Assembly: GCA_030295235.1 (NCBI GenBank)
Contig: AP026131.1
Coordinates: 1,116,001-1,180,000, forward strand
Direction: 5' to 3'
Source of the DNA: Fistulifera solaris
Lineage: Eukaryota
Length of the DNA stretch: 64,000 nucleotides
Positions 1-64,000 of this stretch are shown piece by piece. Position numbers and translations under genes: made by a program. The notes under the pieces are model-generated. The model did not search any database and was not told the DNA's origin. It saw only the letters and a program-made list of their open reading frames with translations. Positions within the stretch are counted from its first letter, which is position 1. Every line of letters begins with the position of its first letter.

Positions 1-89
1 TGCGCGTGGGTAGTGCGTTTGACGATTTCATGGGGCAGTGCCGTAAACCCAGTGAACTAGAGCAAGAACCAAATGATGAAATAATATAA
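1..89 (+). CDS. Possible 3' end of a gene entering from the left edge
   Basis: Open frame from nt 3 (RVGSAFDDFMGQCRKPSELEQEPNDEII) to TAA 87-89, followed by an AT-rich spacer convergent with the dPGM gene. Confidence 0.35.
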   Translation, partial: RVGSAFDDFMGQCRKPSELEQEPNDEII

Positions 90-133
90 TAGTATTATAT
101 GATCACAAAACTGATTAGCAACAGGAGAAGGAT

Positions 134-1249
134 CTACGCGACTTCCGAACGACCGGGTCGATCGATTTCAGCCTCGAAGAAGGAACTTCCCTCGAACGAC
201 CTCGACGATGCTGCTTGCGCTTCCGGAGAAGGACGACTGATATTGTATAGCTTATGAAAGGCATCTTTCCCGGACATTTCAAGATTTGTTGTGATTCTCG
301 TATCGTATACTTGCTGACGATCGCGTTGTAGAATATCACGAACGGCCTTGTCGCCGCCCAACCATTCACCACGAAGGTAGCCGGTCGCTTCGTCCAATTT
401 CCCATCTTGCCGAGCTACTGGTTTCAGATTCTCGTCAAGACGGTACGCTAGTGGGACAGCACGGGGGAGGCATAGGTTGATGATGTCCTCTTTTCCAATA
501 TCTTCTAACCGCATAATCAATGATCGCAGATTGTTTTCATGACCTACGATGAGTACTGTCTTTCCATCTCGTAAAGAAGGTGCAATCACTTCGTCCCAAT
601 AGACACTGGATCGTTTCATTGTATCATGCAATGATTCCGATTCGGGAATGGAATTGAGCATCTGGTTATCAACAGGTTTGAGACATCCTGCAATTTTCTC
701 GTCAGGCACACATATACATAGAATATAACTTACCTCTCGATACCGGGGATCTTTACCCGGATAATAAGGGTGATCTCGGGTCATCGGCGGCGGGGGCTCA
801 TCGTACGATCGACGCCAGCGTTTGACTTGATCTACACCAAATTGACTGACGACTTCTTTCTTATTCTTTCCCACCAAATCACCGTACGAACGCTCATTTA
901 AACGCCAGTGCTTGTATACGGGCAAATACTCTTGTCCCAATTCCATCAACGCCAGATTGGCGGTCCGAATCGTGCGGCGTAACAGAGACGTATGGACCTC
1001 GTCAAAACGAATACCGGCGTTGAACATCATTTGACCCGCCACACGAGCTTCCAAGACGCCATCGTCGGTGAGGGGAGTGTCCGTCCAGCCGATAAAACGA
1101 TTGTCACGATTCCAGGTCGACTGTCCGTGACGAAGAAAGCAGAGTTGATAGGGAGTGTCTTGATTGAGTGATGTAAAAGACGCTTTTTGCCCTCGTGCTA
1201 CCGGGGCCTGCGGAAGAGAGCCATGAAGCAACGTTCGTGCTGCTTTCAT
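134..1249 (-). CDS. gpmA: 2,3-BPG-dependent phosphoglycerate mutase (dPGM), probably mitochondrial; intron 662-733
   Basis: LRHGQSTWN, FIGWTD, WRLNERSYG, WRRSYD, GHENNLR motifs; 72-nt GTAAGT..CAG in-frame intron; Arg-containing, acid-free N-terminal extension. Confidence 0.92.
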   Translation of the reverse strand: MKAARTLLHGSLPQAPVARGQKASFTSLNQDTPYQLCFLRHGQSTWNRDNRFIGWTDTPLTDDGVLEARVAGQMMFNAGIRFDEVHTSLLRRTIRTANLALMELGQEYLPVYKHWRLNERSYGDLVGKNKKEVVSQFGVDQVKRWRRSYDEPPPPMTRDHPYYPGKDPRYREVSYILCICVPDEKIAGCLKPVDNQMLNSIPESESLHDTMKRSSVYWDEVIAPSLRDGKTVLIVGHENNLRSLIMRLEDIGKEDIINLCLPRAVPLAYRLDENLKPVARQDGKLDEATGYLRGEWLGGDKAVRDILQRDRQQVYDTRITTNLEMSGKDAFHKLYNISRPSPEAQAASSRSFEGSSFFEAEIDRPGRSEVA

Positions 1250-2065
1250 GGTGATTTAATGTCGGCTTTGTAGGAGCTTCAATTCAAATTATGCACGGAT
1301 CTTGTCAACAATGGAGTAATGAACTCGCTAGCCATCCGTATCCATCCGATCAAATGTCTCGGAGTGAGACAAAGAGTGGTTTCCTGCCGGAAACTTGACA
1401 CCCATTTACGTGGCACACTTGGGTGAAGAAGAGAAAGAGAACAAGTGGCGAAAAGCGGGAAAGCTTTCTCACAGTTGAACGGAAAAACTGGCCGAAAAAA
1501 GTACAGATTTATGTCGGTACGACAATCATTTTACTTGTTAGGACGTTTTGTAGTATCGAAGCGTGGCGAACATGGACCCAAGATCCAAGAACAACATCTG
1601 TCATCGGTGCTACGTCAGCAGTATTTGTTCTTTGGAGTATTATTTTTCGTGGTAGTCTCCAAAGTACTATATACCTGGTAGAGCAGGAGTCACGGTCACG
1701 CGTGTTTTTCGTGCTTCTGAGAAGAATGCCGGGACTGATCTTGGCTGAGTCGTCAACGCGTCGCATATTTTTTTACTCTCCTAATAAGAAATAAATAAAC
1801 TAAGGCAACGAAACAGGGTAACCTAGTTTAAGATCAACAATACGATCAAACCGATTCAAAGCGAGGTTTTAAAGCTGACCTTCAATGAATCTTATAGACG
1901 GTCTTAAATGAATGAGGGCCGATGTCTAATTAGGTAATGAACTTCATAGGTAATGAGTATCACTTTTATTAGTTAATCGTCAATTACATCTAAAATTGCA
2001 TGCTATTGTTTCTAGCAAGACGCTTCGCTATAATTCATTTTATATAACATGCCGCTTGACAAGGC

Positions 2066-3985
2066 TTATAGCGAAACATGAGATGATCGACCCCTGGGAT
2101 TATGAATTGGAGTTGTCGAGAGAACATTTCCGTCGGCATCCATAACTGTAGCCATCCATTCATACCAAACGCGTTTGTCGTCTATCTTACGCCAGATGGA
2201 GGTCTCGATGATACCTTGCGGCGGAATATGGACCGGATGTTGTAGAGGAAAGTACAGAGGAAACCAAGAGAACATGCCCACGGAAAAGGAATGCGGTGCG
2301 ATGGAAATTTTGTGCACGCCGTCGGGTGATAAGTCAGCTGAAAAGGAACCCAGCAGCCCCGTCACAATCCAGGTTTCCGTATCTGCCTCACTTGATGCGA
2401 CCATGTCATCAGCAGCGCCGTATCCTGGACCATATGCTATCGCCCCACGATTGTCACGAAAGACAAGCGTGACTTTCCGACTCGTATCATCCACTATGGT
2501 GGGATGTTCAAACGTCCAACATGTTTGCTCGGGAAACATTTGGCTAGCTGCGTGTGTCCGCACTACGTAAGGCGTTTCAACGGCAATTTGTTGCCCCACA
2601 ACTCGAGCATTATTATCCGGATAGAACGATTGTGCCATTACTTCCTGATGTAGTTTCAGCGAGCTCACGGGTGCCAGAAAGGAAGTGTAACGTGCAGGAA
2701 CGCTCTGGACGTCGGGTCGACACCGTTTCAATAGAGCGTCCAGGCATTCAGGAGACAATTCATTGCATCCAAACGACCCTAATAGCTCACTTACAATGAG
2801 GTCAGCCTGTTGACAATATTGATCTTCCAGCGATCGCAGATCAGTTTGAATTACTTGTACTTTATATTGCTGCCAAAGGGGATCGAACTGCTGTTTCGAC
2901 TGCAAATACAAGACAGCCGACGGGTTCTTTTCCACAGCAATCACACGTAACAATGTCGCTGACTGTGACTCACGATATGCCTGTAAGACGGCCGTTACGA
3001 GGGGCCCACGTCCTGCTCCTACTACCAAAACCGACGTGTTTGTTCCTGCTTGTCGTTCGGTTAAGAAAGACCGGCATGCATCCTGGTATCGTTGATATTT
3101 GATGGGATCGCCTTCGAACACTTCATATGTCGCAAATAAGAGATGATCTTGCAAAGGTTGCAACGGCTTCTGCAGTGCATCTAGATAGTCATGCTCATCT
3201 TGAGCATTCGAAGAGTCCAAGACGGCAGTAACGGAGTCTCGATTTCGAAGGTGCTGCAAATACTGCTGAAAATTCACACGGTTCGTCGCTGCAGTGTCAT
3301 TGATCAACAGCACCTTCAAAGTACGCCCCAAACGCTTCAACAGATATTCGATGATGTACTGATGCGGCTTGGCGAGTGTCGGGTAGCCTTGTCTGTTGGT
3401 CAGGAAGAGACTTGTTCGGATGGAAAAGCTTTTGATAGGACCACAGCCAATAAGATTATGCATTAAAGTCATCTGTTTTGCCATATGCTCCCGTGGATCG
3501 CCAACTATGGGCGGAATCTCAAGCAATACTCCCACCAAAGAAGGATATTGGCAGGCGGAAATGATGTTTTTCCAACTTCGAATGGAAGCCGCGTCCAGAC
3601 AAACGGGAACCCACAATTGGAACGAGCCTCCCGCCTCTTGTAATGCGCTCATAGCTAAACTAGCCAACTGCTGAGAATATTGAGGAACGTTGTCATCAGG
3701 CGTAGGTAAAATCACGGCAGGCAAGTTCATATGCCATGCCCAGGGCAAGTAGTTGGGCCATTCCTCAATGGTTCCGGGGCATCTTCCAACGACGCTCGTA
3801 CGCCACCACTTTGCTTCGACAACAGTGACATCGGATCTAGTCTGGTTATTAAGCCCTCCGCCGACGTGAGGCAGATCGGTAACGACATAATCGAACGATT
3901 CCGGTCGGACGGTTTGCAAGGCGACGGCAACATCGTGACTGAACGTATCCTCTTGATAGCCGAGCAACAACGAGGCCTCAGTCAT
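2066..3985 (-). CDS. PRMT5: Protein arginine N-methyltransferase 5 (Skb1/Hsl7 family)
   Basis: LQKPLQPLQDHL, TYEVFEGDPIKY, VVGAGRGPLV, VSELLGSFGCNELSPECLD, GMFSWFPLYFP, IHNPRGRS. Confidence 0.95.
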   Translation of the reverse strand: MTEASLLLGYQEDTFSHDVAVALQTVRPESFDYVVTDLPHVGGGLNNQTRSDVTVVEAKWWRTSVVGRCPGTIEEWPNYLPWAWHMNLPAVILPTPDDNVPQYSQQLASLAMSALQEAGGSFQLWVPVCLDAASIRSWKNIISACQYPSLVGVLLEIPPIVGDPREHMAKQMTLMHNLIGCGPIKSFSIRTSLFLTNRQGYPTLAKPHQYIIEYLLKRLGRTLKVLLINDTAATNRVNFQQYLQHLRNRDSVTAVLDSSNAQDEHDYLDALQKPLQPLQDHLLFATYEVFEGDPIKYQRYQDACRSFLTERQAGTNTSVLVVGAGRGPLVTAVLQAYRESQSATLLRVIAVEKNPSAVLYLQSKQQFDPLWQQYKVQVIQTDLRSLEDQYCQQADLIVSELLGSFGCNELSPECLDALLKRCRPDVQSVPARYTSFLAPVSSLKLHQEVMAQSFYPDNNARVVGQQIAVETPYVVRTHAASQMFPEQTCWTFEHPTIVDDTSRKVTLVFRDNRGAIAYGPGYGAADDMVASSEADTETWIVTGLLGSFSADLSPDGVHKISIAPHSFSVGMFSWFPLYFPLQHPVHIPPQGIIETSIWRKIDDKRVWYEWMATVMDADGNVLSTTPIHNPRGRSSHVSL

Positions 3986-4343
3986 TCTATCCTCAGCAAA
4001 TAAAGTTGCACAATTTTGTAAAAACTCCCTTAGAGAAGCTTACCGGTGATTAATGATAATCATCGACGCAGCGCTATTATGCTGCGTTTTTTGTGAGACG
4101 GATGGATGGCGAAATAAAGTTTTCGCGGACGAGAGAAAAGATACCCATCGCAAACAAAGGACGGAAGGCCAGGCGACTCACAAAATGGGCTAAGGCGAAA
4201 GGCGAAGAGATGCGGTAACAGGTAGTGCCTCAATTAGCTTCCTACGTTGCAAGCGATTATTGACAATCAACACAATATTTTTCTGCAAAATAAGACTAAT
4301 ATTGGAAGTTAGATGAAATCATGGGAATAATTTGACGAAAACC

Positions 4344-6629
4344 TCACAAGCCATAGGAAGCCAATCGTGATTGCGACAGCCCATCAATAACTTTTGACTT
4401 TTTGTCATTCTTGCTGGCCTTTTTCTTCTTTGCTTTCTTGTCCTGTTTCACATTGGGGTTTCCTGCCTTGTCATTGCTCGATCCTTTCTTTCCTTTCTTA
4501 TCAAGATTCGAAGTAATCTTTGTTTTACCGTCGTCTCCCGTCTCGTGTTCTACTCCCTTCGACGACTCTTCGGTAGTCGCATTTTCCCTGATTATGCCGT
4601 CTTTATTTTTAATATCTTCAGCATCTTTCGATTCTGCCGCCGAGTTGTTTTTTCTTTTTGCGGCGACGCTTCGATTTAGAAGTTTCGATATTTGCATCTG
4701 GCGTGCTCTTGGCAGGTCCTTCTGCCGCCACTTGCTTCGCTTCGTCTTCGCCTTTCTTACTTCGTTTGCGTCTTCTCTTTTTCTGCTTCTGATCGGTGTC
4801 GCCGTCTTGATTCTCTTCAACATACTCGTGATCCACACCTGCTTCTTGTTGAAGCAGCTCATCTATTTCTCTTCTGGCCATTTCGCGGAATCGTCGCCGT
4901 TTGCGACTGTTGACAACGTACTCGCCGTCCTCTTGGTACGGTGCAAGTTTTTTCAAGGAGACAAACTGCTTGAGTGTTGAATCACGACAGAAAAGAATCT
5001 CCTCCGTTGATAAGCCATAATTGTTGGGTTTTACTTGTTTGTATTTGAAACGAGTTGGCAAATCCGCAATGATGTCTTCATAATCTAGCTTGTAAAGTTC
5101 GTCCATCATTCTACTTTTCACTTTGCGCTCAAGCTCTGTTTCCTCTCCTCCGTTGTCTTCGTAAGGTTCTTCTTCCATGTCATCGGGCCAATCTTCTTCG
5201 TTATCACCTTCATGGTCATTTTCAACGTCATCTCCCTCTTCCTCGTCGCCAACATCATAAAGGCCTCCCTCGGCATCGTCCTGGCCGACCAACAAAGCCC
5301 CATCTTCATCCGTCTTTAAGCTTTCACGGACATCAAGATCGCTCTTCCATTGAGAGTCCTGCTTCTGGTAAAAGTCATCCCCGTATGTATCTTTCATCAG
5401 CGATTCAAATTTATCCGGGTCGAAATCCCCTTCCAGTAGCTGAAGCAGCATTGCTTCGTCGACTGCTCCCTCATCGAGATCGCCCAAAACGGTTTTGATT
5501 TGCTTCATTTTTTCTTCCAGTTCTTGCCGCTTCGCATTCTTCAAGCGACGAAGCTGCTCCTCCTTCGCCTGTCTTTCCAAGGCCTTTCGTTCTTGGCGGG
5601 CCAAACGCTTTTCTCGTCTTGTTTCATCTTTTCGTCTCAAAGTGTTCATTGTTTGTCCGCGTGCGTATGAGATATTGGAAAGGTCTGCGCCAGACTGGGT
5701 CCGCGACGCGGCTTCTTCGAAGCGGAAATTATATTGTGCTTCAAAATCATCTGCCTGGTCTAACTCGTCTAGCGAAGCGTCGTCATCCCCCGATCGGACT
5801 GCGGCTGACTTCATTGGAATTTCTCCATTCGAGTTATCATCATCGTCACTACTGGACTCAGAATCGTCTCTCTCAGTATCCAACCAAGCTCGTTTCTTAA
5901 AGTAATTCAGCAAAAACTCTCGCCATTTTGAACCTCTCCGCGAGGGTCCACTAGGTCGCTTTTCTCGCCGATTGTCGCTTCTAGTTTCGCAATCTCTTCC
6001 TGTAATTTCTGCTCGCTCTCTGGGTCCATTTGTTGACGGTCTTTTGATTTGATGACGAGAAGACCCTCGTCGTCACTTTCATCTTTCGCCGAGTCCAAGA
6101 AAGCTTTACGAATGGCTCTTTGCTCATCATCGTAGGCATAGCGAAACCTCTGATCATCTCCAATGTGCTCTCCTTCCTCATCGTGGTGACTTTCGCCTTC
6201 TTGGTCGTCCTCTTCCTCTTTTCTCATCTTTTCGAGTATTTCTTCTCTAACAACGTCCTTGTAACGCTTTGGTTTCGTTTTCTTTTGTACGTCGTCATCG
6301 CTGCTGCTAGTTTCCTTTTCCGTGTCATTATCAAAAAATTTGGTCGAGGGGTCATAAACTTGTTGTTCTTTGTTACGAATAGCATTCAAAGTTTTCATAA
6401 TATTGACATCCAGATCAGTCGTGAGGAGTTCACCGTCTTCATCTTCGCTTGAGTCATCATCGTCGGTACCACTTTCATCATCATAGTCCTTGTGCGCCGC
6501 TAACTCTTGTTTTTGTTTGCGTTTTTCGTAGGCGGAGGCAAACTTCTTGTTGATACGGAACTCGTTCTCTTCTTCTCTATCCGACTCCTCCTCGTCAGAA
6601 GACAACAGCAATTTCGAAGATTTGTTCAT
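4344..6629 (-). CDS. KRI1: KRI1 homolog (40S biogenesis), split by two frameshifts (~5915, ~4650)
   Basis: FRINKKFA, YNFRFEE, LYKLDYEDII, TRFKY, YGLSTEEIL, C-terminal SRLASYGL across ORFs 5907-6629, 4618-5913, 4344-4862. Confidence 0.9.
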
Positions 6630-7673
6630 TAGCGATTGGTTATCTTGGGCTGGAATAAGTAATCTATTGATGTTTGAATGTAAAATAGACTATAAATTGA
6701 TAATTCATGCTTGCCAAGAGAATAGTAAGGGAGCAAGGCGCAAATTTTGTCATCGTGTAAAATCGGTTGGCCGAATGTGCGGTCTGTTCGGCCTGCGTCC
6801 GTCAAACACAGAATCTGATAGGGTTGACGTTAGGGGGTTAGGGCTTAGGGCTTGGTGTTTTATTCACGTTTCTCGCCCACGCATGTATGTCGGAGTCGAA
6901 GGGCTAATCAAAGAGTTCGTTTTTGGTCACGGGTATCTAAACATCATAAAACTAGCTATAAGTAGTTGTGTAGGCTTAAGTGTTATTTGAATGTGTGTGG
7001 GACACACAGTGTAGTCTTGGGTTTTATGGTCGAATGTTCCAGTTTCTCAAAAACGTAAAAGGGCCCAGAATAAGAATAAGTAGTGTTGCTGGTATTTAAA
7101 AAGATCTTTGAATACAAGGGCCAGGAGCCAATAAGTGCCATTGTTCCATCGCCAATGGCCTTCGTTTGAAACTTTACTGGAAATATGGGCCCAAAGACAT
7201 GAGTCACGGACGGCTACTTTGTGCAGGATACCAAAACTACAAGAACGCAAAGTATCAAACTGCGGCTTAAGGGCTTATGAATGAGCACCAAAATTAACTT
7301 CTTTGATTATGTCTTGGAGCCTATTATTGGCGATCGACGACACTCTTTGTCACCACTGCAATAAAAACCAACTGTATTCGTGAAAGAGACCTTCTGTAGG
7401 CAATTATTCAATGAGCAGACGACCGTTGGTATTTTTGTGATTGACACTACTGAAAAATCTACTGGAAACTGGCACTGTTCCCGTATTTTGTGGATGATAG
7501 TTTGGTTCAAAGAATTGTTACTTTGTGTGTGATACAAAATGGTCATTGTCACGAAACATCGCGACTGCCTTTTCTCGAACATCGCAACAATCGCGCGTTG
7601 GTTCATTCCAATGTTTTGGTTAACAACATCATCAAATCGTGCAAAATCATTTGTTATAACGAACTTCTTCAAA

Positions 7674-8616
7674 ATGAATCTCGACAGTGCGATTCCACCC
7701 ACTCTACGTCGATCATTATCCCAGGATAGTGAGGCTTACGGCAAAATAGAGGATCGAAAGCGAGGATTTCGAAAAGGAATGTTCGAGCAGCGAGCTGTTC
7801 GAATGTCACCACGGACTTTCGTGAACCATCCAACCTGCAAAAGCCTCCGCATTCTGACATCAAGGAGCTCACGAGGAGACACACGTTTTCTAGTCGCGAC
7901 GAAAATGAGATCACTGGACACCATGACGGAGGTAAAAGTGTGCTCAGCTACTCATCACACCGAACCGCATCAACGGTAGCAACATCCGGAACATCAAGCA
8001 CGTGCCCAACATTAGCGTCCAATAAACGCTCCCCGAAACCAGAGAAAAGTAAAAAGAGAAAAGAGGTTACGTGGGAGGACATGCTAGGCAAGGGGCCGCT
8101 GGTCCGAAGGGATACTCAACCAGCGGTAATGGATGACATCCTTTTGAAGCGATTAGTCTTGAAGACAACTCAATCAAAGCCGCAAGAAAGTTGAAAGATT
8201 TGGAGAGGGAATTTAAAAAGCTGGAAACAAGTATACCAGAGGCATGCAAAATGGAGCTCGCGTACCTCAATCAAGCCGGCGAAGTAAAAATGAAACGCGA
8301 CCATTGGAAGAAGCAACTCATGGCCATGCGAGATCATCCTACGGAGACTATTGACGATATGAAAGCATGCAAGAAGCTTGAAAGCAAAATCGAAAAGTCA
8401 AGGCGTGTTGAAAGTCTTTATCTCAAGAAATCCAAAGAGCTACACGATAGACGTTATCGATGGACTCAGCAGTACGAGTACACCATTCGTGAATGGGAGA
8501 AGCTAGGTGGCGAAGCAAGAGTTAATATATTGCTAAAGCTACCACCTGTTCGGCCCCCTACCGTCGTTGGCAGTGGAAGCCGAAGAGTCGCGGCTGTTTC
8601 TTCGACGGAGAACTGA
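7674..8616 (+). CDS. Hypothetical protein with coiled-coil C-terminal half, apparently frameshifted
   Basis: Three abutting + strand ORFs (from ATG 7674, 7940-8194, 8191-8616); charged helical composition; no family recognised. Confidence 0.45.
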
Positions 8617-9112
8617 TGGCGTTTTACGTTATTGCAGACGATTTGATTTCGCCCTATAAATTATAAGATTCACGTTGTATCCCCTTGCTAGTTCGAATTC
8701 ACGGAAGTCCGGTTGCGGAGAATTGACGTGTGCCGACTCGAATACAGTTTTAAAGCTGATATCGGAGTCCTAGTAAGACCGATCAACTACGGAGAATGAA
8801 AAATAAACTGGTTACTTGACAACCGCAGCAATAAATTAAGGTAGATGCGGTACCTAGAGTTGTTTCATCATGACGACAGTAGCTTTTTCTGCTAACCTAA
8901 TGCAGCTAGAACCAATGTGTGACATCCACGGAGAATGAATCTTCGGATGAGGCAATCACAAGCCTCGAACGAATAATCACAGCATTGAAATACACTACTG
9001 CAATCTTTGGCTTCTCGAATCAAAGACTTTACTATGATTCAACTTCTATGTTGATTAGATAAAGCTTCACAGTAGCCTCTCTTTTGCCAAATAAAAATTC
9101 AGCAAAGAGAGC

Positions 9113-9367
9113 TTATTTCTTGGCACGTCCGGGAGTAACAAGCTCCCACAAACTGACGGTAAGCAAAAGCATACCGATGCTGCCGGTAGGGTACTCCGCC
9201 ATGGACGCTACACCCCAATCAATGAACATTGGGCGAGGAGTCAAGGCTTTCGAAGCAACGGGTGCAGCTGGCACACGTGCTTGGGTTGCGGCAGGACGCA
9301 CTGTGAAGGCCGAAACACTTTGAATAAGTGCAACCAAAAAAAGGACTAGGGTATGAAGCTTCATCAT
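9113..9367 (-). CDS. Small plastid-targeted single-pass membrane protein
   Basis: Signal peptide MKLHTLVLFLVALIQSVSA|F, Ala/Pro/Arg-rich transit peptide, hydrophobic GSIGMLLLTVSLWELV. Confidence 0.7.
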   Translation of the reverse strand: MMKLHTLVLFLVALIQSVSAFTVRPAATQARVPAAPVASKALTPRPMFIDWGVASMAEYPTGSIGMLLLTVSLWELVTPGRAKK

Positions 9368-9614
9368 CTTGTTCAATGGAGAGTCTACAAGCGACTGTGG
9401 TTGAAGAAAATTGATATTTGTGGAGATGTCAGAAAATTGTCAAGGTGGTCGTTTTCATAGAAAAAACTAGGAACAAAAAAGATACCACCTCAATCAAAGT
9501 GTCATTGACGTGCATCGCAACGGTAACGAGAATAGTAAATAATGTGGATCACACCTGTACGACATCATCCGGTACAGAATCACGTGCCAGAACCCAGTAC
9601 ACGTACACTCCGTT

Positions 9615-10571
9615 TTAAAAATGAGAAAAATGCCCTTTGTGCAACACAGGATCCATCGCGTGATCCCAAATAAAGGAACGCGATGCATGTCCTTCCTTTG
9701 CATGCACAGACAGTTCCAGTTCCTTGTATTCCAACTCGTGTGACCTGGTTATTCCGCCTGTCGCCACGACTTCGTTCATGAACTCAACAACCTGATTCCA
9801 AGCCGCTACAGCTTGTCTGGATCCCTCCCGATGCGCTTCAGGATTCACAAATGCATGCCCGACGCCATCATAGATTGTGACATTGTGCTCTATATCTCGT
9901 AGCTCCATGGCGTTAGCAAATCCCAGCGCTTGTTCCGGACTCGGTCGATCGTCTTCTGCACCGAAAATGCCCAAAATCGGCGAGAACATTCCCAACAATC
10001 CCCATGCCTCATCATCGGTTGCATCTTGTAAGCCATCTATGTAAGACCCATACAATGAAATGGTAGCCACAACTCCATTTCGTTTCGAAAATTCCAGTGC
10101 CTGTGATCCGCCAAAACAAAAACCCGGTCCACTCATGAGGAGTGACTCGTTAATGGCGACACTTTCTCGCAAATACTCCAGAGCAGCGTTCATATCGGCA
10201 TTGATGCGACTTTGGGGTGTACGACTCACGGTAGCAATGTTCCAAGGGATGTTCCACGACCGCGAAGAAACGCCTCGAAACAGATCGGGCGCCAACGCGA
10301 TGTATCCTTGTTCGGCCAACAAGTCGGCAAAATAAACAGGCTCTTCGCTCATACCATTCCAAGCATGCCATACTAGTGCCGTGGGATAAGTTGTTTCTTC
10401 ACTGTAACCAGGAGGCAACGCCAAATAGCCGCCCAGCGTCGTTCGGCCGTCGGACGAAGGGTATTGCACATTCGTGTATTTGCTCGAATTGAAAATCAGA
10501 CCGGTCAAAGCCATAGTCCGGCCGATGATCCGCCAGAACAGGGGCATGTGACGGAGATTTAAGATTGTCAT
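9615..10571 (-). CDS. Dienelactone hydrolase family protein (start may be at an internal Met)
   Basis: HAWNG, ALAPDLF, GFCFGG nucleophile motif, GAEDD, YDGVGHAF. Confidence 0.88.
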   Translation of the reverse strand: MTILNLRHMPLFWRIIGRTMALTGLIFNSSKYTNVQYPSSDGRTTLGGYLALPPGYSEETTYPTALVWHAWNGMSEEPVYFADLLAEQGYIALAPDLFRGVSSRSWNIPWNIATVSRTPQSRINADMNAALEYLRESVAINESLLMSGPGFCFGGSQALEFSKRNGVVATISLYGSYIDGLQDATDDEAWGLLGMFSPILGIFGAEDDRPSPEQALGFANAMELRDIEHNVTIYDGVGHAFVNPEAHREGSRQAVAAWNQVVEFMNEVVATGGITRSHELEYKELELSVHAKEGHASRSFIWDHAMDPVLHKGHFSHF

Positions 10572-11053
10572 TTATTGAGAAGAGTGCTCTGGTATTGAAA
10601 CAAGGAAACAGCGAAGTGAAAATACGGAGGAAATCATGTTGTTGTGGTGGAAGTTCCAAAAAGTGCGCGCCAGGCAAATTTCGCCGAATGACATCGCACC
10701 GGTTAGAATTCGGAGCTTAAACCAACAGTTTATTCCACACAAAAAGGATGTCGACGTCACCCACAGCCGGAACTGCGAACTCAACAACATGATGACGTAG
10801 CAGACGTACGCTCAAAAGAAAATGTCAGAACGGATCGTTTTTGCAAAGCAAGAAGAAAGATTTTGCATGCTGCATTATTTGAAGACTTTATGCCTTAGTT
10901 CATCGATTCTTCAAGAGTACAGAGACATTTTAAGATAGTTGCTCGTACCTTTGTTGCTGCTTTGCGTAATCGACTAGACTGTGCCGCCGCTCGAGTTATT
11001 TTACATACGCAGTGCTCCATCTTGACGACCTGAAGAAATTCGTTCCGAGCACA

Positions 11054-12369
11054 ATGAATCGTGTTGTTCCGTCGCTCGCCAGGACGCAGCGATCTTTGCG
11101 ATACTTCTCTTCGCCTTCGTACTGTCAGAAACTCATGTATCCTGTTATTTCGAAGGAGGATTTTGGTGCCTTTAAGGAGTATTCGGTGATTCACACGGAT
11201 CGTTCTTTGAATCTCATGAGTGACCCCTTTCAGCGAGTGATGCGCGATCTCAATCAACTTTTGAAAGTCACCTACAATGCCGATAAAGTCGTGATTATTC
11301 CGGGGTAAGTTTGAGGGGATGAGAGTCAGCGCAGTTTTCTACCGTTTTCTTAGTTCATTCGCATTTGTTCTACAGTTCGGGTACATTTGGTATGGAATCC
11401 GTCGCTCGTCAATTCGCCACCAACGAACACGTTATGGTGATTCGCAATGGCTGGTTTTCTTACCGCTGGACCGAGATTTTCGATATGGGTCACATCTGTC
11501 ACAGTCACACGGTTCTGAAAGCGGAACCGGCAAGCACCGTCAACGGACACACGCAGTTCGCCCCGCACGATATTGAAAAGGTCGTGGCGGCCATTCACAA
11601 CGAACGACCGGCGGTGGTCTTTGCCCCGCATGTGGAAACGTCGACGGGCATGATGCTGTCGGATGATTACATCGCACGCGTGACAGAAGCCGTGCACAAT
11701 GTGGGTGGTCTTTTTGTTCTAGATTGCATTGCCTCCGGAACCGTTTGGGTTGACATGAAGGCATTGGGTGTCGATGTTTTAATCACAGCTCCACAGAAAG
11801 GGTGGACGGGACCGCCATGTGCTGCCTTGGTTCAGCTCTCGCAAAAGGCTGTCGACAAACTACAAACGACCACAGAGACTTCTTTTAGCATGAGTCTGAA
11901 GCGCTGGAGTGCCATCATGGATACCTACGAGAAAGGTGGGTTTGGCTATCATACTACCATGCCGACAGATGCACTCCGCGACTTTCATGAGATTAGTGTA
12001 GAAACATTGAAAGTTGGCTTGCCGAATCTCCGAGAGGCGCAGCTCTCTTTGGGCAAACAAGCACGTGATATGTTGGACAGTAAAGGACTTGTTTCGGTGG
12101 CCGCCCCGGGTGCACAAGCCCCCGGCGTCTGTGTCTACTACTCGCCGGCTAATACTGACAACCCCGTCATGATGCAGCAATTCAAGCAGCAAGGATTGCA
12201 GATTGCTATGGGTGTACCGTGGAAGATTGACGAACCGGAAGGTTTGAAGACCTTCCGCATTGGTTTGTTTGGTCTGGACAAACTAGGAAACATTCCCCGT
12301 ACCTTGTCTCTTTTGGAGAGTTCCTTAGATGTCGTCATGTCCGATCTGGCCGTTCCGAAAGCGGCTTAG
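11054..12369 (+). CDS. Class-V PLP aminotransferase (alanine-glyoxylate/serine-pyruvate type), likely mitochondrial; intron 11305-11375
   Basis: EYSVIHTDRSLNLMS, spliced IIPG|SGTFGME, PHVETSTG, LDCIASG, TAPQKGW (PLP Lys), FRIGLFG; Arg/Ser-rich presequence. Confidence 0.9.
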
Positions 12370-12453
12370 AAAATTTAATGAAATAGATAGTTTTGAAAAA
12401 GATAATAGGATTTCAGTCAATGCTCTACTGAATCTTTCGTGGAACATTAAAAC

Positions 12454-13803
12454 CTACAAATCGCCAGAGAAGAAAGCTTCCGCGTCACAGAGAAGAAATT
12501 CTTGTTCCGACACAGGCTGTAATCCTTTCACTTTCAGCTTCTGATTGAAGCGATGCCAATCGCTCCGAAAATGGGCACGATAGCTGGCATTGTTGTGAAA
12601 TACACCGCCGCAGGTATTGCAACTCTTTCCGGCTTCTTCCTGACTGTTATTGCTCGGAACTTCCGTCGACGCAGGGGCAGGTCCTTCCCTCACAAAACTG
12701 GTTTCATGGCTTGTGTCTTTTGATTGTTCTGCCGGACTTTGACCTTCCTGTTGTCTCTTATTCTTCTTTTTCTCCTTCTTTTGAGCTTTGCGTTGATTCT
12801 TTCTACGATTGCCACCGGAAGCATGAAACGCTTCATCAGAACTACTGTCTGTTTCCTCTTGCTGGCTATCGGTGCCGTGGTCGGAATCCGGATGTACTGA
12901 CAATTCAAGCTGCTTCTTCCCAACCTCTTCTTTTGTTGGTGCACTTTCTGACCAAATACCCAGCTCTTCCAATTTCCCTCTTAATTTCATAGCTTCCTCG
13001 TCGTAGGTGTAGTCGTTGTCAACCACTTTGCTTATTGTCTCTGTTGCTTGTTGACTATCGAATGTTTCATCAGTGTTGACAACTTTATGTTGTATTATTT
13101 CCAGACGAGCATCCTTCAGTGTTTCACAGATCTCATTGAGTCGCCGGTAGTGAGATGGGTCAACCTGAAAAACAACAACCGTTTGCGGACCTCCTCCGTT
13201 GTTTTTCCGATAAGATTCTACCTCTACTGCGGAAAGCGTCTCCTTTATTATTTCCTCATCGCTTGGATTGTATTCGAACGACAACTCCATTTTCGCTCGC
13301 TCTATGGGAAGAACGTCTTTCAAAAATTTGACAGCGTCCAAGTATTGCCGCTTGAGCGCTTTGTGAGGTTGTACAGGAAAATTACTGAGCGCCGATTGTA
13401 TATGCGACATGGTAAACGGTCGTTTCGACACGGAATGTACGCAATTATCGCTGACCCAAGTCGCTATTTGGGTCAGCGTGTTTTCCAACAAATGCTGCCG
13501 CTCCAAATCCGACACTTGTATCTTCCCCTGATCCAGAATCAGCTTGGCAATCTTTTCTTGCTCCGTGTTACCAAACGCTTTCTTGAGATCAGCTGCCGCC
13601 GCAAATTTCCCCTTACTGACATTGGTAAAGACCCGCTCCGTCTGAAGGACTTCGGAGAGATCCGTCTCCAGACCGGCACGATAATCCAGCACTTTGTTGC
13701 GGTAGCACGCTATCTCAAAACGCAGCCCTTTGACCGTATGGCGGACGACAGCGACGTTCGTTAATCGCACTTGATTGATGGGTTGATTGATTTGACGTGA
13801 CAT
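12454..13803 (-). CDS. SBDS: Ribosome maturation protein SBDS/Sdo1 with C-terminal C2H2 zinc finger
   Basis: QVRLTNVAVVR, RFEIACYRNKV, VFTNVSKG, LPIERAKM; CNTC...HFRSDWHRFN. Confidence 0.95.
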   Translation of the reverse strand: MSRQINQPINQVRLTNVAVVRHTVKGLRFEIACYRNKVLDYRAGLETDLSEVLQTERVFTNVSKGKFAAAADLKKAFGNTEQEKIAKLILDQGKIQVSDLERQHLLENTLTQIATWVSDNCVHSVSKRPFTMSHIQSALSNFPVQPHKALKRQYLDAVKFLKDVLPIERAKMELSFEYNPSDEEIIKETLSAVEVESYRKNNGGGPQTVVVFQVDPSHYRRLNEICETLKDARLEIIQHKVVNTDETFDSQQATETISKVVDNDYTYDEEAMKLRGKLEELGIWSESAPTKEEVGKKQLELSVHPDSDHGTDSQQEETDSSSDEAFHASGGNRRKNQRKAQKKEKKKNKRQQEGQSPAEQSKDTSHETSFVREGPAPASTEVPSNNSQEEAGKSCNTCGGVFHNNASYRAHFRSDWHRFNQKLKVKGLQPVSEQEFLLCDAEAFFSGDL

Positions 13804-14240
13804 TGGTTGTGAATATTATTTCATGAAGAAAAAGACTGGAGCTTGCTCTCGGATCCCATAATTGTGTTCTGGATTTTTTCCTTGTTGTCGTTGTAAAACA
13901 AAAACCTTTTCGTGGCGCCATAGTCTGGTATCGCCGCACGTAGGACAGACTCCTCCTCCAATCGGGACTCTTCAGTCATTCCCGTTAAGGGTTTGTGGCA
14001 CAATGACTGTGAAAGTCACTCAATGACTACAAATCCAAAACGACTATCGTCTTCAAAGTAATCTCGATAACCTTTTTCTCGGTCAATTCATGACCGATGC
14101 AACGAGGCGAATGCCGCCTTTCAATTCCCTCCACTGAATCAAGTCCAGGGGTTTGATTACAACAATCGAAGGAAATACTAAAGACCTTACCCCTTTTGAC
14201 GAGCCAGCCTAATCCATTTATCGCTTCTCTCTTAACAGTC

Positions 14241-15188
14241 ATGATCGGCGATGAAGACGAGAGAAAGACGCGTCGTCTGAAGCCTCCTCGTCGTTCCGAA
14301 TCCTCCGAGAGGTACGATGAAGGCAGTCACAGTGGTGACGAGGCTCGAGTAGATCCTCGTAAGCAGCGCACACGCAGAAGAGCTTCGATAGGAGCCCCAA
14401 CCATTCCTCAGCCAGAGCCTGTGGAGGATCCCGAGCGTCCCTTGCGAGGTCATATCGATCGCGCCAAATCAGCCGACACCGATGTGCGTCGAGCACGGCG
14501 AGGACGCCGTGCCAGTATGGTGAGTTCCACTTCTTCCATCTCGGACATGTCTGTGGGGTCTTCGGGATCTTATGGCTACGAAGATAACACACAATCCGAC
14601 TATGGCTACGGCGATCATACTGCACCCGTAGCTGCCGCTCCGGGACGTCGCCGCGGACGCCGTGCTAGTATCAGTGGCCCGGGCGCGTTCCCAGTCGCGA
14701 CACCGCCTCCCGAAGAAGCGGTAGCCCCGTCGTACGATGACAAGTTTGGAAGAAGTAAAGAAAAAGAGGAGGAGGATCTAAAGAGCAGTCGCAGCCGAGA
14801 GCGTCGGCGCCCTACTACAGAACGCAGCCGGGCGGCCAAGTTGATCTCAATGGCATCAAAAGTGGCGACGTATTCCGCGAATCCGCTCGAGCAGAGCCCG
14901 TGTCAAAGCCAGACTCTCTGATCATGCCCATAACCATTCCTGATGCGGCGGAGAAACGACCCCGACGTCGAGCCAGTATGTTGGGTGCTGTCGGTGGGGC
15001 TGTAGGAGCCGTGGGTGGTGCCGTCGGCGGCGTCGTGGGCTCTGCAGCACAAAAAGTGGGCGGTGCTGTAATTCGAAGCGAAAAAGAAAAAGCCTCGTCA
15101 TCGAAAGGGTCCGGAAGTGGATGATATCCCGAAGATTGCGGGCAATGAGAGACGTGCTCGTGGCACAATGTTAGATCGCCTTAGCTAA
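14241..15188 (+). CDS. Hypothetical disordered protein with repeated RRAS motifs, two frameshifts
   Basis: ORFs 14196-14921 and 14900-15124 plus tail ...GTMLDRLS* at 15188; RRRASI, RRASM, RRASI, RRRASM. Confidence 0.6.
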
Positions 15189-16054
15189 AGTGGGCGATTG
15201 AGGCTCGTTAATCAAAATGGACTGAGTTATAAATTATAAGGACTAGGATAAGAGTAGTTACATTATGTTGCTAGATCTAATATCTAATTTCTAAATTCGA
15301 TTTAAGCGTGACAAAGCATTACTCGATCATAACAGTTTGCCTAGTGTTTGATCAGCTCTGCGATGTTCAACCTAATCTCAGCTAGTAGGAGGACGTTTTG
15401 CTTCTATGTGAAAAAGAAGCGAAGTTGGTGAACTATTTGATTTATACGGAGTAAGAATTAAGAATAGTCTGTGAAGCAATCAATTGCTTGTGTTAAACCC
15501 TCTAGAGAGAGATCGCATTTTGGCTGCAAACTGCGAATTGTAAATTCATTAGAGAGATGGTTCAAATAGTTTTGCTCGTCTCGAGTACTTTAATGTATCT
15601 GGTGTCAGTCCTCAGTTTTCATAAAGTATTTAGAAAACTTAAGTTAGTGTTCCTACATTTGAGCTTAGAGTGTGTTGTTCTTCGGTACTTGAGTCCTTTA
15701 GATGAAGGAACTTCTACTTATTACAACGTAAAAGTTTTACTGTAGTGTCCAGACATTCAAACTGGCATTCTGCGGTGCCGCACCCTTTACCGACTACACA
15801 ATAGCTAAGAGTAAGTACGGTAATTGGGCCTTTTTGAATTGCGTTTCATGACCAAGAAATCGTTTTGTTTTGCATCTCATCGTTTCAAGTCGATGAAGAC
15901 AAGAGATACTGTCTTGATAATCTTTTCTATCGTAGAGCTTAGCGCTTGGGTTCTTTTTGGTGGTCTGTTGACCTTCAGCAATATACTGTGATTCTCGGTT
16001 GTCGTTGGTAGCCATCGTGAGCTCCAAGAACGGCATACACGACATCAATTAAAC

Positions 16055-17634
16055 ATGGCCACGACAATAAGTCGCCTCGGAAGAGCAGCTACTGTTGCTG
16101 ACGAAGGAGAAAAGCGCTCTAGATGCCCGAGCAAACGTAGAGGGCGCCGCCCCTCTCTACGATCTTCTGTGGGCCCCGAGGCAGAAGTAATGCCCAAGAA
16201 TCTCATGTCTTCTGTCGATGATGAGGGCAGCGATGACGACGAAGCTCTCCTCTTCAGTAACAACGGAAGCTCAAACAGTAGAGCATCCACTGGTGCCCAA
16301 CGTCGTGGTGTAAATCACATAAAGTCACCTGACGGTCGTCAGGGAATGAAAAAAGCCCAGAGCGCCGATGCTGTATTGCAATCGCCAGAGACAGGTCGGT
16401 CTTCTAAATTAAGAGGGAGCGGCAATAGACGCGCGCTGAACACAAACGAACTACTGTCTCCGAAATCACGAGCTCTTCACTCTCCCAACGCTGAGGGGAC
16501 TCGCTCTTCCAAGCCTCGGACAACTCGGTCTAGTTCACCATCGAGAGGGGCGTCCCGTCGAGGGACGAGAACCAGCCGTAGTGGGAGTGCTGAGACAAAA
16601 GATCGTTCCCCGAGTCGTCGTGAACGCAGACGCAGTCGCGGTGGAAAGGAGACTTCTTCCCCTCAAAAGTTGAAACCTGTCTCAAAACTTGATGATTCGG
16701 ACAGTGAAGATGACCGACGCCCTCTTTCTTACATGGGTGGAATTCACTCACGGCAATCGAATAAAAATGCAGGTAACGACGACGAAATAGACTTTCTTTC
16801 CGACTATTCATCTGCCACAGAAGATGAGTCTGCTCGCGGCGGTGAGGACAGTGCTCGTCGCGAACGCCGCAAGCGAGAAGGCAGTCGTAGACAGCATCGC
16901 TCTTCAATATCCGGCAACTCGAGAAGGGCGTCTAGACGAAGTATACTTCCTGCTGATGACAATGAGTTTGGTACCGAGTATGCTGATGAGGACGAAGAAA
17001 AACTGGAAAGGCGCGAAAGAAGAAAGAAAACACCTTCTCCGACAAAGCATTCGAGCAGTCAGCGGGGAGGACGCACTAAAGGCGGTCGACCAGATGCCTT
17101 GCAATTTTCCCCCTTCCAATCAACGCGCCTCACGTGCTGACCGGATTTCAGATCATATACTTCACAATAGCACGCTTCCAAGTGCAGACGATACCGAAAC
17201 AGAAGTTGACTATACGGAAAACGCCGCGGATGATGAGCCGATCCTTGCAGGAGCAAGCGGTCGCCGACGTACACGTTTGAGCATGGACGTGTTGCGAGCC
17301 GATATTCAAGCATCGGAAGCGGAAGGAAGAAAGCCGACCGTAGATGGTAAGCGTATCGAAGCAGATATGGCCGACGCCATGCAGCGTCTCGAGGCTCATG
17401 ACGCTGAGGCCTCGAAGAAGAAAAAAGAAAGGTCTTGGAAAGTTACTGAGCATGTTCAAGAGGGGCGACAATAGTGAGTCTGGATATGAGTCGAGTGCAA
17501 GCACGAGCAGCGCTCGGGATCCGAATCGAGGCCTTGCTCGTCATAGAAGTCGCCTAGTGAAGAATGTTCTTCCCCACACATTGCTCGACGATAGTGAGAG
17601 CGAACTCCAGGATGTTGACTTGTTCTTGAAATAA
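16055..17634 (+). CDS. Hypothetical Arg/Ser-rich disordered protein, two frameshifts
   Basis: Successive overlapping + strand ORFs 16055-17140, 16824-17474, 17344-17634 with continuous composition. Confidence 0.6.
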
Positions 17635-17834
17635 AAGATGTTGTTAGTGGTCTAAGTTTACTTTTCCGCTGTATTTATAATAGGATGAGCATAATCGAAC
17701 AACAAATACGGAGTATAAAAAATAGACTATACCGTATACTCATGACTCATCTTGACTCACGCTCTACATTTTCGCACTTTTATTGCCATTTTGACGAATG
17801 GCATACACCATTCAAAAGAAGATGAAGCATCGTC

Positions 17835-19138
17835 ATGAAAAGACAGACAATACAAAGCAAGCAGCATGCTAAACTAAGACGGACGTTTGCGAGGCAACTC
17901 TTTATCTTGGTGGTTCCGTTTTGTTTCATCACGGTTTGGCTCGTAGCGTCTTTCCGCAAAATTGGCTGCGTCAACTGCAACCTCCCCCAAATTCATCCAA
18001 CTAAAACAGTTCAGCAAGATCTTGCTTCATTTAAAGACAACACAAAAGAAGCTAAACAATTAACAACGGCCCAGTGGAAACCCATGTTTTTAGAGACAAA
18101 TTCGTCTAAATTTACTGCAGAACATTTATGGTCACAGTCATTGTCAACCGACGCTGTCATCTTGGGCCCACAAATTCGCTCCAACCATACCTTGGTGACG
18201 GCTTATTTTCGAGCTAAGTCGAAGTATCCGAGTACGAAGTACGATGAATGGATGCAAAACATGATGAGTTTGAAAGATCCGCTGGTCATTTTCACACAAC
18301 CGGATCTAGTCGAGATGATGTCGAATCTTAGATCTGACCCAAGTCTTTCTACAATCATAATCCCTTGCACACTCGAAGATCTACCAATCTCTAAGTTAAA
18401 ATCAGATCTTGTGTTCGAGCATGCGGGAAAAACACTCTCGTTATGGGAGCATCAGCTCGAGATTGATCCCGAGAAGAATCGGCACTCTTCATACTACGTG
18501 TTCTGGATCTGGCTGTCCAAATCATGGCTAGTCGAGCAAGCTATTCAACGCAACTTTTTTCAATCCGAGTTTTTCGTTTACACAGATATCGGTACGTGAG
18601 GAATGAACGACACGCGTAATTTGCAGGAGTTGTCAACTGACGCTTTTTGAATTCGTACAAGGTTGTTTTCGAGGGGGAAAGTATAATCACAAAATGCTGG
18701 TATCGCCCGACTTTTGGTCGAGTTCCATACGACCAGATCGTCACACGCTCCTTTGGATGGCACATCATCCACCCAATCCTCCTCCAACTTACATCTGGAC
18801 GAATAAACTGGAAACAAAAGCAGTTCTTCTATCAGTCTGGATCGCAAGCAGCGGGTTTCCGAGAGGCTTGGATTGAATTTAATCGGGAATTTGCCAAAAC
18901 GCTGGATGACTACGTAGCTGCTGGTGTCTTTGTGGGTGAAGATCAATGTATTTTGCAAGCCACTTGCTTGCGTAAGCCTCAATTGTGTCAATACATCCCA
19001 TTTTCGCAAGTAGCCGACAATCACTATTTTGGTTTGAGACACGTGTTGCACTTCCCGACGCTGAATAAGATGCAAGAGCCGTACCAGCCGTGGCGACCGC
19101 CCCAGCCCTCTGCGGATTTTCTCGTCTCGTCGGAATAA
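17835..19138 (+). CDS. Type II membrane HtrL/YibB-like putative glycosyltransferase; intron 18592-18661, frameshift ~18810
   Basis: N-terminal TM; TLVTAYF, LVIFT, IWLSKSW, spliced YTDIG|CFR, FVGEDQCIL. Confidence 0.7.
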
Positions 19139-19479
19139 TTATGCTGGGTGATCTGGGACATAGGTGCCTCAATCGTAAGACTTTTTAAGTGCTTGCGGAC
19201 TATCAAGGTTCGTCCTATTCAAGATTTAAAATTAAGTTGCCGCTGGATGTCTTGAGCATGAGATCAGGTAGCGCAACGATTGCGGGGATGAGAGACCTAG
19301 TTTTTGATTGACGACGTGATTGGTGATTGCTTTTCACGTGTTACAGTACGTGTCACTATTAGTAAAACGTCGTTCTAAGTTGTCCATTGCTTTATAAGTA
19401 ATTTTCGATACCAGTAAGACAGTTCTCTCTTATACTCAACGCCACGGTTTATTTTTTCGTGTTTCGTCGGCTCGCATAT

Positions 19480-19925
19480 CCCAACCTTCAAAAAATTGTC
19501 GGGGTTCAGACAATTTTTGATTTGCGGTAAAACTCTAAATCAAAAATTGTATACCAGTTCGACAATTTTTGTCACCCTCGTAGAATTTGTATGGCTTTGC
19601 TACGTGACACCGTTTTACAGAGTTTCTACGTGAAAGAGCCCGAAGATAAAAGTTGAAATTCCTCAAAAATTGATTTTGATACAAAACATACCATTGTATT
19701 CAGCATTTTCTAATGCATCTGACTGATAAATTCGATGTTTTATTTAATCCATTATTTGATCAAAAACTGATGATTTACATTATTTTCCAAAGGGTTAAGG
19801 CTATGCTGTAGTAGTATTTGTACGTGAGAAAAATTGTCTGGGTTCAGACAATTTTTTTGGATATACTATTGTACGTAAAGCTACAGAAAATTGTCTGAAC
19901 CCCGACAATTTTTGAAAAGGTTGGG
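19480..19925. mobile_element. MITE (446 bp) with ~40-bp terminal inverted repeats, flanked by ATAT
   Basis: Left ATAT|CCCAACCTTCAAAAAATTGTCGGGGTTCAGACAATTTT versus right AAAATTGTCTGAACCCCGACAATTTTTGAAAAGGTTGGG|ATAT; AT-rich non-coding interior with extra AAAAATTGT..ACAATTTTT palindromes. Confidence 0.85.
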
Positions 19926-20036
19926 ATATTATTGCAAAAATAGGCCCCGCTTACATCCACGACAACGAGCACGGCATTGAAACATTTATTGACGCACATC
20001 GTGAAAAGCGTTCTCGAGATTATAAGAATCACTTCC

Positions 20037-21791
20037 ATGACCAAACAGAAGAGCCAACAGAAGTCGATTGCCTTCGGAAAGCCTTATTTTTACGCGACAA
20101 AGAGTGCGCCGTCGGGGAAAACTGTCGAGCAAGCGGTGTGCACCAACCAGTCGACGGTCTTTTGACGTCGGATGGCAAAATATATCAAACAGGAACGCTC
20201 CATGGACAAATATTTAAGTCCCCTACTCTTGTGGAAATAAGATATGCGTTGAAATGTGTTGAAATAGCAGCTGGTCGGCATTTTTGTCTGGGTCGATTGG
20301 AAGGAGGACAAGCAGTCGTAAGTTGGGGCGCAGGTAAGAGGGGACTCGTTGTCAGGCCAGAATTGTATTTTATATCAACAACTCAAGCATTAATTTAGGA
20401 CACTTCGGTCAGCTTGGATTAGGAGGTGATAAGATGGTCAGTTTTACTTCTTCGCCGACAATCATCGAACGTTTACTACCAAGACACACCGGGTCACCTA
20501 TCAAACAAATAGCTGCTGGGTCTTGGCACGCACTGGCTCTCGCCGAATCGGGGAAGGTATGGGCTTGGGGATCGAATCGTAACTGGCAATGCGGAAGACA
20601 GCTGACGAGTAAAAGCCTAACTGACGCGCCCACGTTTACTGTCCCTTTACCTGTTCCGCAACTGGATGGAGTCGACCAAATATCCGCCGGAAGGGCCCAT
20701 TCGGTAGCTTTGATTGCGCAGTCTGGCGAAGTTTATTGCTGGGGAGCATCTCACTTTGGGCAGTGCGCTGCGAGCGTACGGAGAGGTGTCAGTGGCGTAG
20801 CCCCGCCCAAGCTAGTACAGTCATTGCAAGATGTGCTGGTCACAAAAGTTTCAGCTGGTGGTAATCACACTTTATGTTTGACCAGTGGAGGACGAGTGTT
20901 TGCGTGGGGTGCAGGAGGGGAAGGGCAGCTGGGTCTGGGTGTACCAGTGCCGTATCAGACCAAGCCGAGGCTGATAGGTGATTTGGATTTCGTAGCAATA
21001 GCAGCGGGGCAAGACTGGAAAAAACAACAAAAGGCGCATCAGCCAAGTCGCTTGCCTCGGTTCCAAAGATTAGAGATATTTTCGCTGGTCCCACATACTC
21101 GGTTGCTACTTGTACTACTGGGCATCTTTATGTGTGGGGATCAAATGATGCAGGGCAGCTGGGAGTCCCTGCGCCGTCAAATTTGCCTTTTTTGGATAGT
21201 TGTCAGGAAACACGGCAACAAAACGGTTCGCTAAGAGATATGCATGTTCGAACTTTTGATTCAAATCACAATCTGCTACTTCCACATCGTTTAATAGCCG
21301 CAGAACCACTAGATGTCACTTTTGTGGCATGCGGGCCGAACCATCTGTGGTGTGTAGGCAACGAAAGACCCGAAACGAAAGAAACTACACCAGGACGAAC
21401 ATTATATGAACTACAAGAAGAAGTACGTGAAGAGAGGCTGCTTCGTGTACGTCAGTCGTTAATGGCTAAAGCGGAAAATATAGAAAGTCCTGTGCGAGAG
21501 AATACAGAAGGGGGTGATCACGCTAAAGAAGATGCAGAATTGCAGGAATCCCCTGCCATGTCGCCAGGAGCTGAATCCCTTTCCGAGATTGCGGTCGAGG
21601 ATTTTACAGAACTCACATCGGATAAAAGTGCTACCGCAGAAGAGGAGGATACAATAGTAGAAACTCCCGCATCTCCAAGATGGTCGCTGTCGAACATGAT
21701 AAGAAGAATGTCAGGCGGGCAATCCGTTGGGAGCAACGGGTCTCGAAAGTCGATAAGGCGAAGAACCTTTCCGCGCAAACAGTCGCTGTAA
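20037..21791 (+). CDS. RCC1-repeat (beta-propeller) protein; intron 20334-20398, frameshifts ~20160 and ~21050
   Basis: Repeats IAAGRHF, SWGAG|HFGQLG, IAAGSWH, AWGSN, ISAGRAHS, VSAGGNHT, WGAGGEGQLG, WGSNDAGQLG. Confidence 0.85.
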
Positions 21792-22550
21792 ATATAAATT
21801 CAAAGTTAAGCCAGATTGCTTCGGTTACTTCGCAGCCTATTACAAAGCAGCTTGTTACAAAATAAATGCTACTCTAGCTCCATTACCGGTACGATTGTCC
21901 CTGTTTAAAAACCAGAACCGAACCGGGATTGAAATGTTTGCCGTTACTTCTCTTCCGCGAAACGGATTGGATTTCTTTGCGGATGGATAAAAAAATTTCG
22001 GCGGAGCGCCCGAAACTCCCCCTCCGCACACTAATCTATCACTTCGTTCACTCTTGTAAGTACGAATTCCTCGGTTTAAAAATATAACTCGTTAAGTACC
22101 GCATTATTGCATAGAATAAAGTACCTAAATGATAGCCTAAGTACGACGTGCTTTCATCTAAGTAAACTGACATGCAGTGGCGGGAACTATCATCGAGCGC
22201 GGGCCGGATCAACGCGTTCGTCGAACCGGAGCAAAACAATAACGACAGCGCCTCGACGCGGCAATAAAACGGATCCTTTTGCAGGCAGCGCGCTGCAGGA
22301 GCAACAAAGAAGAACATCAACAACAGATTTGGTACCACTGCGTGTACTTGACGCAATAAAGAGCACTCTTTGACATCACCATTATAACAAGGCATCGCTG
22401 ATATCGTGTAGAGACTTTGCGATTCGTTTATCGAAATCAGGTGTATCTCTTGACTCAAATTCGAAAACGTCGGCCGAGAGTCGCGCATCAAGCTGTTTTC
22501 TTTTCAAGCAGCAACTCAATTTTGAAATTGCCCCTTGTGATCTGATCAAA

Positions 22551-25322
22551 ATGGTAAGAATTGTGGGGAGGATATCTGTATAGCTGGAGGCAATCCGCGG
22601 CAAAGGCACGGATACAACATTCTGATGTTTTTGCGCCTCTCCGGGGTTGTTTGAGTCGTCCCTTGCCGAGATTGAGCTTTATTGCATCTGCAATTATAGT
22701 TTTTGATTTAACTGAGGCGCGAATGGCGACCTTATGTCACTTGAGGCTTGATCGCTGAATGTATGAGTCTTTTGACCTTGACTCTCACTCTTTATTTCGC
22801 GATAATTTCCGTTTCTTCACCGCAGCCGACTGCCACTCGAAGATCGAACAAATATACGACACCCGCACGCTCGGAAGTCGCTGCTCCTTCTTCAAAGAAT
22901 GAACCGGTGGCCAATCTTGTCACTCCGAGCGATCCTAGCATAGATGTGGCAGCCATTCGTACTGCAGTCACCAGCAGCCCCCTCGCAAACGAACACGGAG
23001 ATTCCAAACAAGTTCGTTTCGGGCCCGAGGACGTTACCGAGTCTCCTCGTCAACAAAATGCAGGCAGAGGTTTAGTGTCGAGAAGAGGAGGAAGATACGC
23101 CTCGCCTGGAAATCGATCGGTATTGATGAAGACACATTCCGAAGATAGCAACTCAGTAGAAAAGGACGAGCAAGCAACAGAATATGAATTCCACAGTCCC
23201 ACCTTGAAGCGCGATGAAGTCCCATGTTTGTCAAATGAACAACGACAGGACAAAAGCAGCTCATCATCCGACTCATCTTCTAGTTTTTCGGCATCAGCCG
23301 TCGAGGCAAATTCGAATCAACAAACAGAAAACGTAGCTTTGCGTTTCCCCAAAGCAGACGAAGCAACGAAGGTAAGGAAACATAGGCCGACTTTGTCGAA
23401 ATTTATGATTCTTGTGTCTCAAAAGTTGTTGCAGCCTGTCGCACGTTCAGTTGACTCCCCGAAGGACGAGAACGCCGAGAACCTGCCGTCCTTGGAGGAC
23501 CTGAAAATAATGAGCCCAGGTGGTCCACTCTTTACTGCTCCCACGACGCCATCCAAACGCAATGAATCATCCATCAATAGCCCTGCGTCCTTTGAAGAGG
23601 AGCGAAAGCCTGAAAAGCAATCCCCTCGTGAGCGGTGCGTTCAGACACCCACCGATTTCGCGATGGACTACGGTAAACACAATCCAATGTCAAACGGTTC
23701 ATTTGATACTTCAAATGTGTTAGCATGGTTGCAATCCCCGACTGCAAACGGCCTCTTCTCGCCGGGTGGATACGGTGCACTACTCAATACGCCGGGTGGG
23801 CCCCGAACTCCTCGAACGCCGACCGTCAGCACGTCGTTTTTCTTCTCGGACGTTGCCAGCTTACCGAGGGGTGATACACCGGCAGCTCGGGAGGAATCAG
23901 CATCGAAACGAAAGAACATTTCAAGCATTATTTGCATTTCGCCTCTGTCGTCTTCAAAGGCTCGAACCGGTACCACTCCTCCTGCTAATTTGAAAGATAT
24001 GTTCTCGTCTCCACAAGAAAAAAAGTAAAGCAAGGAGCTTACCACTTTTGAGCGATGATACACCTCGAGAAGACAAACGAAGGACGTCACAACGCAGTGC
24101 CAGTAAAGATCCAAGTCTCGATGCCGTCCCCTTGGCCGAACGCGATTTGATGGAGGACGAGGACATGAGCGTTTTACTTCAATTAGCGTCAAATACGCCC
24201 CGATCAGCGGGGGGTACCACAACGTCCGGTCCGGTGTTTCGATCTCCAACTAGCGGGAAGGAAGACCGAACGGAAAGCGAAAATCTACCTGCTTTGCAAC
24301 TCCCCATGATTGGAGGTCAGAATGGACGCAAGCCCAAGCGTGGGGAAGAGTTTGCACCACCGCAACTGGGCATGCGCTCAGGGTCAGGCACTAAGAACAT
24401 CTTGCCCGGCAGCTCTCAAAAAAGAAAATGAGGCGGGAGACAGTCAAGATGGCAGCGACAACAAAAGTCCTACAGGGGCATATCCTATGCACCCGCCGTA
24501 TCCAAGAGATGCACCAGCTTTTTATCCGCCGGCACCGCCTGGGATGCATGGTCCAAGTGGCAGCATGAGAGTTGTTGTAGGCGGACCGCCGCCAAGCGGA
24601 TCTCCGCCCCGTCCTGGAATCAGTACCTCACCTCACCAAGCTCCTCCATTTTACGATCATCCGTATCCCCCGCCCCCAGGAATGTATTCGCAATATCACC
24701 ATGTGGGATACCCTTATCAATACTCTCACCATCCACCTAGACACATGCCTTTGTACGGAGGTCATCAACCTCCTGCAACAGTTGGACAAGAGCCGAAAAA
24801 AGGAACCAAGAAGACCATCAGCAAACCTGTCAAGCGAGGCCCATCTTCACCGGATTCCAAAGTTACCAAGAAACCAAGGAAATCACCGTCAAAGACGAAG
24901 AACAAAGTCACACCACAGTTGGAGGGAGAAGACAGAGACAAAGCAGCTGCATCAATTCTTGCCGTGAACGCTGCCAGCGGCGGAAAGAATGATAAGGCCG
25001 CCGCACTAGCAGCTGCTATTCTTCGTGGTGTTACGATGAGACCTTCTGGAAAATGGGTGAGTGTTTACATCAGCTTAATGGTTGAAGCATTCTTCTCGTA
25101 CTCTTCTCACTGATGTTTCAATTACAGCAAGCTCAATTGTACTTCGCGGGGAAATCGAGATACATTGGGGTATTTGATTCGCGAGAAAAGGCCGCTTTGG
25201 CGTATGAAATCGCACGAGAGAAGTTGAAGCACGGCCCACAAGAACCAAACGGAAAATCAACAGAGAATCTTGTGAATGCCGCACGCAAAGCTGCATTTGA
25301 TGGTGTAAACGAAAAACTATAA
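22551..25322 (+). CDS. AP2/ERF-domain transcription factor; introns 22554-22825, 23372-23434, 25057-25127; frameshifts in poly-A ~24020 and ~24420
   Basis: Spliced C-terminal RGVTMRPSGKW|QAQLYFAGKSRYIGVFDSREKAALAYE; long S/T/P-rich N-terminal region; canonical splice sites. Confidence 0.85.
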
Positions 25323-25493
25323 ATTTGTATCTTGTATGTATTATCATTTACGCTGTCTCTGTCTCTATAGCTCTCTAGGAGGAGAACTGTATCAACTGGG
25401 TTGTGCAACACTTGAAAAGTTTTGAACAAATTAGTACGAAGCTTCTTTTATTATCAGAATAGCATTATTACAACGCAAGTATGTGCAGGGCGT

Positions 25494-26219
25494 CTATGCT
25501 GATCTCTCGCTGTTCAATTGATCTACGTAAGACTGCCAATCTGAAGGTGCTGTTTGACGATCATTGCGTAAGGCGATCTGCTCTTGCTCCTGATTCCAAT
25601 CGAACATTCTCAATGTCGACGAAATAGCTAATTTGTATTGTCGGTCGTCGTCCTCATTGTCTTCCGTCGCAAACGGCAAAAGCGGACGATGTTTTTCGTC
25701 AGTAAATTGCTCCTTTTCTTCTTTTGGTGTCTCGAGAACAAGGGGTAAGACAGGACTTTCTCGACGGGCGCCTGGAATGTGTCCCTTTATGAATGCCGTC
25801 CAAGCTTCTTCGACGACGTCAAAACAGTGTCCATCTGTAAGCGGCAAGCCCTGAGACTGCAAGACTGTTCTTCGAAACGCTTTTGACGATCTTATGGACT
25901 GAAATTCCAAATCGCTTCGTCGGCAGCTGACATCTCGAGTTTGATAGTGGTCGACTAAGGCGTTCGACAAACGGTGTAAACTGGTGCAGTTGCAGTCCGT
26001 TAACATGGGCCGTCCTTTGTTTGTAAGAACTACCTTTTGTCCCGACGTAACGACTTTCTTTGCTGTATAGTCGAGACTACCATCCTGATTCTGTTCAAAT
26101 CGAACAACACAACCGCAGGTCGGGCTGCATTGCTGCCCCCAGGCGGCGGGTGACGCTGCGGCGACATCCTTCCGTTTGCTCCGAACAGCGGCTCGGAGAG
26201 GGTATAATAAGAATCTCAT
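25494..26219 (-). CDS. Hypothetical Cys-motif protein, possibly divergent IscU/NifU-N-like, likely mitochondrial
   Basis: SPTCGCVVRF, DCNCTSL, HCFDVVEEAWTAFI; Arg-rich N-terminus. Confidence 0.55.
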   Translation of the reverse strand: MRFLLYPLRAAVRSKRKDVAAASPAAWGQQCSPTCGCVVRFEQNQDGSLDYTAKKVVTSGQKVVLTNKGRPMLTDCNCTSLHRLSNALVDHYQTRDVSCRRSDLEFQSIRSSKAFRRTVLQSQGLPLTDGHCFDVVEEAWTAFIKGHIPGARRESPVLPLVLETPKEEKEQFTDEKHRPLLPFATEDNEDDDRQYKLAISSTLRMFDWNQEQEQIALRNDRQTAPSDWQSYVDQLNSERSA

Positions 26220-27381
26220 TGTGTTTCCTGGTGGGAAATGTGTTTAACAACACCTTTCATGTAATCAATGGGATCGGAATTTAGAATCGATGAAGAAAAT
26301 AAAGCTTACATCATCCTTTTTCTTTGATTGAACCGCGGTGATCTGATTGGTTCATTGTTCATTCGTCTCTAAGCTTACTGTAGTTTTGTGTATTGTTTCA
26401 TTCATTGTACGTTTCCACTATCGATTAAGATGTTAGTTTAGATAAGTAGCAAGATGCTTTCTCAGTACCAAACTTGATTTTCTTTCTCTTTGACGCACTG
26501 ATCGCGGGTATACGTGGTCAAAAAGGCTACATTTAGAGCCATAGTCAATATTGACACCAATGATGTCAGACGTCAGACATCTTGGCACTTTGGCACTACT
26601 TCTTGCTTCTTGTCGACGTCACAACACGTTCTCGGTCTCGTCATACGTCACCTCACATTTTAACCTTAGCCCTTGTTCTTAGCTCGTAGAACACTGGTGC
26701 AACGTTCAACGTTATTACGGAGTATTTTTAATAGATTTTGTAGTCTATCTGGTAGTTGATGAGATAAAGCAGTTTCAAAGTAACCTTACAGTGCCTGAGT
26801 TTGACTGTGTTAATTCCTAGGCAATTTTAACAATGAAACTTTTATACGTCGTTAAGTCTTGAAGCAAAACGGCGTTTCGACTTTTTCTAAGTCTATAGAG
26901 AAGAGAGACAACTAGCCTTTCATTACGTCTAAGGCTCTTGGGTGAGGAGTCTTTCAAGAGATTGCAGTTACAATGCGATGATTTTCACGACGGTGAAGAT
27001 GATGATTTGTGATGGCACATCATGGTCGCGCATGCTGCGTGGTCTGACGCAAGAGGCGAAGTTTCGTGCCTCGCGCATGACGCCGCATGACAAAGGCCGA
27101 GTTCCTTCATAAGAATGATACAAGTCACGAACGAGTAGTGCGCTCCCGAGTTGAAGATCGTTACGGTACAAATTTGAACGCGAGACTTCGTCTGACTTGG
27201 AAAGACGAAACTGTGACTAAAACGCCGGAAACTAACTTCCGGAAGCCAAGTACCGGATAGCAAAGGTATGGAGTTTTCTCACAGATTTTTGCCGAAGGCG
27301 GAAAAAGATGAAGGGCCAAAACCTCTTTCTTCAATTGCCAAAGACAATGATTGATACACTTGTTATAATTAGGCCTTCACT

Positions 27382-28976
27382 ATGAGCAAGTTGACGGATA
27401 AAGAGATCGAGGACGTCGCAAACGATGTAGAATCAATCGACAAAACCGCCCCGTCTTCGATCAACAAAAACGATGACGGGCGTGAAGAAAAAGAAAAATC
27501 AACAAAAGAAAGAAAAAACAAGAAAAGGGATCGACGTGCTCATCGTGTAGAGGGGCAAATGCCGGCACCACCATTAAGTGCTTACAATTTCTTCTTTCGC
27601 GCCGAACGACTAGGGGGGAAGTGATGGCAAGCGAGACGAGCCGAAAAGCCTAGAACAGGACGCCCCTTCAGGAGCCGATACCAAAGGATTATCAGATTTT
27701 CAAACGATGACAAAAAGCATAGGTCTCAAATGGCGAGAGCTACCAGCAGATCAGAAGCGCACCTTCGAAGACCTCGCGAAAGAGGACCTAGGTCGTTATC
27801 GCCGCGAACTCGCGGAATACAACGAGGAAATAATTCGATCAACGAAAATTGGCCGGGCCTCACTCGAAGGACGTATAAAAAGCGCCATTCATCATCGAAC
27901 TGAGGACAGTGAAAACGATTCGAAACCTTTCGCGGCGACGGCTCAGATACCGGAAAGCGAGGCTGTCAATCACAGTGAATTATCTGGTTTTCCAACACAA
28001 CAATATGCACTGCCATCGACAGAATCTATCTCTCAGCGCTTTGATCAAAGTACTAGCGATCTCCGAGAAAGTCTGGGAATACAAACGAGCACAAGTGGGT
28101 CAACGCGTCAATACGAGCCACTGCTGCAACAGTATGCTGCTGAAAATGTCATCTTGCAACATCTCTTGTCGGGCATTGCACAATCATCACTGAGCACGTT
28201 AGAGCAACCTTCACCTTCCCCAATGTTCTCCCACCTCTTGCATCAACTTCAAAACGCACAAGAATCTCAAAGCAACGCTCGAATGGTAGACACTGCTTTA
28301 TCTAGAGCAGCTCTTTTGGAACAAATGAATCATCGTCTGAACTCCCAAATAGGTGGCAGATTCGAAAATATTCCCTCACTGTTTCATTCTCAACAGCAGC
28401 AAACAGAGGCTCAAGAAGCGACTGCGTGGCGAAATCTTCAGCAACAGATTCTCAATCCTTTTCATAATTTTTTCTTCCTCTGAGCCATCGCCAAGCGTTG
28501 CTGATTTTCTTATTGCAGAACGTAACCGAAACCTGTTCGGACAACTCGAAGCAGGGCAAAATCAACAGCTCGCGTTGCAGAATGTTATTCAGACGACACC
28601 GCAAGATCAACAGGCGCTTCTACAGCATCTCAGAATGCAACTTTCGCAAACAACGGCGATCACCAGCACTCCGACGGTGGATCCACAGGAATTACTTCGA
28701 CAGATGATGGCAGAAGAAGAAAGAAAAGAGCCAACAAAGGTAGCGCCAGATTACGTATCAGAGAGGAGAAACGACAAAGGTAGTCTCAGCTCTCATGCAT
28801 GCGTTGTCTCACACCAATGTCAGTGGCTTACTTCATCGCGACGAGGCCACAGCTGCCGCGCGGTTCAAGTGTTGCCTCCTTCGCTTGCATCGGAGGCGAG
28901 TCGGAGAAATAAAAAAAAAGTATCTGTCTTTGAATCGCCATTTTTCCAAGAATTTGCCGTTTGTGTTTCAGCATAA
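27382..28976 (+). CDS. HMG-box transcription factor with Gln-rich tail, frameshifted; 3' end uncertain
   Basis: PPLSAYNFFFRAER ... MTKSIGLKWREL...FEDLAKEDLGRYRRELAEY. Confidence 0.78.
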
Positions 28977-29428
28977 AAATATAAAGTCGATCGATTTATC
29001 ATCATTCAACGCGTTGTATTCATCGTTATTTCATGGTCGATATGAAACAATGCTTTTGTCGCTCATTTTATCGGATGATGGAGGTAGTCTATTGTTTTTT
29101 GGCCTATAACCTAAAACCCGCGACTAAATGTTTGGTCACGGGGCACTGACAACAGACTAATGCTGCTGAACTAGGTACCGTACCGGTAATCGAATCTCTA
29201 CAGCTGGATACTACAATTACAGCACCCTGAAGATATGCTACATTGACCGCGCGCTTCTCTTTTTTATAGATGGGGTATTGGAAAACAAGACACGAATCTC
29301 TGTTTCGCGGATATTCTAATTTAACTTAACACCAAACTAGCTGTTCTTACCGTCAAAATAATACGTCAAGGTGTAATACTTCAGACGATTAGTGCAACTA
29401 ATTGACAAGTCAAACTGGGCTTTAACAT

Positions 29429-31089
29429 TTAGCAGGTGATCTCCGTAGTCGGAACTTCGGTGTAGTTACTTTTGCCCCGGCGTAAACCATGTCGAAAGAA
29501 ATGGCGGACAATGAAACCAACCAAGATGATTGCAAGTAGCACATACCAGCGTACTAGAATGGACCCACGAGGTTGTGGCTGGATCCACTCACCATGGACC
29601 TGCAACAAACTCTCTCCATGTGAAACAACTACATCATCGTCGATGATCGGTTCCCAACCATCCGGGTCGATCGTTGACGGATCAGGAAACTCGTGTATGA
29701 CAGCCATACTATCATTTGTCTTGAATATAATATCATAACATGAACCATACAGTTCTTCACTAGGCGTAAACGGATCTTTGGAGATTTTCGGGAGCCACCC
29801 TTCGTGAAACGCCCTCAAAAAGTCCCATTCCGCAAAAGCACCTCCTTCCATTTTCGCCGTCCAGTAAAACCATCCGGCACTAAGACCCGCACCTGCCGCT
29901 TCGTACGAAACAATTTGCGCTTGGGCAAAGTGTTTCAGAAACTCTGTCGATCGGGAGAAAGTTCGCGGTCCAGAAAGGCTGCCGTGCCATTTGCGGCGAT
30001 ACTGTCCATGATGACTCGTAACACAGCCACCGGTAAAGAATCTACCGCAACGCTCCACTCTCCAACAATTCGAGACACACCACGAGAGACTTGTTGTCGG
30101 TGCGGTTCGTAACAACATCCGATCAGGTCACGATGCTCGTTCTGACACGTATAGGCAATGTGTTGCCGTGGACTCAGAGCGCGGGGATGCTCCGCAAACA
30201 CTTGATAAAAGTGCGAGTCCAAAAAGGTATTCGCATAGCGGGTAGGATCGAGCCACCAATGACCATTGTTGAATGAATCCGATGAGAACATATCACTGGC
30301 GTAGATGGAAACCTTCGGGCCCATCGTGCTTCTGACAATATCCAGTCCTTCCTCTAGGAACGATTCGTACACTTCGCGATCGCAGTCTAAAAATGGTTCA
30401 TTCAGTAGACCAAAGCCGGTGACGACATCGTCCAAGCCGTCTGCGACAATTTGTTCCGTAATTTCCCGAATCACCTGCAGACTGCGCTGCACATGCTCGG
30501 GATGTGTCGACCATCCTTCACAAGTAGCGTCCTTCAACGTTTGCCCCGAATTATCAAAGCCATTTTGTGAGCCCGGTGCGGTGTGAATGTCGGGCCAAAC
30601 TTGGAGCCCGAGTTGTCGCGACCACGCACAGAGACGTTGAAAGTATTTCCAGCGGTCCCCCACCACCCAAGGTTCGCCTTTGTGCTTATTTCGGAGAATC
30701 CAATGAGGGAGAGGAACACGAAGATGTGTCACTCCGGCGTCTTTGAGATCTTGGATGTCTTGAAAGGCAATAAAGTGCTCAAAGTGGTAATTGAGCCATT
30801 GCTCGGCGGTTTCTTCTTGGGGGAACGCTTGCCCTAACGTGTATTCGTCCATCGGATAATCGGGGCCATCGACCGTCTCCATCAAAAACGGATGACACCG
30901 CTTTAAATCACACAGTTGATAATCTTCATGATGCTTTGGTGGGGCACTGGCTTGCCCAGGATACCAACAGAACTCACCCCGCAGATGACAGTCGGTAACC
31001 GCGAACTGATACGGCGTAATGTAACGCTCCAGAACCAACCAACCGCCTATATTGACTCCTCGAATCCAGGATGGACGAACGTCGTGCAT
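29429..31089 (-). CDS. GH5 exo-1,3-beta-glucanase-like with C-terminal TM helix, frameshift ~29940
   Basis: IRGVNIGGWLVLE, DIHTAPGSQNGFDNSG, LLNEP, DSHFYQVF, IVGEWS, GWFYWT; TM WYVLLAIILVGFIV. Confidence 0.88.
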
Positions 31090-31333
31090 GGTTGTGTGTC
31101 AAAGTGTTGTTTGTTGTGAAAAAGTCGCTTTGACACCAATGCGCTATTTGAAAATGCAACGGTGCAGAGAAAATTATGGAAGAAGTTTTTTTTGTGAAGG
31201 GTGTCTCGAGTCTCGAGTGGTGTCGTCGGCTGGTTGTTTCGCCCAGAAGGAACTCGCTGGGAGTATGTTCATCGGTTAGTAGTGATATATTATTACAAAG
31301 AAACTCCCCGGAACTAGGTGCACCACGTCGATG

Positions 31334-31651
31334 TGTTAGAAAATGCAAATTCCACTTCGGCGATTCACGAAACTTATCCGTGAACCAATACAAACACTAC
31401 GCAGCAATCAGCTTATGTAGGGCCGAACTCGATACAATAACTTGTCAATAAAAGGAGAGTAAATAAAACTTCCGTCTATTAACTGGATTGTTTCAAGAGA
31501 ATGAGCTCTTGAAACCATCAAGGATAACGCCGGCCCATGTTACCGCTTTTACTAACTTTCACATTGGCCCGCCTGTTCTTTACTGCGTCAGTTTTATCGT
31601 TCTCATCTTCACTACGGTTAGAGATCGTTTCAGATTCGCGAACTTCCAACA
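31334..31651 (-). repeat. 3' LTR (318 bp)
   Basis: Near-identical to 36925-37239; the pol stop codon lies inside it. Confidence 0.95.
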
Positions 31652-34600
31652 CGCTCCTCGATCTGAAACGGTTCCTCGCTGTCTAGAGAGTTAACGTGGG
31701 CGTGTCCCATGATAACTGACCTTAGTTTCAGAAACAAACTTCCTTGCAATGGTTTTGTGAAGAAATCGGCTATCATCTTTAAAGTGGGGCAGTGTCGGAT
31801 GGTAATTCCCTCAGCTTTCACCCTGTCCTTAATAAAAAAAATAACGGATGTTGATGTGTCGCGATTTCGGTCCCGCGAGAAGTCCTTCCATTTTTCTCAA
31901 GCTTGATTGCGCTTTCGTTGTCTTGCTCGAAAATGTTTTCCTCAATTTTGTAACCTTGAGCTTCTAAAAACATCTTCATCCATAGCGTATTCGGTAGGTA
32001 ATCACTAGCCAACCAGCTCAGCTTCAGTGGAACTCTTGGTGTTCAACTTTTGTTTCGACGACTTGCAGATCAACCCTCCGGTTCCGAAGAGATAACTCCA
32101 CCAGTATGGCTTCGCATGTCGGGGTGAACAGCGTACGAAGCGTCTACCCAAGTTCGCATTTTCCCCAGATCGTCGGCTCCAATGATGTACCCAAGGTCGA
32201 AGCGTTCCTTTTAAATATTCCAACACTCTCTTCAGTTTTCGCTCGTCCTCTTCCGTGGCCTTAGAAACTCGAGTGCATAGGAAACATACTGGCAGTAAGA
32301 TGTCCATTCTGGCACGAGTTGCCACATACAAAAGCTTGGCCGATACACTGTGGAAACTATCATTTCGTTTCTTGTCGAGGCCTAGGCGAGGTCTCGTCCA
32401 CCTCAAACAAATAATGTTTAGCAGGGCGTGCTCGCAGTTCTCGAAATTTCTAAACCTGATTCCGCAATGGCCTCTTCTAGGTAACGACCTCATGCTGATG
32501 GTTGCTGTGTTGTTTCCGTTGTAGACTACTTTCATACCAAGGAACTTCGTGTTCTTTTCCACGTCTCACCGTCATTTTCCCGAAGCTCGATTCGATGTTT
32601 GAAATAACTGCTGACACTACATCCGGATCCTTGTGGGATACTTTCATGTCGTCAACATACCACACGATTGTGCATTGCGATCCATTAAAATCGCAGTTCG
32701 CCACGCATTGGTCGTGAGGGATTCAGCTCAAAACCCATGTCTTGTAGGGTTTCCGAAAACATTTTGTACCACAACAGCGCGCTTTTCACGCATCCGTGAG
32801 AGCCTTCTTCAGTTGCACGTAAATCGTCTTCTTTCCGTTCTCTACGCAGACGTAAGGTAGGTACTTTTCGCTCATTTTACAGAGGATTTCCACAGCTTTT
32901 CCGGTAAATTTCAGTATAACAAAATCATCCATCATGGCCTTCAGGTAGGCGCCTGCTACATCGCATATTCCCGCGTCTCTTCCCTCAAAAACGTCTATCA
33001 AGAACGACGTAATCAACGCGTCGGCTGCCACTGTCGGGGATGCGGTCTCAGATTTGTCGTAAAGCGACCTCTGTTTGCTTCCATCGGCCACCGTCCTGCC
33101 TTTCAGGCTTCCGTCTCGCTTTTCTTTCAGTAGATTTAGCGCTCGCGAGGGCGGCTTTCTTTTCGTCCTCGGTTAGCTCACTCGCATATCTTGGTATGAA
33201 CACCGTGAGGTCATCAAGCTGTTGAAATTCCTGTAGGAGTGCGTTCTCTGCTTTCTCTCCGTGTTTGCGCAGGCCGGCTTGCTCTGACATTTGGGTCAAT
33301 ATCACCGCTACCACAACACGTAGCACGGAGTCAGTGACGATACTTTCCTTGACGCTTCGCTGTTGCATTTTGTAGCATACAAAATACATTCCTGCTAGGC
33401 TCTTTGGTGTCGTCGTCGTTCTCGCACGGTTTCTACAAACGGATATTCGGACGCTCCTTGGTCTTCAACCGATGGATCGTCCTCGCCGTGTTTTCCGTCG
33501 CTATACTCGGAAACGCCGTCGCTACTATCATCATTCTCATCTGGTGGGGCGGCATTCGCTCCTGGGACTCCTGTGTCTGTCTCAAGGACGATGGTCGCTC
33601 CTAGAGTAGCCGCTCCTTGATCGTTCGCTCCTTGCTCGCCGGCCACTTCATTATCGATGTGAATTGTGGTGGTGTCTGTCTGAATGTGCGGCTCCGTGCT
33701 CGCTCCTTGGTCCATGGCATCGGTAAATGGGGCATCAAAAGGAGACGCAAGGAAATGGAGTTCCTCGTCGTCGATAGAAAGAAAACGGTCATCCAGGTCA
33801 TGGTCGTCAGCTCGCTCCTTCGTGTGTGGTAGATAGTCCTTGTCGTATTCATCGCCGCCGATCGGCATGTCGGGATCCCATTCAAAAACGAGGCCGGTTT
33901 CCTGAATGGGGGCTGGTCCTCAGCCAAAGCCAGAGCATGGACACGATCGATGGCCGTATCCGGGATCCGTCCGACGCGTTGCCATTGGTGCCGGGTGACA
34001 CGAGCACCGGTGGCGAGGGACATGAAAGCGTAGTCGCCATTGGCATTTCCGCTGGGGCCAAGGGCAATGGCCCCCAGCCGTACGGGAGTGAAGTGTATTG
34101 CTGGGTGTAGTAGGCTCGAAAATTTGTACGTACTCGCCAAACTCCAAAGTCATCTTATTGTAATCGGGAAAACCTGCGCCAGTGACGATCGTGGTGGGGC
34201 TCATGGTATCGGAAACTCCGTCGCGACGGGGAAAAAGATTGAGACAGCGCACAGCATCCTTGACGAGCTCCACGACCATAAGTTTGGGGAGACGCTTATA
34301 CGGCATACCATGCACAGCAGCACGGGTACGCTTCGCGGATGGTGCGAATGGAACGCTCAACTTCACCAACGTGGCTGTCAGCAGGGACAACATCAAGAAG
34401 CACAGGGAGGACCTCATCCTTTATGCAGCTGAACTCGTTGTCGCAGTGCATCCCGTGGACGACAAAACCTCGCGTGCTGTACAAATTGATGGCACGTTTG
34501 GTTTCGTGAAGAATTGTTTTCTTCGACCTGTCGGGAACGGAGGCAAGGGTGCGGTATCCGATGTTGGCAGCGAGATGGTGTGGAAAAAGGGAATTCCTTG

Positions 34601-36477
34601 CACAAACAGAAAATCCGCGCACAAAGTCACGTCACGATGATGTAGAAGAATGGGTGCCGGAATCGGGATAGCTTTGAAAGAGGGCACGTGAGGCGCGTCA
34701 GCACCGCTGGCGTGTCTTTCCTTTCAGCGTTATGACATCAGGCCCATAAATGGCTAAAGCACGTTTGGCTGCCGTCGGTGATCGGAGAGTTCGCGAATGA
34801 AGTTGCTTCGGAGGTACCATTCAAACTCTTCTTCGGAGGGTCGACCTGCAATGCGATAAATACGCCTTGCCTCGTCTGCGGCGTCAATCTGGCGTTTGGT
34901 CCACAGCTTCTTCTGTCCTGCTACGGTTTGAAGTAACGTGTACATTTTAACGGAGGTGCTATCGTTAGGGCTAAAAACGTATAGACCGGAGTCCGCTTCT
35001 TCGAAACGCATTTCTGAACCGTCCAAACGATGAACGATAAAGGCAGGGGACTCGGACGTATCCATGGTGATGCGACAGACACGGCGGACCTCGGCAAGCG
35101 AAAGGATGTTCGCAATCGACTCGGGATTGTACCAGACAGGACCTAGATTCGGGAAATCGCCAATCAGGTTCGAGGGTTTGACTACCGCCCGTTGGTGATG
35201 GCGCGCAGCACTTGCTCACTGGGGGCGGATGTTCGTAAGCATGGATGCATTCCGGAAAACAGAGACTGTGGATTGTGAGTCAAGCAAAATCCAGTTGGGG
35301 TCGATCCCGCTGTCCGAGGGCGGCGTGCAAGGACGAAACCGTGTTGCATCAAAGTTGTTCCGGCTGACGGTCGGGCCATTGGGACAGCGGTTTCGCGAAA
35401 TGACCAGGCTGCTTGCACTTGCTGCAAGTGATATGAGCGAACACTTCGCCCGTTGGTACCAGGAACGACAGTTCCGACTTGGGCAGTAGGTGATGCCGCT
35501 CACTTCGCTTCGCTCCTGTGACGGCACCGGTGATGGCCGTGTTGGTTGTGGAGGGCTTTGCGCGGACTGCGACTGAGAGTTGTTCCGGGCTTGCTGCTGT
35601 TAAAAGAATTCGCTAGCTCGTTCGAAGACTGCCAAAACGCACGGGGTCTGCGTTGCGGATGATGGCAAGTGCAAGAGTCCCTTCCCTGGCCCGCTCATAT
35701 CCTCCGAGGTCGGGCACAGCGTCTGGGTCATCTCGATCGCGAAAAACGTACTCGGCAATGTGGCCGCCGTAGCACTCAATGGCCTCGGCCCATCCACGCA
35801 AGTTCTCGACGTAAGCTTCCACCGATTCGCTGGCGTGTTGTGAACAGTTCAGGAAATTGTACCGGGCGCCGAGGGAGAGAGAGTCCGAGCTTTTTGGTGG
35901 AGTCAAACTGCAACATGATAGACCGAATGTTAGTAAACAACCACACACAATCGGTGTCCTTAGGACGCTGTTTTGTACCCGTCCAGGGCTTTCAATCGCG
36001 CCTTCATAGCGGGGGGTGCACTGCTTCCAACCAGCGGTGAAAGGGCAGGGAGGCTCACTTCGACAAGTTGCTCGTGGTGCCTTTCGACGCTTACAGTCGC
36101 GTTCGTATTGATCTTCCAAACGGTAGCGGTGCATCGTCGGGTGGCGGGGTGGGTGCTGTCAGCACGGGAGCCTCAATTGTTGTTCCAAAAATCGGTGCAA
36201 GGTCCTCGGCGTACGTGATTTTTGTACGCGCGTATCCCTGCAGCTCTTCCATGGTCCTTCCAAAAGACGGTCTGGTCTGGCTCCTCCTGCGGTCTCAAAA
36301 ACGTAACCGTTCATCTCGGCTATTTCTCCTTCGTGAGGGACGCGTTCTTTGGGCTTGGCCGCGGCATTGTCGGCCGATCTTTGGCCTCGGTTGCGGTTGC
36401 GGTTCCTTCCTCCTCGTCCAGCTGCGGCAGCGGTCGCCGGGTGGTACCCTGCTCAGTGGCCGGCTTGGTTTCGCTGT

Positions 36478-36850
36478 TCATGATCGGTGCCGGTCTCGTC
36501 GGGTCTGTGCGAGATGTTGTTGAGCTCTGTAGACTTGGAGGTTCAACTCGTTTCGCAAATACACCCGTGTCCGAGTTACTCGCGTTACAACTCCGCTACC
36601 GATACTGCTCGATGATCTGGGGGCGCCCACGGGCCGGTCCAAGTTGCAGGGCGGTTCACTTGGTTTTCGATGCATTTCGGTCGCCAATCTCAAACACAAA
36701 AACCTCTTCGAACTCGCCCGAATCGTCCACACCTTGCGTTCGTCTCGCGTTGTTGATTGCCTCGACTTGTGCGATGAGGGCGTTCTCTCGGAGTCGTAGA
36801 CTTTGTAGCTCTTTGATAATGGCAGCAATCCTTTCGTCGCCGTCTTGCAT
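36478..36850 (-). CDS. Small extra ORF of the retrotransposon upstream of gag (coiled coil plus KOW/SH3-like part), frameshifted
   Basis: MQDGDERIAAIIKELQSLRL...FEIGDR...GVVTRVTRTRVYL...; its TGA overlaps the gag ATG (ATGA 36481-36478). Confidence 0.55.
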
Positions 36851-36910
36851 CAGCTGAGAGGACGTATAGGTGTCGAAAACAAATTCGAAACAATAGAGAA
36901 AAATAATCTT

Positions 36911-36924
36911 TTCTCTTGAAACAA
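36911..36924 (-). promoter_or_regulatory. Non-tRNA primer-binding site TTGTTTCAAGAGAA, complementary to LTR 37079-37092
   Basis: Directly abuts the 5' LTR end; lacks the TGG start; perfect 14-nt complement inside the LTR. Confidence 0.7.
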
Positions 36925-37239
36925 TGTTAGAAAATGCAAATTCCACTTCGGCGATTCACGAAACTTATCCGTGAACCAATACAAACACTACGCAGCAATC
37001 AGCTTATGTAGGGCCGAACTCGATACAATAACTTGTCAATAAAAGGAGAGTAAATAAAACTTCCGTCTATTAACTGGATTGTTTCAAGAGAATGAGCTCT
37101 TGAAACCACCGCGGACAACGCCGGCCCATGTTACCGTTTACTAACTTTCACATTGGCCCGCCTGTTCTTTACTGCGTCAGTTTTATCGTTCTCATCTTCA
37201 CTACGGTTAGAGATCGTTTCAGATTCGCAACTTCCAACA
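36925..37239 (-). repeat. 5' LTR (315 bp)
   Basis: TGTTGG...CTAACA on the element strand; matches 31334-31651. Confidence 0.95.
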
Positions 37240-37677
37240 CGATGATGCTGTGTTTTCTCGCCAGAATGACGGCAGCGCAGTCACGCCACCGTTCAGTCAC
37301 TCTTTCATGCGCAGTAAGGATAAAGGTATTCCGTGCGTTCGCAACTTGAACCTTGCGAAAAACGCAACTTGACGTCATGTACACTTTGTCACCAAAGCGG
37401 CACTCATCCATCGATGTGATTGGTTTAGCATAACACAAAATTTCTGACTCATTGGTAAGCTTCCGATCTCCTTGAAGTTCACCGTGATTTCGACGTCAGC
37501 ACGAGACACTACACTTTATTCTATAGACACTTGGAAGCTCGATCGGTCCGTCCATCCGGAAAAACATCGAGCTGATGCGAAGATGAGGCGCAATACAACC
37601 AAAAAGACTGGCTCTCCGTTGGCGTGTTGTATTCCACAATAAATTCCTTTCCATAAAAGTTTTCATCAATAGCCGAC

Positions 37678-39594
37678 ATGATCTTACGAAGCGCATTGTT
37701 GCTGCTCACTTTGGCCGCATCGGAGGCATTTCTGATGCCGCAGCGCACGAGACACACACCTTCGTTACGTGTGAGTATCGGCCTCGGGCCGGAGCAAGAT
37801 CAAGAAAATGCCAAGGAACAAGAGCTTGTTTATGAGATTCCAAATCACGAGGAATATCGAACGTCACGTCGTTCCAAATTCGATGAGCAGTGCGATCAGT
37901 GGTTTGCCGCGCTCCTGTCGGGGGAGGATAGTCCGTGTTTGGGGGTTCTAGCCGAACAGGCACGAGCCAAATTAGAGACCCCGGTGCCTTTGGTGAATGA
38001 TATCGAAAAAGATACCAGCGACGAAGAATGGACGCCCTATGTTAGTACGAGATTGCCCTGGACTCCGTTAGTACCGGCCTTTGGTTTGGAGCAATTCGGT
38101 CTCCCGATTCCGCGACGTAACGCCGAGACGTGGAGGCACTTTGATGTGCCCGGAATGGTGCAACAAGAGTACAGCGGAACCGCACAGCCAGTGTCGCGAG
38201 AGGATTTTCAACAACAAATCGAGCGGGCCGGTGTGTGGTTAGAGGATGATGCCTGTGAAGCTCGTTTGGTGTATGTGAACGGATACTTTGCGCCAGAGCT
38301 TTCGAAGACGACATCGGATGTATACAATCTAGAGGAGCTTCCAAAAGACGAACATTTACAAAAATGCTTGGGACGATTCACCGATGGTTTTACGGATGAA
38401 TTAGCGGCGGCTGTACCGAATGGAGAGCGCACCGAAACGCTTTATTCGAAATTGAGTTTGCCGGATCACAATCTCGGCGATCCGACCAGTCAGTTTGCTA
38501 TCAACACCCAACAAGGCACGGCGTGCTTTGCTGCCTTGAATACGATTAAGACGCGAGGTGTAGCTGTCGTACGTTCAAAGTCGGTGGTCGAAAAACCGGT
38601 TCTAATCATTCAGGCCGTGACACCGTCGGCGGGTGGATCACAAGAGAATGGCAGCGGTGTAGCGCTGCATCCTCGTGTACTCGCTGTGGCCGAGGATCAC
38701 TCACGGCTGTCACTGGTACAGTCTTGTTTGGATTTGAATGATGATTCGACACCTAAACCCAAGCTCTACAATGGCTACACACAAATATTTGTGGGCGCTG
38801 GAGCGAATGTGACCCATTCGTACCTGGAGGAATCAGGTGGTATGGTTACAGCTTGTGTGGAAAAGGGAGACGAGGAGTTTGGTGAAGGTGAACCAAAGGC
38901 TCGGGAAATTGAGGCGGCTCGGCCTCCTCTCAAAGATACACATCTGGAAGCCATCGATGTTCACGTCACTGGACAAGAAGGAAGATACGAAGGAACATTA
39001 CTGAGTGTCGGTGGAAGTGGTCGCATTCGAGTCGCGCACTCCCTTTCCTTACTTCAGCCCGAGACAACTGGGATAATTAATGGCTTTTCTCTGTCCGGCG
39101 GCACACAAAGGACCGACATGAAAACAAACATCCATCATATTGCTGCAGGCGCGAAGAGTGAACAATTGCAAAAGAACATGATCGGTGGTCGAGCTGTCGG
39201 TGCTTTCCGTGGAAGAATTCGAGTGGAACAAAGCGCGCAGCAGACCGATAGCGCACAGCTGTCGCGTACAGTCCTGCTCAGTGACAAGGCTCGCGCGTGG
39301 GCGGTTCCGTCGCTGGAAATTATAGCCGATGATGTGCAATGTGCACATGGAGCGACGATTTCCGATTTGAGTGAAGAGGAACTGTTTTACCTGAGATCGC
39401 GCGGTCTTGATCGAGCTTTATCAAGAAATTTGCTCATGTATGCATTCGCTGGCGACATCTGTAGCTGTGTGGATCCAGCTCTTTTGGGAAGTGTCGACAG
39501 CAAAGAAGGATTACAAAAGCGAATGATTCGAAAGCTAGAGAATCTGGTTCCACAAGGTGAACGCGCTATCACGGGTGAATTTCAAAGTATTTAG
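37678..39594 (+). CDS. sufD: Plastid Fe-S cluster assembly protein SufD
   Basis: Bipartite presequence LAASEA|FL; ETWRHF, RLVYVNG, FAALN, FRGRIRV, AQQTDSAQLSR, PSLEIIADDVQCAHGAT, LFYLRSRG. Confidence 0.93.
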   Translation: MILRSALLLLTLAASEAFLMPQRTRHTPSLRVSIGLGPEQDQENAKEQELVYEIPNHEEYRTSRRSKFDEQCDQWFAALLSGEDSPCLGVLAEQARAKLETPVPLVNDIEKDTSDEEWTPYVSTRLPWTPLVPAFGLEQFGLPIPRRNAETWRHFDVPGMVQQEYSGTAQPVSREDFQQQIERAGVWLEDDACEARLVYVNGYFAPELSKTTSDVYNLEELPKDEHLQKCLGRFTDGFTDELAAAVPNGERTETLYSKLSLPDHNLGDPTSQFAINTQQGTACFAALNTIKTRGVAVVRSKSVVEKPVLIIQAVTPSAGGSQENGSGVALHPRVLAVAEDHSRLSLVQSCLDLNDDSTPKPKLYNGYTQIFVGAGANVTHSYLEESGGMVTACVEKGDEEFGEGEPKAREIEAARPPLKDTHLEAIDVHVTGQEGRYEGTLLSVGGSGRIRVAHSLSLLQPETTGIINGFSLSGGTQRTDMKTNIHHIAAGAKSEQLQKNMIGGRAVGAFRGRIRVEQSAQQTDSAQLSRTVLLSDKARAWAVPSLEIIADDVQCAHGATISDLSEEELFYLRSRGLDRALSRNLLMYAFAGDICSCVDPALLGSVDSKEGLQKRMIRKLENLVPQGERAITGEFQSI

Positions 39595-39849
39595 AAGTTA
39601 TCTCAAAAACAATAATTCTCAGTTTTACATGCAAAAGGCTATTAATTAATGCAACAGATGATTTCTTCGGCGGGTCTTATAGCTTTTCAGCTTTCATGAA
39701 ATAGAAAGCTTTTCCCCTTCTGCATTCTGCAGCGGCTATTTTTCCGCATCAATCACGGACGATGACGCGACTTGCGGGATATTTTTTATTCACTCAATTC
39801 CCCGCAACTTTTGCAGAAGTGGTCGGTCATCGGCAGCCCAAATCTTTAG

Positions 39850-40845
39850 CTAAATTGTTGTAGTTATACTCTCTTGACAAGGCGGTAGACCAAGCGATGC
39901 CGCACAATGAGATGGGTCGGGTCGCGCTCCAAAACAAGCTGGGTCATGCAGTGATGGAAAGATAGCTTTGAGTTCCGGGCATGTTCCTATCACCCAATTT
40001 CGTGCCTCATAGGACCAATCAAAGAGCGTACCGGTCACAACTAGTGGTCCGAAACCTGTATTGCGAATTAATGTGCCATTTTCGGCCATCAGTTGATGCT
40101 TGGCGGGGCCAAACCATTCCGTTTCTTCCGTAGTCGCGAGACGATATTGGGAGCCTTCTTCATTGAGACGTCGAATCATTTGTACCAGTCGCGTATCGAA
40201 TCGACGCTCGCCCAGTTGATGCCAGTACGGTGAATTCATGGCTGTCAGCACTACTGTGCGATTTTGCAACGAATGCGTCGACCCATCGCCACCTTCGCCG
40301 TGATTCCAGGGAATACCAATGTAGTCGATCCCCTCCAGGTCGGACCACGTTTTCTGGCTGTTACTGCAAAGAACACCATCGCCGTTAATTGTCAAAACGC
40401 GGTCAGCGACAGCATTCTTCCATACCCAACTGTCTTTCCACACTCGGTTCGGTTTCAGATGAGACAGAGAAGGAGGGAGTTCGGTCAAGACAACTCGAGG
40501 ATGCTGTTGGAGGCGTCGCTCTAATCCCCGATGAAATTGCAAGACTTCGGAAAGAAATTCACGTTCATAAAAGATTTGCAAGCCCCAATCGAGAGGAATG
40601 TTGGCGAGAGCATTGTCGACTAATACATTGTAGCGTTTGTAATACCATTTCGGTCGTCGCAGAAACAGCAGCGCGGCCACGCCGTTCCAAGCCGGCCGAC
40701 TCCGTTCGGTGTTATTGCCCTCGTTGCTTTGCAAAAGAAACAAACAAAAGCACCACTGTAGTACAATAATGGCAATGAGAAACCGGATCATATCAACATG
40801 ATGAGGTACAAGGTGGTCGATTGCAATGTTTTTGTAGCAACGCAA
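39850..40845 (-). CDS. Type II membrane DUF5672-like putative glycosyltransferase
   Basis: N-terminal TM; RVLTINGDGVLCSNS, IDYIGIPW, GGDGSTHSLQNR, CPE motif. Confidence 0.65.
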   Translation of the reverse strand: MRCYKNIAIDHLVPHHVDMIRFLIAIIVLQWCFCLFLLQSNEGNNTERSRPAWNGVAALLFLRRPKWYYKRYNVLVDNALANIPLDWGLQIFYEREFLSEVLQFHRGLERRLQQHPRVVLTELPPSLSHLKPNRVWKDSWVWKNAVADRVLTINGDGVLCSNSQKTWSDLEGIDYIGIPWNHGEGGDGSTHSLQNRTVVLTAMNSPYWHQLGERRFDTRLVQMIRRLNEEGSQYRLATTEETEWFGPAKHQLMAENGTLIRNTGFGPLVVTGTLFDWSYEARNWVIGTCPELKAIFPSLHDPACFGARPDPSHCAASLGLPPCQESITTTI

Positions 40846-41114
40846 TGACTAAACAGTGCGCAGTCGTGGTCTACCCGAAGTGTCACTTTTAGGTCTATAG
40901 TAAAAAGTGAAGGCACCGTTTTGCAAGGCTCTTCGGCGTAAAGCTTAATGACGTGTGATGCAAACGCTGCTAAGGATTAGTTCCTTTGCAAAACAATGCA
41001 TCTAGCTACATATGTTGCTGCGAACGAATGAGTTGTAGGCAGCATTCATGACGGAAGTGCTGTCGTGCGAAAAACGAAATACACTTTGATCCATAGCAAT
41101 ATACGACAAACATC

Positions 41115-42176
41115 AGGTGTCGATCCTCGGATTATTTCGACATGAAATAAAAAAACTCTCAACAAGTATTTCAGAATCATCATTGTTGCGACTTTACTTA
41201 CCCGTATTATTATTATATTCGCAGTTGAGTGACAATGGACGGATGCGAGAGACGCAAAACGAAACCCTTTGTTGTTCGGTTCATTCATGACTACTGTACA
41301 ATCCAGTCTTGGCTGGCGTAAACCAACACTCCGTTTGATAGTGAAAATTTCAAGGTGTCGATCCTCGGATTATTCGACGTGAAAATAATAAAAGAAACTC
41401 TCAACAAGTAATTCAGAATCATCATTGTTGCGACTTCATTTACCCGTAATTTTAATAAAAGTTCTCAGTTGCTCAGTTGAATGACAATGGACGGATGCGA
41501 GAGACGCAAAACGAAACCCTTTGTTGTTCGGTTCATTCATGACTACTGTACAATCCAGTCTTGGCTGGCGTAAACCAACACTCCGTTTGATAGTGAAAAT
41601 TTCAAGGTGTCGATCCTCGGATTATTCGACATGAAAATAATAAAACAAACTCTCAACAAGTAATTCAGAATCATCATTGTTACGACTTCCCTTACCCGTA
41701 ATTTTAACAAAAATTCTCAGTTGCTCAGTTGAATGACAATGGACGGATGCGAGAGACGCAAAGAGAAACCCTTTGTCCATTGGGCCAGTTGTGTTTCTCT
41801 AACTCGATTAGGGATTCGGTTCTCTTGTAGGGATAGGACGTAAGCATAGTGAATTCTACTCAGTAGCCTTTTTTTTGTTGTTCGGTTCATTCATGACTAC
41901 TGTACAATCCAGTCTTGGCTGGCGTAAACCAACACTCCGTTTGATAGTGAAAATTTCAAGGTGTCGATCCTCGGATCTCAACAAGTAATTCAGAATCATC
42001 ATTGTTGCGACTTCACTTACCCGTAATTTTAATAAAAGTTCTCAGTTGCTCAGTTGAATGACAATGGACGGATGCGAGAGACGCAAAACGAAACCCTTTG
42101 TTGTTCGGTTCATTCATGACTACTGTACAATCCAGTCTTGGCTGGCGTAAACCAACACTCCGTTTGATAGTGAAAT
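41115..42176. repeat. Four-unit tandem repeat (~220-250 bp units; unit 3 has a ~100-bp insert)
   Basis: AGGTGTCGATCCTCGGAT at 41115, 41353, 41605, 41959; shared GACAATGGACGGATGCGAGAGACGC and CATGACTACTGTACAATCCAGTCTTGG blocks. Confidence 0.92.
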
Positions 42177-42428
42177 TTTGAGGATTATCGAAAAATATGG
42201 CGCCATAGCCAACAATAATCTGCGTTGAACTTTACTTATGTTGTTTTCACGTACCCCGAAAATCTGGTAGATTTATGTTGATGACACCGCAACCGCAATC
42301 GAACACAACAAACACTGCGCCAATTCGATTTGCCCCTTATTACAGCAGCCAAACCTGGATCTTTGTTGATCTCTCTTTGCGCTTACCCCTGTAATCTGAA
42401 ATCGTCCCTCGTCTGCTGGGAACTTACC

Positions 42429-43410
42429 ATGCCCTTTCACGAACGCGACGAAGAGCAAGAAGCGGCCCTCAGTGAAGCACTCAGCATTCTTCCGAACCTT
42501 TTGACGAAACGCCGCAAGATTTTGGACGAGCGCGAAGAAGAACTAAAAAAGGCATTCGAGAAACTGGAAAGGGAGAAGCAGAGTATCGGCTGTGGAAACG
42601 ACAGTGATGTTATTCATCTGAATGTAGGAGGTACTTTGATGGCGACTGCGCGCAGTACGCTTACCTATGTGGAAAGCTCCATGTTGGCGGCTCGGTTTTC
42701 CGGGCGCTGGGACGAAAAGTATCGCGAAAGATAAGAACGGAAACTTTTTCATCGATCAGCCGGTTGAGTTGTTTCAGCCTTTGATCGACTATATTCGAAA
42801 CAGGCAGAGTCATACGCCTTTAGCAATGCCATTGCAGTCTCCAGGTTGGAGTGAATTCGGTCCTATTAGTCAAAATAGGAAATATGTTGACTTCAAGCGA
42901 ATGGTAGAATATTTTGGTGCTACTCTAGGTATTTTCCCGGTTGAACTGAGAGACTTTACGGCTGCCGAAAGCGAATGCCTTGCTGTGACTGGTCCGTCCT
43001 CGTTCTTCAAAGTTGCATTTGATGAGTGGAAGATCTGCGGGCTGGTTCCGTTGGGACATGACAGGAAGATTACAGGATTCGAAGTGAAGATCGGTGAAGC
43101 TGTTAATCTACAAATCGGATGGAATGAAGACTCGATCTATACCAATACAGCTGTCGGCGGTCATGATTGCTCGATAGCGCTGGACGTTGCGAGAGGTGGG
43201 ATGCTATGCAATATTGACTACTTCGAAGCAATAGGAGACCCTATCCGGAAGGGGACGGTGGTAAAATGCAGGAATTTCGGAAAAGAGTGGTTCATTGACG
43301 GGGAGAAAATTACTGGAGCTTGGAGCAACCACTGGGACGCTGCCAGCCCTGTACCGGCCATATCCGGCAAAGGCGAATGGACGATTACGGCGATAGAAAT
43401 TGAGCCCTAG
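42429..43410 (+). CDS. Coiled-coil/BTB (KCTD-type)/SPRY-like protein copy 1; +1 A frameshift ~42716
   Basis: DVIHLNVGG, SMLAARFSGRW, FFIDQP, LQIGW, PAISGKG; GACGAAAAGTAT versus GACGAAAGTAT in paralogs. Confidence 0.85.
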
Positions 43411-43909
43411 ATGTGAGCGCTTCCTTAAGTATACACTACTTTCAGTTATGTGAGTTAAAGCAATTAAAAATTGCAACACCGCCTGTCTAGTAAAGACAGT
43501 TGCATATGTACTTTATTTATTAAAAATTTACGTCCTCGCTGATACTTGCGTGGGCCCGTCTTTGATTGACGTTGGAAAAGCAGAAAGAATCTTCTCATGG
43601 AGTCGCATCCTCGACGTGATTCGTTAGTGCTTTCGCACAATACGGGTACGCGTGATGATGATTATTCGTGTTCAGGGTCATCGTCAGCCGGTGGTTTCCT
43701 GCAGAGGATATTAAATTTTATACTTTGTACGTACATCGCTGTAGCGTATTACTACCTTGTAAGTAAATGGTTGTACCAGCACAAAACCAAATCGGTTTAT
43801 CGTCAATATGTTGTTCGGATGACTTTTCGTGCTGTTTCGTGTCCTGCCCCAGTTTCTACTTTAAATTCCATGATTGTAGCGGGTAGTAGCGGGTATAGCT
43901 CAAATTGTC

Positions 43910-43924
43910 GACTGGATTTCAGTC
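43910..43924. promoter_or_regulatory. GACTG-N5-CAGTC dyad (also 47021-47035, 62031-62045, 63003-63017)
   Basis: Palindromic arms conserved while spacer varies; all four lie 200-480 bp upstream of BTB or HA start codons. Confidence 0.55.
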
Positions 43925-44133
43925 ACGAAACACAAAAGTATCTTTTTTTCCGACGCGACGCGACGATTGCGACGATGATGCGACGAATAAAACGCGAATG
44001 CGGTGATAGTGATGCACAAGGATCACATTCAATGCTACTTGGTATTTGATATCTCTTTGCGCTTCTCAATTCTCCCTCGTTTGTTGGGATATAAATTTGG
44101 AAGGTCAAATCAGCTCTATAATCATTCATCATC

Positions 44134-45105
44134 ATGCCCGTACACGAACGCGAGGAAAAACACGAAGCTGCTCTGGATGAGGCGCTCACCAATTTGCCGA
44201 ACCTTTTAGCGAAACGCCGCAAGATGTTGGATGAGCAAGAAGAAGAATTGAAAAAGGGGTTCGAAAAATTAGAAAAGGAGAAGAAGAGTCTCGGCTGCGG
44301 AAAAGATAGCGATGTCATTCATCTGAATGTAGGAGGTACTTTGATGGCGACTTTGCGAAGCACACTCACTTACGTCGAAGACTCCATGTTGGCAGCTCGA
44401 TTTTCAGGACGTTGGGACGAAAGTATTGCTAAAGATAAGGACGGAAACTTTTTCATTGATCAGCCCATCGAGTTGTTTCTTCCAATGATCAACTTCATTC
44501 GTAACAAACAATGTGAAACTCTTTTGGAGGGCGCTCCAAGCTCTCCTTCTTTGGAAACTTTCAATGACGACGAGTTGAAATACGGTGATTTCAAGCGGAT
44601 GGTGGAGTACTTTGGGATGACTCCAGGCATATACCCTGTCGAACTGGTAGACTATTCTACTGCGAGTAAGGAGCGTCTTGCGGTTTCTGGTACATTATCT
44701 ACTTTACAACTTGCGTTTAATGAGAGGACAGTTTGCGTGCTGCTCCCATCAGGACATTTCAGACAAATCAAAGGGTTTGAAGTGAAGATTGGCGACTCCG
44801 TGAACTTGCAACTTGGATGGGTGAAATCGCCAATTGTCGGAAATACCGACGTTTGCAGTAACGCACAATCGATAGTGCTAGATCTTGCGAGAGGTGGGAT
44901 TTCTTGTCAAGGTAGTCTTGTTCCGGTCGGTAATACTATTCAGAATGGAACTTTTGTTAGATGCAAAAATTTTGGGAGAGAGTGGTTTGTTGATGGAGAG
45001 AAGATAGTCGGGCCTTGGGAGAAAACGTTGACGCTTCAAGGCGTCGTGCCTGTGATATCGGGCAAAGGAGAATGGGCGATTACTGCAGTGGAACTGGGGC
45101 CTTAA
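44134..45105 (+). CDS. BTB/SPRY-like protein copy 2 (intact, 323 aa)
   Basis: Same motifs, uninterrupted ORF. Confidence 0.9.
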   Translation: MPVHEREEKHEAALDEALTNLPNLLAKRRKMLDEQEEELKKGFEKLEKEKKSLGCGKDSDVIHLNVGGTLMATLRSTLTYVEDSMLAARFSGRWDESIAKDKDGNFFIDQPIELFLPMINFIRNKQCETLLEGAPSSPSLETFNDDELKYGDFKRMVEYFGMTPGIYPVELVDYSTASKERLAVSGTLSTLQLAFNERTVCVLLPSGHFRQIKGFEVKIGDSVNLQLGWVKSPIVGNTDVCSNAQSIVLDLARGGISCQGSLVPVGNTIQNGTFVRCKNFGREWFVDGEKIVGPWEKTLTLQGVVPVISGKGEWAITAVELGP

Positions 45106-45516
45106 GTCCTTAGTACGTCACGTCGCTTACAGCGCCAATGGACAAGTCTGAATGGAACGAGTCTCGGCAAGGCTTAGCTTATAACTTTACATCTTTACGT
45201 TCCCTATTGAGTCGTCTGCCTTAGATGCTGCTCATCTATACATGGTAAACTAGCGACCGCTGTGATCATCGAAAAAATATTTATGAATGCGAGTTAAGAT
45301 GCGAGTTTTTGTTTGTCAGTTTGGTCATGCTATTCTGCTCCCTAAATTTTCTGCACGTGAAGAAAGACTCCTCTTCCGTTTCATTGGGGTGTTGATGCAC
45401 CCTGTATCTTCGATTTTTCGTTTGGCGTGTAGCTTCATTCTTCAGTTTCCGCTTAAAATTCACCAGCAGCATTCACCACAACTTGCAGCTCGTCGAAGAA
45501 AAGAACCACAATAATC

Positions 45517-46488
45517 ATGAACGAACTTGACAACGAACATGAAGCAGCCCTTGATGAGGCACTCACAAATTTGCCGCATCTTCTCACGAAGCGGCTTAAG
45601 TTGCTAGAACAGCGCGAAGAAGAGCTCAAGAAGTCCTTCGAACGTCTCGAAAAAGAGAAGGAAAGTCTTGGTTGCGGCAAGGATGGAGACGTCATTCATC
45701 TCAATGTCGGCGGCACTCGGATCGCAACCTTGCGCAGCACGCTGACCTTTGTCGAAAACTCCATGTTGGCTGCGAGATTCTCGGGTCGATGGGACGAAAG
45801 TATCGCCAATGACAAGGATGGCAACTTCTTTATCGATCAGCCGGTTGATCTCTTTCTGCCCATGATCGACTACATCCGCGGCAAACAGAACCAGACCCCT
45901 TTGACAGACGCTCCAGAACCTCCCAGTTTGAGTGATTTCGATGACAATGCGAAGAAATTCGGCGATTTTAAACGAATGATAGAGTACTTTGGAATGACTC
46001 CAGGAATCTTCCCCGTCACGTTGGTGGACTATACCAAGGAGGAACAATAACAGCTTGCAGCATCTGACTCCCAGTCGTCCTTCAAAGTTGATTGCGATGA
46101 GTTTAAGATCTGCGGCCTTGTTCCACTGGGACATACACGAAAAATTGCAGGCTTTGAGGTGAAAATTCATGAAGCCGTCAATTTGCAGATTGGTTGGGTG
46201 TACGAATCAATTGATACTGGAACTGCTGTGAGCAGCCAAAGCTATCCACTTTATGTGGATGTCGCGAGAGGTGGTATTGCTTGCAACAAAGATTTTGTGC
46301 CAGTCGATAGCAGCATTCAACGCGGAACCTACGTGAAATGCAAGGATTTTGGAAAAGAGTGGTTCATCAATGGGAAGAAGCTTGAAGGAGATTGGTACGG
46401 CAATGACTCGTGGTTCGTTGAAAGCGTCGTACCTGCCATCTCCGGAAAAGGAACGTGGACGATTACTTCCGTAGAACTGGAGCCTTAA
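45517..46488 (+). pseudogene. BTB/SPRY-like protein copy 3 with in-frame TAA at 46048-46050
   Basis: ORFs 45517-46050 and 46159-46488 are in the same frame; homology continues through the stop. Confidence 0.7.
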
Positions 46489-47462
46489 TGGGTCGATACT
46501 GTTTTTGCTGCTTCCGCAAGTAATCAAGTACTTTCATGGCGTAGAATAATCGTCCCGTAACGTTTAACACTTCATCAAGCCCACATCTTAATTATTTCAC
46601 CGCGACACGATCCTTTGACGCCCACAATAACTCAGCTAATATTTTCATGTGATTTGAGGGTGAAATCGTTGCGCAGAGAATTCTTCTTGATTCGATAGGC
46701 GTACGCAGTTCACGTATATAAAATCAGGGCTGGGTAGATCATGCAGTGCAATTGTCAAGTAACACGCAAAAGGTGCGAGGCAATGAATGATCGTTTCAAA
46801 CCCGGCGCAGCTAGTTCCCAGTTGTGAGCTTCGTACAGCCGACCGAAAAGAAAACGACGGAAATTGTGTTACAGCCTGTAAGTGATTAATGATACATGCA
46901 GCAACCTAGCAGCAAATGACAGAAGCGATTTAGATTCACTCGATCGCATCATCGTCGCAGTTTCATCTCATCGCAAACAGCACAAAAGCGTCCGCGTCGC
47001 AGCGAAACACGATGCACCGCGACTGAAGTGCAGTCGTGGGGAAAAGCGACTACACTTTGGGTCTATAGTAATTACTGCAACTCACAATTTCATCTGGATT
47101 TCAGCATCATGAAGAATCAAGGAGTGCGTTGCAAAGGCTGCTGATAATAGGAACATGTATAGCTGACCAAGCTAGAGAGGAGGAAAAGGAGAAAGGCGGC
47201 TTAGGTTGATTTTGTTGCCGGAATATAAACAGCCTTCGTGCAATACACACCGGTACACAAAGCACTAAGCTGAAAACAGCATTGTTCATCAACACTATAC
47301 AGCTTAAAGTACAAGGCGCACCTTTTCTTGCACGCAGAAAAAGATGACGCAAAAATTTTCTTGCGACGAGTGATGCGGTGCCCCTTTACGTCGCTCGTCG
47401 GACGGGAACAAGCCTTATTTCTTATTCATTCGTTGTGCGTTCGATCATTACCAAAGATAACC

Positions 47463-48425
47463 ATGTCCGTTCATGAACGCGAGGAAGAGCAAGAAGCTGC
47501 TTTGAATGAGGCGCTCACCAACTTGCCGAAACTTTTGACGAAACGCCGCAAGTTGTTGGACGAGCGCGAAGAAGAGCTCAACAACGCATTCGATCGCCTC
47601 GAAAAGGAGAAGCGGACTTTGGGCTGCGGAAAAGATAGCGACGTCATTCATTTGAACGTAGGAGGTACTTTGATGGCTACTTTGCGCAGTACCCTCACTT
47701 ATGTCGAAGACTCGATGTTGGCAGCTCGCTTTTCAGGACGTTGGGACGAAAGTATCGCGAAAGATAAGGATGGCAACTTCTTTATCGATCAACCAATTGA
47801 GCTTTTTCTTCCAATGATCGACTATATTCGAAACCTGCAGAATGAAGACAACTCATTGGGCCCCCAGCCATCTCCAGATGTGTCTGATTTCGATGACGAC
47901 GACAAGAAATATAGGAAATTCAAGCGGATGGTAGAATATTTCGGGCTGCCTCTGGGCGTCTTTCCTGTTGCACTGATGAAAGTTACTACCGAAGGTAAAA
48001 AGCAACTATTGGTTACCGGAGCATTGTCATCCTTCAAGATCTTTGTCCAGGAATGGGGCGTCTTTGAACTGGTTCCGTCGGGACATGCTAGGAAGATTAA
48101 AGGTTTTGAAGTGAAGATTGGAGAAGCTGCAGATATGCAGATTGGTTGGGTGATAAAACCGGTTGTCGTCAACACTGCTGTCAGTGATTATGATGAATAT
48201 ATTGCGCTAGATGTCGCTAAAGGTACCATTACTTGTAATGATGACTTTGATGAGTCGGTCAGTACCTCTGTGCAAAACGGAAAGTGCATGAACTTTGGAA
48301 AAGAGTGGTTTATCGACGGCCAACGGGTTGCAAGCTGGTGTGACTGCTGGGTGACTAAGGGCGCTGTGCCTGTTTTTTCTGGAAAAGGCGAGTGGACGAT
48401 TACTGTAGTGGAACTGGGTCCCTAA
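47463..48425 (+). CDS. BTB/SPRY-like protein copy 4 (intact; short in-frame deletion at VQNG|KC)
   Basis: MSVHEREEEQ start homologous to the other copies; same motifs. Confidence 0.88.
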   Translation: MSVHEREEEQEAALNEALTNLPKLLTKRRKLLDEREEELNNAFDRLEKEKRTLGCGKDSDVIHLNVGGTLMATLRSTLTYVEDSMLAARFSGRWDESIAKDKDGNFFIDQPIELFLPMIDYIRNLQNEDNSLGPQPSPDVSDFDDDDKKYRKFKRMVEYFGLPLGVFPVALMKVTTEGKKQLLVTGALSSFKIFVQEWGVFELVPSGHARKIKGFEVKIGEAADMQIGWVIKPVVVNTAVSDYDEYIALDVAKGTITCNDDFDESVSTSVQNGKCMNFGKEWFIDGQRVASWCDCWVTKGAVPVFSGKGEWTITVVELGP

Positions 48426-48531
48426 GCCGAACAAATCTATAGCAGATGGCGTGATCGAGTACCATGCTCCAAGCATTCGCATAAATTTTACATATTATTC
48501 AATTCACAATTAATGCACGCCAACTCATAGC

Positions 48532-50699
48532 CTAGTTTAGCACAGGCTCGTCTTCCACCCAGAGGCCGTCATGTCGAACAGTCCCATCCGCAAAGGTCTC
48601 CACGCCTTTGCCATGGGCCATCCCATTTAACCATTCACCCTTATAACAACGTCCGTCCTCCCAAGCGCATACTCCGTAGCCTGAATATCGACCGTCTTTC
48701 CAAGAACCTTCGTAACAACCGCCATCTGCAAATGTATACTTGCCTTGGCCTTCTCGTTGACCATTGCAGAATTCGCCCGTATAGATCGCACCATCCGGCC
48801 ACATGAAAGTCCCCGGTCCGTGTCGCTTATCCTCGCGGAACATGCCGTCGTAAACACGTCCGTCGTTCCAAGAATACTTCCCTCGCCCGTGTCTCTGATC
48901 AAATCGATATTCACCGCGATACTCGTCACCATTCGCAAAGGTTGCTTGACCGAACCCGTGCCATCGACCGTGACGCCACTCGCCGTCATAGGTGCGCTGA
49001 TCTTCTTGATACAGCATTTTCCCCGAACCGTGTGGCATCCCCGTCGAACGCAGAATCACACCTGTATAAAAGCCACGATCACCGTAGGGATCAAGAATGC
49101 TTTTATTGACGACATTTTGTCGGTCATCGCCAAATGTCGACGAGGCCACCGTCTGAGCCTGACTAGCGTTGTCGTCGGGAAATGAAACTCCACCCGCCCG
49201 ACGTTTTGGTGGTAATTCATTGCGAGGAGGACTTCTCGCTGGTCGAATCGATACTACCTCTTGTTTCACAGGTTCACTTTCGACGACAGCTTCCGAACTT
49301 TCACCCTTCATGTACAAATCGGCGTCATAGGTTTCATCGAAAGACTGCTCTAACTCCAGCTCTTTCCGGGCATTTTCCATTTCCTGACTATTTTTAAAAT
49401 GCCACGTTTCCATCGCATCCTCCATACCGAAATCCGAAATATTGGAAGGCGTTCGTTTGTGCAAGCTACTTTGTGATTTCTTGTCAATGACCAGCGACTT
49501 GGGGACATCCGGTGAATCCGTATGATTTCGGGTTTCCATGGATGACTCAAAGTCGGGTCGCAAGTCGGGTAGATTGGCGTTTTCCGCGTCGTGAGCACTG
49601 GTCATGCCGGATCCATTAATTATTTCAGGAGAAGTCACTCGCTGATTCGTATTGTTATTCGGAAACGTCGACGGTTGCTTGGTAACATTTGTGGGCGGAA
49701 CGTTCGAAGAGTGATAAATCGGACTTTGCTTCACAGTGTTGGAGGTTGCCGCCGTAGAAGCATTTGCATTGTTGAGCTTGGCGACTACCGCTTGAACGGT
49801 GGAATGTTGTGACGCGTTGGGAACTGGACTCGTCGAAACATTCTTAAAGCGAGTTGTGCCCACCAAGTTCTTTTTCTTGTTTTTATTGGGAGGCAAAGAA
49901 AAGGTATTGTTGGAGTATGCAGTATTCGAAGCCACGGGTGCTTTGCCATTAGCGGGGTTCGTCGCAGTATTCGGATAGCCGGACCAACGTTGTTGCTGTG
50001 GCGGTTGAAACTGCTGCTGATTTTGTGGTGGCTGTACATGCTGCTGATTTTGTTGCAAGTGCTGTTGCTGCTGCCATGCCGCTAGTTTGATTAATTTGAG
50101 CTCTTGTTGCATGCGCTCTTCCTGTTGCGACAACTTCTCCGTCAATAATGCGTTTTCGACTCTTAACTCTTGAATCTGCAGTCTCGCATTCTCTAACTCT
50201 TGTTTCAACGTCAAACATTCCTGTTCTTTTGTACGAGCATCCAATCTTGCATACTTTGCATGCGTTGCAACTGCATTGTCAAAGCATCCAACGAGGAGGG
50301 TGCGAGTGGCGGTGTCATCGCCGGCGTCGGAGGGTTGACAAAGGGAGGAGCGGGCGGATTGGCGGTCGGGCTTTTCGGATGTCGTGGAGGCAAAGCACTG
50401 GGATGACTGTTTTCCGAGGATGGAGGTTTCCATTGTTGCAGCGCGGTTTGCAAATCCGCCAACGATTGCTGGGGCAATTCCTGCAGCTGCTGCCGCACCG
50501 AAGCTTGTTTTTCCTGTAACGCCTGTCGCTGTGCCTGGAAATCGGCTTCGCATTGCTCACAGTAGAGGTGCGGAGTATCGTAAGCACACGAGGGATGTTT
50601 CGGGCACGCGTATTTCTTCGTCTCTTCATTGTAGATCAATGGCACCGTCGCTGACGTTTGATGTGTATTCCATGAATCAACCGTCCATGCGTCTGACAT
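48532..50699 (-). CDS. MORN-repeat protein with N-terminal Cys/His motif and coiled coil; frameshift ~50225
   Basis: YDGEWRHGRWHGFG, YRGEYRFDQRHGRG etc.; start MSDAWTVDSW at 50699; CPKH..C...YCEQC. Confidence 0.85.
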
Positions 50700-51330
50700 C
50701 TTTTCAAGTGTTTCGTTTCTTTGTTTGCTTAAAGAATGAGTGACAAATAAGTTACAATCTAGTGCAAAGGAATGAATGTAAAGCACCGTAATGCTTCCAT
50801 TTCTTGCTGTTGTTGTTTGGCAGATGTGCCGACCGCGACGAGTACCGCGCGCCTCATTTACTGTCACACGTTTCTTTCCCGCCGAGCGTTCCGATTGGTG
50901 GGCGTGCGGACCAAGGTGCGGACGAGAAAACGACTTGGGTCGTGTAAACAGAGAGAACGGAAACGACACTACTTCAAAGACAATAGTAGCCAGCTGTACA
51001 CTAGCCCAATCTGTAAGTTGCTTTACGTCGGCCGACTTCATTGGGATTGATACCATTCAGTACAGTTCAAGTCACACCACGAACCACAAGGGTATCTTCG
51101 AAGATCAAGAAAATTATGGACGCGAGACTTGCGACAACTATAGACTAAGCACAACATTAGACCCTAACAACAGTTTTTTTATTCGAGATTAGAGGGTTAG
51201 TGAACTTGTGATCAGCGGGTCTACCAGCACTATCATATCGCGGATGACAATTACTATTACTTATTAATTTATGCATTCATTTTTAGCTAGCGTTAGCTAG
51301 TTCACGAGATAGAAGGACAGCAAAACCATC

Positions 51331-52664
51331 TCACGACTTGGGTCGTTTCGGAGTTGTGGCGGGAAATAGAAACGACGTCAATTCATTCAAACTGGATTCC
51401 ACTAAAGAAGGCGGCGGTGGAGGTATCGATCGTCCCGAGTCTCCACTTCCCGATCGGCTAGGTGGTCGGTTCCGTGGCATCTTCTCCGACGAAGCGGGTA
51501 ACGAGTCAACCGCCCGTATGTGGGACTTGATTTGAGAGGCCAATGCGGAAGAGGTTCGAACGAGTGCCGCCGGTAGGTGATCGGATCCGGAACGATTCAC
51601 CTTTCGTTGCAGCGGTGCTTTTGTGTTTTCGGTTGTATCTGGTTTCGATGCCGATGGTGGTGCTATCTTTGTTGGTTCCGTCGATTTTCGCTGCGAACTG
51701 ACCTTTTCTGCCTGCGAATCGGTGGGTGCCTCGGACTGCAGACGATGTAACACAGATCGGGCCGTCGCTTGCCACGTAGGTCTGGAAATGGGTTTTTCTG
51801 CGGATTGTTGTTGCGATCGACTTATTTGTTGCTGAGTCGTCGAAGAGGAAAGTTGGCTGGCGGAAGAGTATTCCGTTTTTGTAGGTCGCTCTGGACTTTG
51901 TGGCTCGGCCGAATGAACAGAAGATCCAGAAGTGCTCATAGATCTTTGTGCCTTTCGCAGCGGCAATCGTTCACGACAGGAGGGACATGTGTGTAACAGC
52001 ATCTTTTTCAAATTGGTATTTTCTTGAATCACCTGATTGCGAGAGAGTAGAAGGGAGTTCAAATGCGTTTCCGCTGTTAAATCTACCTGACGAAATTGGT
52101 GAACGCCTCCGTGTTGCGACAGACTGTCCTTTTGCAGTTCATCAATTTGCCGTCGTAATGTATCGTTCTCTACGGTCAATTTCGATAATATTCCCGACGC
52201 TTCCGCTACTTCCTGTTGCAACGAAACAATTTGTAGTTGCAGGTGCTGTATTTTACAGCAGCGTGTAATTTGACAGCAATTAAAGCCTCGGCACAAATGC
52301 GTACGGATTGACGCAACCGGCTCCGTTCATCCATCGGATTCAATTCCGCAAGACCATTCATCACATCTTTGGCTGCTGTCTGCAAATCATTGACAGTTTC
52401 TTGGAATTCGTATTGTATTTGTTGAAAAAGACTTCTCGACTTGGGGTTGACACCATCCCCATCGTCATCCGACAATTGATCCGCCAGTGCTGATTGCCGC
52501 AAAACCACGGGCTGTTGTAGAAACACCCGATGAATGGCTTCGGGTGCATATCGTTCTCGTTCTAAAATACGGGTCGTTCGTCGTTTTTCCTTCTCGGATT
52601 GTTCTAAAATGGTCATCTTTTGCAGTAACACGTTTCCCTGTCTGGAATAGTCGTTCTCTTGCAT
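51331..52664 (-). CDS. Hypothetical coiled-coil protein, frameshifted ~52270
   Basis: ORFs 52206-52703 and 51331-52296; heptad pattern, CPSC motif, S/P-rich tail. Confidence 0.55.
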
Positions 52665-53436
52665 AATTTCTCTGCTGGGCCAACTCGTCTCAGAACAATT
52701 CAAGTAGATTATTGGATAAGCCTTGAAGGAGCCGCTAAAGTTCTATGTTAGCTGGTTTTAAAGATGTTCGACTCTTCGAATTCTTTGCGATGACATATGC
52801 AGGACGACCATCATGCATCGCAAGAAAGACGACGAACTCGACGCGACGCGACGGGCCAGAAAACGTCTTCTTTAACTTATTCTCGTAGACTAAATAAAAG
52901 AGCTCCTAACTACGAAACAAGAAGTTGATGGCTCCGCCGCGCACCTCGGTTTCATTTTGGTTCAAACTTTTCTGTGCTGCATAAGTTTCTATTTTGTGTG
53001 TCGACATTCTAGTTCCATCTACCCTTTGGTGAAGATTTTTAGCTGCACAAAGCTTAACATGGTTCGTCATCCCAACTGACCGGCGGAAAGGCTACAGAGA
53101 GTGTGCAAAGGGGGATACTTTGTTTTATTTTTGATCTTCAGTGTAAGGTGAAGCCAATTACATTCTTTCTTCTTCATTGAAGAGTTCAAGTAGGTGACAT
53201 TCTTGCAGAATAACGAAAGAGCTTCGAATGGAATGAAGAAAGCGTCATGTGCGACGAACACACTGACTTCAAACCATGGAAACAAATCGCGGTTCGCATA
53301 AAATTCGGTTCTCACTGACGGCACACTGCTTGACATGATGTTTCTTCTTCTTTCACAAAATACATGAATTTTCATTGAAGCTCTGTTAGCGTCACATGTC
53401 GACGAGATACAAGATTATTACAGTCACTCTATCGAA

Positions 53437-54828
53437 ATGAGAAAATTTCCTCCCAATTTTCGGTGGGGAACCGCTACGGCGGCGTACCAAATTGAAGGGG
53501 CGGCGCGTCTCGATGGCCGTGGACCGAGTATCTGGGACGCCTTCTCCCATATCCCCGGAAAGATACACGATGGTCACACGGGAGATGTTGCCTGCGATCA
53601 TTATCATCGATACGAAGAAGACATTGCTTTGCTGAAAGACATGGGAGTCAAGTGCTACCGGTTCTCCATTTCGTGGCCTCGCATACTTCCGCAAGGACGG
53701 GGACAGGTCAACGAGAAAGGTGTTGCGTTTTACAACAAGCTCATTGATCTCTTAATAGAGAATGACATCGAACCGTGGGTGACTATCTATCATTGGGACC
53801 TGCCGTTGGCACTGCAGATCGAGATGGACGGCCTGATGAATCCGGCTATTGCAACATGCTTTGCTGATTTTGCTCGGATTTGCTTTGCGCGATTTGGAGA
53901 CAGAATTCGACACTGGATCACTCTGAATGAACCATGGTGCTGCGCCTTATTGGGACACGGCAGTGGAGATTTCGCACCGGGTCGCGAGTCGGATACGGAA
54001 CCGTACGTGGTGGCGCACAATCTTCTGCGGGCCCATGCCTACATGGTGGATGTTTACCGTCGCGAATTTCAGCCGACACAACGTGGAGTGATCGGCATTA
54101 CCAACAACAGCAACTGGTACAGGCCTCTTACGGATTCCGAGGAAGATCGCGCTGCTGCTGAACGGGCATTGGACTTTACGTTGGGTTGGTTTGCGGAACC
54201 CGTGTACTGCGGGTGTTATCCGCAGAGTATGCGCGACCGCATCGGATCCAAGTTGCCAGAGTTTACCGAGGAAGACCGAGCGCTACTGAAAGGATCGTCT
54301 GACTTCTTCGGGCTTAACCATTACAGTACAAACCTAGCCGCAGAACCACCCAGTCCTGGGACGATGGAGAAGAAGGCCCGTATTGGTGGAGGTATCATGG
54401 GAGAACACGGAGTGGATCTTACCGATGATCCGTCATGGAAACAAACCGACATGGGATGGAATATTGTTCCCTGGGGTCTTCGAGAGCTACTTTGTTGGAT
54501 CAGCGAGCGCTACGGCCACCCTCCAATCTATGTGACCGAAAACGGTTGTGCAATGCCCGGCGAGGGCGATCGCGAAGTGGCTTTGAATGACACGGGTCGT
54601 GTGGAATTCTTCAAAGAGTATATAGGAGCCTGTCACGAGGCTATTGAGAGAGGCGCCGATCTGCGAGGGTACATGAGTTGGGGTATGTTGGATAATTTTG
54701 AATGGGAGTACGGAGGAAGCAAACGTTTTGGGTTGATCTGGGTGGATTTCGAAGATCAGGATCGCTATCCCAAGGCGTCATATCACTGGTACTCAAATGT
54801 CTGCAAAAACAACGGCTTGGAAGATTGA
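53437..54828 (+). CDS. GH1 beta-glucosidase, intronless, no signal peptide
   Basis: FRWGTATAAYQIEGA, DVACDHYHRY, YRFSISWPRI, TLNEP, YVTENG, DNFEWEYG. Confidence 0.95.
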   Translation: MRKFPPNFRWGTATAAYQIEGAARLDGRGPSIWDAFSHIPGKIHDGHTGDVACDHYHRYEEDIALLKDMGVKCYRFSISWPRILPQGRGQVNEKGVAFYNKLIDLLIENDIEPWVTIYHWDLPLALQIEMDGLMNPAIATCFADFARICFARFGDRIRHWITLNEPWCCALLGHGSGDFAPGRESDTEPYVVAHNLLRAHAYMVDVYRREFQPTQRGVIGITNNSNWYRPLTDSEEDRAAAERALDFTLGWFAEPVYCGCYPQSMRDRIGSKLPEFTEEDRALLKGSSDFFGLNHYSTNLAAEPPSPGTMEKKARIGGGIMGEHGVDLTDDPSWKQTDMGWNIVPWGLRELLCWISERYGHPPIYVTENGCAMPGEGDREVALNDTGRVEFFKEYIGACHEAIERGADLRGYMSWGMLDNFEWEYGGSKRFGLIWVDFEDQDRYPKASYHWYSNVCKNNGLED

Positions 54829-55120
54829 AGGCGGTGTTTCGCAAGCTGAATCGAAAATTGTTGCTGCTGTTGCGGCAGATATTAGTCCGTCATGGGTGAA
54901 TATAAATCACTTTAAATGTAACATTCATCTTGTTCGAACTATTCACAAACATGACCCTCTAGCTTCGGTTTGACAAAAGCAGTAGTCGAGATAGAGTGAA
55001 TGTGAACAGTCATGAGATGAGCTAACGTTACTCGAAGAGCCGAGACGCTTCGTCAAGTTGCTTTAAGCGCTCTAAACTGCAGATACCCTTCCACGAAAGC
55101 TAACAGCATGCTCGACGCCA

Positions 55121-55824
55121 CTAATTTGGTTGGGAAATGATACCCTGGCGTAAACATCGGATTTCAGCCGCCAAGTTGGATCGGGCTCGCTCTTCGAACA
55201 TCTCCCGAAACAGAGCTGTCTTATAAATGTTCTGCTGTTGCAGAAATGTTTCCAATATATCTGCTCGCTTCTGACAGTAAGTCTCGTGTGGAACATGCGA
55301 ATATTCCTTCTGGATAAGAATCGCGTATCGTTGATAAGCTTCCTCAGTTTTTCCTAAAACGGATAAATCCAAATCCAAAAGAATGCGATTACTGAAGTAT
55401 CTTTCATGTTGGGATCAACGGAATGGTGTGATTTGGTAGCGAGAATCATGTCATCGACCAAAGCATTTGTTTCGAAGGATTGAAACAATGTGACACTGTC
55501 TTCTTCGTTTGTATTCGATGTGGCATCATAAATGGCATCGTGAAAGAAGATCGCCAAAATGACCGCCCGTTGCTGTTCGGCTAGGAACTGCGGACGCAGG
55601 AAATGAAAATAGAGGAGCATTTCTTGTAGATGAACCGCTGTATGGTAATGACGCGCCGGATCCTCCGCTTGTAATTTCCACAACCGGTCAAACCACTCGG
55701 TACAGCATGGCGAATCATCAGCCGGAAAGAGTGCCTGCCATTCCTTCCACAAATAGTCTCTCACTCCCTCCTTTCGGGAATTGAAATCGCCGTTGGACAC
55801 AATGGAAGAGATATCATCTAGCAT
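55121..55824 (-). CDS. HD-superfamily phosphohydrolase (COG4339-like), frameshift ~55380
   Basis: RHYHTAVH, FFHDAIYD, NEEDS, ILATKSH, DLDLSVLG, IQKEYSHV. Confidence 0.85.
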
Positions 55825-56425
55825 GAGACGTTATGTTTCGCGGTTAAGAAGCGAACGCAAGTATAAGAATGTTCATGCGGGCCGCTGTTTATGGTTCATC
55901 ATTGTCACGCACGTCGCAAAAACGTGCAAAAGCGGATTCATTCATCTAAAGCGATTAGGGTTCAGAGTCAGCGTAATTCTAAGTAAGTTAACGCGATATT
56001 GGAATATTCCTCATAGTTCTACAAGTATATTATTACATGCTGGATCTGCTGAAAATGTATTTCGTCTATTTCAAAATCAAAGCAGCTTGCTAGCCTATCA
56101 GATGTTACCTGGTAAGCGACAGTCTGCGGATCAAAAATCAAAACACGATAATTCATTCGTGACCCGAATCCAGTCGCGTCAAAAAGTGGCGAATACAACA
56201 ACAATCTCATAAAGCGTTATATCAACTAAATCACTATCCCAGACTGATTTGTAACTCTTAATTAAAGAGATTTAATTGTCGGATCTTGCTGTCTTCGCAA
56301 TAAGAGGTGATACGATCTTCTTTCCTTCGCATTTGCAATTGGGCTGATGAGAGGAGTCGTCGGAATGCGTGGTCAACAAGTTGGGGGTCTCGAAAAATCT
56401 GGAAAATCACCTGACATTTTGATAT

Positions 56426-56723
56426 CCCAAAGGAATTTTACACTGTCTGAAACGTCTGCTTTTTCCGTTAATTCGACATTCGACTTCAGAGTCGAATTAA
56501 TTTTTGTGTAGGATCCAGTAGGTTTTTTACGTGTGCGACATGTTCTTCACCCGTACTTTTCACAGTAACGACAGCCAGACTTTCTGATTTTGCCCTAAAT
56601 GCGGGTGGAATCAAATGTCGCAGACGTAGAAAACCTACTGGAAGCCTACACAAAAATTAATTCGACTTTAAAGTCGAATTAAAAATTAATTCCACTTTAA
56701 AGTAGGGTTAGGATTCCGTTGGG
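56426..56723. mobile_element. MITE (298 bp), short TIR plus internal ~35-bp inverted repeat, flanked by ATAT
   Basis: ATAT|CCCAAAGGAAT ... ATTCCGTTGGG|ATAT; internal ATTCGACTTCAGAGTCGAATTAATTTTTGTGTAGG versus CCTACACAAAAATTAATTCGACTTTAAAGTCGAAT. Confidence 0.75.
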
Positions 56724-57009
56724 ATATCTCAATAGCTTTACAAAGTACCCCGTCAAGTTTTTTTAGTGTGGGGTCCTCATCAGTGTGAGGTAAAAAGAAC
56801 AAATGTTGTGGTCAAGAAGTTGGGGGTGTTGGAAATGTCAGGAAAACTTTTTGTAACTCACCAACGGCACTGTAGAGCCATGAGTAGTGTAAATGGTATA
56901 GGACTACAAAACTACAATATCATTAACCCTAGAGGAATACAATACGTACTCCGTAGGAAAAACTAGGATGATTTATTCGTCGTCCATGATTCGTGTATCA
57001 AACAATTAT

Positions 57010-58967
57010 TTACATGAAAGTGATTGATAGTAGAAGCAACAAACTTGCAATCACACCCGACTGCAAGTAGCTGGCACCCGATCCCTCCGTTGGCGCCGAT
57101 CCTTCCGTGGGGGCCGGCGCTTCTCCCTCGGTGGGAGCAGCCACCGGTGCCTCGGCGTCGCCTACTCTGACGGGTGTGACCATTTTCTCTCCCATGGCGG
57201 TCAAAAATGCACTCCATGAACGGTAATCCGCATTCAAGTTGTAAGCCTCGCTTTCCCATTCGGTGAAGCCGTGATCGACACCGGACCATCGACTGATTTC
57301 CCATTCGGCTGTACCGTTGTTAAGCATCATTTCAACAAGGGTTTGATTGCCGTGTTGACCATCATTGCCGCCCGACAAAATCATGGTGTACGGAACAATG
57401 GGTCCTTCAATGGCAGGCAAGAGAGATTCTTCGAAGTTGCCATGGAAGGCGCCGACCACTTTCACTCCATCCATACCCATGAACGCATATTGAACGACAC
57501 CGGTTCCTCCAAAGCAGTAACCCATCATGGCAACGTTTTCCGAGTCAACAAAGTCGTATGACTTCACGAGATCGATCGCCGTTTGCATGCGGGACACAAA
57601 CAAGGACACGTTGTCAGCACGATACAGCGACGATTGCTCGATACGAACATCTTGGGACAAGTCAGTTTGCAGATCCGCGCCGTAGATGTCGGCAGCAAAG
57701 GCTACGTAACCGAGTTCGGACAGCAACTTGGCCCGTTCTTGCTCATAGGTGTTGACCTAAACAAGCGAAAAAGAAAATTTAGCTGGTGTCAAAATTGTTC
57801 TTGCACAGAAAAAGTGAATGCTCAATCAGTGTACTTACACCATCCCAGTTCCTGATATAAACACGATAGAAAGAATTGAAAAGAGTTAAAAGCCATCCTG
57901 TTTCAGCCCACTTTAAACCGCTGCAATACTTACGGAATAATGATAACGGCAGGAGAAGGCGTAACATACATGCTAGCATTCGGCTGGGCCAAGTATCCTC
58001 GCAAAGCCTTTCCATCCGTGGCGTCCGTGTAGTCCACCGTTTCCACTCCGTCCACTCCCAGGGGAGAGTATTCGAACGAGGTTTCACCAAAGACTTCCTT
58101 CAAGAACTCCACCATGCTTTCCCAAGAGCGAATATCGGCCCATTCGTTGTAGGCATCACCTCCCCAGACCGTCCAGGCGTGCTCAATTCCCCAGTAGCGT
58201 GTGATTTCCCATAAGTTAGTGGAATTATCAAGAGTCATTTCCAGAGTTTGAATATCACTGGAAGCATCATCGTTGCCACCACTCAAGACGAGTATTTCGG
58301 GTTTGATCATATCACCGCCCTCCATGGTGGAAGACATGTTGCGATGATCAAAGACGTGGGGTCCCAACCCTCCGTGGAATGAAACTACGGCAGCGACATT
58401 GTCATTAATCGAGCTATCATCGATAGCAAACATTAGAACCCCCGAACCACCAAAGCAGTAGCCAACCAACGCAATCTTGGAGCTATCAATTTCTGGCATG
58501 GCCGCCACTTGGTCGACGGCCGCGGCGATGCGCTGCATAAACAAGTCGGGGTTTTCGTTGCGATACGTTCCGGCCAGAGTGCCGCGCATGTCATCCGGCA
58601 CACCCGTCTCGTATTCAGCACCGTAAATGTCGGCGGCAAAACTGGCCCATCCAAGCTCTTGGGCGATCATGGTGGCTCGAAGTTTTTCGTAATCGTCGAC
58701 GTTGTTCCAGTCTCTGTAGGTTTATATAAAACGATAAGTATTCTTTAACAAGTCATTTTCTCAAAAAACAGATACTTACGGGATGATGACAACCGCAGGA
58801 ACCGGAGATTCGGCAGATGCCCCTTCGGGCATGGACAAGAAACCAACCAACGCTGCTCCTTCGGCATCGGCATACTCCATGCGCTCGACCAGCGCTTCCG
58901 CCGGCGGACCCCCTTGAGCGACGATTGTCGGAATCAGAGCAAATAGAAGAGAGGCGACAAATTTCAT
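57010..58967 (-). CDS. Secreted, probably GPI-anchored protein with two dienelactone-hydrolase domains; introns 58714-58779, 57852-57933, 57757-57838
   Basis: Signal MKFVASLLFALIPTIVA; two GYCFGG/SGGND/H sets; APTEG linker; hydrophobic C-terminus. Confidence 0.88.
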
Positions 58968-59646
58968 GGTATCACTTTGCAAGACTTGTCAAATAATAAT
59001 GATTTTGATGTGCAAAATGAACAAAAATGAAGGGTCGTTATGTTCGAATAATGACGTGGATTGGAGCAGACTTCTCCGCCGTCTCTTCGCCGCCATTTGT
59101 TCAGAAATATGTTCTCAATGCTCTATAGTAAAGGAGGGGGTTTTAGGTATTGTACTCTGAATCTTACGTCACGATACAAGATAGTAGATTCAAAATGATG
59201 CACGACGGGCAATCATGACGCACGATCCCTAACCTAAACCCCAAGCGAGGAATCCATTTTATCCCTTGAATGGGACTAAACTACGGTAACTTCTGACTAG
59301 CTGGGTCTACTTATCGTGTAGCTCCGTATCATGTATCATGCATCTCCGTAATGACATCATATTCATCGAAACGGGCGATCAAATCAAAAAAATGCTTTGT
59401 GATTCGAATTGTGAAGGGCGAAGCAGTTTCGTGCAAGAAAATTATTTCCTTGGCGTTGTGTGGATAGAAGATACAGTTGAACTAGGGACTGAAACGCATC
59501 GAGTCTAGAAAAAATAAGTGAAGGCAAGGAATGCAGATCCGGTGTTTCCTCGTTATGGACTCGCTTATGACGAAAGGACTATACGGTGTCTACAAATGAT
59601 TCGAGGCGTTACGAAAGACGGGTGTCTTCCTCTTTAAATACTAAGT

Positions 59647-61685
59647 TTATTGCGTAGCTTCTATTGGAAAAGGTCGTTTCGCCAACATCTCAATACCATC
59701 CGTGGTAGCCAACAATTCGAGGTAATCATTAGGCTCTATTTTGACACCTCGACCTTCCTCCATGTAAGAGGAAAGTACAATGAATTTCTCCGCAGCAAGG
59801 TCACGATCTTTCATCTTCTCTTGTGTATCAAAAATTCGTGCTTTTAGATAATACACAAAGGCCAGCTGTCGCGTGTCTTCGCACATTCGGAACAGCTCTT
59901 CGCTTTGATCTAGCGCTCTCAGCGCGGCATTTTGTTTATGTAATTTCAAAAGAGCCTGTGCCATGGTCAAATAAGCGTCCCCTTGTAGCCACACATGTGC
60001 CGACTGCAGCAGATTCGACATGACGGAACGAAGAAGAGTCACAGCCTGAGTGGCGTCGCCCATCATAAAATGAATCTTGGCAAGAACTGCGAGCCCCGAC
60101 GAGTGCAAGCCTTGCATGGCGTGTTGCTGGGAGATGCTTAAACACTCTTCTAGCGGTTTTAGCGCATCTGCAAATCCTCGAGAATGCGAATCAACGGTGT
60201 GAATTGCAATTTGTAATAAAAGTTCGGCTTGCTTAGTGGGTTCCGTTTTGCTCACTAATGCTTTTAGATTCCGTATCGCTTCGTCCCAACGGCCTCGACG
60301 GGCCAATAAAAGACATTTTGCTGTTCCAAATCCATTGACATTTCGTTCTTCGCGTAGATTTGACCTTGCAGTGAAGTAAGCAGTGTTTCCGCATGTGTAA
60401 GTTCTCCTCTCATAATCGACCATTCCAGAGCAATGAGTCCCACATCCACCGCATAGTCCCTTGCAGGTAGCGTTATGTTGTAGGCTTTTTGCAAGGATAG
60501 GATAGTCTCCAAAGCGTTTCCGTAAATACATGGCCTAGGCTGAGAGTCATCCTTTGCAAATAATCCCTCTGAAGTGTTGGTCAACTTCCATGCTCCCGAT
60601 CCAAACATGGTGGTACGAGCCAGGTTCTGTACCAAAATTTGAGCATCCGCGTCACTTATATCATCACGGTGACATTGCAGAGCCGACAGCGATGCCACTC
60701 GGGACAAATCATTGGAGCCGAACGTATCATGGATCCCCGCGGCGACCATTTTCTGTCGTGCGAGAATGTGTCGACAATCGGTGGCGGAATCGGTCAAACG
60801 CGTCGGCTGATAGTCTCCCGATTCTTCCGTTGGAGGCTCGGACGAAGCGCGGATCCAATACGACCATGCGTCTTCCGGTGGATGGGATTGGAGTGCTTGC
60901 AGCGCCAGAGAGAGATTCGCACCCGCCGCCAATGTAGGAAGGTGGGCCTCGGTGGCACGCGCCACGCACCGTTCCATCAAATTTGTTGCTTTCGATGGAG
61001 CGATCTTGGAAAGCCACCCGAGCGCAAACGCCACACACGACGCATCCTGACTCTGTTGTGCGACCCGGACCGCTTCGTCGGTCGCTTGTCGCACCAAGGC
61101 GGGGTCGGTCGGATGATGCATTGCGGCCAATACAATGGAACAAAACGGCAATATATCTTCCGATTCTTGTTGTACCATGTACTGATGCAGTGCATGCACC
61201 GCATCGACGCGTTCCCCCTCGCGCAAGCATTGTTGAAATCGCATCATGTGTTTCGCAGGATCATCTTCGGTAGAGGAGTCCTTGTTCGACACGTGTGGTT
61301 CATCATAAACTTCTCGCCGAAATTCTTCAAACAGAGCCGCCTGTTCATGAAATTCCAAATCCTCGAGTCCTTCACACACCGACCGCAACAACAATCCGTT
61401 CGCACTGTACGCATCGACGGTCCCCATTTGAATCGATTGTTGAATGGTTTGCACTAAATCAAAGAACGCATCGATGGAGCTGGCGGCAATTTCGAGCCAA
61501 TTTTGAAATTGCGGCGGTACAGCTGGTAATAATTGTGCAATGCGGTCGTGGGGGCGCTGCTGTAAGACCCTGTCTTGCAAAACCGCGTCGAGGGAAGCTG
61601 CATCATCGAGTGGCGATTCTTCTTCGCAATGCAATGAAATCAATGCCGCGAGTGCTATTAAATAAGGAGTAGGACGGGTTGTCAT
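59647..61685 (-). CDS. ANAPC5: Anaphase-promoting complex subunit 5, frameshift ~60315
   Basis: N-terminal TPYLIAL, ALHQYM, EAVRVAQQSQDASCVAFALGWL, TPR-like C-terminus ending ...KDRDLAAEKF. Confidence 0.8.
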
Positions 61686-62518
61686 GCTTTGTCGATGAAG
61701 AGGGGAAAGGAAAAAGACACTGCTGTTTGTTGAGTGTTACTAATGCAAGTAAGTTGCTCGTCGTTCGCTGATGCTTTTTCAGTGCAATAAAAAAATGCTG
61801 CGACACAAACGTGACTGACTCTCGCATCCAGTCACAGAAAAAAAGTAATCTACATTTCGGTCCATAGTAAAAGACAAATCCGGATACTTTGGCGCCGTTT
61901 AGTGCTGCCACTGCTCAATTCAACATGACACATACGGCTGTAGCTATACATTGAGAAAGCCTTGCAGAAATGGAATAAATAATGGCCTTGATTGGATGCA
62001 ATGCCTACCATAAAAACGTTCTTGGTTCATGACTGAAATCCAGTCTTGGGAAATTTGCGGTTGGATGCGGATCAACAATCAATAGACCCTACCCACACTT
62101 TTTGTCCGTTACCCGTACCAAAGCCCCGTACAACTCACGTGATCCTTCGAGTGCCGGCTTGTATTTTACATGCCTGTAACAGTGGCCATGACAGTACAAT
62201 TATCTTCAACGGACAAAAAATGTGGGTAGACTGTAGACTGACTATTGAGAGCCGGATTGTAAGCGATAGAGTGATCCCGGTGGGACAGATCAGCGTCGTA
62301 GCCAAATGACCGCGATCTGATCGCGAATCGCGATGACCGATGAGATGACACGATACAGCGATGAGCATCATTACTGGTATTACCAGATACCCCTGTACTC
62401 GAAGCAGTGCACATTCGTTACAAAGCATAAGAATACATTTGCTGCGCTGCAGTTATATTGATTGAGAAGCGGCGCGAAACGGAAGAAAGGGTATAGTGAA
62501 AAAAGCCGACAAAATAAA

Positions 62519-62859
62519 ATGTCAGCGACAGAACACGCCAACGATCGTCTCTGGATGGAATATTACGAACGTTTGCTGGCCTTTCAAAACCAACAAGGTC
62601 ATTGCAACGTCCCCAATACGTATGATCCGCAATTAGCGCATTGGGTCAAGAAACAACGTCACAATGAGAATGCCGGAATATTGCGCGGCGATCGAAAGCA
62701 GTTGCTGGAAAATATCGGTTTTGCGTGGAGATAAATCAAGAACGCCACCTTTGATGAATAATGGATGGAGGCGTATCAGCAACTGGTGGCTTATAAGAAT
62801 ACGTACGGACATACGAAGGTGACGGCCATTGGAGTGAATCATCAAGATCTGAACGAAAA
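62519..62859 (+). pseudogene. Truncated helicase-associated (HA) repeat gene copy
   Basis: WMEYYERL..GHCNVP..LAHWVKKQR; two in-frame TAA where the paralog has AAA and CAA; cut off at 62859 by the next duplicate. Confidence 0.8.
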
Positions 62860-63299
62860 TTGGCGCCGTTTAGTGTTGCCACTGTTAGATTTTCATCATT
62901 TTTCTAATGATTAAATTTATGATATGAGAAAGCTTTGCCGCAAAGCAAGAGATGGCCTTCGTTGGATGCAAAACCTACCATATAAAAACGTTCCGGGATC
63001 ATGACTGAAATCCAGTCTTGGGAAAGTTGATGTTCACTATGAGCTATACTATATACCGGTAGGACAATTCAACACGTCGTAGCAAAGACCGCGCGATGAT
63101 GACTTTTGTATGATTTTTTAGTGATGAGACGAGCGACGAGCGATGAGCATCATCAATATCCAAAAGTGAATTAGACCCTGTATCGAAGCAATGCGCCTTC
63201 TTTACAAAGTATAAAAAAATATATTTGCTACGGCATTATTTAATTGAAAGCGGCGCGAAAGGAGAGAAAGGGTATAGTTTTAAAAGCCTAGAAAATAAA

Positions 63300-64000
63300 A
63301 TGTCAGCTACCGAACACGCGAACGATCGGCAATGGATGGAACGTTACGAGCGATTGCTGGCCTTTCAAAACCAACAGGGACATTGCAACGTCCCCAATAC
63401 GTATCCACCGGATCCGCAATTAGCGAAATGGGTCAAGAAACAACGTTACAATGAGATTGCTGGCAAATTGCGCGGCGATCGAAAGCAGTTGTTGGAAACG
63501 ATCGGTTTTGCGTGGAGTAAAATCAACAACGCCACCTTTGATGAGCAATGGATGGAGGCGTATCAGCAACTCGTGGCCTATAAGAAGACCTACGGACATA
63601 CGAAGGTGAAAGCCGTCGGAGTGAATCATCAAGATCAGAACGAAAAACAGTTAGCGGCCTGGGTTTACAATCAACGAGCGTTGCAACGATCGGGGGAGTT
63701 GCGCAGCGATCGAAAAGCCTTGTTGGATCAAATTGGTTTTCGATGGCGAAAGGGCACACCAACCAAACTGCCGCCCTCGGCGGCGGCTATCTTGGATCAG
63801 CGATGGATGGATCGTTACGACGACATGGTCGCCTTTCAAAAAGAAACCGGACATTGTCGCGTGCCGTTCACCTATCCGGAAAATCCGCAACTGGCCATTT
63901 GGGTTCTCAATCAACGAAAGTTTCAAAAGGCGGGTCAATTACGAAAAGATCGATACAATTTATTAGATCGAATTGGATTTGTTTGGAGGACGTCGAAAAA
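63300..64000 (+). CDS. HA-repeat protein (at least 3 repeats), runs off the window edge
   Basis: Open frame from ATG 63300; three W....Y..L...GH..VP...LA.WV..QR...L..IGF.W units. Confidence 0.88.
   Translation, partial: MSATEHANDRQWMERYERLLAFQNQQGHCNVPNTYPPDPQLAKWVKKQRYNEIAGKLRGDRKQLLETIGFAWSKINNATFDEQWMEAYQQLVAYKKTYGHTKVKAVGVNHQDQNEKQLAAWVYNQRALQRSGELRSDRKALLDQIGFRWRKGTPTKLPPSAAAILDQRWMDRYDDMVAFQKETGHCRVPFTYPENPQLAIWVLNQRKFQKAGQLRKDRYNLLDRIGFVWRTSK

Follow-up and report, generated by a model that had tools for sequence, protein, structure and literature searches.

A diatom copia-type retrotransposon that probably primes reverse transcription with the start of its own RNA

Which primer would start reverse transcription in a copia-type LTR retrotransposon whose putative primer-binding site (PBS) has no TGG at its start? 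The question is raised by a 5.9-kb Ty1/copia-type (CoDi-like) element, recognised by direct reading and by its repeat pair on the minus strand of a 64-kb stretch of DNA, the whole of which is called the window in what follows. The initial annotation of this DNA had stated that no TGG lies flush with the 5′ LTR, and it was right: the sequence read at 36924-36911 is TTGTTTCAAGAGAA. A possible answer comes from Tf1, in which the RNA's first 11 bases anneal to the PBS and RNase H cleaves between bases 11 and 12 (PMC7175516). Self-priming has been shown for Tf1 and is predicted for the Tf1/sushi and Tcn1 groups. It has also been proposed for two copia families of plants, Houba and Osr-1, and a prediction of this kind covers the TAR lineage as a whole (PMC6317226). 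The initial annotation knew the mechanism from the Tf1/sushi group only, a restriction that the published prediction for the TAR lineage of plant copia elements does not allow to be kept (PMC6317226). We propose that the diatom element, too, probably primes its own reverse transcription in a Tf1-like manner, with about the first 14 nt of its own RNA. The element is organised as follows, in coordinates of the window.

37240..37244, minus strand: 5′ TSD, CATCG (direct reading; the same five bases follow the 3′ LTR)
36925..37239, minus strand: 5′ LTR, 315 nt, TGTTGG...TCTAACA (repeat pair)
37097..37106, minus strand: left arm of a hairpin, GTTTCAAGAG, where U3 ends (its partner is 37090-37081, within the self-primer)
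37093..37095, minus strand: TCA of an initiator-like motif, TCA followed by TT (sequence and published motif; predicted +1 at 37092)
37079..37092, minus strand: proposed self-primer, TTCTCTTGAAACAA, the 14 nt with which the predicted transcript, and hence R, begins (complement of the PBS)
36925..37092, minus strand: predicted R-U5, 168 nt, forming a loop that separates self-primer and PBS (deduced from the arm position and the LTR end)
36911..36924, minus strand: putative PBS, TTGTTTCAAGAGAA, flush with the 5′ LTR (complementary to 37092-37079)
31652..36850, minus strand: internal gag-pol region with its ATG at 36850 (zinc knuckle, protease-like LLDSQST, integrase, RT with YVDD, RNase H)
31652..31659, minus strand: putative polypurine tract, GAGGAGCG, short, purine-rich and abutting the 3′ LTR (sequence)
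31334..31651, minus strand: 3′ LTR, 318 nt, TGTTGG...TCTAACA (repeat pair)
31488..31501, minus strand: copy of the self-primer in the 3′ LTR (exact complement of the PBS)
31329..31333, minus strand: 3′ TSD, CATCG (direct reading)

LTR ends of the type TG...CA and a 5-bp TSD, both expected of a Ty1/copia element, are thus found. In an alignment of the two LTRs, the 4 substitutions and 2 indels that separate them all fall in the first 131 positions, and positions 132-315, which include the whole of the predicted R-U5, are identical between the 5′ and the 3′ copy. The GAGGAGCG tract and the start of the LTR encode EERVG, and these residues are conserved in an alignment of 21 polyproteins (alignment A1). 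Further on, the copy of the self-primer in the 3′ LTR contains a TGA stop triplet, in the reading ...GFKSSFS-stop, and the proteins of the relatives P0002 and P0003 end in ...GGFKSSFS.

The interior of the element is poorly preserved in the window. As assembled, its reading frame is broken many times, the longest stop-free stretch being 186 aa, and comparison with read-derived contigs reveals many single-base indels. This copy, degenerate as assembled, may therefore be inactive. Its relationships can nevertheless be traced from a 128-aa RT fragment, which has 221 relatives at E <= 0.001, the closest of which, P0001, is 95% identical over the 128 aa. Many of these relatives are polyproteins of 1600-1800 aa, and the named ones come from the diatom Fragilaria crotonensis. 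Among the 15 stop-free fragments of the window, Pfam gave a single weak RVT_2 match (18.1 bits, E 0.0021), which lies below the cut-off; in the relatives, RVT_2 scores 53.8-66.3 bits (P0003, P0020 and P0044) and 63.1 bits (P0001), for a Pfam cut-off of 31.6. No integrase was detected by Pfam, and a profile of A1 gave 0 matches among PDB sequences. The 310 aa upstream of the RT were also modelled from 28 relatives (pLDDT 85.7). With that model, the matches listed by Foldseek, to rank 50, were retroviral integrases only, the best having an E value of 2.2e-9. Because the predicted integrase fold sits upstream of the RT in the relatives, with whose polyproteins the window is colinear in tblastn alignments whose gaps blur the reading frames, INT precedes RT, in the copia order PR-INT-RT-RH. 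The RVT_2-type RT of the relatives and the integrase fold upstream of it bear out the assignment to copia made in the initial annotation. Neither the gypsy order (RT-RH-INT) nor a gypsy-type RT was found, which places the element outside the Tf1/sushi group. As for the label CoDi-like, it rests on the host and the named relatives being diatoms. The element has a PRMT5 gene as a neighbour; this gene is 94% identical to PRMT5 of Fistulifera solaris, and its further named matches are diatoms.

The putative PBS finds a partner inside the element itself. TTGTTTCAAGAGAA at 36924-36911 has an exact 14-nt complement, TTCTCTTGAAACAA, at 37092-37079 in the 5′ LTR and again at 31501-31488 in the 3′ LTR, and including A 36925, with which the LTR ends, and T 37078 brings the duplex to 15 bp. 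When the 64 kb were searched for the pattern with at most one mismatch, exactly 3 sites were returned, namely the PBS and both LTR copies, in agreement with the perfect complement of 14 nt, or 15 with the terminal base, that had been described in both LTRs. The same search on shuffled sequence gave a mean of 0.09 sites, and 3 sites were reached in 0 of 100 shuffles. The sequence of both arms is also supported by independent contigs: the contig of run X1 runs through the PBS (36911-36924) with no change in it, and the contigs of four runs have no listed difference over 37058-37105.

A similar arrangement recurs in related elements. Alignment A1 was used to retrieve 79 metagenome loci, whose best Pol segments are 39-67% identical to P0003. 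These loci and the window (80 sources, 445,292 nt) were scanned for exact inverted repeats of at least 12 nt at a spacing of 40-450 nt, a threshold of at least 12 exact matches by which imperfect pairs would be missed. The scan yielded 77 inverted repeats. In 40 of them, from 39 sources, the left arm comes after CA and the right arm after an LTR-end context. With the LTR context on the opposite strand, 0 pairs were found, and each of 20 shuffles of the loci likewise returned 0, as compared with the 40 observed. Once six end-overlapping contigs had been joined, the pair was present in 46 of the 80 sources, so that the complementarity is not absent from related elements, an absence that the initial annotation had regarded as fatal to its reading.

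The geometry of the pair is well defined. The left arm lies inside the LTR and the right arm starts with the LTR's final A or with the base that follows it. In the 46 sources, the spacing between the arms ranges from 66 to 167 nt, mostly 123-144, and the arms measure 15 nt in 35 sources, 14 in 6, 16 in 3 and 17 in 2. As many as 38 distinct PBS 14-mers occur among these 46 sources, each complementary within its own element, and the match is Watson-Crick perfect over the full 14-mer in 44 of them and extends over 13 nt in the other 2. The 38 PBS 14-mers are largely constant at positions 1-2 and 13-14 only. Where two copies of the LTR fix its ends (the window, L002, L021, L039/L040 and L057), an exact 14-nt complement is found at offset 0 in five elements out of five, and the five PBS sequences are all different. 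Seven further loci with repeat pairs (L003, L027, L028, L035, L038, L055 and L056) were left out of this test with independently defined LTR ends, their repeats having been rejected as LTR boundaries because they are contig-end overlaps or partial repeats. A 1310-nt direct repeat in L042 was likewise rejected as an LTR; it has no LTR ends, and the start of the element's LTR lies between its copies.

The sources devoid of the pair are mostly those in which the relevant region is missing. Among the 42 sources with a gag N-terminus, 35 have the pair. The 34 sources without it include 27 that have no gag N-terminus; these consist of incomplete contigs or of a 3′ LTR with flanking DNA behind it. 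In six of the seven remaining, gag-bearing sources, the contig begins less than 650 nt upstream of gag and the needed DNA is therefore absent; two of these six, L008 and L011, show ...AACA and then a PBS-like TT... sequence, the arm being off the contig. In the seventh, L030, the upstream DNA is present, with no recognisable LTR. No clear counter-example to the pairing was found among the 42 sources with the gag start. A viral contig collection gave 22 pattern matches, 0 of which were confirmed as relatives.

Such a diversity of PBS sequences makes it possible to follow the evolution of the pairing. In a MAFFT alignment of 37 leaders (A2), the helix corresponds to columns 19-33 paired with columns 232-246. 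In this helix, 93.4% of the cells are paired, versus 66.7% in shuffles, and slid registers reach 41-54%. Both sides have changed in 13 of the 15 pairs, and nine of the fifteen display three or four Watson-Crick pair types. Compensatory cells number 128, versus 31.3 ± 4.5 in shuffles, 0 of 500 of which reach 128; the 46 sources are related by descent, so that these cell counts do not equal independent events, and the few misaligned rows of A2 count against the helix. Applied to A2, RNAalifold retains the arm-PBS helix only, with 13 pairs, all of which show compensatory changes. The co-variation of PBS and R in related elements that the initial annotation had suggested looking for is thus observed. 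Judged from these sequences, selection acts on the arm-PBS pairing in a broad lineage of diatom copia elements. Since 38 PBS variants occur with compensatory changes, the partner of the PBS must be encoded by the element.

If the left arm is to serve as a primer, its position with respect to the transcription start becomes important. FCP genes of diatoms have CAY(+1)A at their start, and for diatoms an initiator-like motif has been proposed, TCAH(+1)W, in which the base that follows TCA is +1 (PMC4686930). In 41 of the 46 sources, the left arm starts exactly at the base after CA, and in the other five it starts one or two bases earlier. TCAHW is found at the 5′ edge of the arm in 39 of the 46, and in none of the 46 does complementarity to the PBS extend more than 2 nt beyond the base after CA. 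In the window, the LTR copy is preceded by TCA at 37095-37093, as had been noted. The initial annotation had placed an initiator-like start at A 37093; the motif indeed stands at the edge of the arm, but the +1 has to be moved by one base. Because the diatom motif sets +1 right after TCA, the transcript is predicted to start at 37092, the first base of the arm. As regards the putative polypurine tract, GAGCGTGTTG is found upstream of the arm in 38 of the 46 sources with at most 2 mismatches; for the window's 5′ LTR and 3 further sources, this match lies elsewhere than at the true junction.

Folding of the predicted leader is consistent with this organisation. The MFE structure computed for 37093..36900 joins nt 2-16 to the PBS and places a hairpin, nt 20-59, directly after the primer. 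The MFE is -62.1 kcal/mol, with a z-score of -6.43, and 0 of 200 shuffles fold as well. Tf1 reportedly needs a U5-IR stem-loop beside its primer/PBS duplex. No conserved stem-loop of this kind was detected by RNAalifold in the 37 sequences, the alignment of which is poor in its central part.

The arm may also engage in a second structure, on which the initial annotation was silent. In the window, the LTR copy forms the right arm of a hairpin of 10 bp (-15.2 kcal/mol), the left arm of which, GTTTCAAGAG at 37106-37097, is identical to a portion of the PBS; when the upstream 30 nt are shuffled, 1 of 100 versions is as stable. More generally, the arm can pair with the U3 bases just upstream in 19 of the 45 sources tested, with at most 2 of 100 shuffles as stable. 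This U3-arm hairpin straddles the predicted start. If transcription starts at the arm, the hairpin exists in the 3′ copy alone and could mask that copy. With a start further upstream, the arm would lie inside the transcript, and the 5′ primer would at first be masked by the hairpin.

Considering these data, the priming of reverse transcription may be envisaged as follows. Transcription would begin inside the 5′ LTR, on the base that follows TCA, at about 37092. With its first 14-15 nt, the RNA would then fold back across some 150 nt of R-U5 and pair with the 14 nt past the LTR. By analogy with Tf1, the RNase H of the element would cut the RNA at the end of the duplex, and the cut would free a short capped RNA, the 3′ OH of which would lie at the U5 boundary. 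The primer would be 14 or 15 nt long. Its extension by the reverse transcriptase via U5 and R would give the minus-strand strong-stop DNA, and this cDNA would then be transferred to the 3′ R. Finally, plus-strand strong-stop synthesis would copy the primer, so that the PBS would be rewritten from the 5′ end of the element in each cycle; such a renewal from the arm may be supposed because a retroviral PBS is regenerated from its primer. As a consequence of this rewriting, the arm and the PBS would stay matched while drifting together. The self-priming reading of the initial annotation is thus supported by the occurrence of the pair in 46 of 80 sources, by the 38 different sequences, by the compensatory changes and by the position of the arm at the predicted start. 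A literature search, covering mostly journals that need no subscription, found no report of self-priming in diatom or CoDi elements.

Several other explanations have to be weighed. In the first, the arm-PBS pairing would be real and would serve another purpose, such as packaging, dimerisation or translation control, the primer being something else. It is true that covariation proves a selected pairing and not priming, and the U3 hairpin present in 19 of 45 sources suggests regulated alternative folds. However, the paired site always begins at the first base past the LTR, which is where the 3′ end of a primer must sit, and no other conserved or TGG-type site occurs within 80 nt. Moreover, structural helices usually tolerate G-U pairs and mismatches, and the perfect Watson-Crick match over 14 nt in 44 of 46 sources rather fits a PBS copied from its primer. 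On balance, we regard a purpose other than priming as unlikely.

A second explanation retains self-priming with another geometry. Transcription would start upstream of TCA, leaving the arm internal, in the U3 hairpin; or else the R copy at the 3′ end would pair with the PBS, in cis or in trans, and be cut. This is quite unlikely in view of the sharp limit of complementarity at the base after CA in 41 of 46 sources, as expected of an RNA end, and of the coincidence of this limit with the diatom initiator-like motif, even though the arm sequence is carried by both LTRs and the U3-arm hairpin found in 19 of 45 sources is equalled in stability by at most 2 of 100 shuffles.

The primer could also be sought in the host, as a tRNA, a half-tRNA of the kind used by copia, Ty5, Osser and Bianca, or another small RNA. 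Half-tRNA primers are known in Ty1/copia lineages (PMC6317226). Against such a primer stand the 38 PBS sequences, each matched by its own LTR, with all of which one conserved host RNA cannot pair. In addition, 0 of the 38 PBS 14-mers start with TGG, a TGG occurs within 25 nt after the arm in only 4 of the 38 elements, and no 8-mer from the 80 nt that follow the arm is shared by more than 4 of the 38. ARAGORN found no tRNA gene in the 64-kb window. Because no PBS starts with TGG and nothing else nearby is conserved, priming by a host tRNA appears very unlikely, and the same can be said of host primers in general. Lastly, a chance inverted repeat or an assembly artefact, which the many single-base indels separating the interior from read-derived contigs might suggest by showing that the assembly is imperfect, can hardly be credited when 0 of 100 shuffles reach the observed site count, both arms are unchanged in independent contigs of other runs and the arrangement recurs in 45 other sources.

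Self-priming by the start of the element's own RNA therefore stays the probable reading, and its implications may be considered. To our knowledge, self-priming is proven only for Tf1. If the diatom elements make use of it, a second lineage, unrelated and abundant, would indicate that self-priming is a recurrent solution, and the 38 primer/PBS variants would offer a natural series for study. The fast evolution of the PBS without loss of the match would also be accounted for. In a model diatom, the RNA is predicted to start at the base after TCA and the strong-stop cDNA to carry 14-15 nt of the element's own RNA. For genome annotation, LTR pipelines that demand a tRNA-type PBS would tend to drop such elements and undercount diatom copia; LTRdigest filtering of that kind has been applied to a diatom genome (PMC7466962).

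It is tempting to go further and to imagine that self-priming is ancestral and universal in a widespread diatom copia lineage, that it arose there independently of Tf1/sushi and TAR, that the PBS is copied anew in each cycle and that the hairpin between U3 and primer acts as a switch. Such an extended view is speculative and, taken as a whole, somewhat doubtful. Were self-priming ancestral and universal, the elements would be free of host tRNAs and of defences aimed at tRNA-type primer sites, and the primer and the PBS could drift together freely, as the 38 variants suggest. As a switch, the hairpin would hide the primer copy at the 3′ end or, in transcripts begun at the wrong place, the primer itself.

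Finally, the diatom elements may be compared with known systems. A mechanistic parallel is found in the Tf1/sushi group of Ty3/gypsy, with Tf1 and Tf2 of Schizosaccharomyces pombe. There, as predicted here, the PBS directly adjoins the 5′ LTR, its complement is the start of the element's own RNA, and this RNA is folded back across R-U5; complementarity to a tRNA is absent in Tf1/sushi, as is a TGG-type PBS here. The differences are several. The diatom element belongs to another superfamily, with INT upstream of an RVT_2-type RT. Its duplex measures 14-15 bp, versus 11 in Tf1, and many diatom members have an extra hairpin between primer and U3. A conserved U5-IR-like stem was not detected in the diatom leaders, as aligned with poor quality in their centre. 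Furthermore, self-priming has been demonstrated by experiment in Tf1, whereas in the diatom elements it is predicted from sequence.

Among Ty1/copia elements, those of the TAR lineage (Houba, Osr-1) have a PBS without tRNA complementarity and a predicted self-primer (PMC6317226). The hosts of TAR are green plants, whereas those of the present CoDi-like elements are diatoms. The CoDi elements proper, such as Blackbeard and Surcouf of Phaeodactylum tricornutum, are likewise copia-type LTR elements of diatoms; the main text of their founding paper makes no mention of a primer-binding site, tRNA, priming or transcription start (PMC2806351). Fungal GalEa elements are copia elements of the same major branch, also without a tRNA-type PBS and with a conserved structure at the PBS position (PMC5445492). 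In GalEa, however, this structure is a local palindrome, the 'Conserved Hairpin Site', which includes the last A of the LTR, and its authors report that they found no complement in the LTR (PMC5445492). In contrast, the diatom site is not palindromic and has its partner about 100-170 nt upstream, in the LTR. The half-tRNA-primed elements copia, Ty5, Osser and Bianca share with the diatom elements their membership of Ty1/copia and a PBS that does not start with TGG. In those elements, the PBS matches a conserved internal segment of a tRNA and is constant within a lineage, whereas the PBS of the diatom elements varies at most positions and co-varies with the LTR. Compared in this way, the diatom elements would be a new lineage for self-priming, and the mechanism is not a new one but one that is known and rare.

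The two LTRs of the Ty1/copia-type element (5′ LTR, 36925-37239; 3′ LTR, 31334-31651; minus strand) differ, in their alignment, by four substitutions and two indels, all of which are confined to U3. Three of these substitutions fall in a CCGCGG site and the fourth is located 3 bases upstream of this site. The 168-nt predicted R-U5, extending from the predicted transcription start to where the 5′ LTR ends, is identical between both LTRs.

The contigs of four sequencing runs (X1-X4) were also compared with the window. Among the differences listed, none falls within 37058-37105, the segment holding both the proposed 14-nt self-primer and a hairpin. In this hairpin (37081-37106), which spans the predicted start site, the last bases of U3 are paired with the primer sequence. 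A U3-primer hairpin was found in 19 of 45 related sources. It was also observed that the LTR is multi-copy in X1, its summed depth being 61-176, compared with 17-20 over the interior and the greater part of the flank, and that an LTR variant diverging upstream of position 37139 is common to the four runs.

At the other end of the element (31488-31663), as in the 79 related metagenome loci, the polyprotein reading frame passes through the putative polypurine tract and on into the 3′ LTR; where tract and LTR join, GAGCGTGTTG codes for a conserved EERVG. The position of the stop, in 38 sources, ranges between 184 nt ahead of the self-primer arm's start and 36 nt past it. In the window, a TGA triplet occurs within the primer sequence of the 3′ LTR. 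One subfamily of the related loci (L036, L044, L066, L074 and L077) carries a 13-nt inverted repeat bridging the end of pol and the start of the LTR, at 2917-2986 in L036; 57 nt separate TCCGCTACCTCCA from its complement.

The element is inserted between two ORFs, and repeated sequences lie further along the window:

29938-31089, GH5 cellulase-like ORF, on one side of the element
37678-39591, SufBD-type gene for Fe-S assembly, with a long extension at the N-terminus, on the other side
41147-42199, tandem array with a unit of ~252 nt
42439-48152, 1.4-1.9-kb unit in four diverged copies (68-85% identity), adjoining the ~252-nt array
47328-48422, ORF with a BTB_2 domain, in the region of the diverged copies

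The start of the SufBD-type ORF lies 434 nt past the 5′ target-site duplication.

Finally, across 35400-36954, the X1 and X2 contigs are mutually concordant and both are unlike the element interior of the window by many single-base indels. Over this region, the X1 contig shows 21 gaps and 9 other letters, and 10 of the 11 interior differences listed for X1 and X2 are bases found in the window alone, with 11 further differences beyond those listed. In the flank (37212-37600), contigs and window show 0-1 differences. Considering this concordance against the interior indels of the window, together with the matching flanks, the frameshifts of the window copy may be assembly errors or may reflect another haplotype.

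Follow-up and report, generated by a model that had tools for sequence, protein, structure and literature searches.

To our knowledge, almost nothing is known about gene switching in diatoms. In a 64,000-nt stretch of the H subgenome of the allodiploid diatom Fistulifera solaris (the whole stretch that was analysed, hereafter the window), the palindromic word GACTG-N5-CAGTC stands upstream of members of two gene families, and an earlier note on this DNA had taken it for the site of a dimeric factor that co-regulates both. This raises the question of whether the shared word reflects binding sites that arose independently or copies of a larger element, and what such an element would do at the promoters that carry it. 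The genes concerned are listed below; RNA-like contigs are those of two runs (X3 and X4) whose kind was guessed from their cover, 16/30 and 14/30 bins respectively, mainly over ORFs.

42429..43410, plus strand: BTB-SPRY-like copy 1, two overlapping ORFs
44134..45105, plus strand: BTB-SPRY-like copy 2, 323 aa; RNA-like contigs cover 44070 to 45204
45517..46487, plus strand: BTB copy 3, ORF interrupted after 177 aa
47373..48425, plus strand: BTB-SPRY-like copy 4, homologous Met at 47463
62520..62733, plus strand: HA1, truncated HA-domain gene, 71-aa ORF; RNA-like contigs cover 62373-62928
63300..63998, plus strand: HA2, three PF03457 repeats, extending past the window end

The split ORF of BTB copy 1 would reflect either an intron or a frameshift. 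Pfam recognised the BTB domain as BTB_2 (E 2e-8), and its SPRY match fell under threshold (E 0.015). The C-terminal half of the BTB proteins is predicted to be SPRY-like by fold: an alignment-based structure model of BTB copy 2 (pLDDT 89) found RanBP10 IUS-SPRY (5jia_O, 146 columns) and RyR1 as Foldseek matches. KCTD16 T1 was a further match of the model. With these results and the three PF03457 repeats of HA2, the BTB-SPRY and HA-repeat labels given to the two families by the earlier note can be kept.

The dyad and the module around it

The exact word occurs exactly four times in the 64,000 bases, at 43910, 47021, 62031 and 63003, as had been claimed, and the earlier chance expectation of about 0.06 is close to ours. 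The expectation was 0.07 from 100 dinucleotide-preserving shuffles, none of which contained four or more matches, and about 0.05 from the simple product of the half-site counts (53 and 56). When the other arm spacings from 0 to 15 were scanned in the window, no match was found besides an N11 dyad at 61813. The four dyads lie ahead of BTB copies 2 and 4 and of both HA genes at the distances given before: 210 nt (43910 to 44134), 428 nt (47021 to the Met at 47463), 475 nt (62031 to 62520) and 283 nt (63003 to 63300). Three of the four share the same 15-mer, 43910 being the reverse complement of 62031 and 63003, and the two HA dyads, as already noticed, both fall within one duplication of ~970 bp.

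The dyad is the core of a two-box module of ~60 nt, of which it is the most constrained part, and no free-standing site. In this layout the dyad box is followed, ~13-18 nt on, by a second conserved box that can be described as TATA-like; a full example is found at 47021-47071, GACTGAAGTGCAGTCGTGGGGAAAAGCGACTACACTTTGGGTCTATAGTAA. The window holds 11 copies and one decayed copy, all of them intergenic and located solely at 40.8-47.1 kb, 56.16 kb and 61.8-63.1 kb, with the rest of the window (~50 kb) being free of copies. The copies and the repeats associated with them are as follows.

40845..40911, plus strand: module copy, spacer 9, left arm GACTA (nhmmer E 1.4e-9); 54 nt from the ATG of a divergent DUF5672-like gene (40791, minus strand)
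41045..41106, plus strand: module copy, spacer 5, arms GACGG/CTGTC (nhmmer E 9e-13); 77% identical to 47021-47072 over 52 nt
41115..42180, plus strand: tandem repeat of 252-bp units before BTB copy 1 (TRF period 252, 2.7 copies, with further units by repeat search)
41285-41350, 41537-41602, 41891-41956 and 42114-42177, plus strand: four module copies, spacer 10, in the tandem repeat (nhmmer E 3e-9 to 8e-9)
43866..43929, minus strand: inverted module copy before BTB copy 2, exact dyad 43910-43924, second box decayed (pattern and nhmmer)
43968..43983, no strand assigned: CG-rich 16-mer, inverted match of 46944-46959 (blastn 16/16)
47016..47079, plus strand: module copy, exact dyad 47021-47035, best-kept second box 47050-47071 (pattern and nhmmer)
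56157..56183, plus strand: decayed twelfth copy, spacer and right arm retained, two changes in the left arm (nhmmer E 0.02-0.6, three models)
61809..61874, plus strand: module copy, spacer 11, 7-bp extended palindrome (pattern and nhmmer); 124 nt from the ATG of a divergent TPR/ANAPC5-like gene (61685, minus strand)
62027..62053, plus strand: HA1 dyad box, exact dyad 62031-62045 (pattern and nhmmer)
62998..63058, plus strand: module copy before HA2, exact dyad 63003-63017 (pattern and nhmmer)

The diverged dyads at 40845 (N9, one arm mismatch), 41048 (GACGG/CTGTC), 61813 (N11) and 56160 (decayed left arm) had escaped the earlier inspection by eye, which reported no others. Its observation of a related word with an enlarged spacer in every unit of the tandem repeat before BTB copy 1 applies to 4/4 of the 252-bp units.

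The outer GAC/GTC of the arms were almost the sole invariant columns among eight aligned copies, and the 4-bp arms GACT/AGTC are retained in 10 of the 11 copies. The arm spacer is 5 nt in five copies and the decayed one, 10 nt in the four tandem copies, and 9 and 11 nt in the copies at 40845 and 61809, so no single spacing holds for all copies. In 5/11 copies, the inner arm pair is disrupted. Within each subtype, arms and spacer are equally conserved. Nearly all copies (10/11) precede a start codon on either strand at a distance of at most 500 nt, and six of seven independent copies face the downstream gene, which is not significant (binomial estimate ~0.06). Four copies sit inside the 252-bp tandem array and the remaining seven or eight are solitary. 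The BTB paralogues differ in module type, orientation and number, with six copies, one inverted copy, none and one copy respectively; for BTB copy 3, no module was found in the 415-bp upstream region. The second box is no general core-promoter word of the window, which has only two solitary look-alikes of it (26524-26554 and 37506-37530).

Descent, dispersal and published motifs

A model built on the BTB side only detected the HA-side copies (E 5.4e-5 and 1.3e-4), and a model built on the HA side only detected 47016-47077 (E 5.8e-4). These cross-family matches bear out the earlier proposal that one non-coding element is common to the promoters of two unrelated families, and show that the link goes further than the dyad. 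With the dyad left out, the second box linked the families solely via 61849-61871 (E 0.009); the HA2 copy was not significant (E 8.6). The intergenic DNA of the BTB paralogues is otherwise unalignable, and the module there is 77% identical across 52 nt, which is similar to the coding sequence (64-85%). Between HA1 and HA2, promoter identity (86-89%) does not exceed coding identity (85-90%), so extra constraint is not evident there. With flanks that are homologous too, the matches appear to be copies by descent of the ~60-nt module and not independent sites.

The CG-rich 16-mer lies 36-57 nt past the module's 5' side in the promoters of BTB copies 2 and 4, and since the 16-mer and the module are both inverted, the whole unit of ~130-150 nt is flipped between them. 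At HA1, the second box is degraded and is parted from the dyad by a 141-bp hairpin insertion (62089-62229), the 22-nt arms of which are 95% complementary.

Copies elsewhere in the genome were recognised from contigs of a run taken as genomic-DNA-like (X1; 30/30 bins covered, kind guessed from cover) and of a run from a relative ~96% identical (X2). Six X1 contigs end just before 47021 and three just behind 47060, while four end before 62026 and four behind 62049; the query of this comparison starts at 43500, and the window copies at 40845-42177 may explain some of these loose-end contigs. At least five X1 contigs fuse a 62031-type dyad box to a 47050-type second box, the two being separated by 9-18 other letters. 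The X2 contigs showed the same pattern of breaks and joints, and the module at 47016..47079 is contained in a bridging piece (46989-48557) of one contig from this close relative. The module is a dispersed repeat family of the F. solaris genome, with further copies in unrelated flanks. Dispersal of this kind, as expected of a MITE, shows in loose ends and chimeric joints of at least five further X1 contigs and also in X2; the module ends, compared by eye, are not mutual inverted copies, and no flanking direct repeat was seen. An origin from a solo copia LTR was rejected, as the module model gave only E 7.7 and 13 in the LTRs at 31334-31639 and 36925-37228. A metagenome scan with a 19-letter degenerate dyad-box pattern returned 16 loci; since none has a second box and their GC ranges from 0.35 to 0.66, we read them as chance matches, uninformative on other diatoms.

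A published set of motifs comes from the same organism and the same subgenome: Table S4 of PMC5935921 lists 23 short motifs enriched in H-subgenome (Fso_h) promoters of F. solaris. By eye, nine of the 23 tile the second box at 47050-47071 and 61845-61870, and three further ones fit the CG-rich flank. In that study the motifs were handled as separate 6-8-mers, and one longer repeated element was not reported; GACTG and CAGTC occur nowhere in its text and 11 supplementary files. According to the text of PMC5935921, the homoeologue with the top motif tends to be more highly expressed and the motif is a possible enhancer. The top motif is a degenerate 7-mer, which we estimate to be present by chance in roughly a third of 500-bp promoters.

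Control cassette, neutral repeat or dimer site

The reading that we prefer, and hold to be evenly poised between right and wrong, is that the module is an upstream control cassette, independent of orientation, which spread by duplication and copy-paste. The module would be a UAS- or enhancer-like element, active in either orientation. One factor may recognise the symmetric GAC...GTC arms, a second factor or a basal contact may recognise the TATA-like second box, and the cassette would activate transcription. It would have reached unrelated promoters in two ways, by the tandem duplication of genes and by copy-paste or insertion events on a small scale, and the sites would not be of independent evolutionary origin. 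As the BTB copy 2 module is inverted together with the CG-rich 16-mer, the module, if it works, works in either orientation.

The RNA-like contigs start at 44070 (BTB copy 2) and 62373 (HA1), both downstream of modules, which places the module ~100-250 nt upstream of the first-seen transcripts of the BTB-SPRY-like and HA genes. At 47016-47079 and 61809-62053, there was no RNA-like piece among the matches listed, and the missing cover carries no evidential weight. HA1 lies under RNA-like contigs despite the 141-bp insertion that splits its module. Together with BTB copy 3, which has no module, this suggests that an intact module is dispensable for some transcription.

The main competitor, which we consider somewhat unlikely, is a neutral dispersed repeat (a remnant, a short mobile element of the non-autonomous kind or a fragment spread by recombination) that collects where promoter DNA is open and plays no part in regulation. 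Elsewhere in the genome, copies are sharply bordered and their flanks unrelated, which is consistent with it, and the variation in type, number and orientation among the tandem BTB paralogues suggests turnover. A spacer conserved like the arms within subtypes is what descent alone would produce, the bias of the published motif fragments to one subgenome is typical of repeats multiplied after the parental species split, and the decayed copy at 56157 is not ahead of any gene on its own strand. Nevertheless, terminal inverted repeats, target-site duplications and LTR similarity (only E>7 in the copia LTRs) are lacking, 60 nt is shorter than known autonomous or non-autonomous elements, the arms form the invariant columns, and the positions of 10/11 copies upstream of start codons point away from a neutral role. 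The earlier note had named a dispersed transposable-element remnant among the findings that would speak against its idea, and the copies with unrelated flanks bring the module close to this case. Transposon ends were not found.

The idea of that note in its strict form, a 15-bp palindrome for one dimeric factor, independently selected in BTB and HA promoters as a two-family regulon, seems to us highly unlikely. Four exact dyads against 0.07 expected, all 4/4 upstream of BTB or HA genes, would fit it, and the invariant GAC/GTC does agree with a symmetric recognition site. However, variable arm spacing (5, 9, 10, 11) and the broken inner pair are awkward for a fixed dimer, homologous flanks argue for copies and not for convergence, and a single word accounts for three of the four 15-mers, two of which come from one duplication. 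Further copies elsewhere in the genome, and others that adjoin the DUF5672-like and TPR/ANAPC5-like genes, also speak against a regulon of two families.

A small structured RNA, or a DNA hairpin or cruciform, is barely credible. The 5-bp arms can pair, and the arm changes at 41048 leave a G-T pair, but the arms show no Watson-Crick compensatory changes and their inner pair is broken in 5/11 copies. Rfam gave no matches in the window at the gathering score, relaxed scans yielding far sub-threshold matches alone; RNAalifold predicted no consensus pairs on the module, the folding z-scores of seven copies (-1.72 to +0.71) lent no support, and a search for a tRNA-like gene found none. With no family match and no conserved fold, we rejected a structured RNA. 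Weak C/D-box matches at 63092-63166 (E 0.28-0.74, far sub-threshold) stem from TGATGA-rich words in the flank, not from the module.

Returning to the control cassette, a wider form of this reading is unlikely as a whole: a cassette multiplied through the H subgenome without known transposon hallmarks might wire BTB-SPRY ubiquitin adaptors, HA-domain and other genes into a co-regulated set, and might lie, unrecognised, behind the published subgenome-biased motifs and account for some of the homoeologue expression bias. If functional, the module would supply a transformable, oil-producing diatom with a control element that is defined, compact and portable, and the subgenome bias of separately reported promoter motifs would be explained by their being fragments of one repeated cassette. 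Such a source of motifs bears on how hybrid genomes favour the expression of one parental copy. If the module is neutral, it is a warning that, where a genome carries repeats, short motifs enriched in its promoters can represent fragments of a dispersed repeat instead of transcription-factor sites.

Known elements of comparable build

The closest parallel in diatom promoters is offered by the CO2-cAMP-responsive elements. As described in PMC11142338 (citing Ohno et al. 2012), they consist of inverted TGACGT/C repeats, which PtbZIP11 binds in three promoters of Phaeodactylum tricornutum (PtCA1, PtCA2 and PtBST1). Going by that description, the two share a diatom promoter setting ~300 nt or less from the start codon and inverted TGAC-type words, multi-copy, on both strands and common to unrelated genes. 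By contrast, the word of the module is (T)GACTG and not TGACGT, it has a ~60-nt setting with a second box, and it is known from sequence alone. Paper searches on diatom HA-domain genes, diatom promoter miniature elements and diatom or oomycete factor motifs turned up no mention of the GACTG word.

Miniature elements such as mPing of rice bring stress-responsive sites into many promoters. Unlike these, the module lacks terminal inverted repeats and target-site duplications, no parent element was found for it, and at 60 nt it is shorter than the miniature elements described. Nevertheless, like transposon-derived cis-regulatory modules, it is a short repeat at many promoters, in either orientation and specific to a lineage or subgenome, and would be able to wire unrelated genes.

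A repeated two-box module

The 64,000-base window contains four exact dyads GACTG-N5-CAGTC (43910, 47021, 62031 and 63003), just as the earlier note had counted. The distances that it gave from dyad to start codon, the variant word that it saw in each unit of a 252-bp tandem repeat, and its placement of both HA dyads inside one duplication were likewise borne out. Dinucleotide-preserving shuffles yielded a mean expectation of 0.07, with none of 100 shuffles reaching four, and the numbers of half-sites (53 and 56) lead to an expectation of the same order. When arm spacings from 0 to 15 were scanned in the window, no match was found besides N5, except for N11 at 61813. Three of the four 15-mers are the identical word, one of the three lying on the opposite strand.

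A regular-expression scan and an eight-copy alignment revealed that the flanks of the dyad are homologous too, with a second conserved box about 13-18 nt past the right arm. We refer to the dyad box and this second box together as the module (about 60 nt); 47021-47071 is a full example. A profile search of the window returned 11 copies, and profile searches also gave a decayed twelfth. Nothing comparable was found by the profile search in the rest of the window (about 50 kb).

Module copies in the window, from profile searches
40845, + strand: module copy
41045, + strand: module copy
41285, 41537, 41891 and 42114, + strand: four module copies inside the tandem repeat
43929-43866, − strand: inverted module copy
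47016, + strand: module copy
56157-56183: decayed twelfth module copy
61809, + strand: module copy
62027, + strand: module copy
62998, + strand: module copy

The 252-bp tandem repeat (41115-42180, about four units, up to 100% identity over 103 nt) fills the intergenic space that separates the first BTB gene from a divergent DUF5672-like gene, and holds one module copy per unit. Second-box look-alikes with no neighbouring dyad lie at 26524-26554 (E 0.004) and 37506-37530 (E 1.2), the latter about 150 nt upstream of the ATG of a SufBD-like gene.

Two gene families sharing one promoter element

Four tandem genes at 42429-48425 (BTB1 to BTB4) carry a KCTD-type BTB domain, and PF03457 HA repeats occur in two further genes, HA1 at 62520 and HA2 at 63300. 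Among named proteins, the closest relatives of the BTB protein encoded at 44134-45105 come from Fistulifera solaris, an allodiploid diatom; since the protein FisN_16Hu121 lies on the same contig, the window belongs to the H subgenome of this species. In a structure model built on a 58-sequence alignment (pLDDT 89), the predicted C-terminal beta-sandwich of the BTB protein resembles structures with a SPRY domain, RanBP10 IUS-SPRY and RyR1 among them, and the Pfam SPRY match is below threshold.

The first profile was derived from the copies themselves, so we repeated the search with one family left out. The model from the BTB side picked up the HA-side copies (E 5.4e-5, 1.3e-4 and 0.23), and the model from the HA side picked up 47016-47077 (E 5.8e-4) and 41046-41100 (E 0.016). 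The module is homologous between the two families, and the earlier idea of a shared site was right in outline. A model lacking the dyad was significant only at 61849-61871 (E 0.009; the HA2 copy, at E 8.6, was not), so the second box connects the families through one subtype only. When six intergenic regions were compared with blastn, similarity between the families was restricted to the module, save for one CG-rich 16-mer. This 16-mer is common to the BTB2 and BTB4 promoters and inverted between them; in the alignment of the two promoters the entire unit (16-mer, gap and dyad) is flipped. No module was found by the profile search upstream of BTB3.

The invariant columns of the eight-copy alignment are essentially GAC in the left arm and C.GTC in the right arm. 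Constraint falls on the symmetric arms, an argument for their recognition by a putative symmetric protein. Spacer length is 5 nt for five copies and 10 nt for the four tandem ones, and single copies have 9 and 11 nt; in the longer spacers, arm letters seem to have been duplicated over a short internal stretch. Copies of the same subtype are conserved in the spacer to the same degree as in the arms. Five of the 11 copies have lost the inner arm pair, and at 41048 a paired position has changed in both arms, yielding G-T rather than a Watson-Crick pair.

Copies elsewhere in the genome and published promoter motifs

Contigs of four sequencing runs were compared with 43500-63400 at 85% likeness; the kind of each run is our guess from its behaviour. 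Contigs of the first run fill all 30 bins, as genomic DNA of the organism would, and the second appears to be a metagenome containing a relative about 96% identical. The third and fourth cover 16 and 14 bins, over open reading frames, and behave like RNA. In the first run, at least six contigs match only from 47021 onward and are unrelated upstream of it, at least three break off behind 47060, at least four begin at 62026 and at least four break off behind 62049; at least five, four and four contigs of the second run break at the same places. Moreover, at least five contigs of the first run join a dyad box of the 62031 type to a second box of the 47050 type, with 9-18 other letters between them. 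This arrangement is the module's own architecture, and the intervening letters are, by eye, unlike those of every window copy. The breaks at the module edges and these joints indicate that the module is a dispersed family with sharp borders, although some of these contigs may represent the window copies at 40845-42177, outside the compared stretch, and others homoeologous or paralogous BTB or HA promoters. A metagenome scan with the dyad-box word, made with other diatoms in mind, gave 16 loci that resemble chance matches.

The second run is from a wetland. Its long contigs are about 96% identical to the locus (between 44328 and 46921, 94 differences plus 11 gaps), and point either to another strain or to a wild organism closely related to one parental subgenome.

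A dispersed promoter element bears on a published analysis (PMC5935921) that applied DREME to promoters, 500 bp long, from homoeologue pairs of F. solaris. Its Table S4 gives 23 short motifs with a bias towards the H subgenome. By eye, nine of these (rows 1, 2, 4, 5, 9, 11, 13, 20 and 22) are overlapping pieces of the second box (47050-47071 and 61845-61870), and three more (rows 3, 18 and 19) fit the CG-rich tracts that adjoin the modules. From one longer repeated sequence, a motif finder typically returns overlapping short pieces of this sort. As reported there, the top motif occurs in 2113 H genes versus 1588 L genes, of which only the excess is informative because we estimate that so degenerate a 7-mer is expected by chance in about one third of promoters. 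That paper also reports a tendency to higher expression for the homoeologue bearing the top motif, and an enrichment of E3 ubiquitin ligase and heat-shock genes. The dyad words are absent from its text and 11 supplementary files, and in the literature searched we found neither the dyad nor the module as a whole described. The main value of the module lies in its tie to these subgenome-biased motifs and in a possible portable diatom control element. The motifs that Table S4 lists as biased to the L subgenome (p down to 7e-99) overlap among themselves as well, as fragments of a single longer repeat would, and the L subgenome may have a dispersed promoter repeat of its own.

A control cassette or a neutral repeat

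The feature is real and ordinary in kind, namely repeated promoter DNA. The module is most economically explained as a promoter-proximal control cassette that makes up a repeat family; that it regulates its neighbours is what we infer. It would have been inherited and copied as one unit in either orientation, and it has undergone amplification (six copies before BTB1), loss (BTB3) and disruption (HA1). The main rival is a neutral repeat settling in promoters, a reading supported by the dispersal and sharp borders, against which stand the constrained symmetric arms. The closest diatom parallel established by experiment is offered by inverted TGACGT/C elements, to which PtbZIP11 binds (PMC11142338); these differ from the module in word and context. 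The earlier note had proposed a two-family regulon, a dimeric-factor site and, possibly, an inducible defence or life-cycle role; neither such a regulon, nor a strict dimer site, nor either role is singled out by the evidence.

Other origins were also considered. For a structured RNA, there was no Rfam match at the gathering score (relaxed scans gave only far sub-threshold ones), no consensus pairs and no tRNA-like gene, and folding z-scores ran from -1.72 to +0.71. For a transposon, the module copies show by eye neither terminal inverted repeats nor flanking duplications, and the module has no similarity to the LTRs of the element at 31334-37228. This copia-type element has 305-bp direct repeats (98-100% identical) at its ends, and the SufBD-like gene begins 450 nt past its right LTR. 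The HA1 module is split between dyad and second box by a 141-bp hairpin insertion (62089-62229), missing from HA2, whose 22-nt arms (95% complementary) are textbook inverted ends, unlike the module. Other contigs match 62128-62228 of it with loose ends, so a dispersed miniature inverted-repeat element is the probable identity of the insertion.

Cover by RNA-like contigs begins at 44070 for BTB2 (ATG 44134) and at 62373 for HA1 (ATG 62520). The modules thus lie some 140-320 nt upstream of the transcribed sequence, distances that are lower bounds since contigs do not fix the start. Between module and ATG, a 19-nt block conserved in the BTB1 and BTB2 promoters (42366 and 44046) may mark the core promoter.

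Nested inverted repeats lie at 56468-56710 (45-nt arms 87% and 35-nt arms 86% complementary). Inside them are words similar to the 'centromere/ARS consensus motifs' of bioRxiv 10.1101/2021.11.10.468027, where, by eye, the first motif ends and the third begins with reverse-complementary words. Depth piles up at 56651 in both DNA runs (103 and 107, several contigs). This suggests a dispersed inverted-repeat element rather than a centromere-specific signal.

BTB1 (42429-43410) has no single open frame, reading as overlapping pieces of 101 and 247 aa, and neither has BTB3 (45517-46487), with a stop after 177 aa; an intron or a frameshift may account for the breaks. The HA locus (61889-63830) is a tandem duplication of about 970 bp whose unit spans the promoter into the second HA repeat. 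Because the unit ends inside that repeat, HA1 is truncated, with a 71-aa ORF that stops at 62732; contigs from the runs that we guess to be RNA nonetheless cover it at 62373-62928.
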